A DNA stretch of 58,057 bases from a virus (Duplodnaviria; Caudoviricetes): positions 1 to 58,057 of the IMG/VR virus record IMGVR_UViG_3300025435_000024, one strand, 5' to 3'. Of this stretch, positions 1 to 58,057 are shown piece after piece. The position numbers and the translations under genes are program-made. The notes beneath the pieces were generated by a model. That model did no database searches. It was not told where the DNA came from and saw only the letters and a list, made by a program, of their open reading frames with translations. How positions within the stretch are numbered: the stretch's first letter is position 1; every line of letters begins with the position of its first letter.

Positions 1-284
1 GTGTTATCCTTACCTTCTGCTTTAGGTTCTTTCTTTTCAGACTTAGCCTCAGGCTTTGGCTTAGATGTTTCCTTACCGCCAGTGTCCTTAATCTCTTTAG
101 GTTCTTTCTTGATAATAGCAGCATTAAACTTGTAGTCTTTAGGCGAATTAAAACCACCAGACTTCATTTCTTTGCCTTCTTTCTTTTCTTCTTTTTTAAT
201 AAGCTTTTTAAATAGCTTCTTATCTTGTGCTTCATCTGAATGAAGTACACCACCAGATTTCAAAAATTTAACAGGACGTGCCAT
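1..284 (-). CDS. N-terminal part of a Lys-rich protein with KxGG motifs; probably continues into 57695-58057 across the window join
   Basis: ATG at 284 with AGGAG RBS. Frame is open to base 1: MARPVKFLKSGG...MKSGG...KAEGKDN. Not in the ORF track because it has no stop. Confidence 0.7.
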   Translation of the reverse strand, partial: MARPVKFLKSGGVLHSDEAQDKKLFKKLIKKEEKKEGKEMKSGGFNSPKDYKFNAAIIKKEPKEIKDTGGKETSKPKPEAKSEKKEPKAEGKDN

Positions 285-294
285 AATTTATCTC

Positions 295-522
295 CTAAAA
301 TTTAATAGAATTAATACAATGATCTTTATTAATTAGATCAAGAAACTTACATAAATAACACGCCCATTTTTCATTATTTTGTTGAGCAAATGCTGCCCTT
401 TGAGATAATGTAATAGGTTGCTTACTACCTAAAAATACAACATTAATAAACCGATCAATTTCAACTAAAACTCTTAACCAATATGGGTGAGGGTCTTGAG
501 GTGGAATTATACTGTCGGCCAT
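295..522 (-). CDS. small tail-region hypothetical protein
   Basis: 75 aa with DRFIN...T(L)SQR...W..LCxxLD...HC pattern; end of the tail-fibre operon. Confidence 0.6.
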   Translation of the reverse strand: MADSIIPPQDPHPYWLRVLVEIDRFINVVFLGSKQPITLSQRAAFAQQNNEKWACYLCKFLDLINKDHCINSIKF

Positions 523-935
523 ACATCTAACACAGCTTGTTTACCATTAGGTAAATAACCAGTTGCATGTAATGCATCTAAACCGTTAGAGGTGAGAGAT
601 GAAGCTTTTTCAATTTCTTTGGCGTATGTAAATTTAAGCCACAGAGAAGCAAGATTTGCATCGTTGTGTGCTGCTACTAACATTGCATCAGTCATGCCAC
701 CAGCGGTTTCACACAAACCTAAGAATTCCAAGGGACTTAAAATTGTTGAACTAGTGCCAGTTGAGGGATCAGGGACAGTTGGTGCAATAAAAGTTACACC
801 ATTGTCTTGTGTTGTCCAACCTATCCATTCACCAGCAGAGGACTGTGGCTGACTAATTTCAGCTTGTAAATCATGTCCCATAGTGACATGAGTTATTACC
901 CCACCATTTATTGAAACATATTTTTGTTCTGTCAT
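507..935 (-). CDS. tail fibre-associated protein
   Basis: Likely start MTEQKY at 935; follows the Gly-rich gene. Confidence 0.5.
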   Translation of the reverse strand: MTEQKYVSINGGVITHVTMGHDLQAEISQPQSSAGEWIGWTTQDNGVTFIAPTVPDPSTGTSSTILSPLEFLGLCETAGGMTDAMLVAAHNDANLASLWLKFTYAKEIEKASSLTSNGLDALHATGYLPNGKQAVLDVWPTV

Positions 936-946
936 ATTTTTAACCT

Positions 947-1774
947 TTACCAAAATATTACGCAGCAACCAGCCGTACCATTACCGCCAGCACCGCCATA
1001 AGCACCGCCACCACCACCGCCAGAACCATATCCAGTACCATTACTTCCATTACTACTAGGACTACCTCCTGTACCGCCTACGCCTAGATAACCAGAACCG
1101 CCACCACCACCTGATCCGCCATAGCTTGAATTACAAGCTACAGAATAAGCTATGCCATTTGATAAAAAGGTTCCAGACCCACTACCAGCATAGCCAGAAT
1201 GACTAGATGTAAAATATATTCCACCACCGCCACCGCCACCGTTAAGCCCAGATTGCGCGTCATTATACGGTGTCGCAGAAGTGCCAAGGATAGCGCCAAG
1301 TCCACCAACCCCTTGTTGAGCAGAACCTCCACGCCCTCCAGCAGCCGTAGAACTACCTCCGTATTGTCCACCTTCACCGCCAGCAGTAGTATATGTAACA
1401 CCACCAACAACTAATGTCGATGATGTTCCATTACTACCAGTAGAACCCGTCGATGCTCCGCCAGCTCCGCCAGCTCCTAGAGTTATTGTTGCAGTGCTTC
1501 CAATATAAATTGGTACTGGTTGCATTGGACAGCCTGAACCGCCGCCACCACCACCAGCGCCAGCAACACCGCTCTGTGTCCCATATCCGCCACCGCCGCC
1601 GCCACCGACAAGTAGTACGTAATAAATACCAGGACCTTTTACATTTGGGTTAATAGAAGTGTTAGATGGATCAAAAGTACCACTAGATGTAAAAGTTGTA
1701 GAATAATTTAAACCTGACAAATATGTGTTGTTTAGTGTACCATTAAGCGGAAATCCAAAAATACCTTGATTCAT
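947..1774 (-). CDS. glycine-rich tail/receptor-binding protein
   Basis: TFTSSGTF...LLVGGGGGGG start, many GGxGG repeats, ends GxxGCCVIFW. Confidence 0.7.
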   Translation of the reverse strand: MNQGIFGFPLNGTLNNTYLSGLNYSTTFTSSGTFDPSNTSINPNVKGPGIYYVLLVGGGGGGGYGTQSGVAGAGGGGGGSGCPMQPVPIYIGSTATITLGAGGAGGASTGSTGSNGTSSTLVVGGVTYTTAGGEGGQYGGSSTAAGGRGGSAQQGVGGLGAILGTSATPYNDAQSGLNGGGGGGGIYFTSSHSGYAGSGSGTFLSNGIAYSVACNSSYGGSGGGGGSGYLGVGGTGGSPSSNGSNGTGYGSGGGGGGAYGGAGGNGTAGCCVIFW

Positions 1775-1789
1775 TTTATAAATTCCCTA

Positions 1790-2179
1790 TTATAGGTCAG
1801 CTGCAAAACATTCCACGTTCCAATTTTCCGTGGTGTAAGCTGATGCATAAAGCGTGTACCCTGTTGGCAACACAAAGTCAGTATAAGTTTTATCAGCTTG
1901 GTAAGATGCAACCGTACTAGAAGGAGTTGTAGAAGTAGTAACAAACTGATCAAACAACTGAGCATTACCAGAACCAGAATAAATCCACAATGAAACTAGG
2001 CTGGCAGCATTGGATGCCGTCGCTTTAATACGTACACGATTAATACGTGTACCATTAGCACCTGCTGCAATAATAGATGTAAGACCAGTAACACCCGTTA
2101 CTGTAAGAGTTGTAACACCTGTTGTTAAGTTACCTACTGCGTAACGTGGTGTTGCTGCATATGCTGGAGCCGTAGCCAT
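1790..2179 (-). CDS. putative virion structural protein
   Basis: 129 aa, Thr/Ala-rich, GGAG RBS, inside the tail-fibre operon. Confidence 0.55.
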   Translation of the reverse strand: MATAPAYAATPRYAVGNLTTGVTTLTVTGVTGLTSIIAAGANGTRINRVRIKATASNAASLVSLWIYSGSGNAQLFDQFVTTSTTPSSTVASYQADKTYTDFVLPTGYTLYASAYTTENWNVECFAADL

Positions 2180-2190
2180 TAATTATCTCC

Positions 2191-4059
2191 TTAGAATAGA
2201 TTATAGTAGTTGAAAGGGTTTGTGCCACTTGTTTGATATGTGGCGTTGAACGATAAATTACCTGAACCATCATTTGTCAAAGCACCAGCAGCATTAGCTG
2301 TAGGTAATGTCATAGAATATGTACCTGCAACAGCCTGTGCCTGAAGTGTAACTGTACCACTTGTTGTACCAGCCAATTTTAAAGAGCCCGTACCAGTACC
2401 AGCTAAACCTGCCGTTAATGTAGTGTTAGCTAATACAGTTGTAAATGAGCCAGCAGCTTTAGTAGTCTGCCCAATAGACACGTTATCAATTGTACCTGCC
2501 GTTGCAGGATTAATCGTAACTACACCTGTACCAGTAGGGCTTATAACTACGTTAGCACTTGCTGGTGACATTGTAACTAAACCACCAGAAGCGGTAAATG
2601 TACCAGATGTTACTGAGGTATTCCCAGTAATTGCAGCACCGCCAGAAGATACCGTAAGTGTTGTTACAGATGGACCAGTGGCAAGTACTATAGAACCAGA
2701 ACCTGTAGTCGTGTTACCTAACACCGTCATAGTGCCAGTAGAAGCAGGTACAGTAATTACAGCAGAACCTAACGCACCAGCGACTGATGACATTGTAATT
2801 GTACCAGATGTTGTATTAGCTAATACAAAAGAACCGTTTGCAGAACCTGCTGTACCTGATTGAAGTACGCCAGATGTAATAACACTTGTACCCGTAGCGG
2901 CACCAATATTAGGTGTAGTAAGAGTTGGTGAAGTAGCTAATACAATAGAACCTGAACCAGTAGCTGTATTACCTAATGCAGTTACTGTACCAGATGTTGC
3001 TGGTAATGTCAATACTGTTGAAGTACCTGCAACAGCACTTGCGATAAGCTGGACAGTACCACTTGTAGCACCATACATAGTAACGGAACCACCAACAGGT
3101 CCAGTAGTTTGTCCAAGAGTTAAAGCACCGTTTGAAATGGTGACGTTAGCATTACCAGATACTGCTGTTGTGCTAGATGCATAGTATGCCATCTGCCCAG
3201 TAACACCAGAGTTGACTGTACCAGACCCAGCAGACACGTTAAGGGTAGAACCTGTAATACTTAAACCAGTACCAAGTGTAATAGCTACAGCAGTACCAGC
3301 ACCGCCTGAACCACCATACAACTGACTTGTTGTAGCACTAGGTAGTGCAGTATTAATATTAGCTGTGGTAGCTAATGTACCACTAGTAGGAAGAGTGACA
3401 CTAGTAGTACCAGATACTGTAAAGGTAGTACCGAATGCACCAGAAATAGTTAAAGTACTAGAAGCATTATTGGCTACACCTGTACCACCTGATGCTGGGC
3501 TTAATGGATTATTTAATACCAACTTTTGTGTATTGTCAAAAGTGGCTGCTTTAGTTAAACTACCATTGTCTGCTTTAGTCCAAATCTGTAACTCCCCACC
3601 AAGATTATTAGTGGTAGAACCAGTTACATAACCTTTAAGAGAAACGTGCTCATTATAAGCAGGAGAAACACCAGAATAGGGCCAAAAGGCAACTTTACCA
3701 ATAACATCCCCAGTGTTAGAAATAACAGGAGAAGACCCAGTACCACGAGAAGTACTGATACTAATGCCAGGAACAGTAGACGAATTAGCGGTATCAGTGA
3801 TTGCACTATTAGGTACATAAGAGTCTAATTCATAATAAATGTTTACAGAGTCTGTACCACTAAAATCACCATTGGTATTAATGCTAAGCCCTTGAGCTAC
3901 AGGCCCACCAGTCTCAGCAGTATTCCAATAGAAATTAGCATTGTTCTGTGCTACAGTAGTAGAACCAGACGCAAATAAAACTGAACCAGCAGTAAGTGGA
4001 GGAGAGCTAGGCGTAATGCCTGAACCACTACCAGCGGCTATGGCACGTAGTAATCCCAT
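2191..4059 (-). CDS. tail fibre protein
   Basis: 622 aa rich in S/T/G, with internal repeats (TLPxTSGT, TGSGSIVLATxP, TSGTxxL). Confidence 0.75.
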   Translation of the reverse strand: MGLLRAIAAGSGSGITPSSPPLTAGSVLFASGSTTVAQNNANFYWNTAETGGPVAQGLSINTNGDFSGTDSVNIYYELDSYVPNSAITDTANSSTVPGISISTSRGTGSSPVISNTGDVIGKVAFWPYSGVSPAYNEHVSLKGYVTGSTTNNLGGELQIWTKADNGSLTKAATFDNTQKLVLNNPLSPASGGTGVANNASSTLTISGAFGTTFTVSGTTSVTLPTSGTLATTANINTALPSATTSQLYGGSGGAGTAVAITLGTGLSITGSTLNVSAGSGTVNSGVTGQMAYYASSTTAVSGNANVTISNGALTLGQTTGPVGGSVTMYGATSGTVQLIASAVAGTSTVLTLPATSGTVTALGNTATGSGSIVLATSPTLTTPNIGAATGTSVITSGVLQSGTAGSANGSFVLANTTSGTITMSSVAGALGSAVITVPASTGTMTVLGNTTTGSGSIVLATGPSVTTLTVSSGGAAITGNTSVTSGTFTASGGLVTMSPASANVVISPTGTGVVTINPATAGTIDNVSIGQTTKAAGSFTTVLANTTLTAGLAGTGTGSLKLAGTTSGTVTLQAQAVAGTYSMTLPTANAAGALTNDGSGNLSFNATYQTSGTNPFNYYNLF

Positions 4060-4268
4060 TAAGCTTCGGTAGGCTCAACAGTGCGAGTATCTGACACTGT
4101 TTCAGTTTCAGCATAATTAGGAACAGATTTCAGTTGAATGTTAGACACATGATTATGTACTTCACTGTATGGACGGTAAGCCAGATACTGCAAAACATTA
4201 TAAAGTGTTTCAGCATCAATGGTATAAGTTACAATATCTTTACCATTATCGTCTTTAATCGAAGCCAT
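4059..4268 (-). CDS. hypothetical protein (possible fibre chaperone)
   Basis: 69 aa, LQYLAYRPYSEV motif; TAATG-coupled to neighbours. Confidence 0.5.
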   Translation of the reverse strand: MASIKDDNGKDIVTYTIDAETLYNVLQYLAYRPYSEVHNHVSNIQLKSVPNYAETETVSDTRTVEPTEA

Positions 4269-4606
4269 TATTGACCAACTCCATATGTAATATTAAGCGT
4301 GGCATTGCCACCAGTCGTGATAGCAGAGAAATATCCACCATACACATCATTGACTAAAAGATATGCTCCAGGAGCTAATTCAATACCGCCATTAACAGTA
4401 TTAGTAGGTACAGCAGCAACTACAGAACTATCTCCAAAAGCAATAAAGATAGGATAAGTATTAGTAGTAGGACTAAATAACAGTAGTGATTCAATATTTA
4501 CTGGAGAATAAGAAGGATAAGCTGTAGCACTAAGTGCGCTAGTTGTAATTGTATACTTACGAGTACTATTAGCAGCACATGGTGAGAAGTTAGCAATAGT
4601 AGCCAT
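4268..4606 (-). CDS. putative virion structural protein
   Basis: 112 aa, beta-rich; translationally coupled. Confidence 0.55.
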   Translation of the reverse strand: MATIANFSPCAANSTRKYTITTSALSATAYPSYSPVNIESLLLFSPTTNTYPIFIAFGDSSVVAAVPTNTVNGGIELAPGAYLLVNDVYGGYFSAITTGGNATLNITYGVGQ

Positions 4607-4947
4607 TACACTAACACCACATAAGCGCCTGTAGTTGTACCATCAGCACTGGCTACAAAACACCTCACATAAGGAGCAAGGCAATCAAATGCCAAAGCTA
4701 CCTGAGTCGTATTAGGAGATATCGCAGATGTAATTGTAGCAGTCATATCCTGCCATAGCGTACCGTCAGGACTACCTTGCACCTTCACAGTAAATTGCGT
4801 ACCACTTGTCGTCCAAGCCATTAAAGCCCTACGAGTCGTACCAGCAATATTACGTGGATTAGAAATTGTGCTACCAGCACCATTAGCAGCAGTACCGTTT
4901 GTGGAAGGTAAAAGCACTAATGGTTGGACTGCTTCTGATGCAGACAT
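4606..4947 (-). CDS. putative virion structural protein
   Basis: 113 aa with VQGSPDGTxW and APYVR motifs; AGGAG RBS; first gene after the leftward promoter. Confidence 0.6.
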   Translation of the reverse strand: MSASEAVQPLVLLPSTNGTAANGAGSTISNPRNIAGTTRRALMAWTTSGTQFTVKVQGSPDGTLWQDMTATITSAISPNTTQVALAFDCLAPYVRCFVASADGTTTGAYVVLV

Positions 4948-4973
4948 AGTTACTCCTTGTGGGATGAAACAAT

Positions 4974-5002
4974 AGTATATGTGTAAAAAAAGTGTAAGTC
5001 AA
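4974..5002 (-). promoter_or_regulatory. sigma70-like promoter for the tail-fibre operon
   Basis: TTGACT-17 bp-TATACT on the - strand. Confidence 0.75.
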
Positions 5003-5015
5003 GTATTATTTTTGA

Positions 5016-5044
5016 TTGACATTTAAATGATTTTGATATAGTAT
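5016..5044 (+). promoter_or_regulatory. sigma70-like promoter pointing into the structured non-coding region
   Basis: TTGACA-17 bp-TAGTAT; shares TATAGTATATT with the promoter at 49390-49418. Confidence 0.65.
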
Positions 5045-5049
5045 ATTCT

Positions 5050-5505
5050 GGTGATGGAAGTGATGACTCCATCTAGGAACTCTATTGGCTACCTCAGCCC
5101 GCAACAAACGCATATCAGGTTTAAAGACCCATATTGCAGCGTGTTCCGTCCAAAGCCCCACTTTAAGGATTAGGGGGTAAGAGTAGGCTCTGTGACGAAC
5201 CACAACCTACAAGTTCTACACGGTTTCTTAGCAGCTGTGTAGACTGCGTTGTATAGGTGATGAGATACATAGATACTGAACCGGACTTAAGTACCCAAAT
5301 TCTTTAGTTCAGTCTATGTAGCAGGAGACAGCACAACCTCCCTCCATGATGCTACTAGGGCTATATAGACTGGAATGCCCCATCATGTCTCTGCTAAGCT
5401 CTATTCGTGTGGCTCCAGACTTCAAGGGCTATCGGATACATCTAGTCTACTACAGGCTAGGTGTATCCGGTACACCACCTTCAAGCTCCGCAGGAATGGC
5501 TACGC
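5050..5505 (+). ncRNA. candidate large structured ncRNA (A)
   Basis: No credible ORF. Tiled stems include 5183-87/5206-10, 5215-24/5234-43, 5266-81/5307-20, 5345-51/5381-87 and 5431-48/5454-71 (18 bp, 3 G.U). Wobbles are valid only on the + strand. Confidence 0.55.
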
Positions 5506-5520
5506 AAATAGATATATAAT

Positions 5521-5540
5521 ATATTAATATATATTAATAT
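5521..5540. repeat. perfect 20-bp AT-only palindrome
   Basis: ATATTAATATATATTAATAT. Confidence 0.9.
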
Positions 5541-6119
5541 GGGTAGCGAATCTTTAAAAAACTAATAAAAACAATAACTTAATAAAACTATATTTGTAGC
5601 TACAAACAACATGATACCAGAATATTTATTGTTACAGGTCTAAATTGTATAAAAATTATAATAGCTTAGCATGTTTTTGCTAGGCTATTTTTTTATGTTT
5701 GTTTGATACTGTTGTAAATGATAAGCTATATTGTGGTACTTTATAAGTGATATACTACATGAAGTATGTGTATGTATGTTATTGTTACTGTTGTGTTTTT
5801 GGTAATTTATAGCAGTGACATATATACATATATATCAACGCTCAGTCCCCAGCCTACCCCCCTCTACAGCTATACAGCTAACCATACATACATATAACTG
5901 TATATACAGCGATACAAACAGAGAACAAATATTGAATGATATTCGTTTCATTCATTCTGCATTGTTTAATGATTAATGATTTGTCATTACCATTTCATTG
6001 CTGTGTCAGTATGTCGCATAGGGCTATAAAGCCATTTAAAAGGCCGTACAGGGCTATTTGACAGATTATGGCACTACGCCCTATAAATCTGTCCACATAA
6101 GTCAACCAATGAAATCAAT

Positions 6120-6169
6120 ATGTTAGCCCTTAACTGGCTACAAAATGTTAGCCCTTAACTGGCTACAAA
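6120..6169. repeat. exact 25-bp tandem duplication
   Basis: ATGTTAGCCCTTAACTGGCTACAAA twice, with no spacer. Confidence 0.95.
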
Positions 6170-6457
6170 GTGGACATTTTGTCTACAAATAACATATCAA
6201 ATCCTGGCATAAATCATGCATAACCAAATAAAGGTTAATAATACCCGGACAATATTCATGCAGCATATACCAGTCATATCTAGGTGATATGTAGCACATA
6301 TGGCACAATTCTTACTCATACGCAGACACGCGCTTATCCACTATTCGCGGGTATAGGGAATTAGAATAACTCTAAACTAGACGGCCTGATAGAAACTGTG
6401 GCAAATATAACACAAGTGCGACGGACTGCCGCACCCTCACATTTTTCAAAAATATCG

Positions 6458-6486
6458 CTAGACATTCCAAAATCATGGGCCTATAC
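6458..6486 (+). promoter_or_regulatory. probable early promoter (alphaproteobacterial RpoD-like)
   Basis: CTAGAC-17 bp-CTATAC resembles CTTGAC-N17-CTATAT; the first hairpin starts at about the predicted +1 (6494). Confidence 0.5.
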
Positions 6487-6493
6487 CTTGTCC

Positions 6494-6967
6494 ATCGAAG
6501 GCGAACACAACGGCTTGGGGGCCTATCCCACCCTCCCTTCGATTAGATGATCCTCGTCTAGCTAGTGCAAAATAACGCACAATAACATGGCTAGGGCAGG
6601 CACTCTCTAGCGGTCACGGTGAAGGTATGCGAAGGCATACAGGCACTAAGCAAGCCGCCCCTCTCCACAAGTGAGAGTGTAAACAACCAGAAACCGGCGA
6701 AATATGGCACGGTTCAATCTGGTTGGTCCTAGTATAACTCCCTATGATTGGATATGCACACGCACCTCTTAGCTTAGCCATACCGACTCGGTGAAGGATA
6801 AGTGTTCTCCTGCCCCTATCTTCTAATTTGGAGCCAAGCTAGAGACAAAACATTAAACCGATTAGGCTGGCCTGACACTCTGGCCTAATCAATCAATCAA
6901 TACTTACTAAGCACTAGTCACTGTGACAATTAAATCACAGATTGGCTAGTGCTTCCTTGTGTTGATT
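6494..6967 (+). ncRNA. candidate large structured RNA / early leader (B)
   Basis: Stems 6494-6501/6536-43, 6601-07/6673-79, GTATGC-GAAG-GCATAC at 6625-40, 6684-91/6718-25, 6860-70/6880-90 and 6909-20/6943-54; G.U pairs favour the + strand. Confidence 0.55.
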
Positions 6968-6998
6968 ACGTCTTAACCTTAACTCTTGGAGAATTGCT

Positions 6999-7226
6999 AT
7001 GAGCGCACAACAATTGACTGAAAAGAAAACGTATCTGGTTCGTTACTTGTCAAAAGCGGGTAAAGGTGGCGATGCTACCACATTCCGCTACACTGAAATT
7101 CAAGCCAAGAATATTGAGCAGGCTAAACTTAAGGCTGAAATGCTTATGGATGATAAGGATTGCTTCACCTATGATGTGATTGATCCTATCGTATTGCATA
7201 GCGTAACAGCGGGAGTAAAAGCATAA
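6999..7226 (+). CDS. early hypothetical protein
   Basis: 75 aa, GGAG RBS, first + strand gene. Confidence 0.7.
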   Translation: MSAQQLTEKKTYLVRYLSKAGKGGDATTFRYTEIQAKNIEQAKLKAEMLMDDKDCFTYDVIDPIVLHSVTAGVKA

Positions 7227-7301
7227 CTAATAGTTACTCTTTCAAAGCCTAGTAAATGCCATGCTAGGCTTATATGGACTAACTAAACCAGGACTATTGC
7301 T

Positions 7302-7508
7302 ATGTCTTACACCACAACTAACTTTAAAACCAAGAAAGCAATCAAGGAGGCCATTGTTTCTGGTAAACGTATCACTTGCTTTAATCCGGGCATGGGTACT
7401 TGTCCTGATAATGGTACAATATACCTTGAAGGACCGCATTATCCTGAACCGCATAAATGGTACGCTCAAGGTGTAATGAAAGACGGATTGCTTGTATCAA
7501 TCAAATGA
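7302..7508 (+). CDS. early hypothetical protein
   Basis: 68 aa, NFKTKK...EGPHYPEPHKWYA; AGGA RBS. Confidence 0.7.
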   Translation: MSYTTTNFKTKKAIKEAIVSGKRITCFNPGMGTCPDNGTIYLEGPHYPEPHKWYAQGVMKDGLLVSIK

Positions 7509-7519
7509 GGAGAAGTATC

Positions 7520-7705
7520 ATGTCTATGTCTAAGAAAGACTTTGAAGCTATTGCTAGTGCATTTAAAGCTGAACATACGTATGCTAAAAAGTATGGTGTT
7601 CAGCCTTCACTAGAAGTATTGTCTGCTAGACTAGCAACATACTTTCAACAGTGTAATCCTCGCTTTGATGACTCTAAGTTTATCATTGCTTGTATGGGAG
7701 ACTAA
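7520..7705 (+). CDS. early hypothetical protein
   Basis: MSMSKKDFEAIA...NPRFD..KF..AC pattern; AGGAG RBS before 7520. Confidence 0.7.
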   Translation: MSMSKKDFEAIASAFKAEHTYAKKYGVQPSLEVLSARLATYFQQCNPRFDDSKFIIACMGD

Positions 7706-7707
7706 TC

Positions 7708-7899
7708 ATGATTACTTGCGGAACAATCTTAGAACAAATGTGGTCTATAGATTACGTCACTAAACAAGGCGTTGATATAGATCATGAATTAAATATGTTG
7801 ATGTATCGCATGGTAAGAGAACTTGCACTAGATAATTACCCTTTGATATTTAAAACCCTCGCTCGTCATGAACATGACACTACCCCTAACCTAGCATAG
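7708..7899 (+). CDS. early hypothetical protein
   Basis: GGAG RBS; coupled ORF. Confidence 0.5.
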   Translation: MITCGTILEQMWSIDYVTKQGVDIDHELNMLMYRMVRELALDNYPLIFKTLARHEHDTTPNLA

Positions 7900-7906
7900 G
7901 TGAACC

Positions 7907-8107
7907 ATGACTGACACTTACTCACTAACACTAACAGCCACTACTCGTAATGGCATCGAGCTAAAGCAATTGCGTTTGGATAATGCTTTGTCTAAACAAG
8001 TATTAGACTTGCAAGCTGAGCCATTGTTTAATGAATTGCGTACACTATATCCTAATGGATATGTGTTTCGTAAATATGAAACTAACCGAGTCAACAAAAC
8101 AATCTAA
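7907..8107 (+). CDS. early hypothetical protein
   Basis: 66 aa, AGGT RBS. Confidence 0.55.
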   Translation: MTDTYSLTLTATTRNGIELKQLRLDNALSKQVLDLQAEPLFNELRTLYPNGYVFRKYETNRVNKTI

Positions 8108-8119
8108 GGAGATTGTATC

Positions 8120-8260
8120 ATGTACACTGAATTGATTAAGTGTATTGAACACTATGTCAATTGGCATAGGCATAATGTATCACTACTTCAACACGAGTAT
8201 CAGTATGCGTTTGATTTGTCTTTGAACTATATCAATCAGTATAACTGGAGCAAGGTGTAA
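8120..8260 (+). CDS. small early protein (46 aa)
   Basis: AGGAG RBS; MYTELIKCIEH...WSKV; below the ORF-track cutoff. Confidence 0.5.
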   Translation: MYTELIKCIEHYVNWHRHNVSLLQHEYQYAFDLSLNYINQYNWSKV

Positions 8261-8261
8261 C

Positions 8262-8372
8262 ATGACTAATAACCAGGTTACTAATCATAGACCTATTGAC
8301 TATGTAATAGATGCTATAGCATTAGCATTGTTTATATTCATGGTCTACTCATGGAGCATTGCATTGACATGA
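8262..8372 (+). CDS. small membrane peptide (36 aa)
   Basis: MTNNQ...IALALFIFMVYSWSIALT; ATGA overlap with the next gene. Confidence 0.45.
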   Translation: MTNNQVTNHRPIDYVIDAIALALFIFMVYSWSIALT

Positions 8373-9022
8373 CTACATACTACCACTTCACACCTAAGTC
8401 TAGTAATGCTAAGACTGGACCTATACCAGTTACTACTACGTCACGTAATAGTTGTCCTGATACTTGTGCATTCAAGAACAATGGATGCTATGCTGAGTCA
8501 GGACCATTGCGTATACATTGGAATAAAGTAAGTGATGGTTCTAGGAGTATTACATTGGAGCAATTGCTTGGTCATATACAATCATTACCTACGGGTGCAT
8601 TATGGAGACATAACCAAGCCGGGGATGTATCTGAACAGGATGTAATTAACATTGCTATTGCTAATGTAGGGCGTAAAGGTTTTACATATACTCATAACCA
8701 TTCATTGCTTATGGGTCGTAAGATTAAAGAATGTAATGCTTATGGGTTCACTGTAAACCTTAGTGCCAATAACTTAGAACATGCTGACAAGTTACTTGAC
8801 CTTAACATTGGTCCAGTATGTAGCGTAGTACCATCAGACTATCATGTGCACGGTGGCATGACGCCTAAAGGACGCAGAGTTAAAGTATGTCCTGCCACAC
8901 AATTAGATCATGTCAATTGTGCTAATTGTGGTCTATGTCAGATTGCTAATCGAGATTATGTTATTGCTTTTCCTGCACATGGTACGGGTAAGCGCAAAGC
9001 TAATGGAGTGGCTAATGGTTGA
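8369..9022 (+). CDS. Gp88-like / DUF7227-like Cys-rich phage protein
   Basis: SSNAKTGPIP, CPxxC...CYA, RHNQAGD, FTYTH, CP...CxxCxxC...FPAHG. Confidence 0.6.
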   Translation: MTTYYHFTPKSSNAKTGPIPVTTTSRNSCPDTCAFKNNGCYAESGPLRIHWNKVSDGSRSITLEQLLGHIQSLPTGALWRHNQAGDVSEQDVINIAIANVGRKGFTYTHNHSLLMGRKIKECNAYGFTVNLSANNLEHADKLLDLNIGPVCSVVPSDYHVHGGMTPKGRRVKVCPATQLDHVNCANCGLCQIANRDYVIAFPAHGTGKRKANGVANG

Positions 9023-9200
9023 TGCACACTTTGATGATGACTATGCTGATTACAAATCAAATATTGTAAGTGATCAGTGTGAAACTTGTAGTAAAATATT
9101 TCAGTATGAATTAGACTTTGCTTATGAACATCTAATCAGAGACACAAATACTAATGAATTAGTAACTTGCTGTCATGATTGCTTAAACCAGGACTATTAA
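9015..9200 (+). CDS. small Zn-finger-like protein
   Basis: CETC...CCHDC; GGAG RBS before MVDAHF. Confidence 0.5.
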   Translation: MVDAHFDDDYADYKSNIVSDQCETCSKIFQYELDFAYEHLIRDTNTNELVTCCHDCLNQDY

Positions 9201-9201
9201 C

Positions 9202-9399
9202 ATGATTACTGTATATAAAATAATCAATCGTGGCTTTAGTACAGACATTGTACTTCATGCAGATACTCTTGTAGAAATTCAAGAATACAAAAAACCTAAT
9301 CTAAAAGATTGGGGATACTCTCCATCATACGGACCAACTATTAAACTACCTGATGGTAAGTTTGAGTTTACTCGTAATGTTTATAACTCTTGTGATTAA
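9202..9399 (+). CDS. early hypothetical protein
   Basis: 65 aa with RBS. Confidence 0.55.
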   Translation: MITVYKIINRGFSTDIVLHADTLVEIQEYKKPNLKDWGYSPSYGPTIKLPDGKFEFTRNVYNSCD

Positions 9400-9410
9400 A
9401 GGATATTAAC

Positions 9411-9629
9411 ATGTCTATGTGTTTATGTAGTTTCTGTGATAACTTTGTAGACAGTGATGATTATATGGATTGTTGGGTAGTAAACTATGAATGGCTACCT
9501 AAAGTAACTAATGTAATTGGTAAAGATGTAATCTGTGAAACCTGTTTGCATGATTATGAGATTGAGTATGATGCGTTTTTAGATTGGGAAGAAGAAAAGA
9601 CTAACTTGCAACAAGAGGAGATTAAGTGA
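9411..9629 (+). CDS. small Zn-finger-like protein
   Basis: CSFC...CETC; acidic. Confidence 0.55.
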   Translation: MSMCLCSFCDNFVDSDDYMDCWVVNYEWLPKVTNVIGKDVICETCLHDYEIEYDAFLDWEEEKTNLQQEEIK

Positions 9630-9913
9630 TGAGTGTATTTCTTAAAACAATTGAATTAGATAATGATCCTATCCCGTATGCTAAAGTCGGACAATGGGTC
9701 CGGGATAAATCTAAAGGGAAGGGACGTATAGTTGCTAATCGCAATGGACGTATCTATGTCTCTTGGTTAAAGGGTGACAAGTTTAAGCATTACAATAATC
9801 GTTTTGCTAAGGCTTGCTGGTATCAACGTGGTGGTGATGTAGGTGAGAAGATTAAGACTGCACCATTGTCACTTACTATTTATTCACTCAAGAAGCGGTT
9901 AGGAATGATCTGA
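9626..9913 (+). CDS. hypothetical protein
   Basis: 95 aa, GAGGAG RBS. Confidence 0.55.
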   Translation: MMSVFLKTIELDNDPIPYAKVGQWVRDKSKGKGRIVANRNGRIYVSWLKGDKFKHYNNRFAKACWYQRGGDVGEKIKTAPLSLTIYSLKKRLGMI

Positions 9914-10122
9914 TGTGGCTCAGGCTTATTAAGTTACTTAGTCCACCTAGTGATACTGGTACGTATAGGTATCTATATGTTAATCAGTATCGTGGGCATA
10001 AAGTACCTGAACACTTTACATACTCTATGTTCTATACCTGGTATGCAGCTAAAGCTCATGCTAAGTGTAGTAAACGATTTGTAAAGACTCATTATGTAGC
10101 CATTCAACCTAAAGAAGTTTAA
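9913..10122 (+). CDS. hypothetical protein
   Basis: Coupled ORF, 69 aa. Confidence 0.45.
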   Translation: MWLRLIKLLSPPSDTGTYRYLYVNQYRGHKVPEHFTYSMFYTWYAAKAHAKCSKRFVKTHYVAIQPKEV

Positions 10123-10123
10123 C

Positions 10124-10366
10124 ATGCAAATGGAAATTAAATCACGCTATGACAATAAGCTAAATGTATGGGCATTGTTTCCACATTTAGATGATGACCC
10201 TGAAACTAATGATGAGCTGTTGCGTCAGGCATCATTTGTATATGATCATTGGCTTGGACAATTTGGTATTGTTCAATCCACTTGGCAAGTGGTTGATGTA
10301 ATCGACAAGCATGATAAGAATGCTTTGCGCTATTACATGGATCAAGGTGCAACTCTTATTCAATAG
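10124..10366 (+). CDS. hypothetical protein
   Basis: 80 aa in the operon. Confidence 0.5.
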   Translation: MQMEIKSRYDNKLNVWALFPHLDDDPETNDELLRQASFVYDHWLGQFGIVQSTWQVVDVIDKHDKNALRYYMDQGATLIQ

Positions 10367-10377
10367 GACTATCACAA

Positions 10378-10653
10378 ATGCGTGTGCTGGTGGCTTGTGA
10401 ATATAGCGGGGAGGTCAGGGATGCCTTCCTCGCTAAAGGACATGATGCAATGTCATGTGATCTATTACCAACTGATGTACCTGGACCACATTATCAAGGT
10501 GATGTGTTTGACATTATTGATGATGGTTGGGACTTAATGATTGCCTTTCCACCATGTACACATCTATGTGTAAGTGGTGCTAGGTGGTTTAAGAATAAAG
10601 TAAAAGAGCAGCTAGAGCAGGATTACCTTGTGACATTACAGCAGAGGATATAA
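10378..10653 (+). pseudogene. truncated phage DNA cytosine methyltransferase (N-terminal part only)
   Basis: MRVLVACEYSG...SCD...GD...DLMIAFPPCT, with the catalytic PC. Resemblance stops at KVKEQ (~10611) and the ENP motif is missing. Confidence 0.7.
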
Positions 10654-10898
10654 AAATTCCTGAGTATTGCCCGGTGTTAGGTATAAAATTACACAAGGCA
10701 GTAGGTGTGTTTGCACACCACTCTCCGTCATTGGATAGAGTTGTACCTAATTTAGGATATGTAAAAGGAAATGTACACGTCATATCTTGGAGAGCTAACA
10801 GTCTCAAAAAGAATGCTACGATTGAAGAACTTGAAAAAATCATACAGTATATGAAGGAACATATTAATGATACTAGCAGGAGCGAACAGACAGATTGA
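10599..10898 (+). pseudogene. C-terminal fragment of an HNH-like homing endonuclease
   Basis: Open frame from 10599: KRAARAGLPCDITAEDIKIPEYCPVLG...SPSLDRVVPNLGYVKGNVHVISWRANSLK. Paralog of 14635-15186 lacking the N-terminus. Confidence 0.75.
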
Positions 10899-12855
10899 AC
10901 GTAGCGATGCGTTTGTATCTAACACATTCAACATTAGTGCTGGAGCGAAAGCATTCGAGGTGCTTAGCTCTGGTATCTATTCTAACAAACCCGCAGCAGT
11001 AGTCCGTGAGACACTGTGTAATGCTGTTGATAGCCATAAGGAACAAGGTAATGCTAGCACTCCAATACTTCTGCATTGTCCTAATCGCCTTGAACCTTGG
11101 TTCTCTGTACGTGATTATGGTACAGGGATGTCACACGAAAAGGTTACTAACTTATACTCTACCTATTTTGGTTCAGATAAGTCAAATAGTAATCTGGGCA
11201 TTGGTGGCTTTGGTCTAGGTTCTAAAGCACCACTATCATATGTAGATAGCTTCACTGTTACTGTATGGCATGGCAACAAGAAGCGTGTGTATAATGTATT
11301 TAAGAATGAGGATGCTATTCCTGAGATTGCTTTATTACATGAACAAGATAGCATTGAGCCTGTAGGTGTAGAGGTTAAAGTACCTGTAAAGACACAAGAT
11401 ATTGATGACTTTATTCGTCAGATCACTATATATACCAGGTATGCTACTATACCTGTTGAGTGTGTTGGTGCTAAGATTACGCATAATAAGCGTAACTATA
11501 TCTATGAAGGTTCAATTTGTAAGGTGCATGATGAAGGTCATTGGAATGATCATACCATTACGTTTGTAGTTGGTGGTGTACCTTACGAGCATTCGCATTC
11601 AGAAATTATTAATCTAAGTATCACATTACCTGAATGCAGTCTAGAAATGCACCTACCTATTGGTAGTGTAGAAATTGCTGCCAGCCGTGAGAAGATTAGT
11701 GCTAAGCCAACTACCATTAAGTACATTCAATCTGTTATTGATGCTGAACGTGCTACTGCTAGTAAAGCTATCAACAATCAAGTATTGAATGCAGATACAT
11801 ACAAAGATGCTTTGAATATTATTGTAGACAAAAGCACTAAGTGGATTAAGTTTGATTGTAAATGGTTAGATAAGAATACTGGCATTACTCATAATCTTGA
11901 AAGAGATAAGGTATACCAGAGTGATGGATTCCATGTACACTACATGGAAGACAATCTAAACCTTATATCAGAGCGCTATAGTAAGAATCGAATACGTTTA
12001 AACTTTACTGAATCGCCTGTAGTTATTCTTGTAGATGTTAGTACGAACTGGAGAGCTAAGGTTCGTCAGTATGGTAAACCTTGTTGGGTTGTGAATAAGG
12101 TTATTGCTTATTGGCAGGATGCTGTTTGGGATAAGGTTGTATCCGATAATACACATCGTGTTACATTTCTTAAGATTTCTGAGTTACCTTACATTAAGAC
12201 TGATATTACTAAGAACTCAGCTAGGGCTAATACAATTACTGTATGGGACCATAGTAAGAAAGATGTTAATTTAACAGAAATTACTGATCCTTTGCATGTA
12301 TTTGTAGGTACAGTCAAAGACCTTAAGTATACCTACATTAATTATAAAGAAGTGTTTGGCGTTAGAGCTGGTATCATTACATATGTTCAATATCGTAAAG
12401 CGTTGAACATTAACCCTGATATGATTATCAATGCTATAGATAATCTTGAAGAGTTCTGTAAAGATACTGAGGATAACAAAGATTTTATTAATTGGCTTTC
12501 AACAGTGAAAGGAGAAACACCTTATATTGCATATGGAGTTAGAAGGGGTATAGACAAACTAAATAAGACATACAAGTGCAAATGGACTGATGAATTATAT
12601 ATGTTTGCTAATGACCATGAGTCAGCAGATTATATGTTTGCAAAGGATTGTATATATAGGTACAATGTTGCCTGTGATTTATTGAGTCGTGAAAAGCAGT
12701 CAAATATTAAATTGTCATCGGCCAAAAGTTGGCCTAGTAAGTACGAGTGGATACCTGAATCGGTATTGAAAATGCTTGGTGACTCATACGACATTCATGA
12801 AACAAAGAAGTTAGTTGAATTATTAAACAGCGGTGCAAAGGAGCACGGACTATGA
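10867..12855 (+). CDS. rIIA: rIIA-like protein (GHKL/Hsp90-type ATPase N-domain)
   Basis: IYSNK..AVVRETLCNAVDS, RDYGTGMS, GGFGLGSK, GVEVKVPV; ATGA-coupled to rIIB. Confidence 0.8.
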   Translation: MILAGANRQIERSDAFVSNTFNISAGAKAFEVLSSGIYSNKPAAVVRETLCNAVDSHKEQGNASTPILLHCPNRLEPWFSVRDYGTGMSHEKVTNLYSTYFGSDKSNSNLGIGGFGLGSKAPLSYVDSFTVTVWHGNKKRVYNVFKNEDAIPEIALLHEQDSIEPVGVEVKVPVKTQDIDDFIRQITIYTRYATIPVECVGAKITHNKRNYIYEGSICKVHDEGHWNDHTITFVVGGVPYEHSHSEIINLSITLPECSLEMHLPIGSVEIAASREKISAKPTTIKYIQSVIDAERATASKAINNQVLNADTYKDALNIIVDKSTKWIKFDCKWLDKNTGITHNLERDKVYQSDGFHVHYMEDNLNLISERYSKNRIRLNFTESPVVILVDVSTNWRAKVRQYGKPCWVVNKVIAYWQDAVWDKVVSDNTHRVTFLKISELPYIKTDITKNSARANTITVWDHSKKDVNLTEITDPLHVFVGTVKDLKYTYINYKEVFGVRAGIITYVQYRKALNINPDMIINAIDNLEEFCKDTEDNKDFINWLSTVKGETPYIAYGVRRGIDKLNKTYKCKWTDELYMFANDHESADYMFAKDCIYRYNVACDLLSREKQSNIKLSSAKSWPSKYEWIPESVLKMLGDSYDIHETKKLVELLNSGAKEHGL

Positions 12856-13688
12856 CAATGTTATCTTTTATTAAAACTGGTGAATCAGTTACAGTGTACC
12901 TGGATGGTGAAGCTACTACAGTTGATAGCAGCCATCCTAACTATTTAAAATTGCTTGATGCTTTGCGTTCCAAAGACATTGCAGACATTAAGGCTAATAT
13001 GGATATTGGTTCAGCAGTCAAGGCTTATGTTGGCACTGGTCGTGCCTATCTTATGAATGGTGTTGTGTACTATGACGATGCACCTGTTCAAGGTGTTATC
13101 GTTGATCGTATCATGACCATGATGACTGAAGGCTTTGATGTTCAACCTATGTTGAATTTCTTGGCTAAGGTATATGATAATCCTTCTAACTCTGCCATTG
13201 AAGAAACATATCTGTTCATGGAACATAATGATCTTACGTTGCATGAAGATGGTGATCTGATTGCATATAAAGGTGTCACAGAAGATTACAAGGATTGTCA
13301 TACCAAGAAAATTGACAATCGAGTTGGCTGTGAAGTCTCTATGGATCGTCGTAAGGTAGATGATCGGCGTCATGTTACTTGTTCACATGGTCTACACGTT
13401 GCCAGCCTTGAGTATGCTCTAGGGTTTGGTAGCAAGACTGTTGTGGTCAAGGTTAATCCTCGTGACATCGTTTCTATTCCAAACGACTATCATAACCAGA
13501 AGGCCAGGGTATGTCGTTATGTCGTGGTGGACGAGCTTAAGTCTAACCAACGCTATTCAGATAAGTCTGTAGTGTCTGATGATGAATTGGGTCGGGAATC
13601 AAATGATGATGGTGATGAATATGAAGTTGAAGAAGTTACTGTTAAGTATCACAACAAGCGTGATGCTTTAGGTCGTTTCACTAACTAG
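12852..13688 (+). CDS. rIIB: rIIB-like protein
   Basis: NPS...LF...DG.LIAYKGV, VSMDRRKVDD...TCSHGLHV, KVNPRDIVSIPNDY..QKARVCRY. Confidence 0.85.
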   Translation: MTMLSFIKTGESVTVYLDGEATTVDSSHPNYLKLLDALRSKDIADIKANMDIGSAVKAYVGTGRAYLMNGVVYYDDAPVQGVIVDRIMTMMTEGFDVQPMLNFLAKVYDNPSNSAIEETYLFMEHNDLTLHEDGDLIAYKGVTEDYKDCHTKKIDNRVGCEVSMDRRKVDDRRHVTCSHGLHVASLEYALGFGSKTVVVKVNPRDIVSIPNDYHNQKARVCRYVVVDELKSNQRYSDKSVVSDDELGRESNDDGDEYEVEEVTVKYHNKRDALGRFTN

Positions 13689-13699
13689 TATATAACTAT

Positions 13700-13742
13700 G
13701 TCGTTGTTCGGGTACATTGTTATAGTGTACTCGAATGACGAC
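13700..13742 (+). other. 20-bp RNA hairpin (RNase III-like processing site or terminator)
   Basis: GTCGTTGTTCGGGTACATTG pairs with TAGTGTACTCGAATGACGAC; every imperfection is a G.U wobble. Confidence 0.6.
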
Positions 13743-13766
13743 TATTGCATATAGGAAAGTTAAGTG

Positions 13767-13886
13767 ATGTTAGAACTATTAATTATTTGTGGGTTTGTTA
13801 TTTTGTTTAGTTTAAGCTGTGCTGTAGGAGCAGCGTTAAGTATTGTAGTATTTAATTTTTTAGTTAAAAAGTTTTATATTGAATGA
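13767..13886 (+). CDS. small membrane protein (39 aa)
   Basis: MLELLIICGFVILFSLSCAVGAALSIVVFNFLVKK. Confidence 0.4.
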   Translation: MLELLIICGFVILFSLSCAVGAALSIVVFNFLVKKFYIE

Positions 13887-14062
13887 CTGACATATCAGTC
13901 TTTCTAAAAATGCTTAATCCAAGCCCTGAACAAATCCGAGAATTTATGGAGTATGAAAATGTCAGACGAAAACAGCAATCAACTACCCCCACAAATGCCA
14001 CAGGATGGCTCAGGAAGCCCGGTAAGCCAATTTCAGGTGCAAGGTATAGGGAAGGGTATTGA
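13883..14062 (+). CDS. hypothetical protein (59 aa)
   Basis: ATGA-coupled; MTDISVFLKMLNPSPEQIREFMEYE. Confidence 0.4.
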   Translation: MTDISVFLKMLNPSPEQIREFMEYENVRRKQQSTTPTNATGWLRKPGKPISGARYREGY

Positions 14063-14199
14063 AATGGCCTCAGTGACTAAATTTTCAGATAAGGGATACT
14101 CCAAACTCTTTCGTAACTTTTTTGATGGTTGTTTGCAGAAAGGGGATTGACTTTCTCCAAAAGTATGCTATAAAAATTATATGTGCGAGACAAGAGTAT

Positions 14200-14580
14200 A
14201 TGATATTTAAAATTAAAAAACATAATAAGAAAATATATATAGAAATAAATATAGAAGATAATACTAATACTATTAATGCAAATAGTATAGAACAACTAAT
14301 ATTTTTGTTTTTTAAAACATATATACCTGATACTCCTAATAAAATTATACAAGATGTAATATCTTATAGTTCTTATATTGCAAATAGAAGTTTTTATTCC
14401 ACAAAAGAATTAGGTAATTCTATAAATTATAATCAACATAAAAAGCAAAATGAAGTTATAGCTAAAAACATAAAGACTAATATATTAACATGTATGACTG
14501 GAACTTTAAAGTTCTCTCCATATCAAATTAAAAAAGTTAATGCTTTATTCAAAGCTATAGAAGATTTTTGTTCCGTATAA
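14200..14580 (+). CDS. very AT-rich hypothetical protein
   Basis: In-frame ATG at 14200; rich in I/K/N. Confidence 0.4.
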   Translation: MIFKIKKHNKKIYIEINIEDNTNTINANSIEQLIFLFFKTYIPDTPNKIIQDVISYSSYIANRSFYSTKELGNSINYNQHKKQNEVIAKNIKTNILTCMTGTLKFSPYQIKKVNALFKAIEDFCSV

Positions 14581-14586
14581 AAACTA

Positions 14587-14615
14587 TTGACAAGAGTTAT
14601 AAAAAAGAATAATAT
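14587..14615 (+). promoter_or_regulatory. sigma70-like promoter of the HNH gene
   Basis: TTGACA-17 bp-TAATAT. Confidence 0.55.
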
Positions 14616-14634
14616 AATTCTTTTGGAGGATTAT

Positions 14635-15186
14635 ATGGAAAAAATTTGCACTCAGTGTTTTACGTTGAAGCCTTTAGTAGATTTTTATACTGATAAAAAA
14701 AGTAAAGATAAAAGGGCGAGTATGTGTAAAGCCTGCAAAAAGCAATCTGTTAGGGAATATTATGCACTTTCGCCCGAAGAAAAAGTTATAAAAAAACAAA
14801 ACAGAAAAGTGCGAACTGAAGAAGATAAAAAAGAATATAGTAGAAAATACGCAGCTAACAAACGTGAAAATAAAGCTGAATTAAATATGCTAATAAATAC
14901 AAAGGCAAGAGCAAAGTCTAAAGGATTAAATTTTAATTTAGACATTGGTGATATAAAAATACCTTCGTACTGTCCTGTGCTAGGTATACCATTAGAAATA
15001 GGTTTTAAGAAACCAACAGATAACTCTCCTACACTTGATAGGATAGTTCCTGTTCTAGGTTATACAAAAGGCAATGTAATGGTTATTTCACACAAAGCTA
15101 ATAGAATTAAAAATAGCGCAAGTGTAAAAGATTTAGAGAAAATATTAAAATTTCTAAAGAAAAAGTTAGGAATGCTGGATGATTAA
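14635..15186 (+). CDS. free-standing HNH-like homing endonuclease (intact)
   Basis: GGAGG RBS; CxxC...CKAC Zn finger; CPVLG...SPTLDRIVP..GY.KGNV.VIS.KAN.IK. Confidence 0.8.
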   Translation: MEKICTQCFTLKPLVDFYTDKKSKDKRASMCKACKKQSVREYYALSPEEKVIKKQNRKVRTEEDKKEYSRKYAANKRENKAELNMLINTKARAKSKGLNFNLDIGDIKIPSYCPVLGIPLEIGFKKPTDNSPTLDRIVPVLGYTKGNVMVISHKANRIKNSASVKDLEKILKFLKKKLGMLDD

Positions 15187-15409
15187 ACTAATAGGATTCA
15201 TTAGCATAGTATGTAATATGGCTGTTGCAGATTTGAATACTTATCACAATGTGTATAATATTCCGAATAGTAAATGTCATACCCTTATGATGGATGGATT
15301 TGTTTCTGTACAACATTGTAAAGATTATCAAGCTATACTGAATACTATTCTGGAGGATAATGAGTTCATCCTGGATTACAAATGTCATATGTATGAATAC
15401 AAGGCTTGA
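15179..15409 (+). CDS. hypothetical protein
   Basis: 76 aa, coupled. Confidence 0.45.
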   Translation: MIKLIGFISIVCNMAVADLNTYHNVYNIPNSKCHTLMMDGFVSVQHCKDYQAILNTILEDNEFILDYKCHMYEYKA

Positions 15410-15411
15410 CA

Positions 15412-15588
15412 ATGGGTAAGCATTTCAATAAAGATACTGTTGCGGAAGTGTTAGCATTTTTTCAGGATGGGTATAGCGAAAAACATATTGCATCTGTGAT
15501 GCACATGAGTTATAAGGATATTCGGATAATCCTGCGGGATTACAAAGGTAAAGAAATTATTATAGAACGGGAGTTTGATGATGAGTAA
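15412..15588 (+). CDS. small HTH-like protein
   Basis: FQDGYSEKHIASVMHMSYKDIRIIL. Confidence 0.5.
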   Translation: MGKHFNKDTVAEVLAFFQDGYSEKHIASVMHMSYKDIRIILRDYKGKEIIIEREFDDE

Positions 15589-15823
15589 GTTTATTTCAAT
15601 TGGTAATTATGTAGTTAATACGGACGAAGTTATTCTGGTTAGTTATTTTCCTGAAGAGGAGCAGCTACAGATTACTTTAGCCAGTGCCCCTTATTTCACT
15701 ACTAAGGCTACTCGTATTCAGTTCAACACATTGCTTAATAAGCTAAATGCTGTGGAGATTCCTGATGAATCTGATGGATCAATCCCTAAGTTTACTGGGA
15801 CTAAAGCACCACCTAAGAACTGA
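15578..15823 (+). CDS. hypothetical protein
   Basis: FISIGNYVVNTDEV; GGAG RBS. Confidence 0.55.
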   Translation: MMSKFISIGNYVVNTDEVILVSYFPEEEQLQITLASAPYFTTKATRIQFNTLLNKLNAVEIPDESDGSIPKFTGTKAPPKN

Positions 15824-16550
15824 TTGTCCATTATGTAGAGGCAGAAACACCTTCAGTATCACCAAAGAAAACGGTAAACTGAAGGTGTTTTGTTTTAAGG
15901 CTTCTTGTAATGCTAAGGGTATATATGATGTTGGGAGAAGTATGAATGACATACAAATTCGATTACGAAGAGATTGTAGCAAAGTTGACGAATCAGTACA
16001 ACGAAATGAATTCACTTTACCAACCCACTTCGTTCCAATCACTACAGATTCACAAGCCTACGAATGGCTTGAAAAAAACAATTGTGCTGACGCTTACTGG
16101 GGAAAACGGATTGATGTATGCTTCGATCCGAAACTTAGGCGAGTCGTCTTTGTTGTTGAAAGAAGCGGGACTATCATTGATGCCGTTGGCAGAAGGCTCA
16201 CAGTGGGAGCATCGTATACACCTAAATGGTATAGATATGGAACAAGTCGTTACCCGTTTAGTACAAGAGCTAGTGGCAATACAAACCAAGTCGTAGTTGT
16301 AGAGGATGCTGCCAGTGCTGCTGCTGCGTCTGCTATATTACCCGCTATAGCATTAATGGGTACACATATGACCACAGAAGCATTGGAAGTTATACGAGAA
16401 TATGATAATGTCATATTTGCGCTTGACCCTGATGCTCGTAAGAAGTCTTTAAACCTGGCTAGGTCAGTTGACAATGCTGTGGTTAGGTTTATATCTGATG
16501 ATCTTAAATATATGAAACCGGATCAGATTCGTAAGGAATTGAAGTTATGA
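15765..16550 (+). CDS. DNA primase (Zn ribbon + TOPRIM)
   Basis: CPLC...CFKASC, VGR, PKWYRY, VVEDAASA, ALDPDA. Confidence 0.85.
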   Translation: MNLMDQSLSLLGLKHHLRTDCPLCRGRNTFSITKENGKLKVFCFKASCNAKGIYDVGRSMNDIQIRLRRDCSKVDESVQRNEFTLPTHFVPITTDSQAYEWLEKNNCADAYWGKRIDVCFDPKLRRVVFVVERSGTIIDAVGRRLTVGASYTPKWYRYGTSRYPFSTRASGNTNQVVVVEDAASAAAASAILPAIALMGTHMTTEALEVIREYDNVIFALDPDARKKSLNLARSVDNAVVRFISDDLKYMKPDQIRKELKL

Positions 16551-16801
16551 CTTATGTAGTTTGTAATGGATGTGGAGCAAAAACTAAAGGACAGAACATT
16601 GGAGGTGGTTTAATTTTAGACTTACATCTTTGTCCTACATACACAGAAAAAACCAAACGCATTACGGAACTGGAGGATGTGCTTTTAAGTTTAAAAGGTT
16701 ATGGTACTTGCTGGTGCGAAATATCAATTGGCAACCCAATGATGAAAGATCATTCTATAGAGTGTAAAGCCGCACAGAATGCTATGCGAAAAGAGAGTTA
16801 A
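16547..16801 (+). CDS. hypothetical Cys-containing protein
   Basis: 84 aa, coupled. Confidence 0.5.
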   Translation: MTYVVCNGCGAKTKGQNIGGGLILDLHLCPTYTEKTKRITELEDVLLSLKGYGTCWCEISIGNPMMKDHSIECKAAQNAMRKES

Positions 16802-18022
16802 ATGAAACCGGCATTTATTAGACTATTACTTAACCATGAATTTTGGGTGCAGAACAAGTCTAAACTTGCACCTGAAATGTTTGTAGAGGATGCAAAGTTA
16901 ATCTATGAAACACTTAAATGGGCGCATGAGGAGTTCAAGCGAGACTTATCTGTTGAGGAGATACATGACCTCACCAAGTCTCGTAACCCTACTCTTACAA
17001 GGGCACAGCGTACAACTCTTGCGTCATTTATTGAAGACGTTGAAGAAGCGACCGGCATTAAAGCTGACACAGGGGCCTTTCTTCTTAAAGAGGCGTGGCG
17101 CAAAGAAGTTGGTCGTAAGATCGCAGAGATTGGGATTGAACTCGATGAAGGATCGCAAACAGATTTATCTGCTGTTAGAGAAGTACTATCCAAACACGAA
17201 GATGACTTTATTCCAACGGACAAAATTAATGAAGTTACAACGAATGTCAAAGATGTACTCAAGGCATTAAAGAACCGTAAGCACTGGAAGTTTAATATTG
17301 AGTCACTCAATGAACAAGTGCCAGGTATTGCCGAAGGTGAGTTTGCATATATTCTAGCTCGTCCTGATGTTGGTAAGACATTATTCACAGTAAATATGAT
17401 TGCTGGTCCTAATGGTTTTGCTGATCAGGGGGCACGAGTATTATATCTAGGTAATGAAGAACCAGTTATTCGAACTGTCATGCGTTGTATTAATAGCTTT
17501 ACTGGTATGACTACAGATGAAGTGGATGAAGACCCTGATAAAGCAGCAGAGCTATTCGCTAAGATTGAGAACAATATAACCTTTATTGATGAAGTGGGAT
17601 TTACAATTGACCGATTACATGCTTTATGCCGTAAGCGCGGCTTTGATATTATCGTCATTGATCAGCTTGATAAACTTAGTGTTTCGGGTCGTTTTGAATC
17701 GACACATGAACAACTTGGAGAGTTGTATTGCAAGGCTAGAGAGGTTGCTAAATTAAATAAGTGTAGTCTCATTGGCGTTACACAGGCAAGTGCGGACGCT
17801 GATGGTAAAACGCTTGTCACATACTCAATGAGTGCTGGCAGCAAGACGAGCAAAGCGGCAGAAAGTGACCTTATTTTAGGCTTAGGCATGGAAGAATTGG
17901 CTGATCCAAATTCAGAACGGCGCTTTATTAGGTATTGCAATGTGTCTAAAAATAAGTTAAGTTCGTTTCATGGTCCTGTGATTTATAAGATTGATCCAAA
18001 AGTAAGTAGGTGTTATTCGTGA
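16802..18022 (+). CDS. DnaB-family replicative helicase
   Basis: Walker A ARPDVGKT, NEE, Walker B IIVIDQ, TQAS, KNK. Confidence 0.9.
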   Translation: MKPAFIRLLLNHEFWVQNKSKLAPEMFVEDAKLIYETLKWAHEEFKRDLSVEEIHDLTKSRNPTLTRAQRTTLASFIEDVEEATGIKADTGAFLLKEAWRKEVGRKIAEIGIELDEGSQTDLSAVREVLSKHEDDFIPTDKINEVTTNVKDVLKALKNRKHWKFNIESLNEQVPGIAEGEFAYILARPDVGKTLFTVNMIAGPNGFADQGARVLYLGNEEPVIRTVMRCINSFTGMTTDEVDEDPDKAAELFAKIENNITFIDEVGFTIDRLHALCRKRGFDIIVIDQLDKLSVSGRFESTHEQLGELYCKAREVAKLNKCSLIGVTQASADADGKTLVTYSMSAGSKTSKAAESDLILGLGMEELADPNSERRFIRYCNVSKNKLSSFHGPVIYKIDPKVSRCYS

Positions 18023-18939
18023 CAAACTTTAATATCTCATTAGCCAATAATCCTACAGCAGCGGGAGTGTATGGTGACATTCTAAAACCCATTATTTACG
18101 GTTTACAGGACTGTGGATACCGTGCACATGTATCGTGTAGTATACTGGAGCAAGACGCCATACAGCTAATCCCTGAGCATTTTACGAACCAGAATGCCTT
18201 CGATGCTTTGATGGCTCTTAAGGCTAATAAGATCAGGACTGGGTGCATTCTAACTGAGGATTTTATTGAATTGTCCTCACATGAGTTACATAAGCATAGG
18301 CTGAATACACTATTGGCTGCTATTCCACACTTTGATTTCTTCTGGTCTATGGCACCAGTAGAACCCTGGTTACAAGTTATTCCTGCTGATAAGATTTGTT
18401 ATCTGCCTGTACCAGCATATAATCCTAAGGGAAGGACTGTTATTGAACGTGAGAAGGTTAAGTTCATTAATTTTCTAATCTATGGTAAGCCTACAGATTA
18501 TCGTGAGCAAGTGCGAGCTAAGCTACAGGGACCATATCGTATTGAGTATTCAGCTTTTATGGTTCAGGGAGGTATGGCTAATCTACCTGATTACGTGGTT
18601 GCATCTATGATGGCGCATACTCAATGTATTATTGATATTCCTCGTAAGGAGTATGTTAATCTAGCTTCTACTACACGTTTAGCTTTTGCATTACAACATA
18701 GTATTCCTATTGTTGTATCTGATAGGTTTAATCTAGATGGTACATCTTTTAAAGGTTACGTAGCTACACATGACTTTGATAGCATTGAAGGAGTATTAGC
18801 GTTTCAAAACAATGCAAGTCAGTATTTAAGCGAAGATTTTGAACGTGGTGCGAAAACTTGGTCTGCTGCATGGCGAGCTAATAATCAAGCTACTAAGGTA
18901 TATAAAGAGCCAATTAAATTAGCTAAAGGAGAAGTATGA
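18019..18939 (+). CDS. glycosyltransferase-like (GT-B) protein
   Basis: FLIYGKPTDYREQV...CIIDI...TRLAFAL...PIVVSD resembles a GT-B C-terminal lobe; GTGA overlap with the helicase. Confidence 0.5.
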   Translation: MTNFNISLANNPTAAGVYGDILKPIIYGLQDCGYRAHVSCSILEQDAIQLIPEHFTNQNAFDALMALKANKIRTGCILTEDFIELSSHELHKHRLNTLLAAIPHFDFFWSMAPVEPWLQVIPADKICYLPVPAYNPKGRTVIEREKVKFINFLIYGKPTDYREQVRAKLQGPYRIEYSAFMVQGGMANLPDYVVASMMAHTQCIIDIPRKEYVNLASTTRLAFALQHSIPIVVSDRFNLDGTSFKGYVATHDFDSIEGVLAFQNNASQYLSEDFERGAKTWSAAWRANNQATKVYKEPIKLAKGEV

Positions 18940-19178
18940 GCATCAACAGTCCATTTGATCTAGTCAAAGATCAGCTTGACAATCTTCACTCTCAGGTTAA
19001 GATTGCCAAGGATATTATTGCAGAACAGAATAAGAAAATTGATGGTTTGAATACTGCTATTGCAGATTATACAAAAGCTATTGACGAACTACGCTTTCTT
19101 GGTGTAGGTAATAAGAACTATGGGGTGAATACCCAAACAGAGAAACCTATTGAAACTGGAAGGAGTATGGGTCGATGA
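18936..19178 (+). CDS. coiled-coil hypothetical protein
   Basis: AGGAG RBS, heptad pattern. Confidence 0.55.
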   Translation: MSINSPFDLVKDQLDNLHSQVKIAKDIIAEQNKKIDGLNTAIADYTKAIDELRFLGVGNKNYGVNTQTEKPIETGRSMGR

Positions 19179-19495
19179 AAGGTCCGAAACGTATTTTAGA
19201 GAAAGAATTAACAGCAATTGAACATATTGTTGCTAATTTGACACATGAGAATGATGAACTGAACCAAAAGCTAATGGAGCTATTGTCTCTTGAGCAGGAG
19301 TTTGGTATTGCTGCCAAGACGCCTAATGGACGGAATGTGACAGAATACATCAAGAAGAAGCTGGCAGAGATCAGTACAGAGACAGAGATTACTCGTGCTA
19401 AGATGAGTGAAAACATTGAGAAGATCAATGCTCAACAGCCTGAGATTCAGAACTTTAAGTTTGCATTACGTGCTATTGACCAAGTGAGGGTTTAA
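19175..19495 (+). CDS. coiled-coil hypothetical protein
   Basis: 106 aa rich in E/K/L. Confidence 0.55.
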   Translation: MKGPKRILEKELTAIEHIVANLTHENDELNQKLMELLSLEQEFGIAAKTPNGRNVTEYIKKKLAEISTETEITRAKMSENIEKINAQQPEIQNFKFALRAIDQVRV

Positions 19496-19496
19496 T

Positions 19497-19724
19497 ATGT
19501 CAGAACGAATTACATTTTCCTATCAGTCCTATGGTGACATTGGGCAACGTACCGTGGAAATAGAAAAATACTTTGACGATGCTGACGAAGGTATGCTACA
19601 GAACTACATCAATGAATTTGATTATTTTCTGAAAGCTGTTGGGTTTTGTTTCGATCACTTGGCTGTATTGAATAAAGATAAAGATGGACGAGATGAACCC
19701 ATTAAGCTAATATCCAATCCGTAG
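19497..19724 (+). CDS. hypothetical protein
   Basis: F..FLKAVGF motif. Confidence 0.55.
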   Translation: MSERITFSYQSYGDIGQRTVEIEKYFDDADEGMLQNYINEFDYFLKAVGFCFDHLAVLNKDKDGRDEPIKLISNP

Positions 19725-19730
19725 GTTATT

Positions 19731-19806
19731 CAGCCATGACGTAGGGCAAGATTACTACCACCCTTGGAAGGTGGTGAACCTGGGGCAGCGCCAGGATGGC
19801 TGACCA
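19731..19806 (+). tRNA. tRNA-Pro(TGG) with a non-canonical T-loop
   Basis: Acceptor CAGCCAT/ATGGCTG plus A-CCA; anticodon arm CCACC-CTTGGAA-GGTGG; T-arm CCTGG-GGCAGCG-CCAGG; C1:G72 and A73 are Pro identity elements. Confidence 0.75.
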
Positions 19807-19808
19807 AT

Positions 19809-19958
19809 ATTAATGTTAGGCATTTAGTAGTGGCTCTATTAAGCAACGTCAGCGTATAAGTCTTAGTAGTAGCCTCCAGTGTAGGCAGCTAAATAGTCTG
19901 CATTAATTGCGTGTTTTGGTGGCACAATATCATGGTATGGTCTAGATATCACACCAAA
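19809..19958 (+). ncRNA. structured RNA between the tRNAs (rod 19809-19907 plus hairpin 19915-19958)
   Basis: ATTAATG-t-TAGGC-ATTTAG pairs with CTAAAT-a-GTCTG-CATTAAT; inner stem 19832-43/19862-74; TTTGGTG/CACCAAA. Confidence 0.5.
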
Positions 19959-19962
19959 TTTA

Positions 19963-20036
19963 GCTCAGTTCGTATAATGGCATTACGTCAGTTTTGTAAT
20001 CTGATCATGGGGGTTCGATTCCTCCACTGAGCACCA
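19963..20036 (+). tRNA. tRNA-Thr(TGT)
   Basis: GCTCAGT/ACTGAGC acceptor, anticodon loop TTTGTAA, GGTTCGATTCC T-arm, encoded CCA. Confidence 0.9.
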
Positions 20037-20105
20037 TTTATGCACCTTAAGTGCAGTTTTGTAGGTTAAAGTGCGTAATTATGCACCTTATTAAGGGCTA
20101 TTATA

Positions 20106-23100
20106 ATGACGCTTGCAGTGGTCGTTGATGTGGAGCACGAGATTACGTGTCTAGATTCTGATAAAGATAAGTGGGATTATAGCCCATACAATCCAAGTAA
20201 TCGTTTAGTATCTGCGGGATGGAAGTTTATTCAGGACGGTAAGATTATAGGTAACACAGAGTATAGGTTCTTTAATCACGCAGAGGGTTCAGATGAAGAT
20301 TCTTTCAACGTATTACAAGCAGCATTGTCCAAAGCAGACGTATTTGTTGGACACAATGCGAAACATGATTACAACTGGCTTCATGAGTGTGGGTTTACTT
20401 TGCCTGACACTATTCATTGTACTTTTATTGCAGAATATGTCTTGGCAAGGGGTTTATCCGTAGCATTAGATTTAGGTTCTGTTGCTGAACGCTATCATGT
20501 AACGCAGAAAAAGGGAGACATTGTAAGTGAGTATTTGGATCAAGGAATCACTTTCTTTAACATTCCTAAGCCTGTGGTGCTTGAGTACGGGATTGCTGAT
20601 GTTGATGCTACTGCTGACCTATATATTGCCCAGCTTAAAGAATACGGTAAGTCTACCAACATTGGACTGGTGCCTACTAGGGACTTGTCTTATGAGTTTT
20701 GCAGCGTCCTTAGTGCTATGGAGCGAAATGGAATAGCCATTGATCAGGAGGCATTAGCATCCGTTAAACAGGATTATGAGAATGAACGATTAGAACTCAA
20801 GCAAAAGTTAAGAGAATTAACTCAAGCGATTATGGGGGATTATCCTTATAATCTGGCAAGCCCTGAACAGCTTAGCCAGATTATTTATTCCTATAAGATC
20901 GTTGACAAAGTTAAGTGGATTGAGCAGCTTAACATTGGCGTTGACGAGCGTGGCAAGGATAAGCGTAGACCTAAGATGCACAAGCTAGAGCTAGAGGCTC
21001 TGGTTAAGGATTGCATGGACCCAGTGTATCGTATGAAGGCTAAGCAATGTCCTGTGTGTGAAGGCTTAGGTAAGATTCAGAAAGTTAAGAAAGATGGAAC
21101 TAATCATAAACGTCAAAATAAGTGCAGCAACTGTGGAGGGCATGGACTGCTCTATGAACCAACTACAACCCGTGCGGGATTTGGTATTCAATTTGGGGGA
21201 GTTGAAGATGCCAGCATCGGAGGCTTTAGCACTGATAAACATACACTTACCCGGATACATTCGGGATTGGATGAGTCGAGCCAAGCAGGAGCTAGAGAGT
21301 ATCTCTCCTGTATCATGCGACTCAACGCCATTGACACCTACATCGACTCCTTCTGCGTAGGTATTCAGCGAGCAGTACAGAAGGACGGATTACTACATGC
21401 TAAGTTTAACCAGTGCATTACCAAGACCGGGCGACTATCATCCACAGACCCAAATCTACAAAATCAGCCAAGAGGGAAAACCTTTCCAATTCGCAAGGTA
21501 TTCACTTCCCGTTTCCCAAATGGAGAGTTATGTGACACAGATTTTAGCCAGCTTGAATTTCGTGCTGCTGTTCATCTTGCTCGTGATGAGCGAGGCCGAG
21601 AACATATCCTTCAAGGAATAGATGTACATAATCAGACTGCAAAGATTTTGAGTGATGCTGGGCAAAAGACGGATCGTCAGGCTGCTAAGAGTCATTGTGT
21701 ACCTATGAACACAGAAGCTCTGACACGTGACGGTTGGAAGAAGTATGATGAACTTACTGTCGGTGAGGACATTTTAACTTTTAATCCTGTTACTAAGCAA
21801 AATGAGTGGAAGCCTATTCTGGCCTTGTCACATTACAAAGCTCAGGATGTTTACAGGCTGCGTAATGGACACTGGGAAATGTTTGCTACGAGTGACCACA
21901 AGTGGTTTGGCCGTAAGCGCGTTGATAATGGACAGACCAGAGAGTACCAAGATCGTGTATTTACGACTTCTGATATTAACCAGAGCTATGAAATTCGTAC
22001 ATCTGCATATTGTCCAGAAGGTGCGTTGAACATTTCTGATGATGAAGCAGCTATTCTGGGATGGCTGTGGATGGATGGTCACACAAATGTTAAAGATAAT
22101 ATAGTTCGTTGTGCCACTATAGTTCAGAGTACCAAAAAAGGAACAATTTTCACAAAGTTAGTAGAGTTATTAAAGCGGGTTGGCATAAACACAGATGTAA
22201 AAATGCAGAGTAACCAAGCACACTATTTTAACATTCCCTTAAAACTATTAAGAGACATTTATAAAAAGTGTAATTTTGGAATAGAGATTGACTACGTTAA
22301 ATTTGTATTATCTTTAAATGTAAATGCTCGTAGGGCTTGGTTACAGGCTGTAATAGATGCTGAAGGAACCGACAGAGGTTTTGGAGTTGTCCGTATTGCA
22401 CAGAATGTTGGAGGCAAATGTGAAGCTATTAAATTAGCAGCAATACTAGAAGGCTATGAAATTCGTGTTACACAGGCAGTATTTTATACCAATAAACTGC
22501 ATGAGCAAATTACTTTACGCACACGTCAATACGTTACAGGTCAGCGATTAAAGATTGACAAGTATTCTGTTGAAGATGTATGGTGTCCCATGACTGAGAA
22601 TGGTACATGGGTCATGCGTCAAGACAAATTTGTTAGTATTACTGGCAACAGCTTCAAGCCTTTGTATGGTGGGCTAAGTGGAACACCAGCAGAAGTAGTT
22701 TATTATAAGCAATTTTTACAGATATATAATAGTATAGCCAAGTGGCATGAGGAGTTAGGTGATGAAGCTGTCAGAACCAAATGTATACGGCTACCTACTG
22801 GCCGTGAGTATGCTTTTCCATTTGCTAAGCGTAATCATTATGGGGGAGTTAGCAACAAAACTCAGATCGTCAATTTCCCAGTTCAAGGATTTGCCACGGC
22901 TGACATTGTTCCTGCTGCAATTTGCGTCTTGGCTAGAGCTTTTAAAAAACACAAGCTTAGGTCTTTGCTTGTTCTTACTGTTCATGATTCTGTTGTCGTA
23001 GATATATACCCAGGTGAGAAAGAGAAAGTTGTGTCACTGATGAAAAAATTACATAATATGGCAGAATGGTACTTGAAAACTGTTCATGGAATTGATATGT

Positions 23101-23162
23101 ATGTGCCCCTAATGTCCGAAAGCAAAGTTGGTCATAATCTATTACAGATGGAGACAGTGTGA
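20106..23162 (+). CDS. polA: family A DNA polymerase with 3'-5' exonuclease, DnaJ-type Zn finger insert and an intein
   Basis: DVE, HNAKHD, CPVCEGLG...CSNCGGHG, TGRLSS, DFSQLE, motif B KSH/SFKPLYG, NFPVQG, TVHDS. Confidence 0.95.
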   Translation: MTLAVVVDVEHEITCLDSDKDKWDYSPYNPSNRLVSAGWKFIQDGKIIGNTEYRFFNHAEGSDEDSFNVLQAALSKADVFVGHNAKHDYNWLHECGFTLPDTIHCTFIAEYVLARGLSVALDLGSVAERYHVTQKKGDIVSEYLDQGITFFNIPKPVVLEYGIADVDATADLYIAQLKEYGKSTNIGLVPTRDLSYEFCSVLSAMERNGIAIDQEALASVKQDYENERLELKQKLRELTQAIMGDYPYNLASPEQLSQIIYSYKIVDKVKWIEQLNIGVDERGKDKRRPKMHKLELEALVKDCMDPVYRMKAKQCPVCEGLGKIQKVKKDGTNHKRQNKCSNCGGHGLLYEPTTTRAGFGIQFGGVEDASIGGFSTDKHTLTRIHSGLDESSQAGAREYLSCIMRLNAIDTYIDSFCVGIQRAVQKDGLLHAKFNQCITKTGRLSSTDPNLQNQPRGKTFPIRKVFTSRFPNGELCDTDFSQLEFRAAVHLARDERGREHILQGIDVHNQTAKILSDAGQKTDRQAAKSHCVPMNTEALTRDGWKKYDELTVGEDILTFNPVTKQNEWKPILALSHYKAQDVYRLRNGHWEMFATSDHKWFGRKRVDNGQTREYQDRVFTTSDINQSYEIRTSAYCPEGALNISDDEAAILGWLWMDGHTNVKDNIVRCATIVQSTKKGTIFTKLVELLKRVGINTDVKMQSNQAHYFNIPLKLLRDIYKKCNFGIEIDYVKFVLSLNVNARRAWLQAVIDAEGTDRGFGVVRIAQNVGGKCEAIKLAAILEGYEIRVTQAVFYTNKLHEQITLRTRQYVTGQRLKIDKYSVEDVWCPMTENGTWVMRQDKFVSITGNSFKPLYGGLSGTPAEVVYYKQFLQIYNSIAKWHEELGDEAVRTKCIRLPTGREYAFPFAKRNHYGGVSNKTQIVNFPVQGFATADIVPAAICVLARAFKKHKLRSLLVLTVHDSVVVDIYPGEKEKVVSLMKKLHNMAEWYLKTVHGIDMYVPLMSESKVGHNLLQMETV
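21696..22649 (+). mobile_element. intein with LAGLIDADG endonuclease in PolA motif B (318 aa)
   Basis: Starts CVPMNT, ends VSITGN/S; LGWLWMDG and LQAVIDAEG helices; splicing restores RQAAKSHSFKPLYG. Confidence 0.92.
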
Positions 23163-23356
23163 TGAATACGTACTGTTTAACTATGGAACAGGTTGAAGAT
23201 ATTATCATGGCCTATTTGCATGAAAATTATAAAATCCCGTTGACACCAGATCAATACTGGACTATAAATTGGGCTGAAACTGTTTTTGAAGAAGAACTTT
23301 TGACTGGAGATACAGACGAAGTTCTCGTTACGTTTACACTTGGAAAGGACCATTAA
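23159..23356 (+). CDS. hypothetical protein
   Basis: 65 aa, coupled. Confidence 0.5.
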   Translation: MMNTYCLTMEQVEDIIMAYLHENYKIPLTPDQYWTINWAETVFEEELLTGDTDEVLVTFTLGKDH

Positions 23357-24237
23357 TGTCTACAGAGATTGCTAATTACGGTGAGTATGATGATGCCGCT
23401 CTTAATAAGATGCTTGGCATTAGTCAAGAGTTTTCTGGCTCTGGTATTACAAAGCTTAAGATTAATGCTTTGGCAGAGGATGATCAGGACCGACCTATGC
23501 AAATGGGTACGTTCTTTCTCACGGGTTATCATGAAGATAAGGAAGATACGGTGTATGCTAAGGAAGCTACCATTCGTGTCATTATGCCAACATATCAGTA
23601 CATGCATTATGACTCGGCTGAAAAGAAGATTGTGGCGCAAAGCATTATTGCCAATTCGTTGAATGGTACAGAATTTGTTTCAGATAATGGCCTTATTCGT
23701 TGTGGCAAGTTGCCCAAGGCTAAGGCTGAAAAGAATCCAATGACTCCTGAGCAAGCTAAAATCCAGAAGGATGTTAAATGCAAAATGAGCTTGTGGGTAC
23801 TGGTCAGTATGAAGGGGAAGACCATTGATGGGCGCGAGGCTGAGGTAGCTGATGTTCCTGCTGTATGGACTGTCTCACAATCCGCATTCATGACTGCTCA
23901 GGAGTTGTTGGAGCAATTTGCTAAGTCAAAGCGTAGTCCTTTGAAGTATGACGTAACTGTCACACTTAAGAAGGAAAAGACTGGCACTACGATTTATTAT
24001 GTACCAATCTTTAGTGTAAGTGACAAATCCTCTGCTGTTCCTGGAACTATTGGAGGAATTGTCACAAGTGCTCAAGCATACATTAAGGAAAAGAATGACA
24101 CTGTGCGGGAAGCTTATGATGGCATTATTCGTGGACGTAACTCTACTAAACGTGCAGAAGATGTTGTTGGCAAGGTGCTAAAGTCAAAAGTTAATCATGT
24201 TGATACATCTGACCTTGACGATGAGATTCCCTTTTAA
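23356..24237 (+). CDS. single-stranded DNA-binding protein
   Basis: Position after the polymerase; acidic tail DLDDEIPF. Confidence 0.65.
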   Translation: MSTEIANYGEYDDAALNKMLGISQEFSGSGITKLKINALAEDDQDRPMQMGTFFLTGYHEDKEDTVYAKEATIRVIMPTYQYMHYDSAEKKIVAQSIIANSLNGTEFVSDNGLIRCGKLPKAKAEKNPMTPEQAKIQKDVKCKMSLWVLVSMKGKTIDGREAEVADVPAVWTVSQSAFMTAQELLEQFAKSKRSPLKYDVTVTLKKEKTGTTIYYVPIFSVSDKSSAVPGTIGGIVTSAQAYIKEKNDTVREAYDGIIRGRNSTKRAEDVVGKVLKSKVNHVDTSDLDDEIPF

Positions 24238-25100
24238 TGAACGTAATACAAGCAAAACTTGAAGCGTATTTAGATTCTATTGCTCGTGGTGAAGGTAGTT
24301 TAGCTAACGACATTGCTGATGAAGCAGGTCATAGCATACAAGATGCACTCATGCGACAATTTAATCCTGTTGAGCGTAAGTTTGGGTTGCGTATGTCCAA
24401 TGTTGGTAAACCTCTCTGTCAATTGCTGGCAGAGAGGGACAACATGGAACGAGAGGATAATTCCTTTGAGCATGTGTTTCGTATGCTCACTGGAGACATT
24501 CTTGAAGCAATTATCGTGCCAGTTATGAAAGCTGCTGGCATTAATATTACTAGGGAGCAAGGTGCCTATACACTTAAAGTACCGTTAAAGAGTGGTAAAA
24601 TACATCAAATTAATGGTACGGATGATATTGAAATTGATAATGAGTCTGTGTGGGATATTAAATCTGCATCAGACTATTCATTTAAACATAAGTTTGTATC
24701 TTATGATGCCCTAAAAGCTGGGGATGACTTTGGTTATATTCCACAGTTATATGGATACTCATTAGCTACAGGCTTACGTGCTGGTGGTTGGATTGTCATT
24801 AACAAGAACTCTGGTCAAATTAAAGTACTAGAAGCTGATCAATCTAATGCTAAAGAAGAAGCTGAAAAAGCATTCAACATTATAAAGCAATCTGTAGAAG
24901 CTGTTTATAATGTTAAACCGTTTGAACGTAGTTTTGAAGCCATTGTAGAAACATTCTATGGTAAAGAGACTGGTAAAAAGTATTTGTCTACCTCATGCGA
25001 GTTCTGTAATTATAAACGATCATGCTGGCCTGGTTTAGTACATGCACCTATAGAAGCCTCTAAAGCCAAGAACCCACAATGGAGGTATTACGTAGAATGA
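24237..25100 (+). CDS. PD-(D/E)xK (Cas4/RecB-like) exonuclease
   Basis: RMSNVGKPLCQL, GD.LE, GTDD...WDIKS, QLYGY, CEFCNYK..C. Confidence 0.8.
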   Translation: MNVIQAKLEAYLDSIARGEGSLANDIADEAGHSIQDALMRQFNPVERKFGLRMSNVGKPLCQLLAERDNMEREDNSFEHVFRMLTGDILEAIIVPVMKAAGINITREQGAYTLKVPLKSGKIHQINGTDDIEIDNESVWDIKSASDYSFKHKFVSYDALKAGDDFGYIPQLYGYSLATGLRAGGWIVINKNSGQIKVLEADQSNAKEEAEKAFNIIKQSVEAVYNVKPFERSFEAIVETFYGKETGKKYLSTSCEFCNYKRSCWPGLVHAPIEASKAKNPQWRYYVE

Positions 25101-25450
25101 AGCCACAATCGGCAAAGCAGAAGGGGAGAATTTTGCAGCAGACTGTCGCTAAGGCTATTATATGCCTTGGTGATGGCTTGTCTACACGAGACGTACAATC
25201 TTGTTCTATGGGAGCTAATGGGGCTGACGTAAAGCTTTCTGAGGCAGCATTTAAGATATTTCCGTACAGCGTTGAATGCAAAAATCGTAAGACTATGAAA
25301 TCTTTGTACGATGCATACCATCAAGCAGATGGGCATGGCGAAGGAGAGCCTTTGTTAGTGGTTAAAACAGACAGGCAGAAGCCTTTAGCCGTTGTGGATT
25401 TTGAGCACTTTATGGAGCTAGTAAAGAAAGCTAAAGGGGATAAGTGGTAA
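25097..25450 (+). CDS. Holliday junction resolvase-like endonuclease
   Basis: MKPQSAKQKGR..QQ, MGANGADV, SVECKN. Confidence 0.75.
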   Translation: MKPQSAKQKGRILQQTVAKAIICLGDGLSTRDVQSCSMGANGADVKLSEAAFKIFPYSVECKNRKTMKSLYDAYHQADGHGEGEPLLVVKTDRQKPLAVVDFEHFMELVKKAKGDKW

Positions 25451-25806
25451 TGGATAATGAAATTGCAGAAATTGTACAACGCTATGACGATGGTACAATT
25501 GACATTCGTACTGCCAAAGGTACTGCTGCCTTAGTATTTCGCTGTCAGTTAGATGATGATACTCCACCTAAATTACAAATCTTTTTAGGTAATATAGAAA
25601 ATCTATCAAATAACTATGCAGCTACATTACATTGTATGGTACGTGGATTAGCAGAGACATTGATTCATAACTGGAATCAAGTGTTTTTAGCTGGTAATAC
25701 TGCACTTACAGCAGAGTACATGAAACAAAGTGAGGAAGAATTGAAAAAACTTGAGTCTGGAGACTTGATTAATTTACATAAAGTATTACCTCAAGGAACA
25801 GCATAA
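25444..25806 (+). CDS. hypothetical protein
   Basis: 120 aa in the operon. Confidence 0.55.
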   Translation: MVMDNEIAEIVQRYDDGTIDIRTAKGTAALVFRCQLDDDTPPKLQIFLGNIENLSNNYAATLHCMVRGLAETLIHNWNQVFLAGNTALTAEYMKQSEEELKKLESGDLINLHKVLPQGTA

Positions 25807-26591
25807 TGGGAACACATCTTGTCATACCTGACACACACGCTAAACCGAATGATGACTTTCGCCGCTTTGAGTGGGTTGGTAATGCTATTGTCGATCTACG
25901 TCCTGATGTTGTGGTTTATCTTGGGGACTTTGGCGATTTTGAGTCATTGTCTTCCTACGACAAGGGTAAGCTATCTTTTGAAGGTAAAAGGCTCCAAGAA
26001 GATATTCAGTCAGTTAGACATGCTCTAAGCTTGACTACATCTCCTTTGATTCAGCATAATTTAATGCTTGCAAAGAACCGTAAGAAGCAGTATAAACCAC
26101 GTATTATTATGCTAGGTGGCAATCACGATGACGATAGGCTTAAAAGATTGGTCAACAATACTCCTGAGCTTGCTGGTCTTGTTGGTGTTGATTCCATCGG
26201 TTATAATTCTTACGGCATGGAGTATTTTGAATACCAAGTTCCCGTTGTGGTTGACGATATTGCTTATTGTCATAACTTTGCATCTGGAGTCATGGGTAAG
26301 CCTATTGGGGGTGTAAATCTTGCTCGTTCCTTGGTTAAGCGAAACCACATGTCATCCACAGTCGGCCATGCTCATGTCTTTGATTATGCTGTTGAAGCAC
26401 GAGCAGACGGGCGAAAGCTTCATGGACTATCAGCTGGTTGTCTACTTGGCGGTTATGTACCCTCATATGCTAAGAATAGTGCCAAGTTCTGGTGGGAAGG
26501 TATTGTACTTAAAACTAATGTGAATATGGGTGATTATACACTTAAGCAGATTAGTCAAGATGAATTAAGGAGTTCCTATGGGCAAGGTTAA
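25806..26591 (+). CDS. calcineurin-like metallophosphoesterase
   Basis: DTH, GDFGD, GNHD, CH, GHAH motifs. Confidence 0.85.
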   Translation: MGTHLVIPDTHAKPNDDFRRFEWVGNAIVDLRPDVVVYLGDFGDFESLSSYDKGKLSFEGKRLQEDIQSVRHALSLTTSPLIQHNLMLAKNRKKQYKPRIIMLGGNHDDDRLKRLVNNTPELAGLVGVDSIGYNSYGMEYFEYQVPVVVDDIAYCHNFASGVMGKPIGGVNLARSLVKRNHMSSTVGHAHVFDYAVEARADGRKLHGLSAGCLLGGYVPSYAKNSAKFWWEGIVLKTNVNMGDYTLKQISQDELRSSYGQG

Positions 26592-26979
26592 AGAAGCAGC
26601 TTATTGTGAGACATGTGGTAATTTTAGTACAGGGATGCTATTATACGACAAATGTGATTATTGTGAAGACTTTATAACTGGTTGGAATGGTAAGACTTTA
26701 TGCCCAACTGAAGACCCAGTAGTAAACAATGTTATCAACAAGTTTATTACTCGTTCTGCTGAAGGTATGAAGAAATATGGCTTGACAATGCGAGAAAATC
26801 CACTAGACTTCATGGCTTGGGCACAACATGCACAAGAAGAAGCAATGGATTTTATTCTGTATATTGAACGGCTTAGGGAAGAATATATTAAGGAGCGCAC
26901 ACATGGATTTGACACAAGGGAAGATGTTAAGCCAAATGATCCACGAGTCCAAGGTGAACGACCTGGAGACTATTTATAA
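26578..26979 (+). CDS. MazG-like all-alpha NTP pyrophosphohydrolase-like protein
   Basis: RS..G.KKYG.T...W..HAQEEAMD...Y. Confidence 0.55.
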   Translation: MGKVKEAAYCETCGNFSTGMLLYDKCDYCEDFITGWNGKTLCPTEDPVVNNVINKFITRSAEGMKKYGLTMRENPLDFMAWAQHAQEEAMDFILYIERLREEYIKERTHGFDTREDVKPNDPRVQGERPGDYL

Positions 26980-27385
26980 CCCGACTTATGAGAATGCAGG
27001 GTATTTTGGGGCTTTACATGAGTTCCAACGTGCTGTATACTCTAAGACCTTTTTGCACCCCTCAGCTAAGTATCAAAAGACTGGACAGCTATTTGAAGCT
27101 GGCTCCAAATCCGCAGAACTGTGTGCTACATTGGTTGCAGAGGAGACTGGAGAGCTTATTGAGGCCCTAGGTCAAAAGACCGCTGACGAGGTTCTTAAAG
27201 AACTTGTGGACGTTATATATGTGGTAGTACGTATTGCTGCTATTTATGGCTGGCCTTTAGAGGAAGCATTTAGCCGAGTACATGAGAATAATATGGCTAA
27301 AGTGGCTAATGGTATTGTACGTAATGATGGTAAACTAACTAAAGCAGCTAATCATCCTAAAGTAGATTTGAAGGACTTGGTATGA
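26903..27385 (+). CDS. MazG/PRA-PH-like nucleotide pyrophosphohydrolase
   Basis: AGGAG RBS; EETGEL...KELVDVIYV...AFSRVHENNMAK...DGK..K. Confidence 0.8.
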   Translation: MDLTQGKMLSQMIHESKVNDLETIYNPTYENAGYFGALHEFQRAVYSKTFLHPSAKYQKTGQLFEAGSKSAELCATLVAEETGELIEALGQKTADEVLKELVDVIYVVVRIAAIYGWPLEEAFSRVHENNMAKVANGIVRNDGKLTKAANHPKVDLKDLV

Positions 27386-27552
27386 GTCTAATCCGAGCTA
27401 CAGTACTGGTTGAGATTGACACAGAGCTATATCCTGTACCTGCTGATGGTAAACTGTCAGAGTCTATTAGAGATGATCTAGAAGCTATTGCAGATGAAAT
27501 TTCTGGTCTAGAGGTTAAGAAAGTGAGTGTACGACATGAGTTTTTCTCTTGA
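27382..27552 (+). CDS. small conserved hypothetical protein (56 aa)
   Basis: ATGA-coupled; EIDTELYPVPADG. Confidence 0.55.
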   Translation: MSLIRATVLVEIDTELYPVPADGKLSESIRDDLEAIADEISGLEVKKVSVRHEFFS

Positions 27553-27994
27553 GTTAATCATTGCTGCTACTATATTAGGTGGTGTATGGCGGGTTATGCT
27601 AGGCGGTTGGCTAGGTCTGCCACGAGGGCTATTAATGGCTATTGGTGGGCTTATGGCGGCTGGTATTACATACATTAATACTCATAATTTTATTTTTGTT
27701 GGTTTAGCAACTGGCCTGACTCTATTCTACTTTTCAATTGGTAATGGGGCAGTACTAGGTAAACAAGGTACTTTTGTAGATTATTTAAAGATTTACATAG
27801 GTCCATCATTACTGGCGGTAATACTGGCGCTAGACGGCTATAATACTCCTGTAGAGATTGCGGGTGTTATTGCCGCCGCAGGTTATTATGCTTTTTGGCA
27901 ACCTTTTACTGTAAATGCTTCTCCTTGGAATATTAAAGCGGAAGCATTAATGGGTGCATCTTGGTTTGGTTTATTGGCGGTTAATTTAGGTTAA
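27536..27994 (+). CDS. multi-pass membrane protein
   Basis: About 5-6 hydrophobic Gly-rich segments. Confidence 0.6.
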   Translation: MSFSLELIIAATILGGVWRVMLGGWLGLPRGLLMAIGGLMAAGITYINTHNFIFVGLATGLTLFYFSIGNGAVLGKQGTFVDYLKIYIGPSLLAVILALDGYNTPVEIAGVIAAAGYYAFWQPFTVNASPWNIKAEALMGASWFGLLAVNLG

Positions 27995-28005
27995 TAAGGA
28001 ATAAT

Positions 28006-31000
28006 ATGCAGAATCTCCCTACCCCGTATCAAGAGTTCATTTTTAAGTCTCGTTATGCCCGCTGGGTGGATAGTGAGAATCGTCGTGAGAATTGGCCTGA
28101 AACAGTAAAGCGTTACTTTGACTTTATGGTTCGTCATCTATCCAAGAATATGAACTATGAAGTTGATAAAAATGTTCGTAATGAATTAGAACAAGCTGTA
28201 CTTAATCTAGAAATTCTGCCGTCCATGCGAGCTTTAATGACTGCTGGACCGGCACTTGAACGGGATGCTATCTGTGGCTATAACTGTTTTAGTGGGTATC
28301 AAAAATTCCTAACTAAAGAGTATGGATTAGTTAGATTTAAACATGTTCCGAGTACATCTGTTACAGTGCTTAATAAAAATAAAGAATGGGTGCCAGCAGA
28401 AATTAAATCTTTTGGCAACCAAAAGCTAATTCCTTTAGCGTTTGGACATGATAACACCAAGCGCACAGTATGGGCAACCGAGGGGCACGACTGGCTTCTG
28501 GAAAATGGTGAAAAAGTAAAGTCCAAATACCTGCGTGTTGGCGATAAAATTCCATACATTACTGCGCCAAAAATTGTCAGCAATAACATTGACTATGTTC
28601 GTGGTGTACAACACGGATTAGTTTATGGAGATGGCACTGTCACAAAAAGCGCAGAACGAGTGAAGGGTTATCATATTCGCCTCTGTGGCGATCAAAATGA
28701 TCTACTACCATACTTTGAAGGCTACCCAGTAACATATCCGCCATCCACAAATGGTGAACCTGTAATAATGATGTATGACGGATTTGCTAAAACGCACAGT
28801 CTAAAAACATTGCCTGATATTTCTGAAACGTCAGATTATCTGATTGGATTTTTCCGTGGGTGGATGGCTGCTGATGGCGCTGTTGCTGCCAATCATCAAG
28901 TCAGTCTGTGTTGCTCAGAAGAAGAGGCAGAATGGTGTAAGACTGTAATGTCTATTCATGGTTATACATTTTCTGTCTGGTCTAGATTGCCTGATACTAC
29001 TAATTTTGGCGAACGTAAGAAAATTTCTGGTAGGCTTTACGTTGATAGAGCCTCTTTAGATTCTGAAGATTTTATTATACAGCGTAAACGCGATAATTTT
29101 AAACCTGCTAAAATTACTTGGTCTTATCGTGGAGAAGACGAAGAAGTAAAAAAAGTACGAGTTGAGGCTGGGTTAGATGCGTACATGTATGATGAAGTCT
29201 ACTGTGCAGTAGTTCCTAATACACACACTTTTACATTGGAGAGTGGAATTGTCACCGGAAATTGTGCCTATCTTACTGTCGATGATCTACGTGCCTTTGA
29301 TGAGTGCCTTGTTATTCTCATGTCGGGTACAGGGGTGGGCTTTTCAGTCGAACAGAAATACGTGGATAAGTTACCTACTGTGGCTGAGCATTTTGAACGA
29401 TCTGATACTACTATCGTTGTAGATGATTCTAAAGCAGGTTGGGGTAGGGCATTACGTGAGCTTATCACTCTCTTATATTCTGGACAAATTCCTAAGTGGG
29501 ATGTATCTAAGCTACGTCCTGCTGGTGCAAAACTTAAAATTATGGGAGGTCGTTCTAGTGGGCCTGAGCCTCTTGTTGACTTGTTTAATTTTTGTGTACA
29601 CACTATTAAGTCTGCAAAAGGACGACGACTAACTACGTTAGAGTGTCATGACCTTGTCTGCAAAATTGCAGAAGTAGTTGTTGTAGGTGGGACACGTCGA
29701 AGTGCGTTAATTTCATTATCAGATTTGTCAGATGTGCGTATTCAGACAGCTAAATCTGGTCAGTGGTGGCTAACACATCCACATCGTGCGTTAGCTAATA
29801 ACTCTGCTGTGTACCATGATGATGTGACGCTAGACCAGTTCATGGATGAATGGAAGGCATTGTATCAATCTGGTTCAGGAGAACGTGGAATTATAAATCG
29901 TGACGCCATGCAACGAATTATGGCTAGGAATGGACGCAGAGATTCTAATCATTTGGTAGGCACAAATCCGTGTGTTCCTGGTGACACTTTAATCCTTACA
30001 GATCAAGGATATAAAGAGATTAAAGATTGCGTAGATAAAGAGACAGTTATCTGGAATGGCAAAGAATGGAGCAAAGTTAAACCATTCTCTACTGGTTTTA
30101 ATCCGTTAGTTCGAGTGCATTTTTCTGATGGTACGTACCTTGACTGTACGCCTTACCACAAGTTTGTATTGGCTGGTAATGTACGTGTCATGGCATGTGA
30201 ATTGGCACCGGGAGAACGGCTAGAGAAGTTTAAAATGCCAGTTGTTGAAACTGGTATTGAATACTCTGTTGACGCCTATAGTCAAGGTTTCTATTCAGGC
30301 GACGGTACAAAGAATATTAAACATTCTAATTTGTATAATACAAAATATATGTGTCAAAATCGTCTGGTTGGCACGTTTAGTGAAGAGCATTATGATAAGC
30401 GTAAAACATGGAAACATGGTGCTATGTTTACAAAAGATTTTGTGCCAGTTGATGGCACAAAAGAGTATTGCTTAAACTGGCTTGCAGGTATTCTAGATAG
30501 TGATGGTACAGTTACACGAGACATTAATGGAAACGGTGTACAAATTGGCTCTATTGATAAAAACTTTTTGTTAAACATTCGCCTGATGTTGACTCGTCTT
30601 GGTGTACAGGCTAAGATTAGCACAGGTAATGTTGCTGGTATGCGCCCATTGCCCGATGGTCGTGGTGGCACTGCTATGTATCAGTGTCAAACTGGTTATC
30701 GTTTATTGATTGGTAACACAGACACATATCATCTGTTGTATATTGGGTTAAAGTGTAATCGCTTGGAGTTGCATAATAATGCGCCACAACGTGATGCTCG
30801 TAGGTTTGTACAAGTAACTGGCGTTACAGATTTAACTAATTATGATGAATACGATTATGGATATACAGAGACTTTCTGTTTTACAGATGAGCTAAATAGC
30901 ACAGGTACATTTAATGGAATTGTCACAGGAAACTGCTCTGAAATCATTCTACGACCACAGCAATTCTGCAATCTCACTTCAGTCATTTGTCGATCAAGTG

Positions 31001-31863
31001 ACACTCCAGATATTCTTGTACGGAAAGTCACACTGGCTACAATCCTTGGAACATGGCAATCGACTCTTACCCATTTCAAGTATCTACGAAAGAAGTGGAA
31101 AGATAACTGTGACGAAGAACGACTGCTAGGCGTAAGTCTTAATGGTATTGCAGACTCATTTCTAGGTACTAATGCACCTTATTACACTAAGCCAGTACTA
31201 AATCAACTAAAAGAGGCTGCTATCAATGCAAACAAGGTTTGGGCAGATAATCTTGGTATTAATGTGTCTACTGCTATTACTTGTATTAAGCCTGAAGGTA
31301 CTACTTCTCAACTTGTTAATTGTAGCAGCGGTATCCATAGCCGCCACGCTCCTTATTACATTCGACGAGTGAGGCAGGATAACAAAGACCCATTGACACA
31401 GTTTATGAAGGACCAAGGCGTACCGTGGGAGCCATGTGTACTTAACCCTAACCAAATATCTATCTTTAGCTTCCCTATTGCTGGTCCAGAGAATACAGCA
31501 CAGTCAGCTATTCATCAGCTTGAGCAATGGAAGGCATTTCAAGAGTCCTACACAGAGCATAAGCCTAGCATTACTGTAACCATTAAAAATAATGAATGGC
31601 TTGATGTAGCTGCCTGGGTATGGAAGAATATGTCCATCATGTCTGGTGTATCGTTCCTGCCTGATGCTACAGAAGGTAATGTCACATATCAGCAGATGCC
31701 ATATGAAACCATTACCAAAGAAGAATATGAAAAACTTGAAGCAGTTATGCCAAAAACACTTGACTGGGATAAGCTTTCACAGTATGAATTAGAGGATACT
31801 ACTACAGCCAGCAAAGAATTTGCATGTGTTGGTGATGTGTGTGAAGTTGTGGGGAGTGCATGA
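28006..31863 (+). CDS. nrdJ: class II (adenosylcobalamin-dependent) ribonucleotide reductase with two inteins; mature protein 638 aa
   Basis: SRYARW, PSMR, NC, GTGVGFS, VVVGGTRRSA, ANNS, TNPCSEI, CNL, KPEGT, C-terminal CVGDVC; no nrdB gene seen. Confidence 0.9.
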   Translation: MQNLPTPYQEFIFKSRYARWVDSENRRENWPETVKRYFDFMVRHLSKNMNYEVDKNVRNELEQAVLNLEILPSMRALMTAGPALERDAICGYNCFSGYQKFLTKEYGLVRFKHVPSTSVTVLNKNKEWVPAEIKSFGNQKLIPLAFGHDNTKRTVWATEGHDWLLENGEKVKSKYLRVGDKIPYITAPKIVSNNIDYVRGVQHGLVYGDGTVTKSAERVKGYHIRLCGDQNDLLPYFEGYPVTYPPSTNGEPVIMMYDGFAKTHSLKTLPDISETSDYLIGFFRGWMAADGAVAANHQVSLCCSEEEAEWCKTVMSIHGYTFSVWSRLPDTTNFGERKKISGRLYVDRASLDSEDFIIQRKRDNFKPAKITWSYRGEDEEVKKVRVEAGLDAYMYDEVYCAVVPNTHTFTLESGIVTGNCAYLTVDDLRAFDECLVILMSGTGVGFSVEQKYVDKLPTVAEHFERSDTTIVVDDSKAGWGRALRELITLLYSGQIPKWDVSKLRPAGAKLKIMGGRSSGPEPLVDLFNFCVHTIKSAKGRRLTTLECHDLVCKIAEVVVVGGTRRSALISLSDLSDVRIQTAKSGQWWLTHPHRALANNSAVYHDDVTLDQFMDEWKALYQSGSGERGIINRDAMQRIMARNGRRDSNHLVGTNPCVPGDTLILTDQGYKEIKDCVDKETVIWNGKEWSKVKPFSTGFNPLVRVHFSDGTYLDCTPYHKFVLAGNVRVMACELAPGERLEKFKMPVVETGIEYSVDAYSQGFYSGDGTKNIKHSNLYNTKYMCQNRLVGTFSEEHYDKRKTWKHGAMFTKDFVPVDGTKEYCLNWLAGILDSDGTVTRDINGNGVQIGSIDKNFLLNIRLMLTRLGVQAKISTGNVAGMRPLPDGRGGTAMYQCQTGYRLLIGNTDTYHLLYIGLKCNRLELHNNAPQRDARRFVQVTGVTDLTNYDEYDYGYTETFCFTDELNSTGTFNGIVTGNCSEIILRPQQFCNLTSVICRSSDTPDILVRKVTLATILGTWQSTLTHFKYLRKKWKDNCDEERLLGVSLNGIADSFLGTNAPYYTKPVLNQLKEAAINANKVWADNLGINVSTAITCIKPEGTTSQLVNCSSGIHSRHAPYYIRRVRQDNKDPLTQFMKDQGVPWEPCVLNPNQISIFSFPIAGPENTAQSAIHQLEQWKAFQESYTEHKPSITVTIKNNEWLDVAAWVWKNMSIMSGVSFLPDATEGNVTYQQMPYETITKEEYEKLEAVMPKTLDWDKLSQYELEDTTTASKEFACVGDVCEVVGSA
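28285..29262 (+). mobile_element. intein 1 in RNR (326 aa, LAGLIDADG)
   Basis: GYN/CFSG...IVTGN/CAY; HGLVYGDG and RGWMAADG. Confidence 0.92.
29971..30933 (+). mobile_element. intein 2 in RNR (321 aa, LAGLIDADG)
   Basis: TNP/CVPGDT...TPYH...IVTGN/CSEI; GFYSGDG and LAGILDSDG. Confidence 0.93.
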
Positions 31864-32213
31864 CCAACACTAAAGTAGTAACTAAACACGGTTTTCTATT
31901 GATGAAAGTTGTACGAGAGTTGTCTCTAAAGCGTATGGATGATCAAGGCTTACCTCATTCATACTTTAAAGCAATTAAGAATATTGGACCAGCAGCAGAA
32001 GATGTATGTCGTGTAGTCAGTGATGATGATGGTTATTGGAAATACAGATTTATTAAATACTCTGCTCCAACAGCCACTCTTGAAAGTTTACCTGATACAC
32101 TTACATTAGAACAAGTTGATCTATTCCAATGGGATAAACATACAAAAGAGGCTATTAAATTAGTGTGGAATAATCCTAAGACCATTGTAAAGCCACCAAA
32201 GGATGCAGCATAA
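31860..32213 (+). CDS. hypothetical protein
   Basis: Coupled ORF. Confidence 0.55.
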   Translation: MTNTKVVTKHGFLLMKVVRELSLKRMDDQGLPHSYFKAIKNIGPAAEDVCRVVSDDDGYWKYRFIKYSAPTATLESLPDTLTLEQVDLFQWDKHTKEAIKLVWNNPKTIVKPPKDAA

Positions 32214-32455
32214 TGGAAGAATTGCCTAAGCTATGGTATTGGTTTACTTGGGCTAATGATGGAGCCTATGAAGCTCGTATTGAAACATTTGAAGACATGA
32301 TTGAAGCTCATGCTAAACATACAGAAAGGTCTAGACATGCCCTCATCATCACACCAGTCACAGAGCACTTTGGAGCAGAGATTGGATGCAGAGATGCAGG
32401 ACTTCGTTTCTGGTCCTCCAAAGGAGCATTTGGACGACCAAAGCGAGATAGGTGA
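32213..32455 (+). CDS. hypothetical protein
   Basis: TAATG-coupled. Confidence 0.45.
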   Translation: MEELPKLWYWFTWANDGAYEARIETFEDMIEAHAKHTERSRHALIITPVTEHFGAEIGCRDAGLRFWSSKGAFGRPKRDR

Positions 32456-32735
32456 GGAACAGGATTGGGTATATCATCCTCATATTAGTCGTATAGCTGC
32501 TGACTTTGGTTGTGATGAAGATACTATTCTAGAGATTGGTAATAGACTTCTACGACCTCCAGGTGATGCTGTTCGACACATAACTGAAGGTATGGATGGA
32601 CACGCCTCTCAGCGTCTATTAGATAAATTAGCCATGCTGCATACATTCTATAGTTTGGCTATATTTGCAGATCAGCCAATGCCACCAATTCAAATGCGAG
32701 AAGGTGTTAAACCTCGCGGAACAGGAAACTTTTAA
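32301..32735 (+). CDS. hypothetical protein (true start probably downstream, e.g. 32394)
   Basis: Stop codon coupled to the next gene. Confidence 0.5.
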   Translation: MKLMLNIQKGLDMPSSSHQSQSTLEQRLDAEMQDFVSGPPKEHLDDQSEIGEEQDWVYHPHISRIAADFGCDEDTILEIGNRLLRPPGDAVRHITEGMDGHASQRLLDKLAMLHTFYSLAIFADQPMPPIQMREGVKPRGTGNF

Positions 32736-32977
32736 TGACTGATAATGTAGTTAAGTTAAATAAAGATGATGTAACTGCACGAGAGTTTCTAGAAAAGTTC
32801 TTATCTAAGTTTGAAGAAGATATTGGTGAGTTTAATAGGTTCTTTATTATTGCAGAATTTAAACACAAAGATGACGAGTCTATTACAGAGACACTGGATG
32901 CGTGTTTTAAATACTCAACTATTGAGATTTTAGGTAATCTGGAGTTTGCTAAACTTGCTTATTTTGAGAGGGATTAA
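32735..32977 (+). CDS. hypothetical protein
   Basis: DNVVKL...EILGNLEFAK. Confidence 0.55.
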   Translation: MTDNVVKLNKDDVTAREFLEKFLSKFEEDIGEFNRFFIIAEFKHKDDESITETLDACFKYSTIEILGNLEFAKLAYFERD

Positions 32978-33498
32978 TGACCACTGTAATAGGCTGTGCT
33001 GTTAATGGCGTAGTTCATATGGCTTCCGATAGTTTAAGTTCTACGGAAGATATACACCAAGAGTGCACAATGCCTAAGATATTTAAATTAGGTCAATTCC
33101 TTATTGGTATAGCCGGTTCGTGGGAAGGTACTAATTATCTTAAATACAAGATGAATCTAGCCAAAATAAATAAAACGTCTATAAAGCAGGACGTGTATGG
33201 CAAAGTTTATGAACTGTTCTATGACCATAAAGACAAGCTAGACAAAGACCTTGAAGTGCTTATTGGTCTTAGTGGTAGGTTATTTCAATGGACTGATGGC
33301 GTATTGACTGAGAATAAAGATGGTGTAGAGGCTATTGGCTCAGGTTATATGTATGCTTTAGGTTCATTTTATACACAGTACGATAGACCATCTGATTCAG
33401 ATATAGAAACTGATTTAATTACAGCTATTAAAGCTGCTACGTATTATGATCCACGCACAGGTGGAGATATTCAATATATGAACTCATTAGAGGGGTAA
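32977..33498 (+). CDS. HslV/proteasome beta-like Ntn threonine peptidase
   Basis: N-terminal MTT, ASDS, KIF, IAGS, AIGSG..YALG, D..TGG. Confidence 0.75.
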   Translation: MTTVIGCAVNGVVHMASDSLSSTEDIHQECTMPKIFKLGQFLIGIAGSWEGTNYLKYKMNLAKINKTSIKQDVYGKVYELFYDHKDKLDKDLEVLIGLSGRLFQWTDGVLTENKDGVEAIGSGYMYALGSFYTQYDRPSDSDIETDLITAIKAATYYDPRTGGDIQYMNSLEG

Positions 33499-33499
33499 T

Positions 33500-33691
33500 A
33501 TGTACTCAGACGAATATCATAAATGGATGAAATGGTCATATGCTTTAAATGAGATTGGTGCAGCACTAAATGCAGCCTGTGTATTTGAAGTTTCTAGCTT
33601 AGTAATAATGCATAGGGCTTGTTATCCTCATTATCAATTTAGACTTCCACAACCGTATGATGCCTTAAAATATAGAGAGAAGTATGCCTAA
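33500..33691 (+). CDS. hypothetical protein
   Basis: 63 aa, GAGG RBS. Confidence 0.4.
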   Translation: MYSDEYHKWMKWSYALNEIGAALNAACVFEVSSLVIMHRACYPHYQFRLPQPYDALKYREKYA

Positions 33692-34343
33692 GTTTATTAC
33701 AGAACCAGGATTTGTAGAATACAAAGACCATATGGGTACAGATATGTCTGTGGTCGATGCTGCACGAGTGTCATTTCACAAGGAATCAACTAATTATGAT
33801 GATGTTTCAAACGAAAAGCTTATACATTTCCTTGCTAAAGAACACCACGAGCTTCCTTTCGCCCATACTTCTATACAGTTACGTATTAAGTCAAGCATAT
33901 CCATTGCACGACAATTCGGAAAGCACCAGGTGGGATTTAGTTGGAATGAAGTAAGTCGTAGGTATGTTACTGATGAACCAGAGTTCTACATACCTGCTGA
34001 ATGGCGTGGTAAGCCAATTAATAAGAAACAAGGTTCATCTAAGTATGAAGATGAAAATAGCATAGACTGGCTAACTCATAATTATAAATCCGCTATTAAA
34101 GCGGCATACGACACATATTTAGATATGATTAAGCTTAATGTTGCACCAGAGTTAGCTCGTCTAGTGCTACCACAATCTATGATGACTGAGTGGATTTGGA
34201 CAGGTAGCTTGTTAGGCTATGCGCGAGTTTATAAGCTACGTACTGGTCCAGATAGCCAGTATGAGTCTCAATACATAGCTCATAAAATTGGCGAAGTATG
34301 TGAGAAGCTATTTCCTATTAGTTGGAAAGTACTTACTTCGTAG
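33684..34343 (+). CDS. thyX: FAD-dependent thymidylate synthase
   Basis: VVDAARVSF, H..PFAH, ARQ..KH...NEVSRRY, PE.AR.VLPQS. Confidence 0.92.
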   Translation: MPKFITEPGFVEYKDHMGTDMSVVDAARVSFHKESTNYDDVSNEKLIHFLAKEHHELPFAHTSIQLRIKSSISIARQFGKHQVGFSWNEVSRRYVTDEPEFYIPAEWRGKPINKKQGSSKYEDENSIDWLTHNYKSAIKAAYDTYLDMIKLNVAPELARLVLPQSMMTEWIWTGSLLGYARVYKLRTGPDSQYESQYIAHKIGEVCEKLFPISWKVLTS

Positions 34344-34551
34344 GAATGGGTTTCTGACACACTTTTTGCACAGTTAGATTGTGTGTCAGAATTTCCCTAG
34401 CAGTAATATCGGTAAGCTTGTCGTCCTTTGAAATCATAATGTAATTCAAAAGATCACAATTATTGATCTCTTGTAAATGGTCGCAACTGCTCAGTAACGG
34501 CATTAGTGCCAAGCTGACCAACAGTAGTTTGAATTTGAATTGTTTTAGCAT
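34333..34551 (-). CDS. o-spanin (Rz1-like lipoprotein)
   Basis: Signal peptide with lipobox LLSSC; overlaps the i-spanin. Confidence 0.7.
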   Translation of the reverse strand: MLKQFKFKLLLVSLALMPLLSSCDHLQEINNCDLLNYIMISKDDKLTDITAREILTHNLTVQKVCQKPIPTK

Positions 34552-34714
34552 CGTCCTCTGCTCGCTTTTCTGAAATTTGTGCTTTTACAGCATTGGCTCC
34601 ATCTGACCGAGCCTTAAAATAACCTAATACTAAAGCTAGAGCAATAGCCCCACCAGTGGCTAAATACCCCCAAACTTTATCCAGCCCTGTCAGTGCAAAT
34701 AATGTACTAAACAT
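34460..34714 (-). CDS. i-spanin (Rz-like)
   Basis: N-terminal TM helix then a helical domain; follows the endolysin. Confidence 0.65.
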   Translation of the reverse strand: MFSTLFALTGLDKVWGYLATGGAIALALVLGYFKARSDGANAVKAQISEKRAEDDAKTIQIQTTVGQLGTNAVTEQLRPFTRDQ

Positions 34715-35423
34715 TTGTATTAGCCTTATGTTTTTGATATTCCGTATATGCAAAATATAATGCACCAAGGATTAGTATGGCTCCAATAACCCAAGGTGCC
34801 GTAGTAATGACCTGCTGAATGAGCGGAGTTACAGCACTAATTTGGTCATATGGAATGCTCTGTACTGCCTGTGACACAACCGTGATAGTCCCAACACCAC
34901 CTGCCGCACTAGCAGCTACAAGGTTAGGATTAGACTTAACAGGTGGTGGAGGAGCATCAGCAATACCAGCTAATAGCAATCCCTTACGCATAGTTTCAGT
35001 ATCATACCACGGTGTAGTTGTAGCACCATTCTCTTGCATAATAATAGCACTCACAAATGGTAACATTATTTCATACTTATCAAAGTCCAAAACATCATCC
35101 GCACTACCAAGGAACCCTTGTTCCTTCATGCGATGAGTGACAAATGTTACATAGGCGTCAGTATCATTTTCATTGGGCGGTGCCCACCGAGTAATAGCTT
35201 TACGGATTGTGTTAATTCCTTGCTTATCGTAAGTAAGAATAATCTTAGCGATAGCACGAATACCGTATTCAGGTGCAATGAATTGCTCAAATTCTTTCCT
35301 CCCAAGCTTAGAACGCTTATCGTCAGTATTTTGATCTAGTGGAACTTTACCTTGCCACTTAGTATCACTTATACGAATATTACCAGGATTGGAATTCCTT
35401 ATGCCACGAGGTAATTCAGACAT
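34707..35423 (-). CDS. lysozyme-like endolysin with C-terminal membrane segments
   Basis: RGIRNSNPGNI, YGIRA, RWAPPNENDT.AY, ENG; hydrophobic tail; lies between holin and spanins. Confidence 0.65.
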   Translation of the reverse strand: MSELPRGIRNSNPGNIRISDTKWQGKVPLDQNTDDKRSKLGRKEFEQFIAPEYGIRAIAKIILTYDKQGINTIRKAITRWAPPNENDTDAYVTFVTHRMKEQGFLGSADDVLDFDKYEIMLPFVSAIIMQENGATTTPWYDTETMRKGLLLAGIADAPPPPVKSNPNLVAASAAGGVGTITVVSQAVQSIPYDQISAVTPLIQQVITTAPWVIGAILILGALYFAYTEYQKHKANTNV

Positions 35424-35764
35424 TATACCAGTTTTCCTCTTTGATTATTTTGCAACAGTTGATCTAGTCGCGTAGATATACTAGAAAAATTACTGGTATT
35501 GTCAAGCCTTAAATCACGTAAATCTGATCGCAAGTCTTGAATATCTGCTCGATGATCATCTTTGCTAATGAATTTATTTGGTAGTTCCTGAATACGCACC
35601 TCTATTGCTTTCATGTTGTCCTGCACTTCCTTGATTAATCTGGTGAATGCTTCATTTTCACTCTTAATGAGTGTTTGAATATACTTAATGGCACCACCAA
35701 TACCCCCGATAACGGTAAATAGAGCTAGGACTACGGTTATTATTGTTTGTGGATCAGTGGGCAT
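35423..35764 (-). CDS. holin-like protein
   Basis: One N-terminal TM plus coiled coil, upstream of the lysin. Confidence 0.5.
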   Translation of the reverse strand: MPTDPQTIITVVLALFTVIGGIGGAIKYIQTLIKSENEAFTRLIKEVQDNMKAIEVRIQELPNKFISKDDHRADIQDLRSDLRDLRLDNTSNFSSISTRLDQLLQNNQRGKLV

Positions 35765-37668
35765 TATCTATTTACTCCAAAAGCTTTATTTGTTTGATCT
35801 TCAGCATAATCCGTAAGCGGTGTCGCAGCAGGTTTAGCCCAATTATAGACTTCATCAGACAATGCTGGGATAGCTTTAGGAGTTATTAATGAATTTTGTA
35901 TAGAATCAGATAGTGCATGTCTAGCTGCAAACGATCTAGCAGCAGTTCCTGCTGCAATAGGTACAGCAACTTTTGGATGAGAATATAAAAAAGTTAATGC
36001 GCTGTCTAGTACTAAAGGATTTATTTCATGTTCTGATGCTCCTACTGCTTTACTAGAAGCAATAGCATCTTTAAAGCGTTGGGTTGCTTCAACCATATCC
36101 TTAAGTTTACCAGTGTAGCTTGGATTCAGTCCAGTTTTTTGAGTATAGTTTGTAGCTTTATCTGCTAATTTGCCAATATCCAAGTATCCTGTATTTTCGT
36201 CCAGAATACCTTTTACCGTATTTGCTTGTGCAATTTTAGCTCTTGCATTTTTTATTGTAGCAAGAGAGTCACCAAATCCATATTTAGTTAAATTCTCATC
36301 TAGTAAATTATCATACATATCAGCAGCAGCAGCATATGCTCTACCCATTTCAATATCATTTGCTTTATACGCAGCAGCAGCTTTTTTATTAAGTTCTCTA
36401 GCATTAGAAATAACTTCTTTTGGCGTTAAAATTCGTGATAATGAATCATAAACATCCGACACTAAAGATTGAACTCTTTCAGGAGCTTTAAAATGTGCAC
36501 CAAGTTCAGGAGAGGTTTCAGTTGTAGGCTCTAATATTTTGTTTAATTCTGCTACACTGTTTGATGTTTTATTAATTGGTAATTTATACTGTGACCCTAA
36601 ATTACCAATATTATCAATTAACGCTATGTTTTGCTCTTTTATAGCATTTAAAGCTTCTTGTGTTAATGGAGTGTTTGCATTAATTCCTAATTCTTGTTTA
36701 ATGCCATTTTCTAATGCAGCAGCATTAGCCTCCTGTGCCGCTTTCATTGTGGCACTTTTACCGCCAAATACATTAAGCATCTTGCCCCACAAGCCTTGTG
36801 GAGAATCTTTTAACATTTCAGGAGGAATTACAAATCCCGCGTCTTGTGCAGCTTTTATTGCTTGCTGACCTTGAGTTAATCCTTCTGTTAAAGTACTGGG
36901 CAAAATAGCATTTGCCCCTTTTACTAATCCCGCACCAATAAAAGGTCCAGCAGCATTGGCTAACGTATGAGCAGCAACATTACCATAATCAGGCTGAGCT
37001 GATTCCCAGTCGTTGTTATATGATTTGTCAGCATACTCTCTAACTAATTCTCCTGCACCGCCAGCAGCTCCTGCTACGGCAGCTGTACCTACTAACGGCA
37101 ATGCAGAACCAGCTATAGCTCCGGCAGTGCCAAATAGTCCCGGAATAGCTGATCCTACACCAGATGCTAAATATCTGCTTAAACCGCCCGGTTTACTTAC
37201 ATCTGGAATAATCCGAGCATATTTTTGATTACCCTGTTCATCTAAGTCTCCAGGTGTAGCACGTAAAATGTTTCCTTTTGGATCAATTATAAAATCTTTT
37301 TCATCCTGTCCATATGCTTTAGCATATTTTTTAATCATGCCTCTTGGTTCTGTTGATAATGAAGCATTTGCTACGTCAGATATAGGCGCGGCATGTTCAT
37401 AATCATTATAAATTTCAGATGACGGTTTTCCAGTTGGTTTAGGAATACTGTCTTCATTAGCATAAGGATCAAACGTGTAGGATGATGTATTTGTAGATGA
37501 AGAAGAACTTGCGTAAGGATCAAATTCATATGTTGTATTTGGAATAGCCTTTTTATTCCCACCTGCTGCCCAATCAGTTGTTTGCATAGTACCCATAGGA
37601 GAAGAATCTGCTGTAGCAGATGCAGGAACTATTTTGTTAGCATTTGCTAATTCTTTACTAATATCCAT
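35764..37668 (-). CDS. internal virion/ejection protein
   Basis: 634 aa, Ala/Gly-rich hydrophobic segment, FDPYA repeats; synteny. Confidence 0.55.
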   Translation of the reverse strand: MDISKELANANKIVPASATADSSPMGTMQTTDWAAGGNKKAIPNTTYEFDPYASSSSSTNTSSYTFDPYANEDSIPKPTGKPSSEIYNDYEHAAPISDVANASLSTEPRGMIKKYAKAYGQDEKDFIIDPKGNILRATPGDLDEQGNQKYARIIPDVSKPGGLSRYLASGVGSAIPGLFGTAGAIAGSALPLVGTAAVAGAAGGAGELVREYADKSYNNDWESAQPDYGNVAAHTLANAAGPFIGAGLVKGANAILPSTLTEGLTQGQQAIKAAQDAGFVIPPEMLKDSPQGLWGKMLNVFGGKSATMKAAQEANAAALENGIKQELGINANTPLTQEALNAIKEQNIALIDNIGNLGSQYKLPINKTSNSVAELNKILEPTTETSPELGAHFKAPERVQSLVSDVYDSLSRILTPKEVISNARELNKKAAAAYKANDIEMGRAYAAAADMYDNLLDENLTKYGFGDSLATIKNARAKIAQANTVKGILDENTGYLDIGKLADKATNYTQKTGLNPSYTGKLKDMVEATQRFKDAIASSKAVGASEHEINPLVLDSALTFLYSHPKVAVPIAAGTAARSFAARHALSDSIQNSLITPKAIPALSDEVYNWAKPAATPLTDYAEDQTNKAFGVNR

Positions 37669-37669
37669 A

Positions 37670-39808
37670 TTACTTACCTACTGGTGGCGTTGCTAGGGTA
37701 CTGCCATTCCAGACGCCCCACCTACCATCAGGAGTAACATAAGTTTCTCCAACTTTAGCCTGTCCTTTTGGTGGTAGAGGTACTGCGTTGCTAGGAGCAG
37801 CACCAAACTGTTTAATAAAATCGTCAGATTTTAATGTTGGAGGAGGTCCATCAAACACCGTCGAACTTGAAGGATTATTAGATTTTGGCTGAGTGTCAGA
37901 AGATTTATCTTTTACCTGTACTCCTTTAGGAGTTAAAGAAATGATCTTACCAGTTAAATCTTTATGCTGATCAGTATATGCTTGTTCAAATTGGGCAGCT
38001 TCTTGATGATAAGTATCTAAAGCAGCACGTAAGCCTTCTGGACTCATCGAGTTATTAATAGATTCCCAAGCACGATTCAATTTTTGATTTGTACTAGTGC
38101 CAGAACCAGGCAATGATTCTAACTTGGCATGTTCTTGTTGAATAGCTAATAAGTAATTATTTAATTTAATAACATCAGGATCATTTTTAATATTAGCACT
38201 AATGTAATTTCTTACGTTTGTGGCTGGCGTCCAATTATATAATTTACCTCTTTCTTGCATTTCGTCAAGTTGATTAGTTATAAGTCCAGCAGTATTACCA
38301 ATTTCTTTATTGACAGCGCCGATAACACTTTCTTGCTTACTGATATTATTAAGCGCCCCTTTGTATCCATAGAAGGAGGCTTTATTAGCAGCAATGTCAC
38401 CTTCGGATAAACCATACTGATCTTTTAAATACTGACGTGCGGCTTGATAATTTTTAACATCCATAGGTGTACGTAAGTCATTACGAGCAGGACGTTCCCC
38501 TGTCGTAAATTCGCGTTCAGCCATAGCCATTAACATATCATTGGTAAGATTACCATTTGACAATTGATCTAATCGCCCAGAGTCCAACGCTGCTTTAGCC
38601 AACGCTGCTTTAGTTTGTGCTTGTACTATAGGACTATTATTTTTAATATCGGTCTTAGCTTGTGCTTCGCCTGTGACATTCTGCACCATAGCAGCAGCTT
38701 TTTGATACCAATCTGGATCATTAAAATCTTGAGCTGCTTTAATAGCTGCATTTACTGCATCTTGACCAACTGTATGGTACAATGAGGCTTGTTTTGTAGC
38801 TATATCTTTCAAGAAAGCTTGACGATGCTGAAAATCAATAGGGTCAATTTTTGGCATAGCCACACCTTCTGGTAATGTAGGAGGTGTAAATACCTTACCA
38901 GAAGGATAATTACCCTGCATTACGCTATTAGCTTCATCTGGTGACATACCATATCGTGCAGCAGCGTTAGTTACAATATCACCTTGTGACTTTTGACCAA
39001 ACACAGCACTATGTAATGTGTCAGCAGGTGGACCATATTGAGAACTGTGATACATTGATTTAAAGCCGCCTGTAGGGGCTTCTGGTGTAGCAGGTGGAGG
39101 TGCAGCAGCAGCACCAGCAGCGCCAGTCATACCGCTAGTAGTGGGTGCAACAGCAGCTTGTTGAGCATCATTCTGCTTAGCCGTAACACCATTAGATTGA
39201 CCCGCAATAGGTAAACCACTTTGATCAGGCGTAGCTGGTGCAGAAGGAGGTGTAGGCTGCTCAGAAGTATCATTAGATTGAGCAGGTGCAGGTGTACCTT
39301 GATCTGAAGGTGCTGCATTCTGAGCACTTGAAGTAGACGCAGTAGGTAGAGCTTCAGGAGTAGCAGCAGTACCAGTTTGAGGAGCGTTAGGTGCAGAAGG
39401 TTGATTATCAGTATTAACCCCAGCAGCTGCTTGCTGTGACTTTACATTCTTATTTTGTGTAGTAGCTTGTTTATACAATGTGTTAGCATATGCAAGCATT
39501 TCTGGACCAGCAAGGCCAGAAGTCATAGCTGTATGAGCAGCAGTTACAGCAATAGGGTCTAAAGGATTACCACTAATCTGACGAGCAGTTTGTCTAATTT
39601 GTGCTTCAAGATCATTAGCTTGCTGAGTAGCTTGACGCTTCATACGAATACCTTCGTCAATATTCTTAGCTACTTGATCTTCAACATCCATAGCACGTTT
39701 ACGATTTTCATCATTAATCGTATTAACTTGTTTAAAGAAGCCTGTAGCCAAGCCTACTGCTGGGCTAAAACCACCCATACCCAATCCAGTATTAGCTCCA
39801 GTAGGCAT
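37670..39808 (-). CDS. internal virion/ejection protein
   Basis: 712 aa, rich in Q/A/P, helical; synteny. Confidence 0.55.
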   Translation of the reverse strand: MPTGANTGLGMGGFSPAVGLATGFFKQVNTINDENRKRAMDVEDQVAKNIDEGIRMKRQATQQANDLEAQIRQTARQISGNPLDPIAVTAAHTAMTSGLAGPEMLAYANTLYKQATTQNKNVKSQQAAAGVNTDNQPSAPNAPQTGTAATPEALPTASTSSAQNAAPSDQGTPAPAQSNDTSEQPTPPSAPATPDQSGLPIAGQSNGVTAKQNDAQQAAVAPTTSGMTGAAGAAAAPPPATPEAPTGGFKSMYHSSQYGPPADTLHSAVFGQKSQGDIVTNAAARYGMSPDEANSVMQGNYPSGKVFTPPTLPEGVAMPKIDPIDFQHRQAFLKDIATKQASLYHTVGQDAVNAAIKAAQDFNDPDWYQKAAAMVQNVTGEAQAKTDIKNNSPIVQAQTKAALAKAALDSGRLDQLSNGNLTNDMLMAMAEREFTTGERPARNDLRTPMDVKNYQAARQYLKDQYGLSEGDIAANKASFYGYKGALNNISKQESVIGAVNKEIGNTAGLITNQLDEMQERGKLYNWTPATNVRNYISANIKNDPDVIKLNNYLLAIQQEHAKLESLPGSGTSTNQKLNRAWESINNSMSPEGLRAALDTYHQEAAQFEQAYTDQHKDLTGKIISLTPKGVQVKDKSSDTQPKSNNPSSSTVFDGPPPTLKSDDFIKQFGAAPSNAVPLPPKGQAKVGETYVTPDGRWGVWNGSTLATPPVGK

Positions 39809-39811
39809 TAA

Positions 39812-40297
39812 TTACGCTCCTTGTTTCTTAAAAAATCCAGAAGATGACTTAGGTAGTTCTTTAGCTACTTTTTCACCTTCTTTGGCAGTTTCTTGTGGTG
39901 CTACAGGCTCTTCTTGTAGTTTCTTTTCAACCATAGCATCTAATAAAGGATTAGGTTGTTCTGGCTTAAGCTTGTACTTAACCTTGGCTCGCATAGCCAT
40001 AGCCTCAATCATATAGACTACTGGCTGAATAAGAATAATACCACAATGGTACGTATACAAACCTTCTGAAAATCCAACTTTAACAATAAGTGTAGCTAAC
40101 TCTAAAACAGTTACACCCTCTTCTAGAAAGTATAAAATTTGAGCTACTTTATCAGGTTTAGTAATTTGCTTCCATAGATGATCGGCTGCTTCATGTGGAT
40201 CGGTGTATTGAGGAGGACGCTCCCAAGGAAATGAACCCGGTGGATGTGTTAATGATTCACCCGGAATAGGGGCAGCAAATGTTTTATCAGGTATCAT
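39812..40297 (-). CDS. conserved virion morphogenesis protein
   Basis: F.APIPGESLT..P...PWERPPQY. Confidence 0.55.
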   Translation of the reverse strand: MIPDKTFAAPIPGESLTHPPGSFPWERPPQYTDPHEAADHLWKQITKPDKVAQILYFLEEGVTVLELATLIVKVGFSEGLYTYHCGIILIQPVVYMIEAMAMRAKVKYKLKPEQPNPLLDAMVEKKLQEEPVAPQETAKEGEKVAKELPKSSSGFFKKQGA

Positions 40298-40626
40298 TAA
40301 GCAGCGGCCTTATCTGAAAATTGACTATAGTTATAGGCTTGTTGTGCCCATTTGCTATTAATACCAGTAGGATCATTTGAGTTGTTCATGCCAGCAATAG
40401 GAATCTGAGCAACTTGATCGGATGATTTTACGTTATTGTCATTAGTAGCATTGCCAGACATGCTGGATTGCACTTCTCCACCTAATTCTTGTAGCGCGGC
40501 TTGACCGGGTGTAAAACCACCACTAGAGCTACCTGTGCTGCCACTAGAACTACCTCCACCAAACACTTTGCTGCCTACAGATACAGCAGCACTAATCCCA
40601 CCAATGATAGCACTAATTCCACACAT
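40297..40626 (-). CDS. small internal virion protein
   Basis: MCG start, Gly/Ser-rich; follows the GNAT gene as in T7-like gp13-gp14 order. Confidence 0.5.
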   Translation of the reverse strand: MCGISAIIGGISAAVSVGSKVFGGGSSSGSTGSSSGGFTPGQAALQELGGEVQSSMSGNATNDNNVKSSDQVAQIPIAGMNNSNDPTGINSKWAQQAYNYSQFSDKAAA

Positions 40627-41103
40627 TTATTCCTCCATTAGCAATTTGCTAAATCTACGTTCAATTTCTGTATAACCAAGCTTTTCCCACAATTTACCTA
40701 AATCAGAATGAAGCTTAGTTGTAGTAAAATGTTGTTTAATACCAATTTCTTTTAATCGTCCTTCTACAAATCTAGCCAACTTACGGTATCTGTCTACAAG
40801 AGTTACTGGATTATCACCCGGATCAATGTAGTAAATATCCTGACCTGCTTGACTAATTTGAGTATAATGTAAAGACTCTGGTATTAAAATATTAAAAAAG
40901 TAACCAATCAACTTACCATTATTGCGAACTGTACTTATGTGAAGCCTACCAGACTGCTCCATTATTTTGTATAGTTCTATATTAGGCTGTAGTTCTATTT
41001 TATCATGGTATAGGGCTGATACTTTCCAGTGCTTTTTCCATAATTCCGGCAACTCTGGTAAAATGTCAGAAAACTGCTCAACTTGATAAGTTACATCACT
41101 CAT
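40627..41103 (-). CDS. GNAT-fold acetyltransferase-like protein
   Basis: GKLIGYF, DIYYIDP, LWEKLGYTEIE. Confidence 0.65.
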   Translation of the reverse strand: MSDVTYQVEQFSDILPELPELWKKHWKVSALYHDKIELQPNIELYKIMEQSGRLHISTVRNNGKLIGYFFNILIPESLHYTQISQAGQDIYYIDPGDNPVTLVDRYRKLARFVEGRLKEIGIKQHFTTTKLHSDLGKLWEKLGYTEIERRFSKLLMEE

Positions 41104-41125
41104 AGACGCTCCAAGTAAAGCCTAT

Positions 41126-41154
41126 AGTTTACTGGAAATTCTATGTTTTGGCAA
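41126..41154 (-). promoter_or_regulatory. sigma70-like promoter
   Basis: TTGCCA-17 bp-TAAACT in the intergenic gap. Confidence 0.55.
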
Positions 41155-41161
41155 GAGTTAA

Positions 41162-43291
41162 TTAAAACACTGTACCGTCACTAATCCCCTGTAATGTACC
41201 ATCTAATTTAACTTGACTTGACGGAGATGAAGTATCTCCACCATTTAACCAACCACCAACCGTATTAGCAATAGAACCAGCATTATTCAATACATTACCA
41301 GCAAAAGCACCGATCTGTGCATACATACCATTTTGAGCCTGTAGACCAGCAACAGCCAGTTGACCATTAGTAGCCAATGTAGTCTGAGCTAACTTAAGAC
41401 CACGATCCTTAGCATTTTCAGCAGATGTAAATGCCCAAGTAGCTTCGTCACGAGCTTGTTGTTGTAAGTTCTGATAAGCAGTATTACTAATGCCTAAAGT
41501 ATTCAATGCATTAAGCTGAGTAGCCTGATTAGCCGCCGCAGTATTTGCGGTGTTTACAGACCTATTCCAAGCAGCATTAGACTGTTGAATAGTTAAGTTT
41601 TGACTTGCATTAAACTGATCACGAGCGTTGGCCTGTTGAGCATTAAATGAAGATACTTGAGTAGTCAATTGAGCATTTTGTAATGCTTGTTGAGTTGCAG
41701 ATTGCATAGAACTAACATTAGCTGTAGTAGTCAAACCGGCATTCTGATTTGATGTAGTAGTAGCTAATGTGGCGTTAGTTGTAGATGCCTGAGTACTTAA
41801 CTGGGCGTTTAATGCAGACTGCTTATTGCTTTCAGCAGCATTAAAGATACTTGCTTGCTGCGTTTGAGTAGCATTAAACTGACTCATATTATTGATTTGA
41901 GAAGCATTAAATTGGTTAATTTGAGTAGCTAATTGAGCAACAAATTGATTAACTTGATTGTCAGATGAAGCATTAAATTGTTGAGAAGCATTAATAGCAG
42001 ACTGATTGCTTAACAATGTTTGTACACGAGCCTGTTGATTAGCTAATGCAGTCTGTTGGTAGGTAGCAGCGTCTGTTTGTGCAATAGGTAATGCAGCACT
42101 AATTAAAGCTTGTGTAATAGCTTGTCCAGCCATGCTAGATGCATCCATACCACGAGCAGCCATTAATTGATTAGCTTTAGCTACAGCGCCCGTAGCCCAC
42201 AATGGAGTAGGTTTATTTGGGTCAAAGTTAAGCAGATTAGCCATTTGACCTGCAACTGTTTGCTGGTCGCTAACACCCATCTGTGTAGCATTAGGATCAA
42301 CTAATGCAGCAGAATACTTAGCAGCACCTTGAGCAGCTAGTTTATCTACAGGAGCACTAGATGCAGTCTCTGTATGATCTACAGTAGAAGCTTGAGCAAG
42401 TGTGGTGGTAGCAAATCCAGCTTGTGCAGTACCAGCTTGACCTTGACCAGCTGTTGTAGGTCCAACATTAGCTTGCCCAGCATTAGCATTAGTAGTAGGT
42501 ACAGCAATAGTACCATTTGTATTAATAGCAGTACCAGGAGCATTAGCATTAATATCTTGAGTAGTTACCTGTGCACCAGGTGGCAGATTAGGATTAGTCA
42601 TACGCTGCTGATTATTCATCTGCATAACTTGAGAATTAGTCAGTGCAGCAGGAGTAGTGGTAGTAGTAGCTTCAGTAGCTGGAGTACCCGTAGTGTTAAT
42701 ACCTATATTGGCATTTGCACCACCAGTACCATACCCATTATTACGTTCACCAGCAGCATTAGGATCATTAGATGTGTTTACCCAATTCTGCCAATTTTTA
42801 ACAAATTCTTGTAGATTAGAAGCATCGCCAAACTCATTAGGATGATCTTTAAAAGCTTGAGCAAGATCAGGTCGCTGGGTAGCAACCATATTATCATCCC
42901 ACGCACCCGGTGCTACAGCAGCAGTAGCGCCTGTTGTAGTAGTTGTAGTTGTAGGAATAACAGCTTTAGTTAATCCAGTGTTAGGATCAACTGTAGTTTG
43001 ATATGTGCTTCCAGTAGCAGGATTAGTTGGATTAGTAGGATCAACGCCCGTAATAGTACTATTAGGGCTTAAATTCAAATTAGTATTTGTAGGTAATGCT
43101 GTGGTAGTCTGCGAAGGAGAAGAAGAGCTTAAAGCTGCTTGCGTAGTACCAGCAGAATTAACATTTTGTGCAGTACCCCCTGGTGCTACAGTAGTATTAT
43201 CTACAGTATTTGTGGTATCGTTATCCGCAGACTGTTTATTGCCTTTGCTTGATACAGTGTCAGAATCAGCATTTAAATCTGTGCTCGACAT
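41162..43291 (-). CDS. internal virion protein with 11-residue Q/N/A repeats
   Basis: QFNA recurring at period 11 in the C-terminal third; Thr-rich N-terminus. Confidence 0.6.
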   Translation of the reverse strand: MSSTDLNADSDTVSSKGNKQSADNDTTNTVDNTTVAPGGTAQNVNSAGTTQAALSSSSPSQTTTALPTNTNLNLSPNSTITGVDPTNPTNPATGSTYQTTVDPNTGLTKAVIPTTTTTTTGATAAVAPGAWDDNMVATQRPDLAQAFKDHPNEFGDASNLQEFVKNWQNWVNTSNDPNAAGERNNGYGTGGANANIGINTTGTPATEATTTTTPAALTNSQVMQMNNQQRMTNPNLPPGAQVTTQDINANAPGTAINTNGTIAVPTTNANAGQANVGPTTAGQGQAGTAQAGFATTTLAQASTVDHTETASSAPVDKLAAQGAAKYSAALVDPNATQMGVSDQQTVAGQMANLLNFDPNKPTPLWATGAVAKANQLMAARGMDASSMAGQAITQALISAALPIAQTDAATYQQTALANQQARVQTLLSNQSAINASQQFNASSDNQVNQFVAQLATQINQFNASQINNMSQFNATQTQQASIFNAAESNKQSALNAQLSTQASTTNATLATTTSNQNAGLTTTANVSSMQSATQQALQNAQLTTQVSSFNAQQANARDQFNASQNLTIQQSNAAWNRSVNTANTAAANQATQLNALNTLGISNTAYQNLQQQARDEATWAFTSAENAKDRGLKLAQTTLATNGQLAVAGLQAQNGMYAQIGAFAGNVLNNAGSIANTVGGWLNGGDTSSPSSQVKLDGTLQGISDGTVF

Positions 43292-43301
43292 ATATTATTC
43301 C

Positions 43302-43790
43302 TTAAATCACAAATTGAGATAGCATGACATCTATACCGGGAGCAGATATAGTAGGATTACCACTAATACCTTGCCCATTAGTCAAAGTAATGCCTTGAGT
43401 ACCAATAAAGCTACGAGATACAGACGTTATTCCATCCGGTGAAGCAAAGAAACCAATACCCGGAATAGCAATAAAACCGTTAGCAGTAGCACTAATAGTA
43501 GGATTACCACTGACACCATCAGGGTACGTAATAGATACGTTTGTACCAGCAACAAGCTGACGAGTGGTAAATGTACTTGTGCTTACTGCAACAACAATAC
43601 CAGTAGAACCTAATCCATTAAGAGATAGAGGTTGTAATGCTGCACCACTCCCAACATCACCATTGTGTGTATGTCCTGCAACACTGTCAAATGCTGTTTG
43701 AAGTGCATTAAATTCATTATTTAGTGATGCAGAAGCAATGGTCAATCCAGCAGCAATAGTAGCAGCAGCTTGTCGTGTATATCCTGTCAT
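43302..43790 (-). CDS. short tail fibre/appendage protein
   Basis: GYTRQ...NNEFNAL..AF...GHTH, duplicated GxSGNPTIS. Confidence 0.55.
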   Translation of the reverse strand: MTGYTRQAAATIAAGLTIASASLNNEFNALQTAFDSVAGHTHNGDVGSGAALQPLSLNGLGSTGIVVAVSTSTFTTRQLVAGTNVSITYPDGVSGNPTISATANGFIAIPGIGFFASPDGITSVSRSFIGTQGITLTNGQGISGNPTISAPGIDVMLSQFVI

Positions 43791-45349
43791 TACCTTCTCC
43801 CGTTAATAGCGTATTCAAGATACACAGACTTGACTATGTAAGGTGAACCACCAAGGCTGGAAAACCCAACACTAATTAATTTACCAGAACCAATTCCTTG
43901 TGCTTCTTGAGTACTTATAGGATTACCATCATACACAGCATAAGAGTCATATGTAGATAAAGGATCATCATATTTAAATGTACCTATTAAAGTACCAAAA
44001 TATATAGTAGATGGTTGTAATATATTTGATTGTGATGCATCTAATATTACGTTTGCGTAGATAACAGACACACCTTCAGACTCAAAATATCCTTTAATAC
44101 GGTATATAGTCTTGCGTATAGCAGGATCATTTAATGGATTATGAGCTAACTGAAACTGTGCAGGAATCAATACTGGATTATTAGACACATCAATAAAATT
44201 AGAGCCAGTATCCATCTGATACACATAGCCATCAGTGCTTGAATTATTAGCAAAAACAATTAACTCTTTATCTGAATTTAAGTAGTTGCTATCCGCACAG
44301 TATATATTTAACCCACTTATATCAAACCATTCCCATCCAACGGACCCATCTAATCCTAATCGTATTCCACCAAGAAAACCTTGTGCTGCATTAGTTTGAG
44401 TAGATGCTGTATTGGCAAATACACGATATTGAGCTTTACTACGAATAATGCAACCAGCAAAATTACCAGTAGCTTTATAATTAGTGATAAAATCTATCAA
44501 CTTAGGTTGAATTGTACGAGACAGATTTGATAAATCTACGTCACCAATACGCATAGTACCAGCAACAGTACGTACACCATCAGTAGATAAGAATATTAAA
44601 TCACCACCAATTTCAGCCAATGTTTCATACGCTACACAGCCAATGCTGGATGATATAGGAGTAAGTGTCCAGTCTGTTTGATTGGTGCCTGTAATACAGG
44701 CAATATTATTATCCCCAAACACAAACAGTTGATCACGCCATACTGCCATACCACAAGTAATATTAAAACCAACATTAATACTACCAGCACCATCTAAAGC
44801 ACTGTAGTCTGTCTCTGCTGCCGGAGCACTAAATGTAAGTAAATTACTATTCTTTTTAGCCAAAAACATATGACGTTTAAATGAACAGGCAAAGTCAGCA
44901 GCAGGGCAATTGCTATCTGTAATCTGTGTATATGTACCGTCAGCTTTATATGTAGCTGGTTTATTCACACCATCACAAATAATAATGCTTGGCTGTGAGT
45001 AATTGTATCTATGTGCTTGATATTTAGTTACACTGGAACGAGTATTAGCTCCAGATATATTAGACCATGTAGTACCAGTACCGTAGAATACGTCTACACC
45101 TCGCATAGCTACTACACCATTATTAAACACAAATGTACCTAGTATTTGACCAGAGTTAGGTACAACAGTACTAGAGTATCTAACAGTTCCAGAAATACGT
45201 CTATACCCACCTTTAATACTTGGTTCAAAGTTAGTACCTTGTATTAAAGAACCTGGACGACGAGAACCTTGCTCAATAGGGCCTTCATTTTGAATGGTGC
45301 CACCTTCTAGAGCAATGTTGTCTGTTTTCCATGAATCAGTTGATGGCAT
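43790..45349 (-). CDS. tail tubular protein B (nozzle)
   Basis: 519 aa, beta-propeller-like; NFEPSIKGGYRRI, IGC, EIGGDLIFL..DG.R. Confidence 0.75.
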   Translation of the reverse strand: MPSTDSWKTDNIALEGGTIQNEGPIEQGSRRPGSLIQGTNFEPSIKGGYRRISGTVRYSSTVVPNSGQILGTFVFNNGVVAMRGVDVFYGTGTTWSNISGANTRSSVTKYQAHRYNYSQPSIIICDGVNKPATYKADGTYTQITDSNCPAADFACSFKRHMFLAKKNSNLLTFSAPAAETDYSALDGAGSINVGFNITCGMAVWRDQLFVFGDNNIACITGTNQTDWTLTPISSSIGCVAYETLAEIGGDLIFLSTDGVRTVAGTMRIGDVDLSNLSRTIQPKLIDFITNYKATGNFAGCIIRSKAQYRVFANTASTQTNAAQGFLGGIRLGLDGSVGWEWFDISGLNIYCADSNYLNSDKELIVFANNSSTDGYVYQMDTGSNFIDVSNNPVLIPAQFQLAHNPLNDPAIRKTIYRIKGYFESEGVSVIYANVILDASQSNILQPSTIYFGTLIGTFKYDDPLSTYDSYAVYDGNPISTQEAQGIGSGKLISVGFSSLGGSPYIVKSVYLEYAINGRR

Positions 45350-46080
45350 TACCAGACCCTAGTAGGACCAGTTAAAGGTAGAGGATGACCAATCATAGGA
45401 GATTTCATATAAGGGTCTTGTGGAACAATTTGACGTACTAGTGATTTAGCACCATCTTCCCATTTACCTTGCCAAGCAGAAGCAGCTTGTAGGTTTTCAC
45501 GAAACAACAAAGCATAGTACATAGCACAGTCTACAACTACACCATCAAACTGTGTAGGAAGTATACATACATCACTGTAGTTTACCATATCTGTTGGCAT
45601 CTGCCAAGCTTCATATGAAATAGTATATGCTGTATCTGGAAATGGACTAATTAAACAACCATTACCAGTTAAATCTTGAATAATGTTACGAGGAACTGAC
45701 CATAATGAACTAGCTGCATTAACGTCATTAGCATACTGGTAGTTCATGTATTCATTATAATCTTTATGTGCTAATGCTTTCTGTACAATAGGTGGTGTTG
45801 CAGATGAATTAGCAACTACGTAAAACGTATCCCAATCAGTCGGATTCATTGCACCAGATAAAGAATATTGATTTACACCGGCAGTAGTAGTAAATGTGGT
45901 ACGTAAATGTAAAAAAGGTAAACGGTTATATTTACGTGTAATATCATGCACAGCAGCATTGACAGCTTCTTTTGCATGAGCATAAAAACCTCCTGCACCA
46001 GAGAAGGTAGAGGAGCTTAGTGGCACTTCATTAAGACGTGCTAGAACTTTATTCACAAGTGTAATAAAAGTTGTGGACAA
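45349..46080 (-). CDS. tail tubular protein A (head-tail adaptor)
   Basis: TTG start; LVNKVLARLNE, P.PDTAY. Confidence 0.7.
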   Translation of the reverse strand: MSTTFITLVNKVLARLNEVPLSSSTFSGAGGFYAHAKEAVNAAVHDITRKYNRLPFLHLRTTFTTTAGVNQYSLSGAMNPTDWDTFYVVANSSATPPIVQKALAHKDYNEYMNYQYANDVNAASSLWSVPRNIIQDLTGNGCLISPFPDTAYTISYEAWQMPTDMVNYSDVCILPTQFDGVVVDCAMYYALLFRENLQAASAWQGKWEDGAKSLVRQIVPQDPYMKSPMIGHPLPLTGPTRVW

Positions 46081-46094
46081 TATAAACCCCTAGT

Positions 46095-46136
46095 AAAAAG
46101 GCCGTGACCGGATAATTAGTCCAATCACGGCCTTTT
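46095..46136 (-). terminator. intrinsic terminator after the capsid genes
   Basis: AAAAGGCCGTGA...TCACGGCCTTTT stem with a U-tract. Confidence 0.8.
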
Positions 46137-46165
46137 GTTATACAAACTATACGACTAGCGTATAA

Positions 46166-46609
46166 TTAATTTACAGTAGTTACCACGTTGCTTAGGTCAA
46201 CATTCAATAGAATGACACGACCCACAGCATTAACTGCACCAGTACCAACTGTAACGCGAGCTGTAGTAGTAGCTGCGCTAGTAACAAGGGACTGTGTAGT
46301 ACCCATTGTAAGACCAGTAGCAGCAACTGTAGCAGCAGACAATAGAGTAGTAGCAGGAGATACAGTGGCAAGAGCCAAAGTACCAGAGTTACCGGCAGTA
46401 TCAGCAGTTGTAATTTCAAACCCACCACGCAACACCAGAGTGTTTGCAGGAATAGTAATTACGTCAACTGTGTCACCAGAAACCGCAGCAGAGAGCGTAG
46501 AACCAGCAGCAAAGCTAAAAGGCTTGTCTACTGTATACGCCAAACGTTGCGGTAGATCGGCAAAACGAGGTGCCGCAGGAGTACTAAAGAGAATGCTATA
46601 AGCAGTCAT
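46166..46609 (-). CDS. capsid decoration/minor capsid protein
   Basis: MTAYS start; paralog of 46622-47131. Confidence 0.65.
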   Translation of the reverse strand: MTAYSILFSTPAAPRFADLPQRLAYTVDKPFSFAAGSTLSAAVSGDTVDVITIPANTLVLRGGFEITTADTAGNSGTLALATVSPATTLLSAATVAATGLTMGTTQSLVTSAATTTARVTVGTGAVNAVGRVILLNVDLSNVVTTVN

Positions 46610-46621
46610 GCTATGCCCTCC

Positions 46622-47131
46622 TTAGTTAACTTTGACCGTGACCGCACTCACGTCAACGTAGATTAAGCCCACACGAATGATTGGGTTACCAAAGGCAGTA
46701 GCGAATGACAGACGAGCTGTCGTACCACCCGGCGCAATAGCCGTACCATAGATTTGCGAAGAGATTGCTGTACCAGTACCTGGCGGAATAATGCCGCCCG
46801 TAGTAGTAACCGAACCCATCGTATAACCAGTGGCATTATTAGCAACACCAGTAACCAAAGTAGTAGCAGGAGCAACCAAAGCCAAAGCCAAAGTGCCTGT
46901 AGTACCCGAAGTAGCAGCCTGAGTGACTTGAATAAAACCACGATCCACCAAAGTTTCAGGCGGCAGAGCAATCACGTCCAGCGTATCAGCTGTAGTGCTT
47001 GCAGAACCTGTAAGTGTGGTAAAATCGACAACCTTATCTGCAACACGCAGAGCAGAAACGTCTGTCAGAGACTCAACTTGACCAGCAAAAAGCGTGGTAG
47101 CTGAGTTAATTGCAACTGAATATGCAGTCAT
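46622..47131 (-). CDS. capsid decoration/minor capsid protein
   Basis: MTAYS start; DTLDVIALPPETLVDRGFI; directly after the MCP. Confidence 0.65.
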   Translation of the reverse strand: MTAYSVAINSATTLFAGQVESLTDVSALRVADKVVDFTTLTGSASTTADTLDVIALPPETLVDRGFIQVTQAATSGTTGTLALALVAPATTLVTGVANNATGYTMGSVTTTGGIIPPGTGTAISSQIYGTAIAPGGTTARLSFATAFGNPIIRVGLIYVDVSAVTVKVN

Positions 47132-47153
47132 TGTATTTCTCCCTTAATCCCTA

Positions 47154-48357
47154 TTAACCGCGCTGCCAATAGACACGGGCCAAAGCTTCTGGACGGAGAG
47201 CCTTACGACCATACAGATGCAGACCACGAACCACGTCAGCAAAGCTGTCTGGATCACGATATGTTTCTGTCTTGGCAATCTGACTAACTGTAGCGACCGC
47301 AGACATATGACCAGCTAAAATGGTACCATAGTTGCCTGTACCAGTTGCATCCGAACCCGAACCACCTGTAACCAATGAGTTTGACAAGTAGCAATCAAAG
47401 CCGCGAATCTTACCTTCGATAACGCGACCATTCCACATGCCGGGACGCATTGGCGAAGTTGAGTCACCAGTTTGATTGACTTGCATCAAACGGCTTTCTT
47501 CAGCTTGCATTTGTTCCCAAAAGAACGGTTCAGCAACAACCCAGCGACCATCCGTAGGCACGTTAGCTTCGTCAAACTTACGGTTCAAACGAGCCAAAAT
47601 GTTCAGAGGAGAGAAGCCACCTGCTGGCGGATTGACACGCACAACAGAAGGAGTTGAAGAAGAGCCAATTGTGATGTTGGTATTAGAAGCAATGTAAGAC
47701 AACACTTCAGCGTCAAAGGCATCTTTCAACTTAAACGCAGCGCGTTCAGTTGCCAAAGATTCCCAGTTGACGTGAGATTGTTTAGCTTCAATGTCGTCAA
47801 CCTTAAATGCAAACTTGTTCGCATGGTCAACAACCAACGTAATATCCGTATCAATCAAATCAGTCGGAGTGATCGACTGTCCACGAACGTACGGAGATAC
47901 GATAATATCCGGTTCCAGAATGATGTGGACGCTATCGCCGTAGTTAGCGATTTCACCAGAATAATCAGTATTCGTAATAGCTTCCACGACGGAAACACGA
48001 CGAAACTTCTTCAGAACTTTCTGAGAGTAGATGGTAGGGCTGAATGCTCCGTTCCTAAGTCATTGATTTCTCAATGTGTCCAGGCTCTTTATCCTGGCTC
48101 CACTATATTTCTATAGTGAGTAGACTATATCATCATTCCGTAGAATGTTGGGCGCTCGTGTCAGGATTATTCTTTCGTCACCTGTTAGTCGTTGAACCTT
48201 CTAAATCCCTGGGGATAAATCCTTACGTATTTAGCTTGGCTGCTGATTGACTTCACCTTTACGTGGTCAGCTTTTCCAGCAATTCACCCAATTTTACCGT
48301 CCCCTAACGATTTTGAGAAGGGAGGTTTCCATAGCCCGCGCTAGTGGAAAATGCCAA
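47154..48357 (-). CDS. major capsid protein (312 aa): exon 1 48319-48357, exon 2 47154-48053
   Basis: AGGAG RBS and TTG start. Splicing gives MAFSTSAGYGNLP/NGAFSPTIYSQKVLKKFR, then TNTDYSGEIANYGDSV, FKVDDIE, RDPDSFADVVRGLHLYGRK. Confidence 0.9.
48054..48318 (-). ncRNA. group I self-splicing intron (IA-type, ORF-less, 265 nt) in the capsid gene
   Basis: Exon ends in U, intron ends in G. IGS CGTT-a-GGGGA pairs with UCCCU (P1, U.G) and AACG (P10). P GAATTGCTGGAAA, Q AATCAGCAG, R GTTCAACGACTA, S GATATAGTC; P3 TTGGGTG/CGCCCAA. Confidence 0.93.
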
Positions 48358-48452
48358 TTTAGTAACTCCTATGTTATAAGTTTTTTAAGTTTATAGTCTA
48401 GGGCTGTTACAAGAGGGGTACTTTTCAGGGCCATCTATCACAGGTTATCTAA

Positions 48453-48992
48453 CTACTTATTATTTTTGTACCTGACGAGTAGTTCTGCCCATCGCAGAAG
48501 ATCGTCCTCAATTAGGTTTTGTTTAATTTTGTTTACATACCAGCAAACAAATTAAACATTCCCTTCACAGTATCCAACGCTTGAATCAATTCTATCTAAT
48601 GACATTAGTTCTTGCGAGGATTTTAAAAAGTTCATGGTTACACCCGTAAGTGCACATTTACCTTTTTGTCTATTGTATAAATCTTCTAAATAACTAAAAG
48701 TTAAATTAAAATTAGATTTATTTCTTTTATTGGCAGAATCTAAACAATATTTAAGTCTACCAATTAATGTACTATTTCTAGTTCTTTGCTGTTCACGATA
48801 AACAGGTAAACGATTTTTTCTATAATTTAAACGTCTATCTTTTTCTTTTTGATAACGTCTACGATTATTTTCCTGCTCACATGCTTTACACCATGGACGA
48901 ATTCTATTACGTTTATTATTTCCTGTTACAGGATCATATTCATTGCGCGATTTAAGAACATTACAAATTTTACATGTTTTATGTGTTAGCAT
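48453..48992 (-). pseudogene. free-standing HNH-like homing endonuclease with an in-frame TAA at 48552-48554
   Basis: CKIC...CKAC, CALTG, SLDRIDS..GY..GNV*FVCWYVNKIK; frame stays open to TAG at 48453. Confidence 0.8.
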
Positions 48993-49009
48993 ATTTTATC
49001 CTTCCTTAG

Positions 49010-49114
49010 TCTGGTAAATTAACCTCTTGTCCCCACAAGAGGGTTTGTGATCAGGATTAGAAGGGTGAAGAAAGGGGGATTTACCAGAACCCCTCAATAA
49101 CCCTGATCACAAAC
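49010..49114 (-). promoter_or_regulatory. structured leader upstream of the HNH gene
   Basis: 13-bp stem 49043-55/49102-14; hairpin 49021-45; 10-bp crossing pair 49010-19/49079-88 next to the RBS. Confidence 0.5.
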
Positions 49115-49126
49115 TATAAAACTCTG

Positions 49127-49291
49127 TTACTTAGTAGTAACGTCCTTTTTAACGTCTTGAATGACGGTTTCAACTGTGTTCACAGCAGTATCAAGCTTAG
49201 CTTGGGTGCCAGAACGAACAAGATAAGACTTAAGGAATGCACCAGCCACGACTAGGCCGACAACAATCAGAATCACAAAGATAGTTTCCAT
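49127..49291 (-). CDS. small membrane protein (54 aa)
   Basis: AAGGA RBS; METIFVILIVVGLVVAGAFLK. Confidence 0.6.
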   Translation of the reverse strand: METIFVILIVVGLVVAGAFLKSYLVRSGTQAKLDTAVNTVETVIQDVKKDVTTK

Positions 49292-49389
49292 TATGCATTC
49301 CTTTAAAAAGGATAGGGCTTGAATTATAACATCCGATCTTTCACGGTTTTTCAGTTATAGGAACAGCGGCCCTAACCATATTAACCAAT

Positions 49390-49418
49390 ATACTATACTA
49401 CAAAAAATACCTTGTCAA
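49390..49418 (-). promoter_or_regulatory. sigma70-like promoter for the capsid operon
   Basis: TTGACA-17 bp-TAGTAT. Confidence 0.7.
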
Positions 49419-49426
49419 GTACTTTT

Positions 49427-50326
49427 TTAACGAGAACCTGAAATATCATAAATAACACGACCTTCATTACGAGCTTGGTCAATCATGTCTTCATACTTTT
49501 CAAATTCTTTACCCTTAAGGCTATGAATCCAAGACTCTTTAATCACAGACTTATCTCCATCTACGGAAATGTCTGCTGCTTTAGAGTTAGTTACAGCCTT
49601 AGAAGCTTCTAGATTAGGCTTAGCTGGCTTCTTAGCTGGCTGCTTATCGTTATTAAGCAAGCCCATTTCAGCCTTGTACATAGTAATGACCTTAGCCGCT
49701 GCATGGGGGTCATTATCTTCGTATAGAGCATCCCTAAAGTTCTTAGGCAGTGCTTTAGCCCAGTCATGGAAGGCTGGATCATCACCCAACTCATCCACAT
49801 CAGGATGAAGACTCTTAAGAATGGCCTTAGCTTTATCTGCTGATTCCATATGCAGATTAGTCATAAGCTGGTCTACTTGAGCCTGTAGAGCATTAATCTG
49901 GCTCTCCTGCTCCTGTGCAGCAACACTACGAACTAAAGCATATACGTCAGGGTATTGATTAGCCCAAGCTTGAACTTCATCCTTACTCTTAGGCATTTCC
50001 TTATTAGCTGGAACTTGAGCAGCAGCAATAGAGGCTTTAAGCTCTGCTAATTGCTTATTAAACTCTTTTTCTTGGCGCTGCTGGTGAGCACGTAGATCAC
50101 CATATCGTTTCTTCCAAGTCTGTTCTTCAGGATTAAGTGCTGTTTCCTCTACTTTATTAGTAGTCTCTTCAACAATCTTTTCAACATCAGCAGCAGTAAA
50201 CTTTGTCTTATCTTTTACTGCCACTTGGGGCAATGCGTTATCATCGTCTAGTTCTTGCCTACGATAAGGCTTTGGTTTCATGAACTTAGGCGAAGGGGCA
50301 TTGGTAGCCGCTTCTGTAGTTGTCAT
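49427..50326 (-). CDS. capsid scaffolding protein
   Basis: WKKRYGDLR, coiled coil, HPD...FHDW; upstream of the MCP. Confidence 0.75.
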   Translation of the reverse strand: MTTTEAATNAPSPKFMKPKPYRRQELDDDNALPQVAVKDKTKFTAADVEKIVEETTNKVEETALNPEEQTWKKRYGDLRAHQQRQEKEFNKQLAELKASIAAAQVPANKEMPKSKDEVQAWANQYPDVYALVRSVAAQEQESQINALQAQVDQLMTNLHMESADKAKAILKSLHPDVDELGDDPAFHDWAKALPKNFRDALYEDNDPHAAAKVITMYKAEMGLLNNDKQPAKKPAKPNLEASKAVTNSKAADISVDGDKSVIKESWIHSLKGKEFEKYEDMIDQARNEGRVIYDISGSR

Positions 50327-50335
50327 TGTTTAGTA

Positions 50336-51358
50336 TTATTCCTTTCTAAATAGTGGACTGGACTGTTTATATGCTGTTGGCATAATTTGGGGTAATTGAC
50401 TATTAGTATTTGAAGGTGGAATATTACCCGCTTTTAAACCACCTTGTGCCATGAAGTCGTCTTCGTCATCATGTTGATCAAAATTAACATTTTTACTATT
50501 GTAAGTCAAGTCTTTTTCACCCGGCTTCTTAATAATACCACCTTTTTTAAGGTATGGAGACACTACAGTAGTGTTAATATTCTCTCCCCCTTTAGCTTCT
50601 TCATATGCGTCTCTACCACCAGATAGAGTCATATCAGGAGCTTCATTCTCTTCACCAGGGTTTTTACCATCACCATCTTTACGTAATTGACCAGCCATGT
50701 CCATACGAGCTAGACCGACTAATGCCATATCACGCATGTCTGTAAAGAACTTTAATCCCCACCAACGTACTACATTGGCAGGAATAACCATCTCACCCTT
50801 AGACAGCATAGTAGGCTGGTCATCAGCAATCTCTTCTGGTAATGCACCGGGAGGTGGCTCATCTTTAGGCTTTTTGATAATGCCTTTATCCACTTTGCCA
50901 CCTTCTTTCATCATTACACTATTATTATAATCTCCTAGAGCGGCTAAAGCACCGCCGTTAGCAGCGTCTATTGGATTATCAATAGAAGTGCCAATCATAC
51001 TAAAGCCACCACCTTTATCGGCTTTAACAATTCCACCCTGTTTCATCAAAGGGCTACTACGACCAGCTTGTGTAGCTTGATTAAGTGATTGACCAGAGGA
51101 CATACCATCCTTCTGTAATTCATACGCAATAGAATTAGTATGAGTAGGATTAGCCACTTCAGGACTACGCATCATTGGGGGAGGTGTAGTATCAGTAAGT
51201 TCATTAATCTTATCTGTTAATTGCTTCATCTGATCTGTACTAGGAATAGAATTACCCGTCTGAGCAGCACCCGGAACAGTGCTAGTCTCAGTTGCATCAA
51301 ACGTCTTATCAGTAGATAAAGCGTTAGCAGTTGGTCCTAGTTTATGAATCATTCCCAT
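50336..51358 (-). CDS. putative head maturation peptidase (LSxGE domain) with multiple xxGG motifs
   Basis: DDQPTMLSKGEMVIPANVVRWWG; located between portal and scaffold. Confidence 0.5.
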   Translation of the reverse strand: MGMIHKLGPTANALSTDKTFDATETSTVPGAAQTGNSIPSTDQMKQLTDKINELTDTTPPPMMRSPEVANPTHTNSIAYELQKDGMSSGQSLNQATQAGRSSPLMKQGGIVKADKGGGFSMIGTSIDNPIDAANGGALAALGDYNNSVMMKEGGKVDKGIIKKPKDEPPPGALPEEIADDQPTMLSKGEMVIPANVVRWWGLKFFTDMRDMALVGLARMDMAGQLRKDGDGKNPGEENEAPDMTLSGGRDAYEEAKGGENINTTVVSPYLKKGGIIKKPGEKDLTYNSKNVNFDQHDDEDDFMAQGGLKAGNIPPSNTNSQLPQIMPTAYKQSSPLFRKE

Positions 51359-51579
51359 TAGGTTTTTTCATACCTCTTTCGATCATCTAATACATGTTCA
51401 CGAAGCTTTTGCAATACTCGTAATTCTTTTAAAGCACCTTGTGATGCTGGATTAAGATTATTTTCTAATTCATTTCTATGATATTCAATGCGTTCTTTGA
51501 CATAATCTTGTAGTCGTGACATTATATCTATATCATTGACCACTGGTAGAAGTGTCTCCACCATATCTTTGCTGAACAT
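51358..51579 (-). CDS. conserved small portal-adjacent protein
   Basis: QGALKELR.L..LR. Confidence 0.55.
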   Translation of the reverse strand: MFSKDMVETLLPVVNDIDIMSRLQDYVKERIEYHRNELENNLNPASQGALKELRVLQKLREHVLDDRKRYEKT

Positions 51580-51580
51580 A

Positions 51581-51958
51581 CTATGGCCTATTTTGTGTGG
51601 TGCGAGTAATTACATTAGCCCTACCATAAATATTAATTTTATTAGCACTATCGGCATAAGCTTTAATAGACACGCCACCATTAAATAAATTGTCACCGTC
51701 AAGTACATCCTGAACAATTGAATTGGCTGGAACAACTATGATTACATTGTCTGATGTACTAGTACCACCAAGTTGTAATGTCAGTGTACGACTTACACTG
51801 TCAATATTAGCTGCATATAGATATAGCTGAGTAAAGTATAACCCTGTGGAATCTGTAGGCACAGTATGAATTAAAGTACCAGGAGAAGTAGTTGCTGCTA
51901 CAGCAATAGGTCTACCATTTGTAGAGCCAGACAGAAGTACTGGATTATCTATCGCCAT
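51581..51958 (-). CDS. putative virion structural protein
   Basis: LSGSTNGRPIAVAAT..PGT.IH; AGAG RBS. Confidence 0.55.
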   Translation of the reverse strand: MAIDNPVLLSGSTNGRPIAVAATTSPGTLIHTVPTDSTGLYFTQLYLYAANIDSVSRTLTLQLGGTSTSDNVIIVVPANSIVQDVLDGDNLFNGGVSIKAYADSANKINIYGRANVITRTTQNRP

Positions 51959-51969
51959 TAGTAAACTCT

Positions 51970-54147
51970 TTATCCTTTAGGAGTGCCAGAAAATCCAGGT
52001 GTAGCTGGTCCTGGTGCTGCTCCCGTGCCGATAGTTCCGCCTCCATTACCGCTAGGTCCTGCTGGAGGTTGTGCACCGTTTTGAGGAGTGTTTTGACCAT
52101 TTGGCGATCCGGCTCCTGCCCCCCCTTGAGGTGGCGAATTAGGCACTTGCTGAGCTTTTGCAAAGATGGCAGCCTGGAGTAAAGCTTCTTCATTAGTGTT
52201 TGTAACCTTATCTGGATCAAGATCAAGAGACTTAGCAATTTCACGTACAATATATGGAAACTTAATAAACGGAGCAAGTTGAGGGTTACTACCAACTTGC
52301 AGGAATGTAGTAAGCCGTTGACTACGTACTTCATTACGCATCAATGACTCAGTGCCACGTGAAATAACTTCTAGATCACCTTTAATGGCAGGATCAAAAT
52401 CAAACTGCATATTCCATGCAAACATAGCCTCACCAAGAGGCTGTAGCAAATAGTCATCAAGGTTTTTTACTACGTTACGAATATTGCCACTAGCAGCACC
52501 CATAATCATACTAATGCCAGATGCAGTACGACCTAAACCAGGACTAATCTGACTATTACCATGTGTGATACTAGGAACGCCAGTAGCTTCATCAGCAATC
52601 TCTCTAGCCTTGTCAAACATCTGCATATTAGATTGGGTGACATTAGGGAATTGATGACTAAAGATAGACTGGCCTGGTGCACCACCATTCTTGTAGAAGA
52701 TTTTACCCGGATAGAATGTCTTATCTTGACCCGGAACAAGAATAGTCTCGTCCATTTCAAAGACTAATGAACCAGACATGACACCATTATCAACAGCCAT
52801 TCGCATGAAGCCGTTCATCAAATCTTGGCTATCTTGCATATTTTCAGCTAAACCAACACCCCACGTAATATATGGTTGCAGTTCATACGGCACAGCATAA
52901 TATGGAATACGTTTAGGAACAAACGGATTCAATACTAAACGTAATACTTCATTGCCACATGCCCATGCATTTACTAGAATTTCATCTAATCCATCGTATT
53001 CAGGCGGAATAGTCAAACCTTGACGTTCAGCAGACTCACGATCAATATTACCCCAGTATTCTAACACTTCGTAGCGTTCAATAGCTGGAATCATAGGAAG
53101 GTCTTGTAATACAGGCTCCCACCATAAACGAGTATAATTAAAACCACCATCAATAACGCGTTCAATAGCATCTGCATCAAATAGAGGACGCTTCTTAAGA
53201 TTACGCAATTGTGTTTTGCTCATCTTATGGCGCTCAATTACATAAGACCATCCTTCAGCATTGCGAGCATCTGGATCGCAGTAAATATTCCAAATTGAAG
53301 GAGCATCGAGTAAAGGCATATGCTTGATACGAGGATTATACGTACCATCATCTTCCCAGTTAGGTAGCTCTTTTTCAAGGGTTAATGGACCTTTCATAAA
53401 CCCAGTACCAAACAAGACCATTTCAAACGCAGTTAAACGCAAATGTTTAGAAGCAGATGACGAATCTAGCTGATCGTGTATCTTTTTTTCCATGCGCTTA
53501 GCAGCAATCATCGCAGGTTCAACTTCAATTTGACCCGGCAACACTGCGTCTTGGAATGTGTTTTGGCTAGTTTTAAATTGTCCTGCTTTATCGGCCATTT
53601 CTTTTGACATTAAGTCACGAAGAATGTGTTCTGTGGCACCAGCAGGAATTTCACGACCATCACCAGGATAGCCGTACGGGCTTTCAGATACGCTGTCATC
53701 CTCTTGAGGAGCACTCTGTTTATCTGTAGGCTGATTAGTATCAATGACAATAGGAGCAGCAACACCATCCGGTAAACGACGAGGTTCTACGCCAATTGGA
53801 AACTTGTTAGCGGAAAACAAAACATCCATAATCTGACTGAATGCAGCCAGTACTTTAGTCTTAGTAATCTTAACAAATACACGACTGCGCTCAGTCTCAA
53901 GAAACTGTGTATCGGGGCCATATAGACCACGATAGTTTCTGTAAGACTGAATCCAGCGTTGTTCAATTGGACGACGAGCTGTCAGGGCACGTTGATAACG
54001 GTCTTGTACAAAACCAATGACACCATTGACTGCTTGAATCTCTGACGCTGATTGATGCTTTAACCCATCATGATCAAACGACATAATCTCGTCAGTGCCA
54101 GGATTTTGCTGCTCTGCTGACTCGCCCGGATTTTTAAAGAGGGCCAT
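51970..54147 (-). CDS. portal protein
   Basis: 725 aa; YRNYRG.Y, FVKITKTKVLAA, GTG..K, RTASG.SM; after the terminase. Confidence 0.85.
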   Translation of the reverse strand: MALFKNPGESAEQQNPGTDEIMSFDHDGLKHQSASEIQAVNGVIGFVQDRYQRALTARRPIEQRWIQSYRNYRGLYGPDTQFLETERSRVFVKITKTKVLAAFSQIMDVLFSANKFPIGVEPRRLPDGVAAPIVIDTNQPTDKQSAPQEDDSVSESPYGYPGDGREIPAGATEHILRDLMSKEMADKAGQFKTSQNTFQDAVLPGQIEVEPAMIAAKRMEKKIHDQLDSSSASKHLRLTAFEMVLFGTGFMKGPLTLEKELPNWEDDGTYNPRIKHMPLLDAPSIWNIYCDPDARNAEGWSYVIERHKMSKTQLRNLKKRPLFDADAIERVIDGGFNYTRLWWEPVLQDLPMIPAIERYEVLEYWGNIDRESAERQGLTIPPEYDGLDEILVNAWACGNEVLRLVLNPFVPKRIPYYAVPYELQPYITWGVGLAENMQDSQDLMNGFMRMAVDNGVMSGSLVFEMDETILVPGQDKTFYPGKIFYKNGGAPGQSIFSHQFPNVTQSNMQMFDKAREIADEATGVPSITHGNSQISPGLGRTASGISMIMGAASGNIRNVVKNLDDYLLQPLGEAMFAWNMQFDFDPAIKGDLEVISRGTESLMRNEVRSQRLTTFLQVGSNPQLAPFIKFPYIVREIAKSLDLDPDKVTNTNEEALLQAAIFAKAQQVPNSPPQGGAGAGSPNGQNTPQNGAQPPAGPSGNGGGTIGTGAAPGPATPGFSGTPKG

Positions 54148-54155
54148 AAACTGGC

Positions 54156-54464
54156 TTACTTACCAGCGTTTGCTTCTTTAGCTGCATTGACCATGTAATT
54201 ACGGTCATCAGCCAAATCCCATAGTTTCTTGTATTCGTCTGGTTTCTTACCAGCGCCTTTAATCTTGGCAGCGTCTACGCCATTGATCGGAACATCAGAG
54301 AACTTTTGTTCAATATCAAACTCTTCGCCTTCATAGCCAGCTTTCTTATCTTTAGCGTCTTTTGCGCTAGAAAGTTCACCTTGTGGGACTTGCTTATAAA
54401 TAAAACTATCGCCCAAATTCTTGTATGCTGTATCCAAGAATGCCTTGCTTTCCTTAGTTGCCAT
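54156..54464 (-). CDS. hypothetical protein
   Basis: AAGGAG RBS, 102 aa. Confidence 0.6.
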   Translation of the reverse strand: MATKESKAFLDTAYKNLGDSFIYKQVPQGELSSAKDAKDKKAGYEGEEFDIEQKFSDVPINGVDAAKIKGAGKKPDEYKKLWDLADDRNYMVNAAKEANAGK

Positions 54465-54475
54465 ATTCTATCTCC

Positions 54476-56173
54476 TTAATATCCAAATGTTGCATTTGCT
54501 GGTTGCCAAGTCCTATTATGCCGAATGTCCCACGTAGTCCTGTGGTTAGTGTCCGAAGCAAGAGGACGAGACATTACACCATATCTTAATGCGTCATACG
54601 CATGATCTTCCGCCTTTGTGTCAACATCCTCTGGATCAGTTTTGTCAAGAGGCAGAGTAGGCAATGTTCTTATAAGGTTAGCACAAGTATTAAATATTGT
54701 CAAGCGTGGTTTTTTAGTAATTGAATCTATTGCTAGACGCCTATGTACTTCCATTTTACCAGATATACGACTATTTCTAGCACCTTGTGCTGCCACTCGA
54801 CCAGATGGTTTCCATCTACATCCCATCTTATTCATTGTCTCGGCTATACTTGGGCCAATATCACCACGCCTAGACCAAGCAGATACGTCAAGCACTCCAT
54901 AAGACACGTATTCAGATTGCTCCAAATCCATAACTTTATTGCCAACTTCTGTAGCATTTAATCCTCTAAAGTATAACTCTCTGTATACAATGAGTTCATT
55001 GTCTGGGCTGACTGCAAACCACAATACACATCCGGGTGAGCTAAATCCCCAGTCTGCTCCTCTAAATCGAGTCCAGTGTTCAGGAATCTTGTATGGTTGA
55101 ACCACGTGTACAAGTCTGCTGAACTCTTGAAATGCTGCCCCTTCCACAATGTCCCAGTCACCTTCAAGCAGTCTTCGACGTTGTGCTTCTGGCAAAGAGA
55201 GCAGGTTGGTTTCGTAGTCACCTGATTCATAGAGATGGGGGTTATCACTCAATTTAGCAGGAATAAACCTACGCTTAAACAATGGCTGACCAGCTTTAGC
55301 ATGATTAGGTGGATACTCTAGTGTCTCACCAGTCTCAATATTAGTAGCCCAAAACGCTTGGCCCGGTACAGCAGGATCAATAAACATCTTACGAACCCAC
55401 CAAGCACCCACATTACCGGGGTTACAAGAAGCTCGCATACATAATGGTAAAGTAGGATCAGCAGACCGTAAACGAGAACGCATATATTCCCAAGCATAAG
55501 GGGTAGACCAATGCGTAAGCTCGTCAAACCCAATCCAATTGAATGCCTGACCAGTGTAACGTAATACGTCATCGTCCCTGTCCAAGTAAGTAAGCCAGAT
55601 CATAGCCCCTGAAGGAAAGGTCCATGTAGATTTCTGCTCTGACCACTTAGCTCCGGGGTAAGCTTTAGGATATATCTCCTTAGTCTTACTTACAATTTCG
55701 CGTAATTCGTCATTAGTATGACGTAAAAGCAATGCCCTATGGTTAGGATTAGCACAATAACGCAATGGATCAACGATCATAGCCATCGTTTTACCACCAC
55801 CAGCAGCCCCACCATACAGTACTTCACGCTCGCTAGAAGCTAAAAAGTCAGTCTGTGGACCCTCATTTGGCACAAAAATGACCGCATCTGGATCTGTTTT
55901 TATGTCTTCAATCAGCGATTCTGGAGCTAAATCAAGCTCGTTTGTCTCAATTATAGCTGTTTTACTAGTCTTTTTAGCTATTTTTTCCAGCTTTTCAATG
56001 GCTGAAAGGTCTTTTTTAGCCTCTTTTACCAGTTTTGATACTTCGCCAGTAGCTTTTCTAGCCCTTTTTACTTCTTTATTAGCCTGAAACTTACGTCTTT
56101 CCGCCTTTGTAACAAGTTGCTTAGTACTAACCTTCTTTTTAAGCGGTGGCGGTGGAGGTAGTTCGTTTGGCAC
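54476..56173 (-). CDS. terL: terminase large subunit
   Basis: PNEGPQ, YGGAAGGGKT, FDELT, NPG, DNPHL, DWG, EDHAYDALRY. Confidence 0.92.
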   Translation of the reverse strand: MPNELPPPPPLKKKVSTKQLVTKAERRKFQANKEVKRARKATGEVSKLVKEAKKDLSAIEKLEKIAKKTSKTAIIETNELDLAPESLIEDIKTDPDAVIFVPNEGPQTDFLASSEREVLYGGAAGGGKTMAMIVDPLRYCANPNHRALLLRHTNDELREIVSKTKEIYPKAYPGAKWSEQKSTWTFPSGAMIWLTYLDRDDDVLRYTGQAFNWIGFDELTHWSTPYAWEYMRSRLRSADPTLPLCMRASCNPGNVGAWWVRKMFIDPAVPGQAFWATNIETGETLEYPPNHAKAGQPLFKRRFIPAKLSDNPHLYESGDYETNLLSLPEAQRRRLLEGDWDIVEGAAFQEFSRLVHVVQPYKIPEHWTRFRGADWGFSSPGCVLWFAVSPDNELIVYRELYFRGLNATEVGNKVMDLEQSEYVSYGVLDVSAWSRRGDIGPSIAETMNKMGCRWKPSGRVAAQGARNSRISGKMEVHRRLAIDSITKKPRLTIFNTCANLIRTLPTLPLDKTDPEDVDTKAEDHAYDALRYGVMSRPLASDTNHRTTWDIRHNRTWQPANATFGY

Positions 56174-56528
56174 GTTTTAAAACTTTGTCAATTTTGTTTT
56201 TATTAAGGGTTGTGAAGCGTTTAGCTTCTCTTTTAGCCTTACGTTCTGCTAAAAGTTTCTTATGCATATAGAAAATCATTTGTCGAGTGCAGGATTTACC
56301 TGTAGCAGCCTGTAACCATATAGCTGCATCTTTATAACTTGCACCTTTTTCCACATATTCCATAGTCTTACGTAGACATTTAAGGTTATGCTGGTTTAAA
56401 AGTAGATACTGAGGATCATCAGGGTCTTCATCATAGATGAATGGCTTGCCTAATCCTGTTGTCCATGCAATACTTTTTGGAACTGTACCTTCTACAATGT
56501 CCCAAACGCTTATTTTAGTGTTCTTCAT
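56139..56528 (-). CDS. HTH-containing protein
   Basis: GASYKDAAIWL...TGKSCTRQ. Confidence 0.55.
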   Translation of the reverse strand: MKNTKISVWDIVEGTVPKSIAWTTGLGKPFIYDEDPDDPQYLLLNQHNLKCLRKTMEYVEKGASYKDAAIWLQAATGKSCTRQMIFYMHKKLLAERKAKREAKRFTTLNKNKIDKVLKRAKRTTSTATA

Positions 56529-56886
56529 TCTGTTTTGGAGGTAAAAATACTATACCGAGCTGAGCACCGGATACAGTTTGTACCCTCTCCCTCTTAGTTA
56601 GACCAATGCGGTCAAGAATTTGTTTAGCAGCTTCTAATCGTTTCTCTGAACCTGGTTCAATGGCTTCATCACCCATCATATTAACCATTTTACGAGCAGC
56701 ATCTGGAGCATGTTGAGCCAACCACATCTCTGTAGCTTCTACAATTTGCTCACGAATAGCTTGATTTAGGTTAGATACAGCACCGGGATGATAACCAGCC
56801 TTCTTAGCGGCTTCCATAACAGGCAAACCTTCAAAGACTAGATATTGAATGTACGCTTGTTGCTTGTCTGTTAGCTTATCAGCCAT
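56515..56886 (-). CDS. terminase small subunit
   Basis: LTDKQ...AAKKAGY...RLEAAKQILDRIG. Confidence 0.75.
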   Translation of the reverse strand: MADKLTDKQQAYIQYLVFEGLPVMEAAKKAGYHPGAVSNLNQAIREQIVEATEMWLAQHAPDAARKMVNMMGDEAIEPGSEKRLEAAKQILDRIGLTKRERVQTVSGAQLGIVFLPPKQNEEH

Positions 56887-57130
56887 GACATTGCCACTTT
56901 CTTAGAGACTTGTTAATGCGAGAGTTAGGATCATTCTTAGTCTTTTCTGATGTAAGCTTAGCTTTCATACCAGACATACGAGCACAGAATGATTTCTTAC
57001 GAGGTCCACCTTCTGGCTGTGGTGCTTTAAGGTGTCCACCAGTAGCTTTATTATAAGAGGCACGTCCTTTGGCGTTTAAACCACCTGACTCGTCTTTACC
57101 TTCTTTACGTTGCCATGCAGGACTAGCCAT
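56879..57130 (-). CDS. conserved basic protein (DUF6321-like)
   Basis: AWQRKEGK..GGLNAKGR...RKKSFCARMSG...SLRKW.C. Confidence 0.6.
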   Translation of the reverse strand: MASPAWQRKEGKDESGGLNAKGRASYNKATGGHLKAPQPEGGPRKKSFCARMSGMKAKLTSEKTKNDPNSRINKSLRKWQCHG

Positions 57131-57453
57131 TAGCTATGCTTCCAATGTTTAGCATTCTCTGCAAATGTAGCTCGCTTACGTTCAGCAGGGTCTTTACTAT
57201 GTTTAGCTTCAGCAAGCTTTTTAGCAGGAATAGGTTTACTAGATGGAACACCTAAGTCTTTGTGTAAAAGACCTTTATGAGATTCCTCAATCTTAATACC
57301 ACCTTTTTTAAGACCTAAACCATTAAGACCCATACCACGAGGTGTAGTCTTATATGTTTTACCTGACTCTAAAAGTTTTAAGCTATTAAGACCAGTCTTT
57401 ACGTTACTGGACTTTGGAGCATCTTTACGTAATGGAGGTAAATTGGTCCTCAT
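57130..57453 (-). CDS. basic protein with an LKKGG motif
   Basis: LKKGG then KGLLH..LGVP...IP.KKL...KRA.FA.NA..W. Confidence 0.6.
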   Translation of the reverse strand: MRTNLPPLRKDAPKSSNVKTGLNSLKLLESGKTYKTTPRGMGLNGLGLKKGGIKIEESHKGLLHKDLGVPSSKPIPAKKLAEAKHSKDPAERKRATFAENAKHWKHS

Positions 57454-57695
57454 TTGATGCTCCTATTCTTAGATTTGCTTAAAACTCTTAGATTAGAACG
57501 TGCGTTATTAGTAGTGTTGTGGTTCTTGTGATCCACATCCTTACCATCACCTTTGGAAACTAATCCTGCTTTAGCTAATTTAGCACGAGCAGCGTTACGA
57601 CCAGCCCTACGTTCTTTTTGAGTTTCAGTTGACTGATACTTCTTATCGTAGCTGTAGTCTCGTCCGTCAGCTTTATTTACGCCGCCTCTAGGCAT
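57450..57695 (-). CDS. small HNH-motif protein
   Basis: GDGKDVDHK...NN..SNLRV....NR. Confidence 0.65.
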   Translation of the reverse strand: MPRGGVNKADGRDYSYDKKYQSTETQKERRAGRNAARAKLAKAGLVSKGDGKDVDHKNHNTTNNARSNLRVLSKSKNRSIK

Positions 57696-58057
57696 TATTT
57701 CTTTGCAGCATAGTCTTTAGTGTGTGCAGCAACAACTACACCACCTGATTTCATCTTAGCTCCACCACCACACATTTTGCAGCTGCATTTGTCTGGATGT
57801 GCTTTAGAACCTTGAAAAGACCCATTAACTTTGCTAAAACCAGCCTTACCCTTTTTACCAGTTAAAGAACCTGGTTTGCCATCAGACATACCACCCTTTT
57901 TCATACCTTGAGGCATACCAGGCATAGCACCAGGAGCACCGCCAGGAGCACCAGTAGGTGATGGCATAGGCACAGGAGCAGCAACTGTCTTACGAGCTAC
58001 AGCCAAACCTTTAGGAACAGAATTAGGACCACGAGGACCGCGCATACCGCCACGAGC
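57695..58057 (-). CDS. C-terminal part of the basic KxGG-motif protein (joins 1-284)
   Basis: Frame open to the window edge (ARGGMRGPRG...); MKKGG, MKSGG. Confidence 0.65.
   Translation of the reverse strand, partial: ARGGMRGPRGPNSVPKGLAVARKTVAAPVPMPSPTGAPGGAPGAMPGMPQGMKKGGMSDGKPGSLTGKKGKAGFSKVNGSFQGSKAHPDKCSCKMCGGGAKMKSGGVVVAAHTKDYAAKK

Follow-up and report, generated by a model that had tools for sequence, protein, structure and literature searches.

A freshwater podophage carries a probable gene for a large pseudoknotted RNA related to RNAs on tRNA-integrated islands of SAR116-order bacteria

The window analysed here (the whole 58,057-nt stretch of phage DNA) contains, at positions 5016-5697, a region that is best explained as a unit transcribed on its own in a freshwater podophage of the HMO-2011 type. 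The predicted product belongs to a superfamily of large pseudoknotted RNAs, of which it is a representative in phages, and the remaining members found are located on tRNA-integrated islands of SAR116-order bacteria. We consider it likely that this is a genuine structured non-coding RNA gene of the superfamily. The comparisons described below establish its structure, strand, homology and genomic setting, and we infer that the RNA acts in trans, as a module carried by mobile elements. In the proposed arrangement a host-type promoter (5016-5044) would drive a folded RNA of ~455 nt (5051-5505), followed by an AT-rich spacer and a terminator (5660-5697). The features are as follows.

4974-5002, minus strand: sigma-70-like promoter (TTGACT, 17-nt spacer, TATACT) driving the leftward operon
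5016-5044, plus strand: sigma-70-like promoter of the RNA gene (TTGACA, 17-nt spacer, TAGTAT)
5051-5505, plus strand: structured RNA core, candidate mature RNA of ~455 nt (fold z-score, helices shared with phage contig L165, match to model R1)
5053-5073, plus strand: 5' terminal hairpin of 6 bp, then the conserved word CUAGG (fold coordinates)
5155-5178, plus strand: hairpin Pa, 5 bp with a closing G.U, loop with UUUAAGG, AAGA linker after it (fold)
5183-5210, plus strand: hairpin Pb (5 + 4 bp), more conserved than any other family element (fold, comparison)
5215-5243, plus strand: hairpin Pc, 9 bp with one G.U; the pseudoknot takes its 5' strand from the loop, 5227-5234 (fold)
5267-5319, plus strand: window-specific hairpin, inserted inside the helix 5244-5247 / 5321-5324
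5324-5345, plus strand: module M4, a short helix closing a loop with GAGAC...ACC (comparison)
5345-5387, plus strand: hairpin M5, an enlarged loop on a stem of 7 bp (fold)
5391-5398, plus strand: 3' strand of the pseudoknot, eight perfect pairs with 5227-5234
5409-5416, plus strand: conserved word GUGGCUCC, which opens the 3' domain (comparison)
5420-5426, plus strand: first copy of the twin word, CUUCAAG (repeat comparison)
5433-5469, plus strand: long hairpin, its tip being the family-wide hairpin ending in GGCUAGGU (fold, comparison)
5472-5485, plus strand: conserved CACCA word, then the second copy of the twin word at 5479-5485 (comparison)
5506-5659, plus strand: AT-rich spacer with an AT-only palindrome at its start (composition)
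5660-5697, plus strand: intrinsic terminator, a T run after a 12-bp stem that includes one G.U

The two back-to-back promoters had already been proposed in a sequence-only reading of this region and both were seen here. The first gene of the leftward operon is 4947-4606 (113 aa). The promoter at 5016-5044 matches 10 of the 12 consensus positions and transcription would start near 5051. Only three promoter-like sites were found in 4500-7500 versus 9.6 expected from shuffled sequences, and because such sites are not enriched the scan by itself is no proof; the weight of the promoter evidence comes from the conservation of both sites in L165, a related phage contig in which a neighbouring protein is 55% identical. 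There, the minus-strand promoter has a counterpart (TTGACA, 17 nt, TATACT) at the equivalent place on the equal strand, and the one of the RNA gene has a counterpart of the same composition in register. As was claimed in the earlier reading, the rightward promoter has no protein gene to drive. No long ORF exists within 5051-5505, the longest ones touching it coding for 65 aa (5006-5203, minus strand) and 57 aa (5346-5519, plus strand), and the entire junction from 4948 to 6998 is ORF-poor. Downstream of the terminator there is a second promoter-like site (5703-5732), and the first ORF past the terminator starts at 6999, 1.3 kb away.

The GC content is 0.40-0.46 inside the structured stretch versus 0.26-0.31 just downstream, and the 3' limit of this stretch is an AT-only, partly self-complementary run, both as previously described. 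The spacer is similar in length to that of L165 but not in sequence (53.9% identity over 5542-5655). The terminator is kept in L165 as a stem and a T run with the two innermost pairs exchanged (C-G, A-U to A-U, C-G), an exchange that was read by eye, MAFFT leaving these two pairs unaligned. This terminator had been overlooked in the earlier reading.

The plus strand of 5050-5510 has a folding z-score of -2.70, with none of 100 shuffled sequences folding equally well, compared to -1.90 for the minus strand (4 of 100). Besides, G.U pairs are present in Pa, Pc, the long hairpin and the terminator, and together with the lower z-score they place the predicted RNA on the plus strand, in agreement with the RNA-level signal postulated for this strand. 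In windows of 150 nt the bulk of the folding signal comes from 5350-5549. The z-score of the single sequence is modest and largely owed to one hairpin. The abundance of stems was confirmed, since both hairpins singled out in the sequence-only reading are present together with at least eight further helices. The first of them, described as an 18-bp stem with three G.U pairs at 5431-5471, does exist as a stem, but with 15 listed pairs, two of them G.U (5433-5469), that extend to 19 in the minimum free energy fold. The second, a stem of 14-15 bp at 5266-5320, was recovered at 5267-5319, but it is specific to the window, with no counterpart in L165 or in any bacterial member, and is a lineage-specific expansion outside the conserved fold. 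At the site of the 5' terminal hairpin (5053-5073) L165 has a different hairpin of 4 bp before an identical CUAGG (by reading), and RNAalifold made no call there.

Both divergent promoters and the terminator are retained in L165, as are the helices, in which compensatory changes are seen. The RNA core (5140-5265) is 78% identical between the two phages versus 63.6% for the adjacent gene. Four pairs of Pc and its outer extension, and two of the long hairpin, are changed on both sides, and exchanges between G-C and G.U are also seen; since L165 is the sole phage relative found, the covariation at the phage level rests on two sequences. BLASTN of 4950-7000 against 50,697 phage records gave no match, and neither did two of the bacterial RNAs described below when compared in the same way with phage records. 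Searching IMG/VR with single proteins, namely the 113-aa neighbour and RIIA, retrieved no relatives, and the 160 loci fetched via a 223-aa protein and the terminase (the closest terminases being only 50-54% identical) contained no homologue of the RNA by blastn, nhmmer or model R1. Within IMG/VR, alignment A1 found no match and a DNA pattern of the RNA core had zero matches, while the 19 matches to a gapped pattern of the 3' domain were all discarded as unrelated, both by eye and with nhmmer. Among HMO-2011-type phages R1 matched none of the 160 partial loci and none of five whole records; RF01712 (Methylobacterium-1) matched none of the five whole records either, HMO-2011 included.

The bacterial relatives were recognised with model R1, which was built from three bacterial sequences and no phage sequence and contains hairpin Pb, the pseudoknot helix and three enclosed helices (151 positions). 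R1 matched L165 over all 151 model positions (51.8 bits, E 5.3e-12) and the window with 33.9 bits (E 2.9e-7) in an alignment, 5179-5247, that is local and mis-modelled because the window carries insertions. Within the SAR116 order 9 of 151 genomes matched, and a class-level sample of 150 genomes outside the order gave one weak match (E 0.005). In 10 sequences aligned to R1, 90.9% of the cells pair versus 32-50% with the partners slid, two-sided changes affect 26 of 35 pairs and none of 500 shuffles reached any of these measures, in an alignment that was fitted to the R1 structure and hence favours pairing. Compensatory changes in homologues, which had been proposed as a check, are seen both in the comparison with L165 and across the ten R1-aligned sequences. 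The stems of Pb are identical in the window, L165 and the bacterial genome G001; in four SAR116-order genomes its outer U-A is replaced by C-G, with both sides changed, and both of its sub-helices covary in the 10-sequence alignment. Module M4, with counterparts in L165 and in R1-type and RF01712-type members, corresponds to helices 5 and 6 of the covariation analysis. M5 corresponds to helix 7, in which all four pairs change on both sides, and its position in L165 and the bacteria is occupied by shorter hairpins.

The comparisons also indicate that a predicted pseudoknot is common to all branches of the superfamily. In the window 5227-5234 pairs with 5391-5398 in eight of eight positions, L165 has six contiguous pairs, and 31 of the 34 family members have at least eight, formed by ~15 different sequences. 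Loops paired with their own strand gave a mean of 9.3 contiguous pairs versus 6.4 with foreign strands (sd 1.4, n 890). In one bacterial copy (L233) the pseudoknot is broken. The shared fold begins with a hairpin whose loop is of the UUUAARG type. A purine linker, Pb and Pc come next, the loop of Pc pairing with a strand ~160 nt downstream to form the pseudoknot, with three smaller helices enclosed. The 3' domain is made of GGCUCC, the conserved hairpin, CACCA and a twin word of 6-10 nt.

In the window this last domain has the order UGGCUCC, the hairpin ending in GGCUAGGU, CACCA and the word present twice. Of 244 loci, 12, representing six distinct places, contain the pattern TGGCTCC-N20-50-GGCTAGGT, and all of them are the window, L165 or loci of the R1 type. 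At the tip of the hairpin one bacterial member has G-C instead of A-U. A model of the 3' domain built from seven bacterial sequences (R2) did not match the window or L165 with default filters. With the filters off, it recovered in the window only 5439-5462 (8.8 bits, E 8.7), and locus L186 was not found either, with a best in-place score of 11.8 bits (E 1.7). Because R2 misses all three, the homology of the 3' domain rests on the shared words and their order. The twin word is lineage-specific, with two copies in the domain. In bacterial members an upstream strand is paired with the first copy, for which the second could substitute. Within 1-2 kb the word has no complement, it is not part of tRNA or att repeats, and its eight occurrences in the window, two of them in the RNA itself, do not represent an enrichment over the 4.2 expected. 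A simple role of the twin word as a guide for the integrase has no support, and the phage has no PF00589 integrase.

The superfamily can be connected to a described RNA motif, RF01712. A table of the survey of Weinberg et al. (2010, PMC2864571) lists it as an RNA, not cis-regulatory, recorded for Methylobacterium and marine samples and not for phages. With a gathering score of 40 bits, RF01712 was above the cut-off in 28 of 151 SAR116-order genomes and in none of the 151 genomes of a class-level sample outside the order. It has no match in 4900-7100 of the window, not even at E<=10, none in L165 or L187-L190 at E<=1, and none in the R1-type bacterial copies. The link between both types comes from an intermediate in genome G084 (C1, ~200700-200872), which is recognised by the two models (RF01712, 101.4 bits; R1, 33.6 bits, E 5.7e-6 per genome). 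Furthermore, RF01712 loci extend 3' into modules matching the R1 type, and in SAR116-order genomes the motif is the 5' end of a predicted ~330-nt RNA. This longer RNA shares with the window the pseudoknot, the GAGAY...ACC module, the CACC word and a 3' hairpin ending in G(C/U)UARGUGUGUCC. At the 5' end, both can be read as having a hairpin (with a UUUAAAG-type loop in RF01712), a purine linker ending in GA and further hairpins, one short and GC-rich and one longer, with a trailing YGNRGUU word (CUGCGUU in the window). The correspondence of Pa, Pb, Pc and CUGCGUU with the RF01712 order (H1, linker, H2, H3, YGNRGUU) is an unscored likeness by eye, and that of Pa and its AAGA linker with hairpin 1 (loop UUUAAAG) and its 'ACGA' linker is at the level of reading only. 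There are also differences. Curated RF01712 has 103 nt versus ~455 nt of the window RNA with its two private expansions, and the hairpin 2 of the window has double the length.

No other known RNA could be identified. The RNA stretch had no match to the covariance models of Rfam 15 either at gathering scores or at E<=10, its relatives had none to the models of tmRNA, RNase P, group I/II introns, GOLLD, ROOL, HEARO or pRNA, and ARAGORN detected no tRNA or tmRNA in the RNA stretch. This bears out the earlier statement that there is no tRNA, tmRNA, RNase P or intron signature, and the identities tmRNA, RNase P, intron, riboswitch and pRNA were rejected for lack of a model match. The comparative evidence supports a putative large, promoter-driven, non-coding RNA of the plus strand that matches no curated family. 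The initial description as an undescribed large phage ncRNA holds as regards the families, but the RNA is not wholly without relatives given the bacterial members of the superfamily. No published description of the larger RNA, or of a copy in a phage, came up in our literature searches; the supplement of the 2010 survey may show more of the motif context.

The bacterial copies have a characteristic setting. The order tRNA-integrase-RNA was found in all four loci that were widened, the integrase family is upstream on the equal strand in 11 of 30 bacterial loci, and the borders of the islands are repeats of the tRNA 3' end. The islands are ~5 kb long, with no replication gene among the scanned ORFs and without capsid genes. 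Their integrase is a generic phage-type enzyme (33-35% identical to integrases of Ralstonia and Pseudomonas phages) and provides no link to HMO-2011. The RNA also has a BREX island or ordinary chromosomal genes as its neighbours.

Several other explanations have to be weighed against a trans-acting RNA gene. The region could be a cis-acting leader, a riboswitch-like or processive-antitermination element (as is the put RNA of HK022) gating downstream transcription or translation, with the two copies of the word as alternative partners of one upstream strand. Such alternative pairing is the logic of attenuators, and the pairing of the first copy in the bacteria, replaceable by the second, would fit it. 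In several islands the RNA is followed at a distance of 40-70 nt by the start of an ORF on the same strand that has a ribosome-binding site (a small ORF family in five loci, a 121-aa family in three). A lipoprotein gene comes directly after it in G113, BrxA-C follow it in G006, and in the phage the terminator and then early genes are downstream on the same strand. However, the downstream genes are unrelated among themselves, and elsewhere the gene that comes next has the convergent orientation (DsrE-like in three loci, an epimerase in G083, a GDSL lipase in G006:C4). In addition, 1.3 kb and the promoter-like site at 5703-5732 separate the phage terminator from the ORF at 6999, and the table of the 2010 survey lists RF01712 as not cis-regulatory, all of which makes a cis leader unlikely. 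We regard as somewhat less probable an origin transcript that primes or activates DNA replication, with the AT-rich stretch as unwinding element, for which ColE1 RNA II and the promoter-plus-AT-rich origins of T7 and T4 are the parallels. The succession of promoter, structured RNA, AT-only palindrome, 150-nt AT-rich spacer and terminator speaks for it, as do its location in a 2-kb ORF-poor junction between divergent gene blocks, where the cumulative GC skew has its minimum (6985), and the small islands with no replication gene among their scanned ORFs. But the GC skew is uninformative as an origin marker, because it turns where the coding strand switches and at a distance of 1.5 kb from the RNA. 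Moreover, bacterial conservation ends right after the second twin word with no conserved AT-rich element, the RNA is also found by the BREX island and chromosomal genes, and a pseudoknotted, deeply conserved tertiary fold would exceed what a primer needs.

A signal at the level of double-stranded DNA (packaging site, attachment site or protein-binding array) is very improbable. It would be consistent with the position at the head of an operon that later includes the terminase, with the direct and inverted repeats in the rest of the junction and with two bacterial copies that adjoin DUF5681-type genes, which we take to resemble small terminases. It does not account for helices kept through two-sided changes, with G.U pairs that are mismatches on the opposite strand, for a long-range pseudoknot covarying in ~15 sequence versions, or for the promoter and terminator that flank the element in both phages. 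Finally, a small protein gene, or the remnant of a decayed one with incidental stems, is hardly credible. ORFs of 40-65 aa are present (5051-5173 and 5346-5519, plus strand; 5006-5203, minus strand), but the 57-aa one starts inside a segment missing from L165, no ORF is common to the bacterial homologues, and the substitutions between the window and L165 are at paired positions instead of at every third base.

Returning to the trans-acting RNA, we can offer a tentative guess about its mechanism, preferred but unlikely to be right, in which the pseudoknotted core would scaffold the copies of the twin word, single-stranded or in exchange. One copy would pair with the upstream strand, as in the bacterial members, and the other could compete, so that the RNA would toggle between two states or offer a programmable word to a nucleic-acid partner of the element or the host. 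No such partner was found among nearby complements, window enrichment and tRNA or att repeats. More speculative, and improbable, is that the RNA forms the functional core of a mobile-element module of a kind not recognised until now. It would be a programmable RNA that tRNA-integrating islands have in common with lytic phages, comparable to guide or bridge RNAs in that its twin word would specify the nucleic-acid partner. If true, such an RNA could direct or block the recombination, packaging or replication of a competitor in conflicts between phages and islands.

Large, intricately folded RNAs of bacteria and phages without an assigned function are, to our knowledge, rare, and each of GOLLD, ROOL, OLE and raiA opened new questions. 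GOLLD and ROOL have hundreds of nucleotides, are intricately folded and are found in prophages or phages, often beside tRNA genes. The window RNA is likewise large, intricate and phage-borne, but smaller, from other host groups and without sequence or model match to them. The pRNA of phi29-type phages (~120-170 nt, with complementary loops between molecules) is also a structured phage RNA with an early host-type promoter, at the map edge beside the start of a gene block. Unlike it, the window RNA has no Rfam match, its repeated word is direct and not complementary, and it has homologues on islands lacking capsid genes. With the immunity RNAs CI of P4 and C4 of P1/P7 the similarity is a mobile-element RNA with direct repeats of a short word on one transcript. 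These RNAs have ~70 nt, and their repeats, which co-vary between heteroimmune relatives, are the targets of a complementary loop of the small RNA, whereas the twin word of the window has no complement within 1-2 kb.

What is new here is that a family known only as a 103-nt orphan motif gains a member in a phage, flanked by a promoter and a terminator of its own, and that the motif is now seen as the 5' end of a pseudoknotted RNA of 330-455 nt. There has been no hypothesis for RF01712 since 2010, and the link to the superfamily makes concrete experiments possible. The family is tied to mobile DNA, its copies being carried by tRNA-integrated islands, in many cases beside the integrase and in one case beside BREX, and by a lytic-type podophage. 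This suggests an exchange of RNA genes between phages and islands of SAR116-like hosts. In the phage itself there is no PF00589 integrase, no DUF5681 gene was found (in a search whose control gave no signal) and end repeats are absent from the 58,057-nt record. The phage has a single tRNA, 14 kb from the RNA gene, the tRNA-integrated island near an integrase being a feature of the bacterial copies. The terminase is 60% identical to that of HMO-2011, and the stretch is present in freshwater sequencing runs.

With its 58,057 bases, the window makes up an entire virus record of IMG/VR, which is rated as 100% complete and in which no end repeats were found. Its terminase is 60% identical to those of Puniceispirillum phage HMO-2011 and the Roseobacter CRP phages, the nearest IMG/VR terminases reaching only 50-54%, and no integrase was found in this phage. 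The stretch is also contained in freshwater metagenome runs. Two divergent gene blocks, one leading leftward from 4947 on the - strand and one beginning at 6999 on the + strand, enclose a junction of 2 kb, in which the sole ORF of at least 60 amino acids has 65; the equivalent junction of HMO-2011 measures ~0.5-1 kb. It is here that the sequence-only reading had proposed a promoter-driven structured RNA of ~460 nt, opposite to the tail-fibre operon. The analysis placed the following elements there.

Promoter: 5016-5044, +
Candidate structured RNA: 5051-5505, +
Pseudoknot: loop of hairpin Pc (5227-5234) with downstream strand 5391-5398
Long hairpin: 5433-5469
Intrinsic terminator: 5660-5697, +

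The back-to-back promoter-like sites lie where they had been placed, and the GC content, the AT-only end and the lack of tRNA or tmRNA in the stretch agree with the earlier description, as does the search of Rfam, in which no family scored even at E<=10. The region shows no enrichment of promoter-like sites (3 found vs 9.6 expected), so that these sites count as evidence only by virtue of their conservation in a second phage. For 5050-5510 the fold z-score was -2.70 with the + strand, compared with -1.90 for the - strand, and in 150-nt windows the signal came mainly from 5350-5549, that is, from the long hairpin. Judged on this single sequence alone, the RNA would be a moderate candidate.

The 113-aa protein adjoining the RNA has one relative among 5.8 billion proteins (55% identity), encoded by a related phage contig of 2,751 bases, L165. 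Upstream of the relative's gene the layout is the same as in the window, with two divergent TTGACA/17/TATACT promoters in register with those of the window, a stretch alignable to 5051-5505, an AT-rich spacer of comparable length and unrelated sequence, and a terminator with the same stem and T run in which the two innermost pairs are exchanged. Promoter and terminator around the RNA are conserved in both phages, and identity varies along the region.

Identity between the window and L165
Core (5140-5265): 78%
3' domain: 68%
Protein gene: 63.6%
Spacer: 53.9%

A joint fold with RNAalifold gave two-sided changes in four pairs of the core and two of the long hairpin, together with G-C/G.U exchanges. 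The stem of 14-15 bp noticed previously (5267-5319) is absent in L165 and is therefore a private expansion of the window.

A 23-base pattern of the most conserved hairpin matched a single contig, from a SAR116 single-cell genome, among 185,579 species (one genome each), and with three mismatches allowed it was found in 5 of 192 genomes of the SAR116 order; in four of these five, C-G replaces the hairpin's outer U-A on both sides. R1, a covariance model built from three of these bacterial sequences with the long-range helix entered as a nested helix, matched L165 at full length (51.8 bits, E 5e-12) and the window with 33.9 bits (E 3e-7), the latter alignment being local and partly mis-modelled because the window carries insertions. 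Within the SAR116 order R1 had matches in 9 of 151 genomes, with two matches each in two of these, and a class-wide sample of 150 provided one weak match; none of the other HMO-2011-type phages examined has the RNA. When ten sequences, L165 plus nine from bacteria, were aligned to R1, 90.9% of the cells paired vs 32-50% with partners slid, and 26 of the 35 pairs had changes on both sides, observed values that no shuffle reached, the fit to the R1 structure favouring pairing by a bias that affects the slid controls less. Two R1-type copies are partial or decayed: L200 (G123:C24) loses its likeness past the GAGAC module, and L203 (G178:C170) is cut off by the contig end.

In one genome, G084, a weak R1 match coincides with a 101-bit match to RF01712, the Methylobacterium-1 motif of Rfam. 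A table of a 2010 survey lists this motif for Methylobacterium and marine samples, as an RNA without a cis-regulatory role (PMC2864571), and beyond that row we found no description of it in the literature. It occurs above cut-off in 28 of 151 SAR116-order genomes, distinct from those matched by R1 apart from G084, and in none of the 151 of the class sample. The modules 3' of the 103-nt motif in SAR116-order genomes are those of the R1 type and of the phages.

Modules 3' of the RF01712 motif
Strand complementary to the loop of the motif's third hairpin
Short helix closing a GAGAY...ACC loop
Further hairpin
3' hairpin ending in G(C/U)UARGUGUGUCC
CACC word, directly after which conservation ends in RF01712-type loci

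By an alignment-free test, 31 of 34 members have 8 or more contiguous pairs between loop and downstream strand, in ~15 different sequences (mean 9.3 with the own strand vs 6.4 with foreign strands), the exceptions being L165 (6), L205 (7) and L233 (6). The window RNA has a conserved, strand-specific, pseudoknotted fold. RF01712 does not match the window, and for this reason the RNA is left outside the Rfam family and treated as a remote variant of that kind of RNA. The RF01712-type copy L233 (G072:C26) has the hairpin loop of one subtype and the downstream strand of another, breaking the pseudoknot; this copy seems to be a chimera, either recombinant or decaying.

R2, a model for which seven bacterial copies of the R1 type supplied the 3' domains, gives weak matches to RF01712-type copies (E 5e-4 to 0.09) and none to the window, L165 or L186. 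The phage 3' domains are without ~45 nt present in bacteria between hairpin and CACCA, and their hairpin is much longer. The pattern TGGCTCC, 20-50 bases, GGCTAGGT is present in both phages, window and L165, as well as at the R1-type loci, and in 0 of 232 other loci; from the same words in the same order, the phage 3' domain appears akin to the bacterial one. Phage and R1-type members also carry a directly repeated word of 6-10 nt, the first copy after the GGCUCC word and the second after CACCA (5420-5426 and 5479-5485 in the window). Seven lineage versions exist, and within each member the two copies stay alike. In bacterial members an upstream strand pairs with the first copy and varies together with it, so the second could compete for that strand; our guess is that the twin word renders the RNA two-state or programmable. 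No complement of the word was found nearby, nor any enrichment in the phage genome or relation to att repeats.

The order tRNA-Arg, integrase, RNA was found in four widened RF01712-type loci, and in 11 of 30 loci a member of an integrase family is encoded on the strand of the RNA, 440-890 nt upstream of it (one locus has a putative serine recombinase, named by eye). Repeats of tRNA 3' ends delimit ~5-kb islands in two genomes, R1-type copies are placed directly after tRNA genes, and two of them are divergent from a DUF5681-type gene. The window RNA is homologous to these RNAs of mobile islands. Genes downstream of the bacterial RNAs are mutually unrelated; some share the strand of the RNA, whereas at other loci they are convergent. 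That the window RNA is a leader acting in cis seems unlikely, and that it is the transcript of an origin slightly more so. We infer that the window RNA is transcribed and works as a free molecule.

At L209 (G006:C22, 5973-11813) tRNA-Ser, an R1-type RNA, BrxA, BrxB and BrxC follow in order, the RNA marking the edge that faces the tRNA in this BREX defence island. L207 (G188:C4) has two inverted units of ~950 bp (~6040-6990 and 9900-8960), each a DUF5681-like gene remnant plus the RNA, flanking a 2-kb AT-rich, ORF-poor stretch, and the bounds of the island are tRNA-Leu and a 17-nt repeat of that tRNA's 3' end.

The remainder of the ORF-free junction (5700-6998) shows patchy conservation with L165 and may hold additional RNAs or a long early leader.

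Second promoter-like site, directly after the terminator: 5703-5732
C-rich block common to window and L165: 5845-5862
25-bp tandem direct repeat: 6120-6169
Strongly folding windows: 6600-6749 and 6850-6999, +

Elsewhere, this HMO-2011-type genome has a RIIA-like gene followed by a 278-aa ORF (10867-13688), the term rIIA being absent from the main text of the survey paper on such phages, and a tRNA-Thr(UGU) at 19963-20036. A group I intron (RF00028, 86.9 bits, 48101-48388, - strand) lies between the same-strand ORFs 47154-47987 and 48552-48992 and probably splits a late gene.

Follow-up and report, generated by a model that had tools for sequence, protein, structure and literature searches.

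A candidate structured 5′ leader upstream of the early operon of an HMO-2011-type podophage

Introduction

What is the function, if there is one, of a long folded stretch without genes that directly precedes the first early gene of a tightly packed phage genome? This question is raised by positions 6458-6998 of a virus whose complete record, with a length of 58,057 bp, is the window analyzed here. The initial annotation had described the region as a structured RNA forming the leader of the early transcript and had suggested that it acts as an antiterminator or as a processed non-coding RNA.

The portal protein of the virus is 50-58% identical to those of the Roseobacter phages CRP-345 and CRP-1, the Puniceispirillum phage HMO-2011 and related phages. 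Together with the SU10-type portal and adaptor, a family A DNA polymerase and further genes (ThyX, a class II ribonucleotide reductase with an intein, rIIA/rIIB-like genes) this identifies the phage as an HMO-2011-type podophage. It is contained in 23 sequencing runs from freshwater DNA metagenomes, with no RNA run among those listed. The cultured relatives all infect Alphaproteobacteria; the nearest bacterial-genome relatives of the DUF7227 gene are mostly Burkholderiales.

Results

Gene layout

Minus-strand genes occupy positions 1-4947 and 34460-58057, plus-strand genes positions 6999-34343, and the blocks diverge outwards from a single gene-free gap of 2.05 kb, of which the region 6458-6998 forms the right quarter (Table 1). 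The coordinates bear out the plus-strand block of 27 kb noted in the initial annotation. Its remark that no RNA polymerase gene is present agrees with several searches, although the control of one of them matched nowhere, so that this search is weak when taken alone. As neither a phage RNA polymerase nor a sigma factor was found among the genome's genes, host-type promoters are expected. For the first early ORF no relative was found in viral or metagenome contigs and no PHROG was assigned; none of the early ORFs has a family, and no N-like protein was found among them.

Table 1 Features of the gene-free gap and of the region at its right end. Structures are predicted for the strand given.
Feature	Position	Strand	Remarks
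Whole gene-free gap	4948-6998		ORF lists; between divergent gene blocks
Promoter-like motif CTAGAC-N17-CTATAC	6458-6486	+	alternative reading TAGACA-17-TATACC
Module 1, two abutting hairpins plus a small hairpin	6494-6543, 6544-6560; 6565-6580	+	pair probabilities 0.90-0.99
Module 2, three-way junction	6590-6733	+	144 nt
Unstructured linker	6736-6856	+	C > G (A35 C32 G22 T32)
Module 3, hairpin with 11-bp stem and 9-nt loop	6860-6890	+	pair probability 0.97
Module 3, interrupted duplex, candidate RNase III-type site	6895-6967	+	pair probabilities 0.96-0.99
GGAG ribosome-binding site	6988-6991	+	ahead of first early ORF
First early ORF, 75 aa	6999-7226	+	ATG at 6999

Some other features of the genome were recorded in passing. 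At 10867-13688, behind the small early ORFs, lie an rIIA-like gene (662 aa), for which no relative was found in viral contigs, and an rIIB-like gene (278 aa). The ribonucleotide reductase ORF at 28006-31863 (1285 aa) contains a LAGLIDADG homing-endonuclease domain, while the match to intein splicing was weak and below threshold. Furthermore, a group I intron was found on the minus strand at 48101-48388 (Rfam 86.9 bits, E 8e-21), just upstream of the major head protein ORF at 47154-47987, which covers positions 60-323 of 410 of its PHROG profile; the intron probably splits the capsid gene.

The gene-free gap

Between 5204 and 6998 there is no ORF of at least 60 aa in any of the six frames, which makes this the only such stretch of at least 500 bp in the genome. 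By the same 60-aa ORF rule the longest ORF-free stretch of this kind in relatives amounted to 1,053 bp (165 loci). The GC content of the region is 47%, compared with about 40% for the genome. A decayed gene was considered and rejected: 78 stop-to-stop frames of at least 18 aa gave no similarity in a tblastn search against the relatives (best E 0.089). The short ORFs inside the region (20-55 aa) were discarded as well, none having a convincing ribosome-binding site as judged by reading the sequence. The genes flanking the gap are orphans among the relatives: the 22 nearby ORFs include three with clear homologs (DUF7227, a 68-aa ORF and 56515-56886) and one with a weak match.

The left and middle parts of the gap contain features of their own. 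Two promoter-like sites lie back to back at 5002-4974 (TTGACT-17-TATACT, minus strand) and 5016-5044 (TTGACA-17-TAGTAT, plus strand). The latter is followed by ~640 nt without a gene and then by a terminator at 5660-5695 (12-bp stem and a run of seven T, T7), the only strong plus-strand terminator in the first 36 kb. At 5404-5551, between this promoter-like site and the terminator, structure is stronger than in any other window of the genome (z -8.95), with a 19-bp hairpin at 5430-5472. The stretch 4974-5695 is a candidate for a non-coding RNA gene of its own or for an attenuated leader. Further to the right there are an AT-rich segment near 5500-5830 with a GC fraction of about 0.25 and a tandem 25-bp direct repeat at 6116-6165, whose copies are 96% identical and each carry a small hairpin. 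The sequence AGGGCTAT occurs four times in the gap and six times genome-wide (2.15 expected). An origin or a set of regulator binding sites is possible for 5500-6350; DnaA boxes were rejected as a sign of an origin, with one of 31 one-mismatch matches falling in the gap and no concentration there.

Predicted fold of the region

Three modules were predicted for the plus strand (Table 1), whose MFE structures make up 0.21-0.37 of the respective ensembles. For the first (6492-6582) a folding energy of -28.1 kcal/mol was obtained (z -2.95, one of 200 shuffles as good), compared with a z of -0.02 for the minus strand. The three-way junction is closed by an outer stem, GCUAGGGC/GUCCUAGU, at 6590-6597/6726-6733 and a second stem, GCACUCUC/GAGAGUGU, at 6600-6607/6673-6680, and its arms extend over 6600-6680 and 6684-6725, the former ending in a GAAG-capped hairpin. 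Both closing stems of the multibranch domain had been named in the initial annotation, and they were recovered in the MFE structure of 6588-6735 alone and in that of 6440-7040; within the longer sequence the pair probability was 0.60 for the second stem and below 0.5 for the outer one. The GAAG-capped hairpin, which had been described likewise, was located at 6625-6640 as GUAUGC-GAAG-GCAUAC (P 0.95). As an isolated domain 6588-6735 reached -61.7 kcal/mol (z -5.04, none of 200 shuffles as good, MFE frequency 0.21) on the plus strand and -53.0 kcal/mol (z -3.15) on the minus strand.

The statement that nearly the whole span folds proved wrong for the linker at 6736-6856, which is no better than its shuffles on either strand (z +0.30 on the plus, -0.46 on the minus strand). 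The long interrupted duplex ahead of the first ribosome-binding site is present as claimed and ends 31 nt before the ATG. Counted from its base, it has helices of 9, 12 and 6 bp, 27 bp in all; a 5x4 internal loop separates the first two, a 2-nt bulge the last two, and the loop at the tip has 8 nt. No T run follows the duplex. Together the two 3′ hairpins (6856-6970) gave a z of -8.48 on the plus strand, with none of 200 shuffles as good, and of -5.52 on the minus strand. Strong hairpins did not recur at the other gene junctions that were folded; 7225-7305 has a 10-bp stem with a z of -2.76.

Comparison with shuffled sequences and with the genome

Taken as a whole, 6494-6998 folds with -168.8 kcal/mol on the plus strand (z -5.33, none of 100 dinucleotide shuffles as good) and with -164.8 kcal/mol on the minus strand (z -2.13). 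A comparison with windows of the same genome upholds the signal, at a less dramatic level than the shuffles do: among GC-corrected 505-nt windows the region ranks second of 227, at only -2.06 sd. The most stable plus-strand window of this kind is the coding window 10289-10793 (-2.81 sd), which includes a 213-bp non-coding stretch (10654-10866) ahead of the rIIA-like gene.

In a scan of 391 windows of 148 nt with 40 shuffles each (genome mean z -0.67, sd 1.37), 6588-6735 ranked second with a z of -5.86, in a grid registered on 6588 and hence favoring this window. The first rank was taken by 5404-5551, likewise within the gap, and the fifth by 6884-7031. Three of the five most structured windows are thus located in the 2-kb gap, for which a chance of about 3e-4 was estimated when the registration of the grid on 6588 is ignored. 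With 80-nt windows on the plus strand, 5421-5500 came first and 6891-6970 third (-33.7 kcal/mol; mean -14.0, sd 4.8). From the ranks at both window lengths we concluded that the gap is strongly enriched in exceptional local structure.

Strand preference

In every module the plus strand has the lower folding energy, by 3-9 kcal/mol. The modules contain 2, 5 and 4 G-U pairs (11 in total), and on transfer to the minus strand their helices lose 4, 18 and 13 kcal/mol, the junction then being left with -43.6 kcal/mol. For the region as a whole the MFEs of the two strands are close, and the G-U pairs (15 of 154) are not more frequent than in coding windows (mean 0.14); part of the difference in z between the strands must consequently originate from the backgrounds. 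With DNA parameters the junction showed no strand preference (z -3.51 and -3.71) and was ill-defined, with an MFE frequency of 0.002, and the 3′ hairpins folded well with these parameters, too (z -6.75 and -4.79). Taken together with the promoter-like and terminator-like sites described below, whose arrangement agrees with rightward transcription, we regard these predictions as moderate evidence for a plus-strand RNA that would run into the first gene.

Promoter-like and terminator-like sites

The promoter proposed in the initial annotation was confirmed as a motif, CTAGAC-N17-CTATAC, but it was not called by an E. coli-type scan. In the alternative reading (Table 1) the -10 element differs from the E. 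coli consensus in its last position, which is not T. The sigma-70 consensus of Sinorhizobium meliloti is CTTGAC-N17-CTATAT (PMC2873474), and the motif agrees with it at 10 of 12 positions with exact spacing, the consensus being alphaproteobacterial and possibly not that of the host. Matches to this consensus are not enriched genome-wide: six with at most two mismatches were counted against 7.67 expected, and promoter-like matches are at or below chance. Two of the six fall in the gap and each of them faces its own gene block (5003-4975 on the minus strand, 6458-6486 on the plus strand). The first stem begins at 6494 and thereby close to the presumed +1, as had been remarked.

Other candidate plus-strand promoters are found upstream, namely the site at 5016-5044 and a further one at 5703-5732, so a longer leader is possible, of which the region would be the distal part. 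No plus-strand terminator-like site was found between 5690 and 7400 and no minus-strand promoter-like site in 5000-7400. The hairpin at 6414-6436 was considered as a terminator in front of the promoter and dismissed: since it is weak on the plus strand (-6.4 kcal/mol, z 0.27), it does not bound the plus-strand unit. On the minus strand, where it reaches -16.5 kcal/mol, this terminator-like hairpin might end transcription that runs leftward, short of the middle of the gap.

Search for homologs and the gaps of relatives

The initial annotation had proposed a check against Rfam, and no family match was obtained for the region. At gathering thresholds Rfam 15 returned only the group I intron and a tRNA for the whole window; for 5000-7300, searched at E up to 10, ten matches were found, all of them to eukaryotic snoRNA, miRNA or lncRNA models and far under the threshold (best E 0.65). 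No DNA match was detected in the phage database in distant mode, and an exact 23-nt pattern was not found in viral contigs. Searches of 351 loci with 5200-7000 or 4948-7000 by blastn and nhmmer gave chance matches only (best E 0.55 and 0.69), and a single-sequence covariance model of the three-way junction produced just two chance matches in 299 loci (E 5 and 5.8). With DUF7227, the portal and the 68-aa ORF as queries, only relatives of at most 70% identity were retrieved, and their gaps are unrelated. The whole case rests on a single sequence, with no homolog in the collections searched.

The gaps of the relatives (CRP-345, HMO-2011, Manatee Spring phage and IMG/VR contigs) occupy the same position, between the outward late and early blocks and upstream of DUF7227. 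With 0.5-1.5 kb they are shorter than the gap described here, and they match it neither in sequence nor in structure; the Manatee Spring record has about 1.5 kb without genes if the tiny called ORFs of 110-204 bp are disregarded. In a noisy scan with only 30 shuffles per window, the gaps of 11 relatives were mostly unstructured: 8 of 98 windows had a z of -3.6 or below and none of -5.9 or below, compared with 9 of 391 windows at -3.6 or below in the present genome. A long structured leader is consequently not a trait of the group. Eight loci of CRP-345-like relatives share strongly conserved non-coding blocks in the equivalent gap. One block of ~70 nt contains GTTAACAC...CCTAATCTGTGTATTT, and another is the palindromic CAACTG-N9-CAGTTG. 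For the ~70-nt block the best match in the window, at 5820-5861, was not significant (E 1.6), and none was located in 6458-6998.

Discussion

A proposed structured leader with a candidate processing site

The reading that we prefer, tentatively but as one that may well be correct, is that of a lineage-specific structured 5′ leader of the early operon, in which the 27-bp duplex would serve as an RNase III-type processing or stability site. It is the best supported reading because the region is gene-free, lies upstream of the first plus-strand gene with no plus-strand terminator before it, and folds better on the plus strand. The structured leader of the initial annotation is thus partly supported: the analysis shows that genes are lacking and that stems are predicted beyond chance and with a bias to the plus strand, whereas transcription and its start, cleavage by RNase III and any role of the junction are inferred. 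With no homologs, orphan neighbors and a gap unlike those of the relatives, the leader would be specific to this lineage and located in the fastest-evolving part of the genome.

The rightward early operon would be transcribed by the host RNA polymerase, in a phage that has no polymerase of its own, and transcription might start at the weak promoter at 6458-6486 (+1 near 6494) or upstream of it, 5703-5732 being one promoter-like candidate. Three modules are predicted for the growing transcript: the two abutting 5′ hairpins, the 144-nt three-way junction and the two 3′ hairpins. The last hairpin may serve as the RNase III sites do in the early RNA of T7. Cleavage would release a stable structured leader RNA of ~450 nt and set the 5′ end of the mRNA; left uncleaved, the duplex could protect this end. 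Furthermore, the heavy structure may keep Rho off the untranslated stretch of 500 nt.

RNase III sites of the T7 type are duplexes of about two helical turns or more that are interrupted by an internal loop. The predicted duplex has at least about two turns and an internal loop, and it would lie in untranslated RNA beside the coding start. The early leader at the left end of T7, also a podophage, is comparable in several respects: a leading region of ~1 kb without genes contains host-type promoters, in the present phage promoter-like sites, and in both phages a long duplex with an internal loop is found a few tens of nucleotides before the first early gene (gene 0.3 in T7). In contrast to T7, the present phage has no polymerase of its own and an additional 144-nt junction, the other junctions between genes that were folded here gave no duplex of this kind, and there is no relation in sequence or family. 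The leader of lambda N (nutL and an RNase III site) and that of rRNA operons (boxB-boxA-boxC and an RNase III helix) are likewise long and untranslated. In each of them a signal in the RNA addresses the polymerase, and an RNase III duplex is present close to where the first coding or functional region begins. Unlike these two leaders, the present region contains no boxA that could be clearly recognized on reading the sequence, and no N-like protein was found among the early ORFs.

Alternative explanations

That the region is a fast-evolving spacer without function, its structure being an accident of composition or a remnant of decayed sequence, is unlikely. Such a spacer would agree with the orphan genes on both sides, with the failure to find a homolog of the gap in the collections searched, with the modest deviation from other 505-nt windows and with the quarter of the region that is unstructured. 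However, in a genome with the tight packing usual for phages, no other long gene-free stretch exists; in addition, three of the five top 148-nt windows lie in the gap, and z values go down to -8.5, unequaled by any of 200 shuffles. Somewhat less probable again is an element that acts as DNA, with palindromes for replication, packaging, DNA entry or protein binding, or with hairpins in single-stranded DNA. It would be modeled on T5 and T7, whose leading ends have non-coding regions rich in repeats. The gap resembles the "injection stop" region of T5, which extends over more than 1.5 kb without genes, is rich in repeats and palindromes and lies at a boundary of gene blocks. The AT-rich stretch, the 25-bp tandem repeat and the several promoter-like sites of the gap fit such an element, as do the short DNA-like blocks conserved in the gaps of relatives (with the non-significant match at 5820-5861) and the 3′ hairpins, which fold on the minus strand and with DNA parameters. 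The T5 element acts as DNA, whereas the helices found here favor one strand under RNA rules in all three modules, and the junction is ill-defined as DNA. Moreover, operators for dimeric proteins do not look like these helices with their G-U pairs, bulges and internal loops, and the repeats and the AT-rich part are outside 6458-6998. For roles at the DNA level, such as an origin, DNA entry or packaging, the left and middle parts of the gap are better candidates than this region.

Two further explanations also assume an RNA. A stand-alone RNA acting in trans, in which the junction with or without its flanking hairpins would be cut out and serve, for example, as a decoy or protein sponge, appears improbable. 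It would profit from a junction that is self-contained and very well-defined, from the processing-type duplex downstream of it and from a second candidate RNA unit in the gap, 5051-5695, which is bounded by a promoter and a terminator. Against it, the region has no intrinsic terminator of its own, no homolog, no family match and no evident target, the longest complementarities inside the gap being 17-19 nt at 76-79%. Very improbable is a cis-acting antiterminator RNA of the HK022 put type, a nascent leader that would bind the host polymerase and let it read through terminators or resist Rho over the 27-kb block. The put sites putL and putR of HK022 follow the promoter directly and form a pair of neighboring stem-loops in the nascent RNA. 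In the present case the abutting hairpins at 6494-6543 and 6544-6560 would be in the corresponding place if transcription starts at the presumed +1; they are specific to the plus strand, with a z of only -2.95 for their module. Neither a polymerase nor a sigma factor was found in the phage, whose plus-strand genes form one long block, and an untranslated RNA of 500 nt with more C than G would otherwise invite Rho. The region is, however, seven times longer than a put site and matched no RNA family. Plus-strand terminator-like sites occur at chance level and have poor T tails (12 vs 11.0 expected in 1-20000, 13 vs 9.2 in 20001-36000); the only strong one, at 5660-5695, lies upstream of the region, and none in 6999-34343 is strong. 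Since intrinsic terminators in the plus-strand block are not above chance, this reading is weakened, and the antiterminator of the initial annotation, in which only the two hairpins at the presumed +1 are reminiscent of put, would survive only as a protection against Rho.

Significance

HMO-2011-type phages form one of the most abundant phage groups in aquatic habitats and have no RNA polymerase gene. In those papers on this group that a word search covered, promoters, noncoding regions and terminal repeats are not mentioned. It is a long shot that the leader, perhaps together with the plus-strand unit 5051-5695, represents a new class of large structured phage RNA that reprograms or shields the host transcription complex. 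If this were true, a 27-kb early operon would be driven from one promoter region by antitermination or by blocking of Rho, in a podophage without a polymerase, a sigma factor or a recognizable antiterminator protein of its own. If the region is not an RNA, the gap still marks the control hub of the genome, as its only gene-free region and the site of three of its five most structured windows. If, instead, the structured leader that we prefer is a working RNA, it would offer an entry point to the control and stabilization of early transcripts by host enzymes only, and the orphan 144-nt three-way junction would join the short list of large structured phage RNAs.
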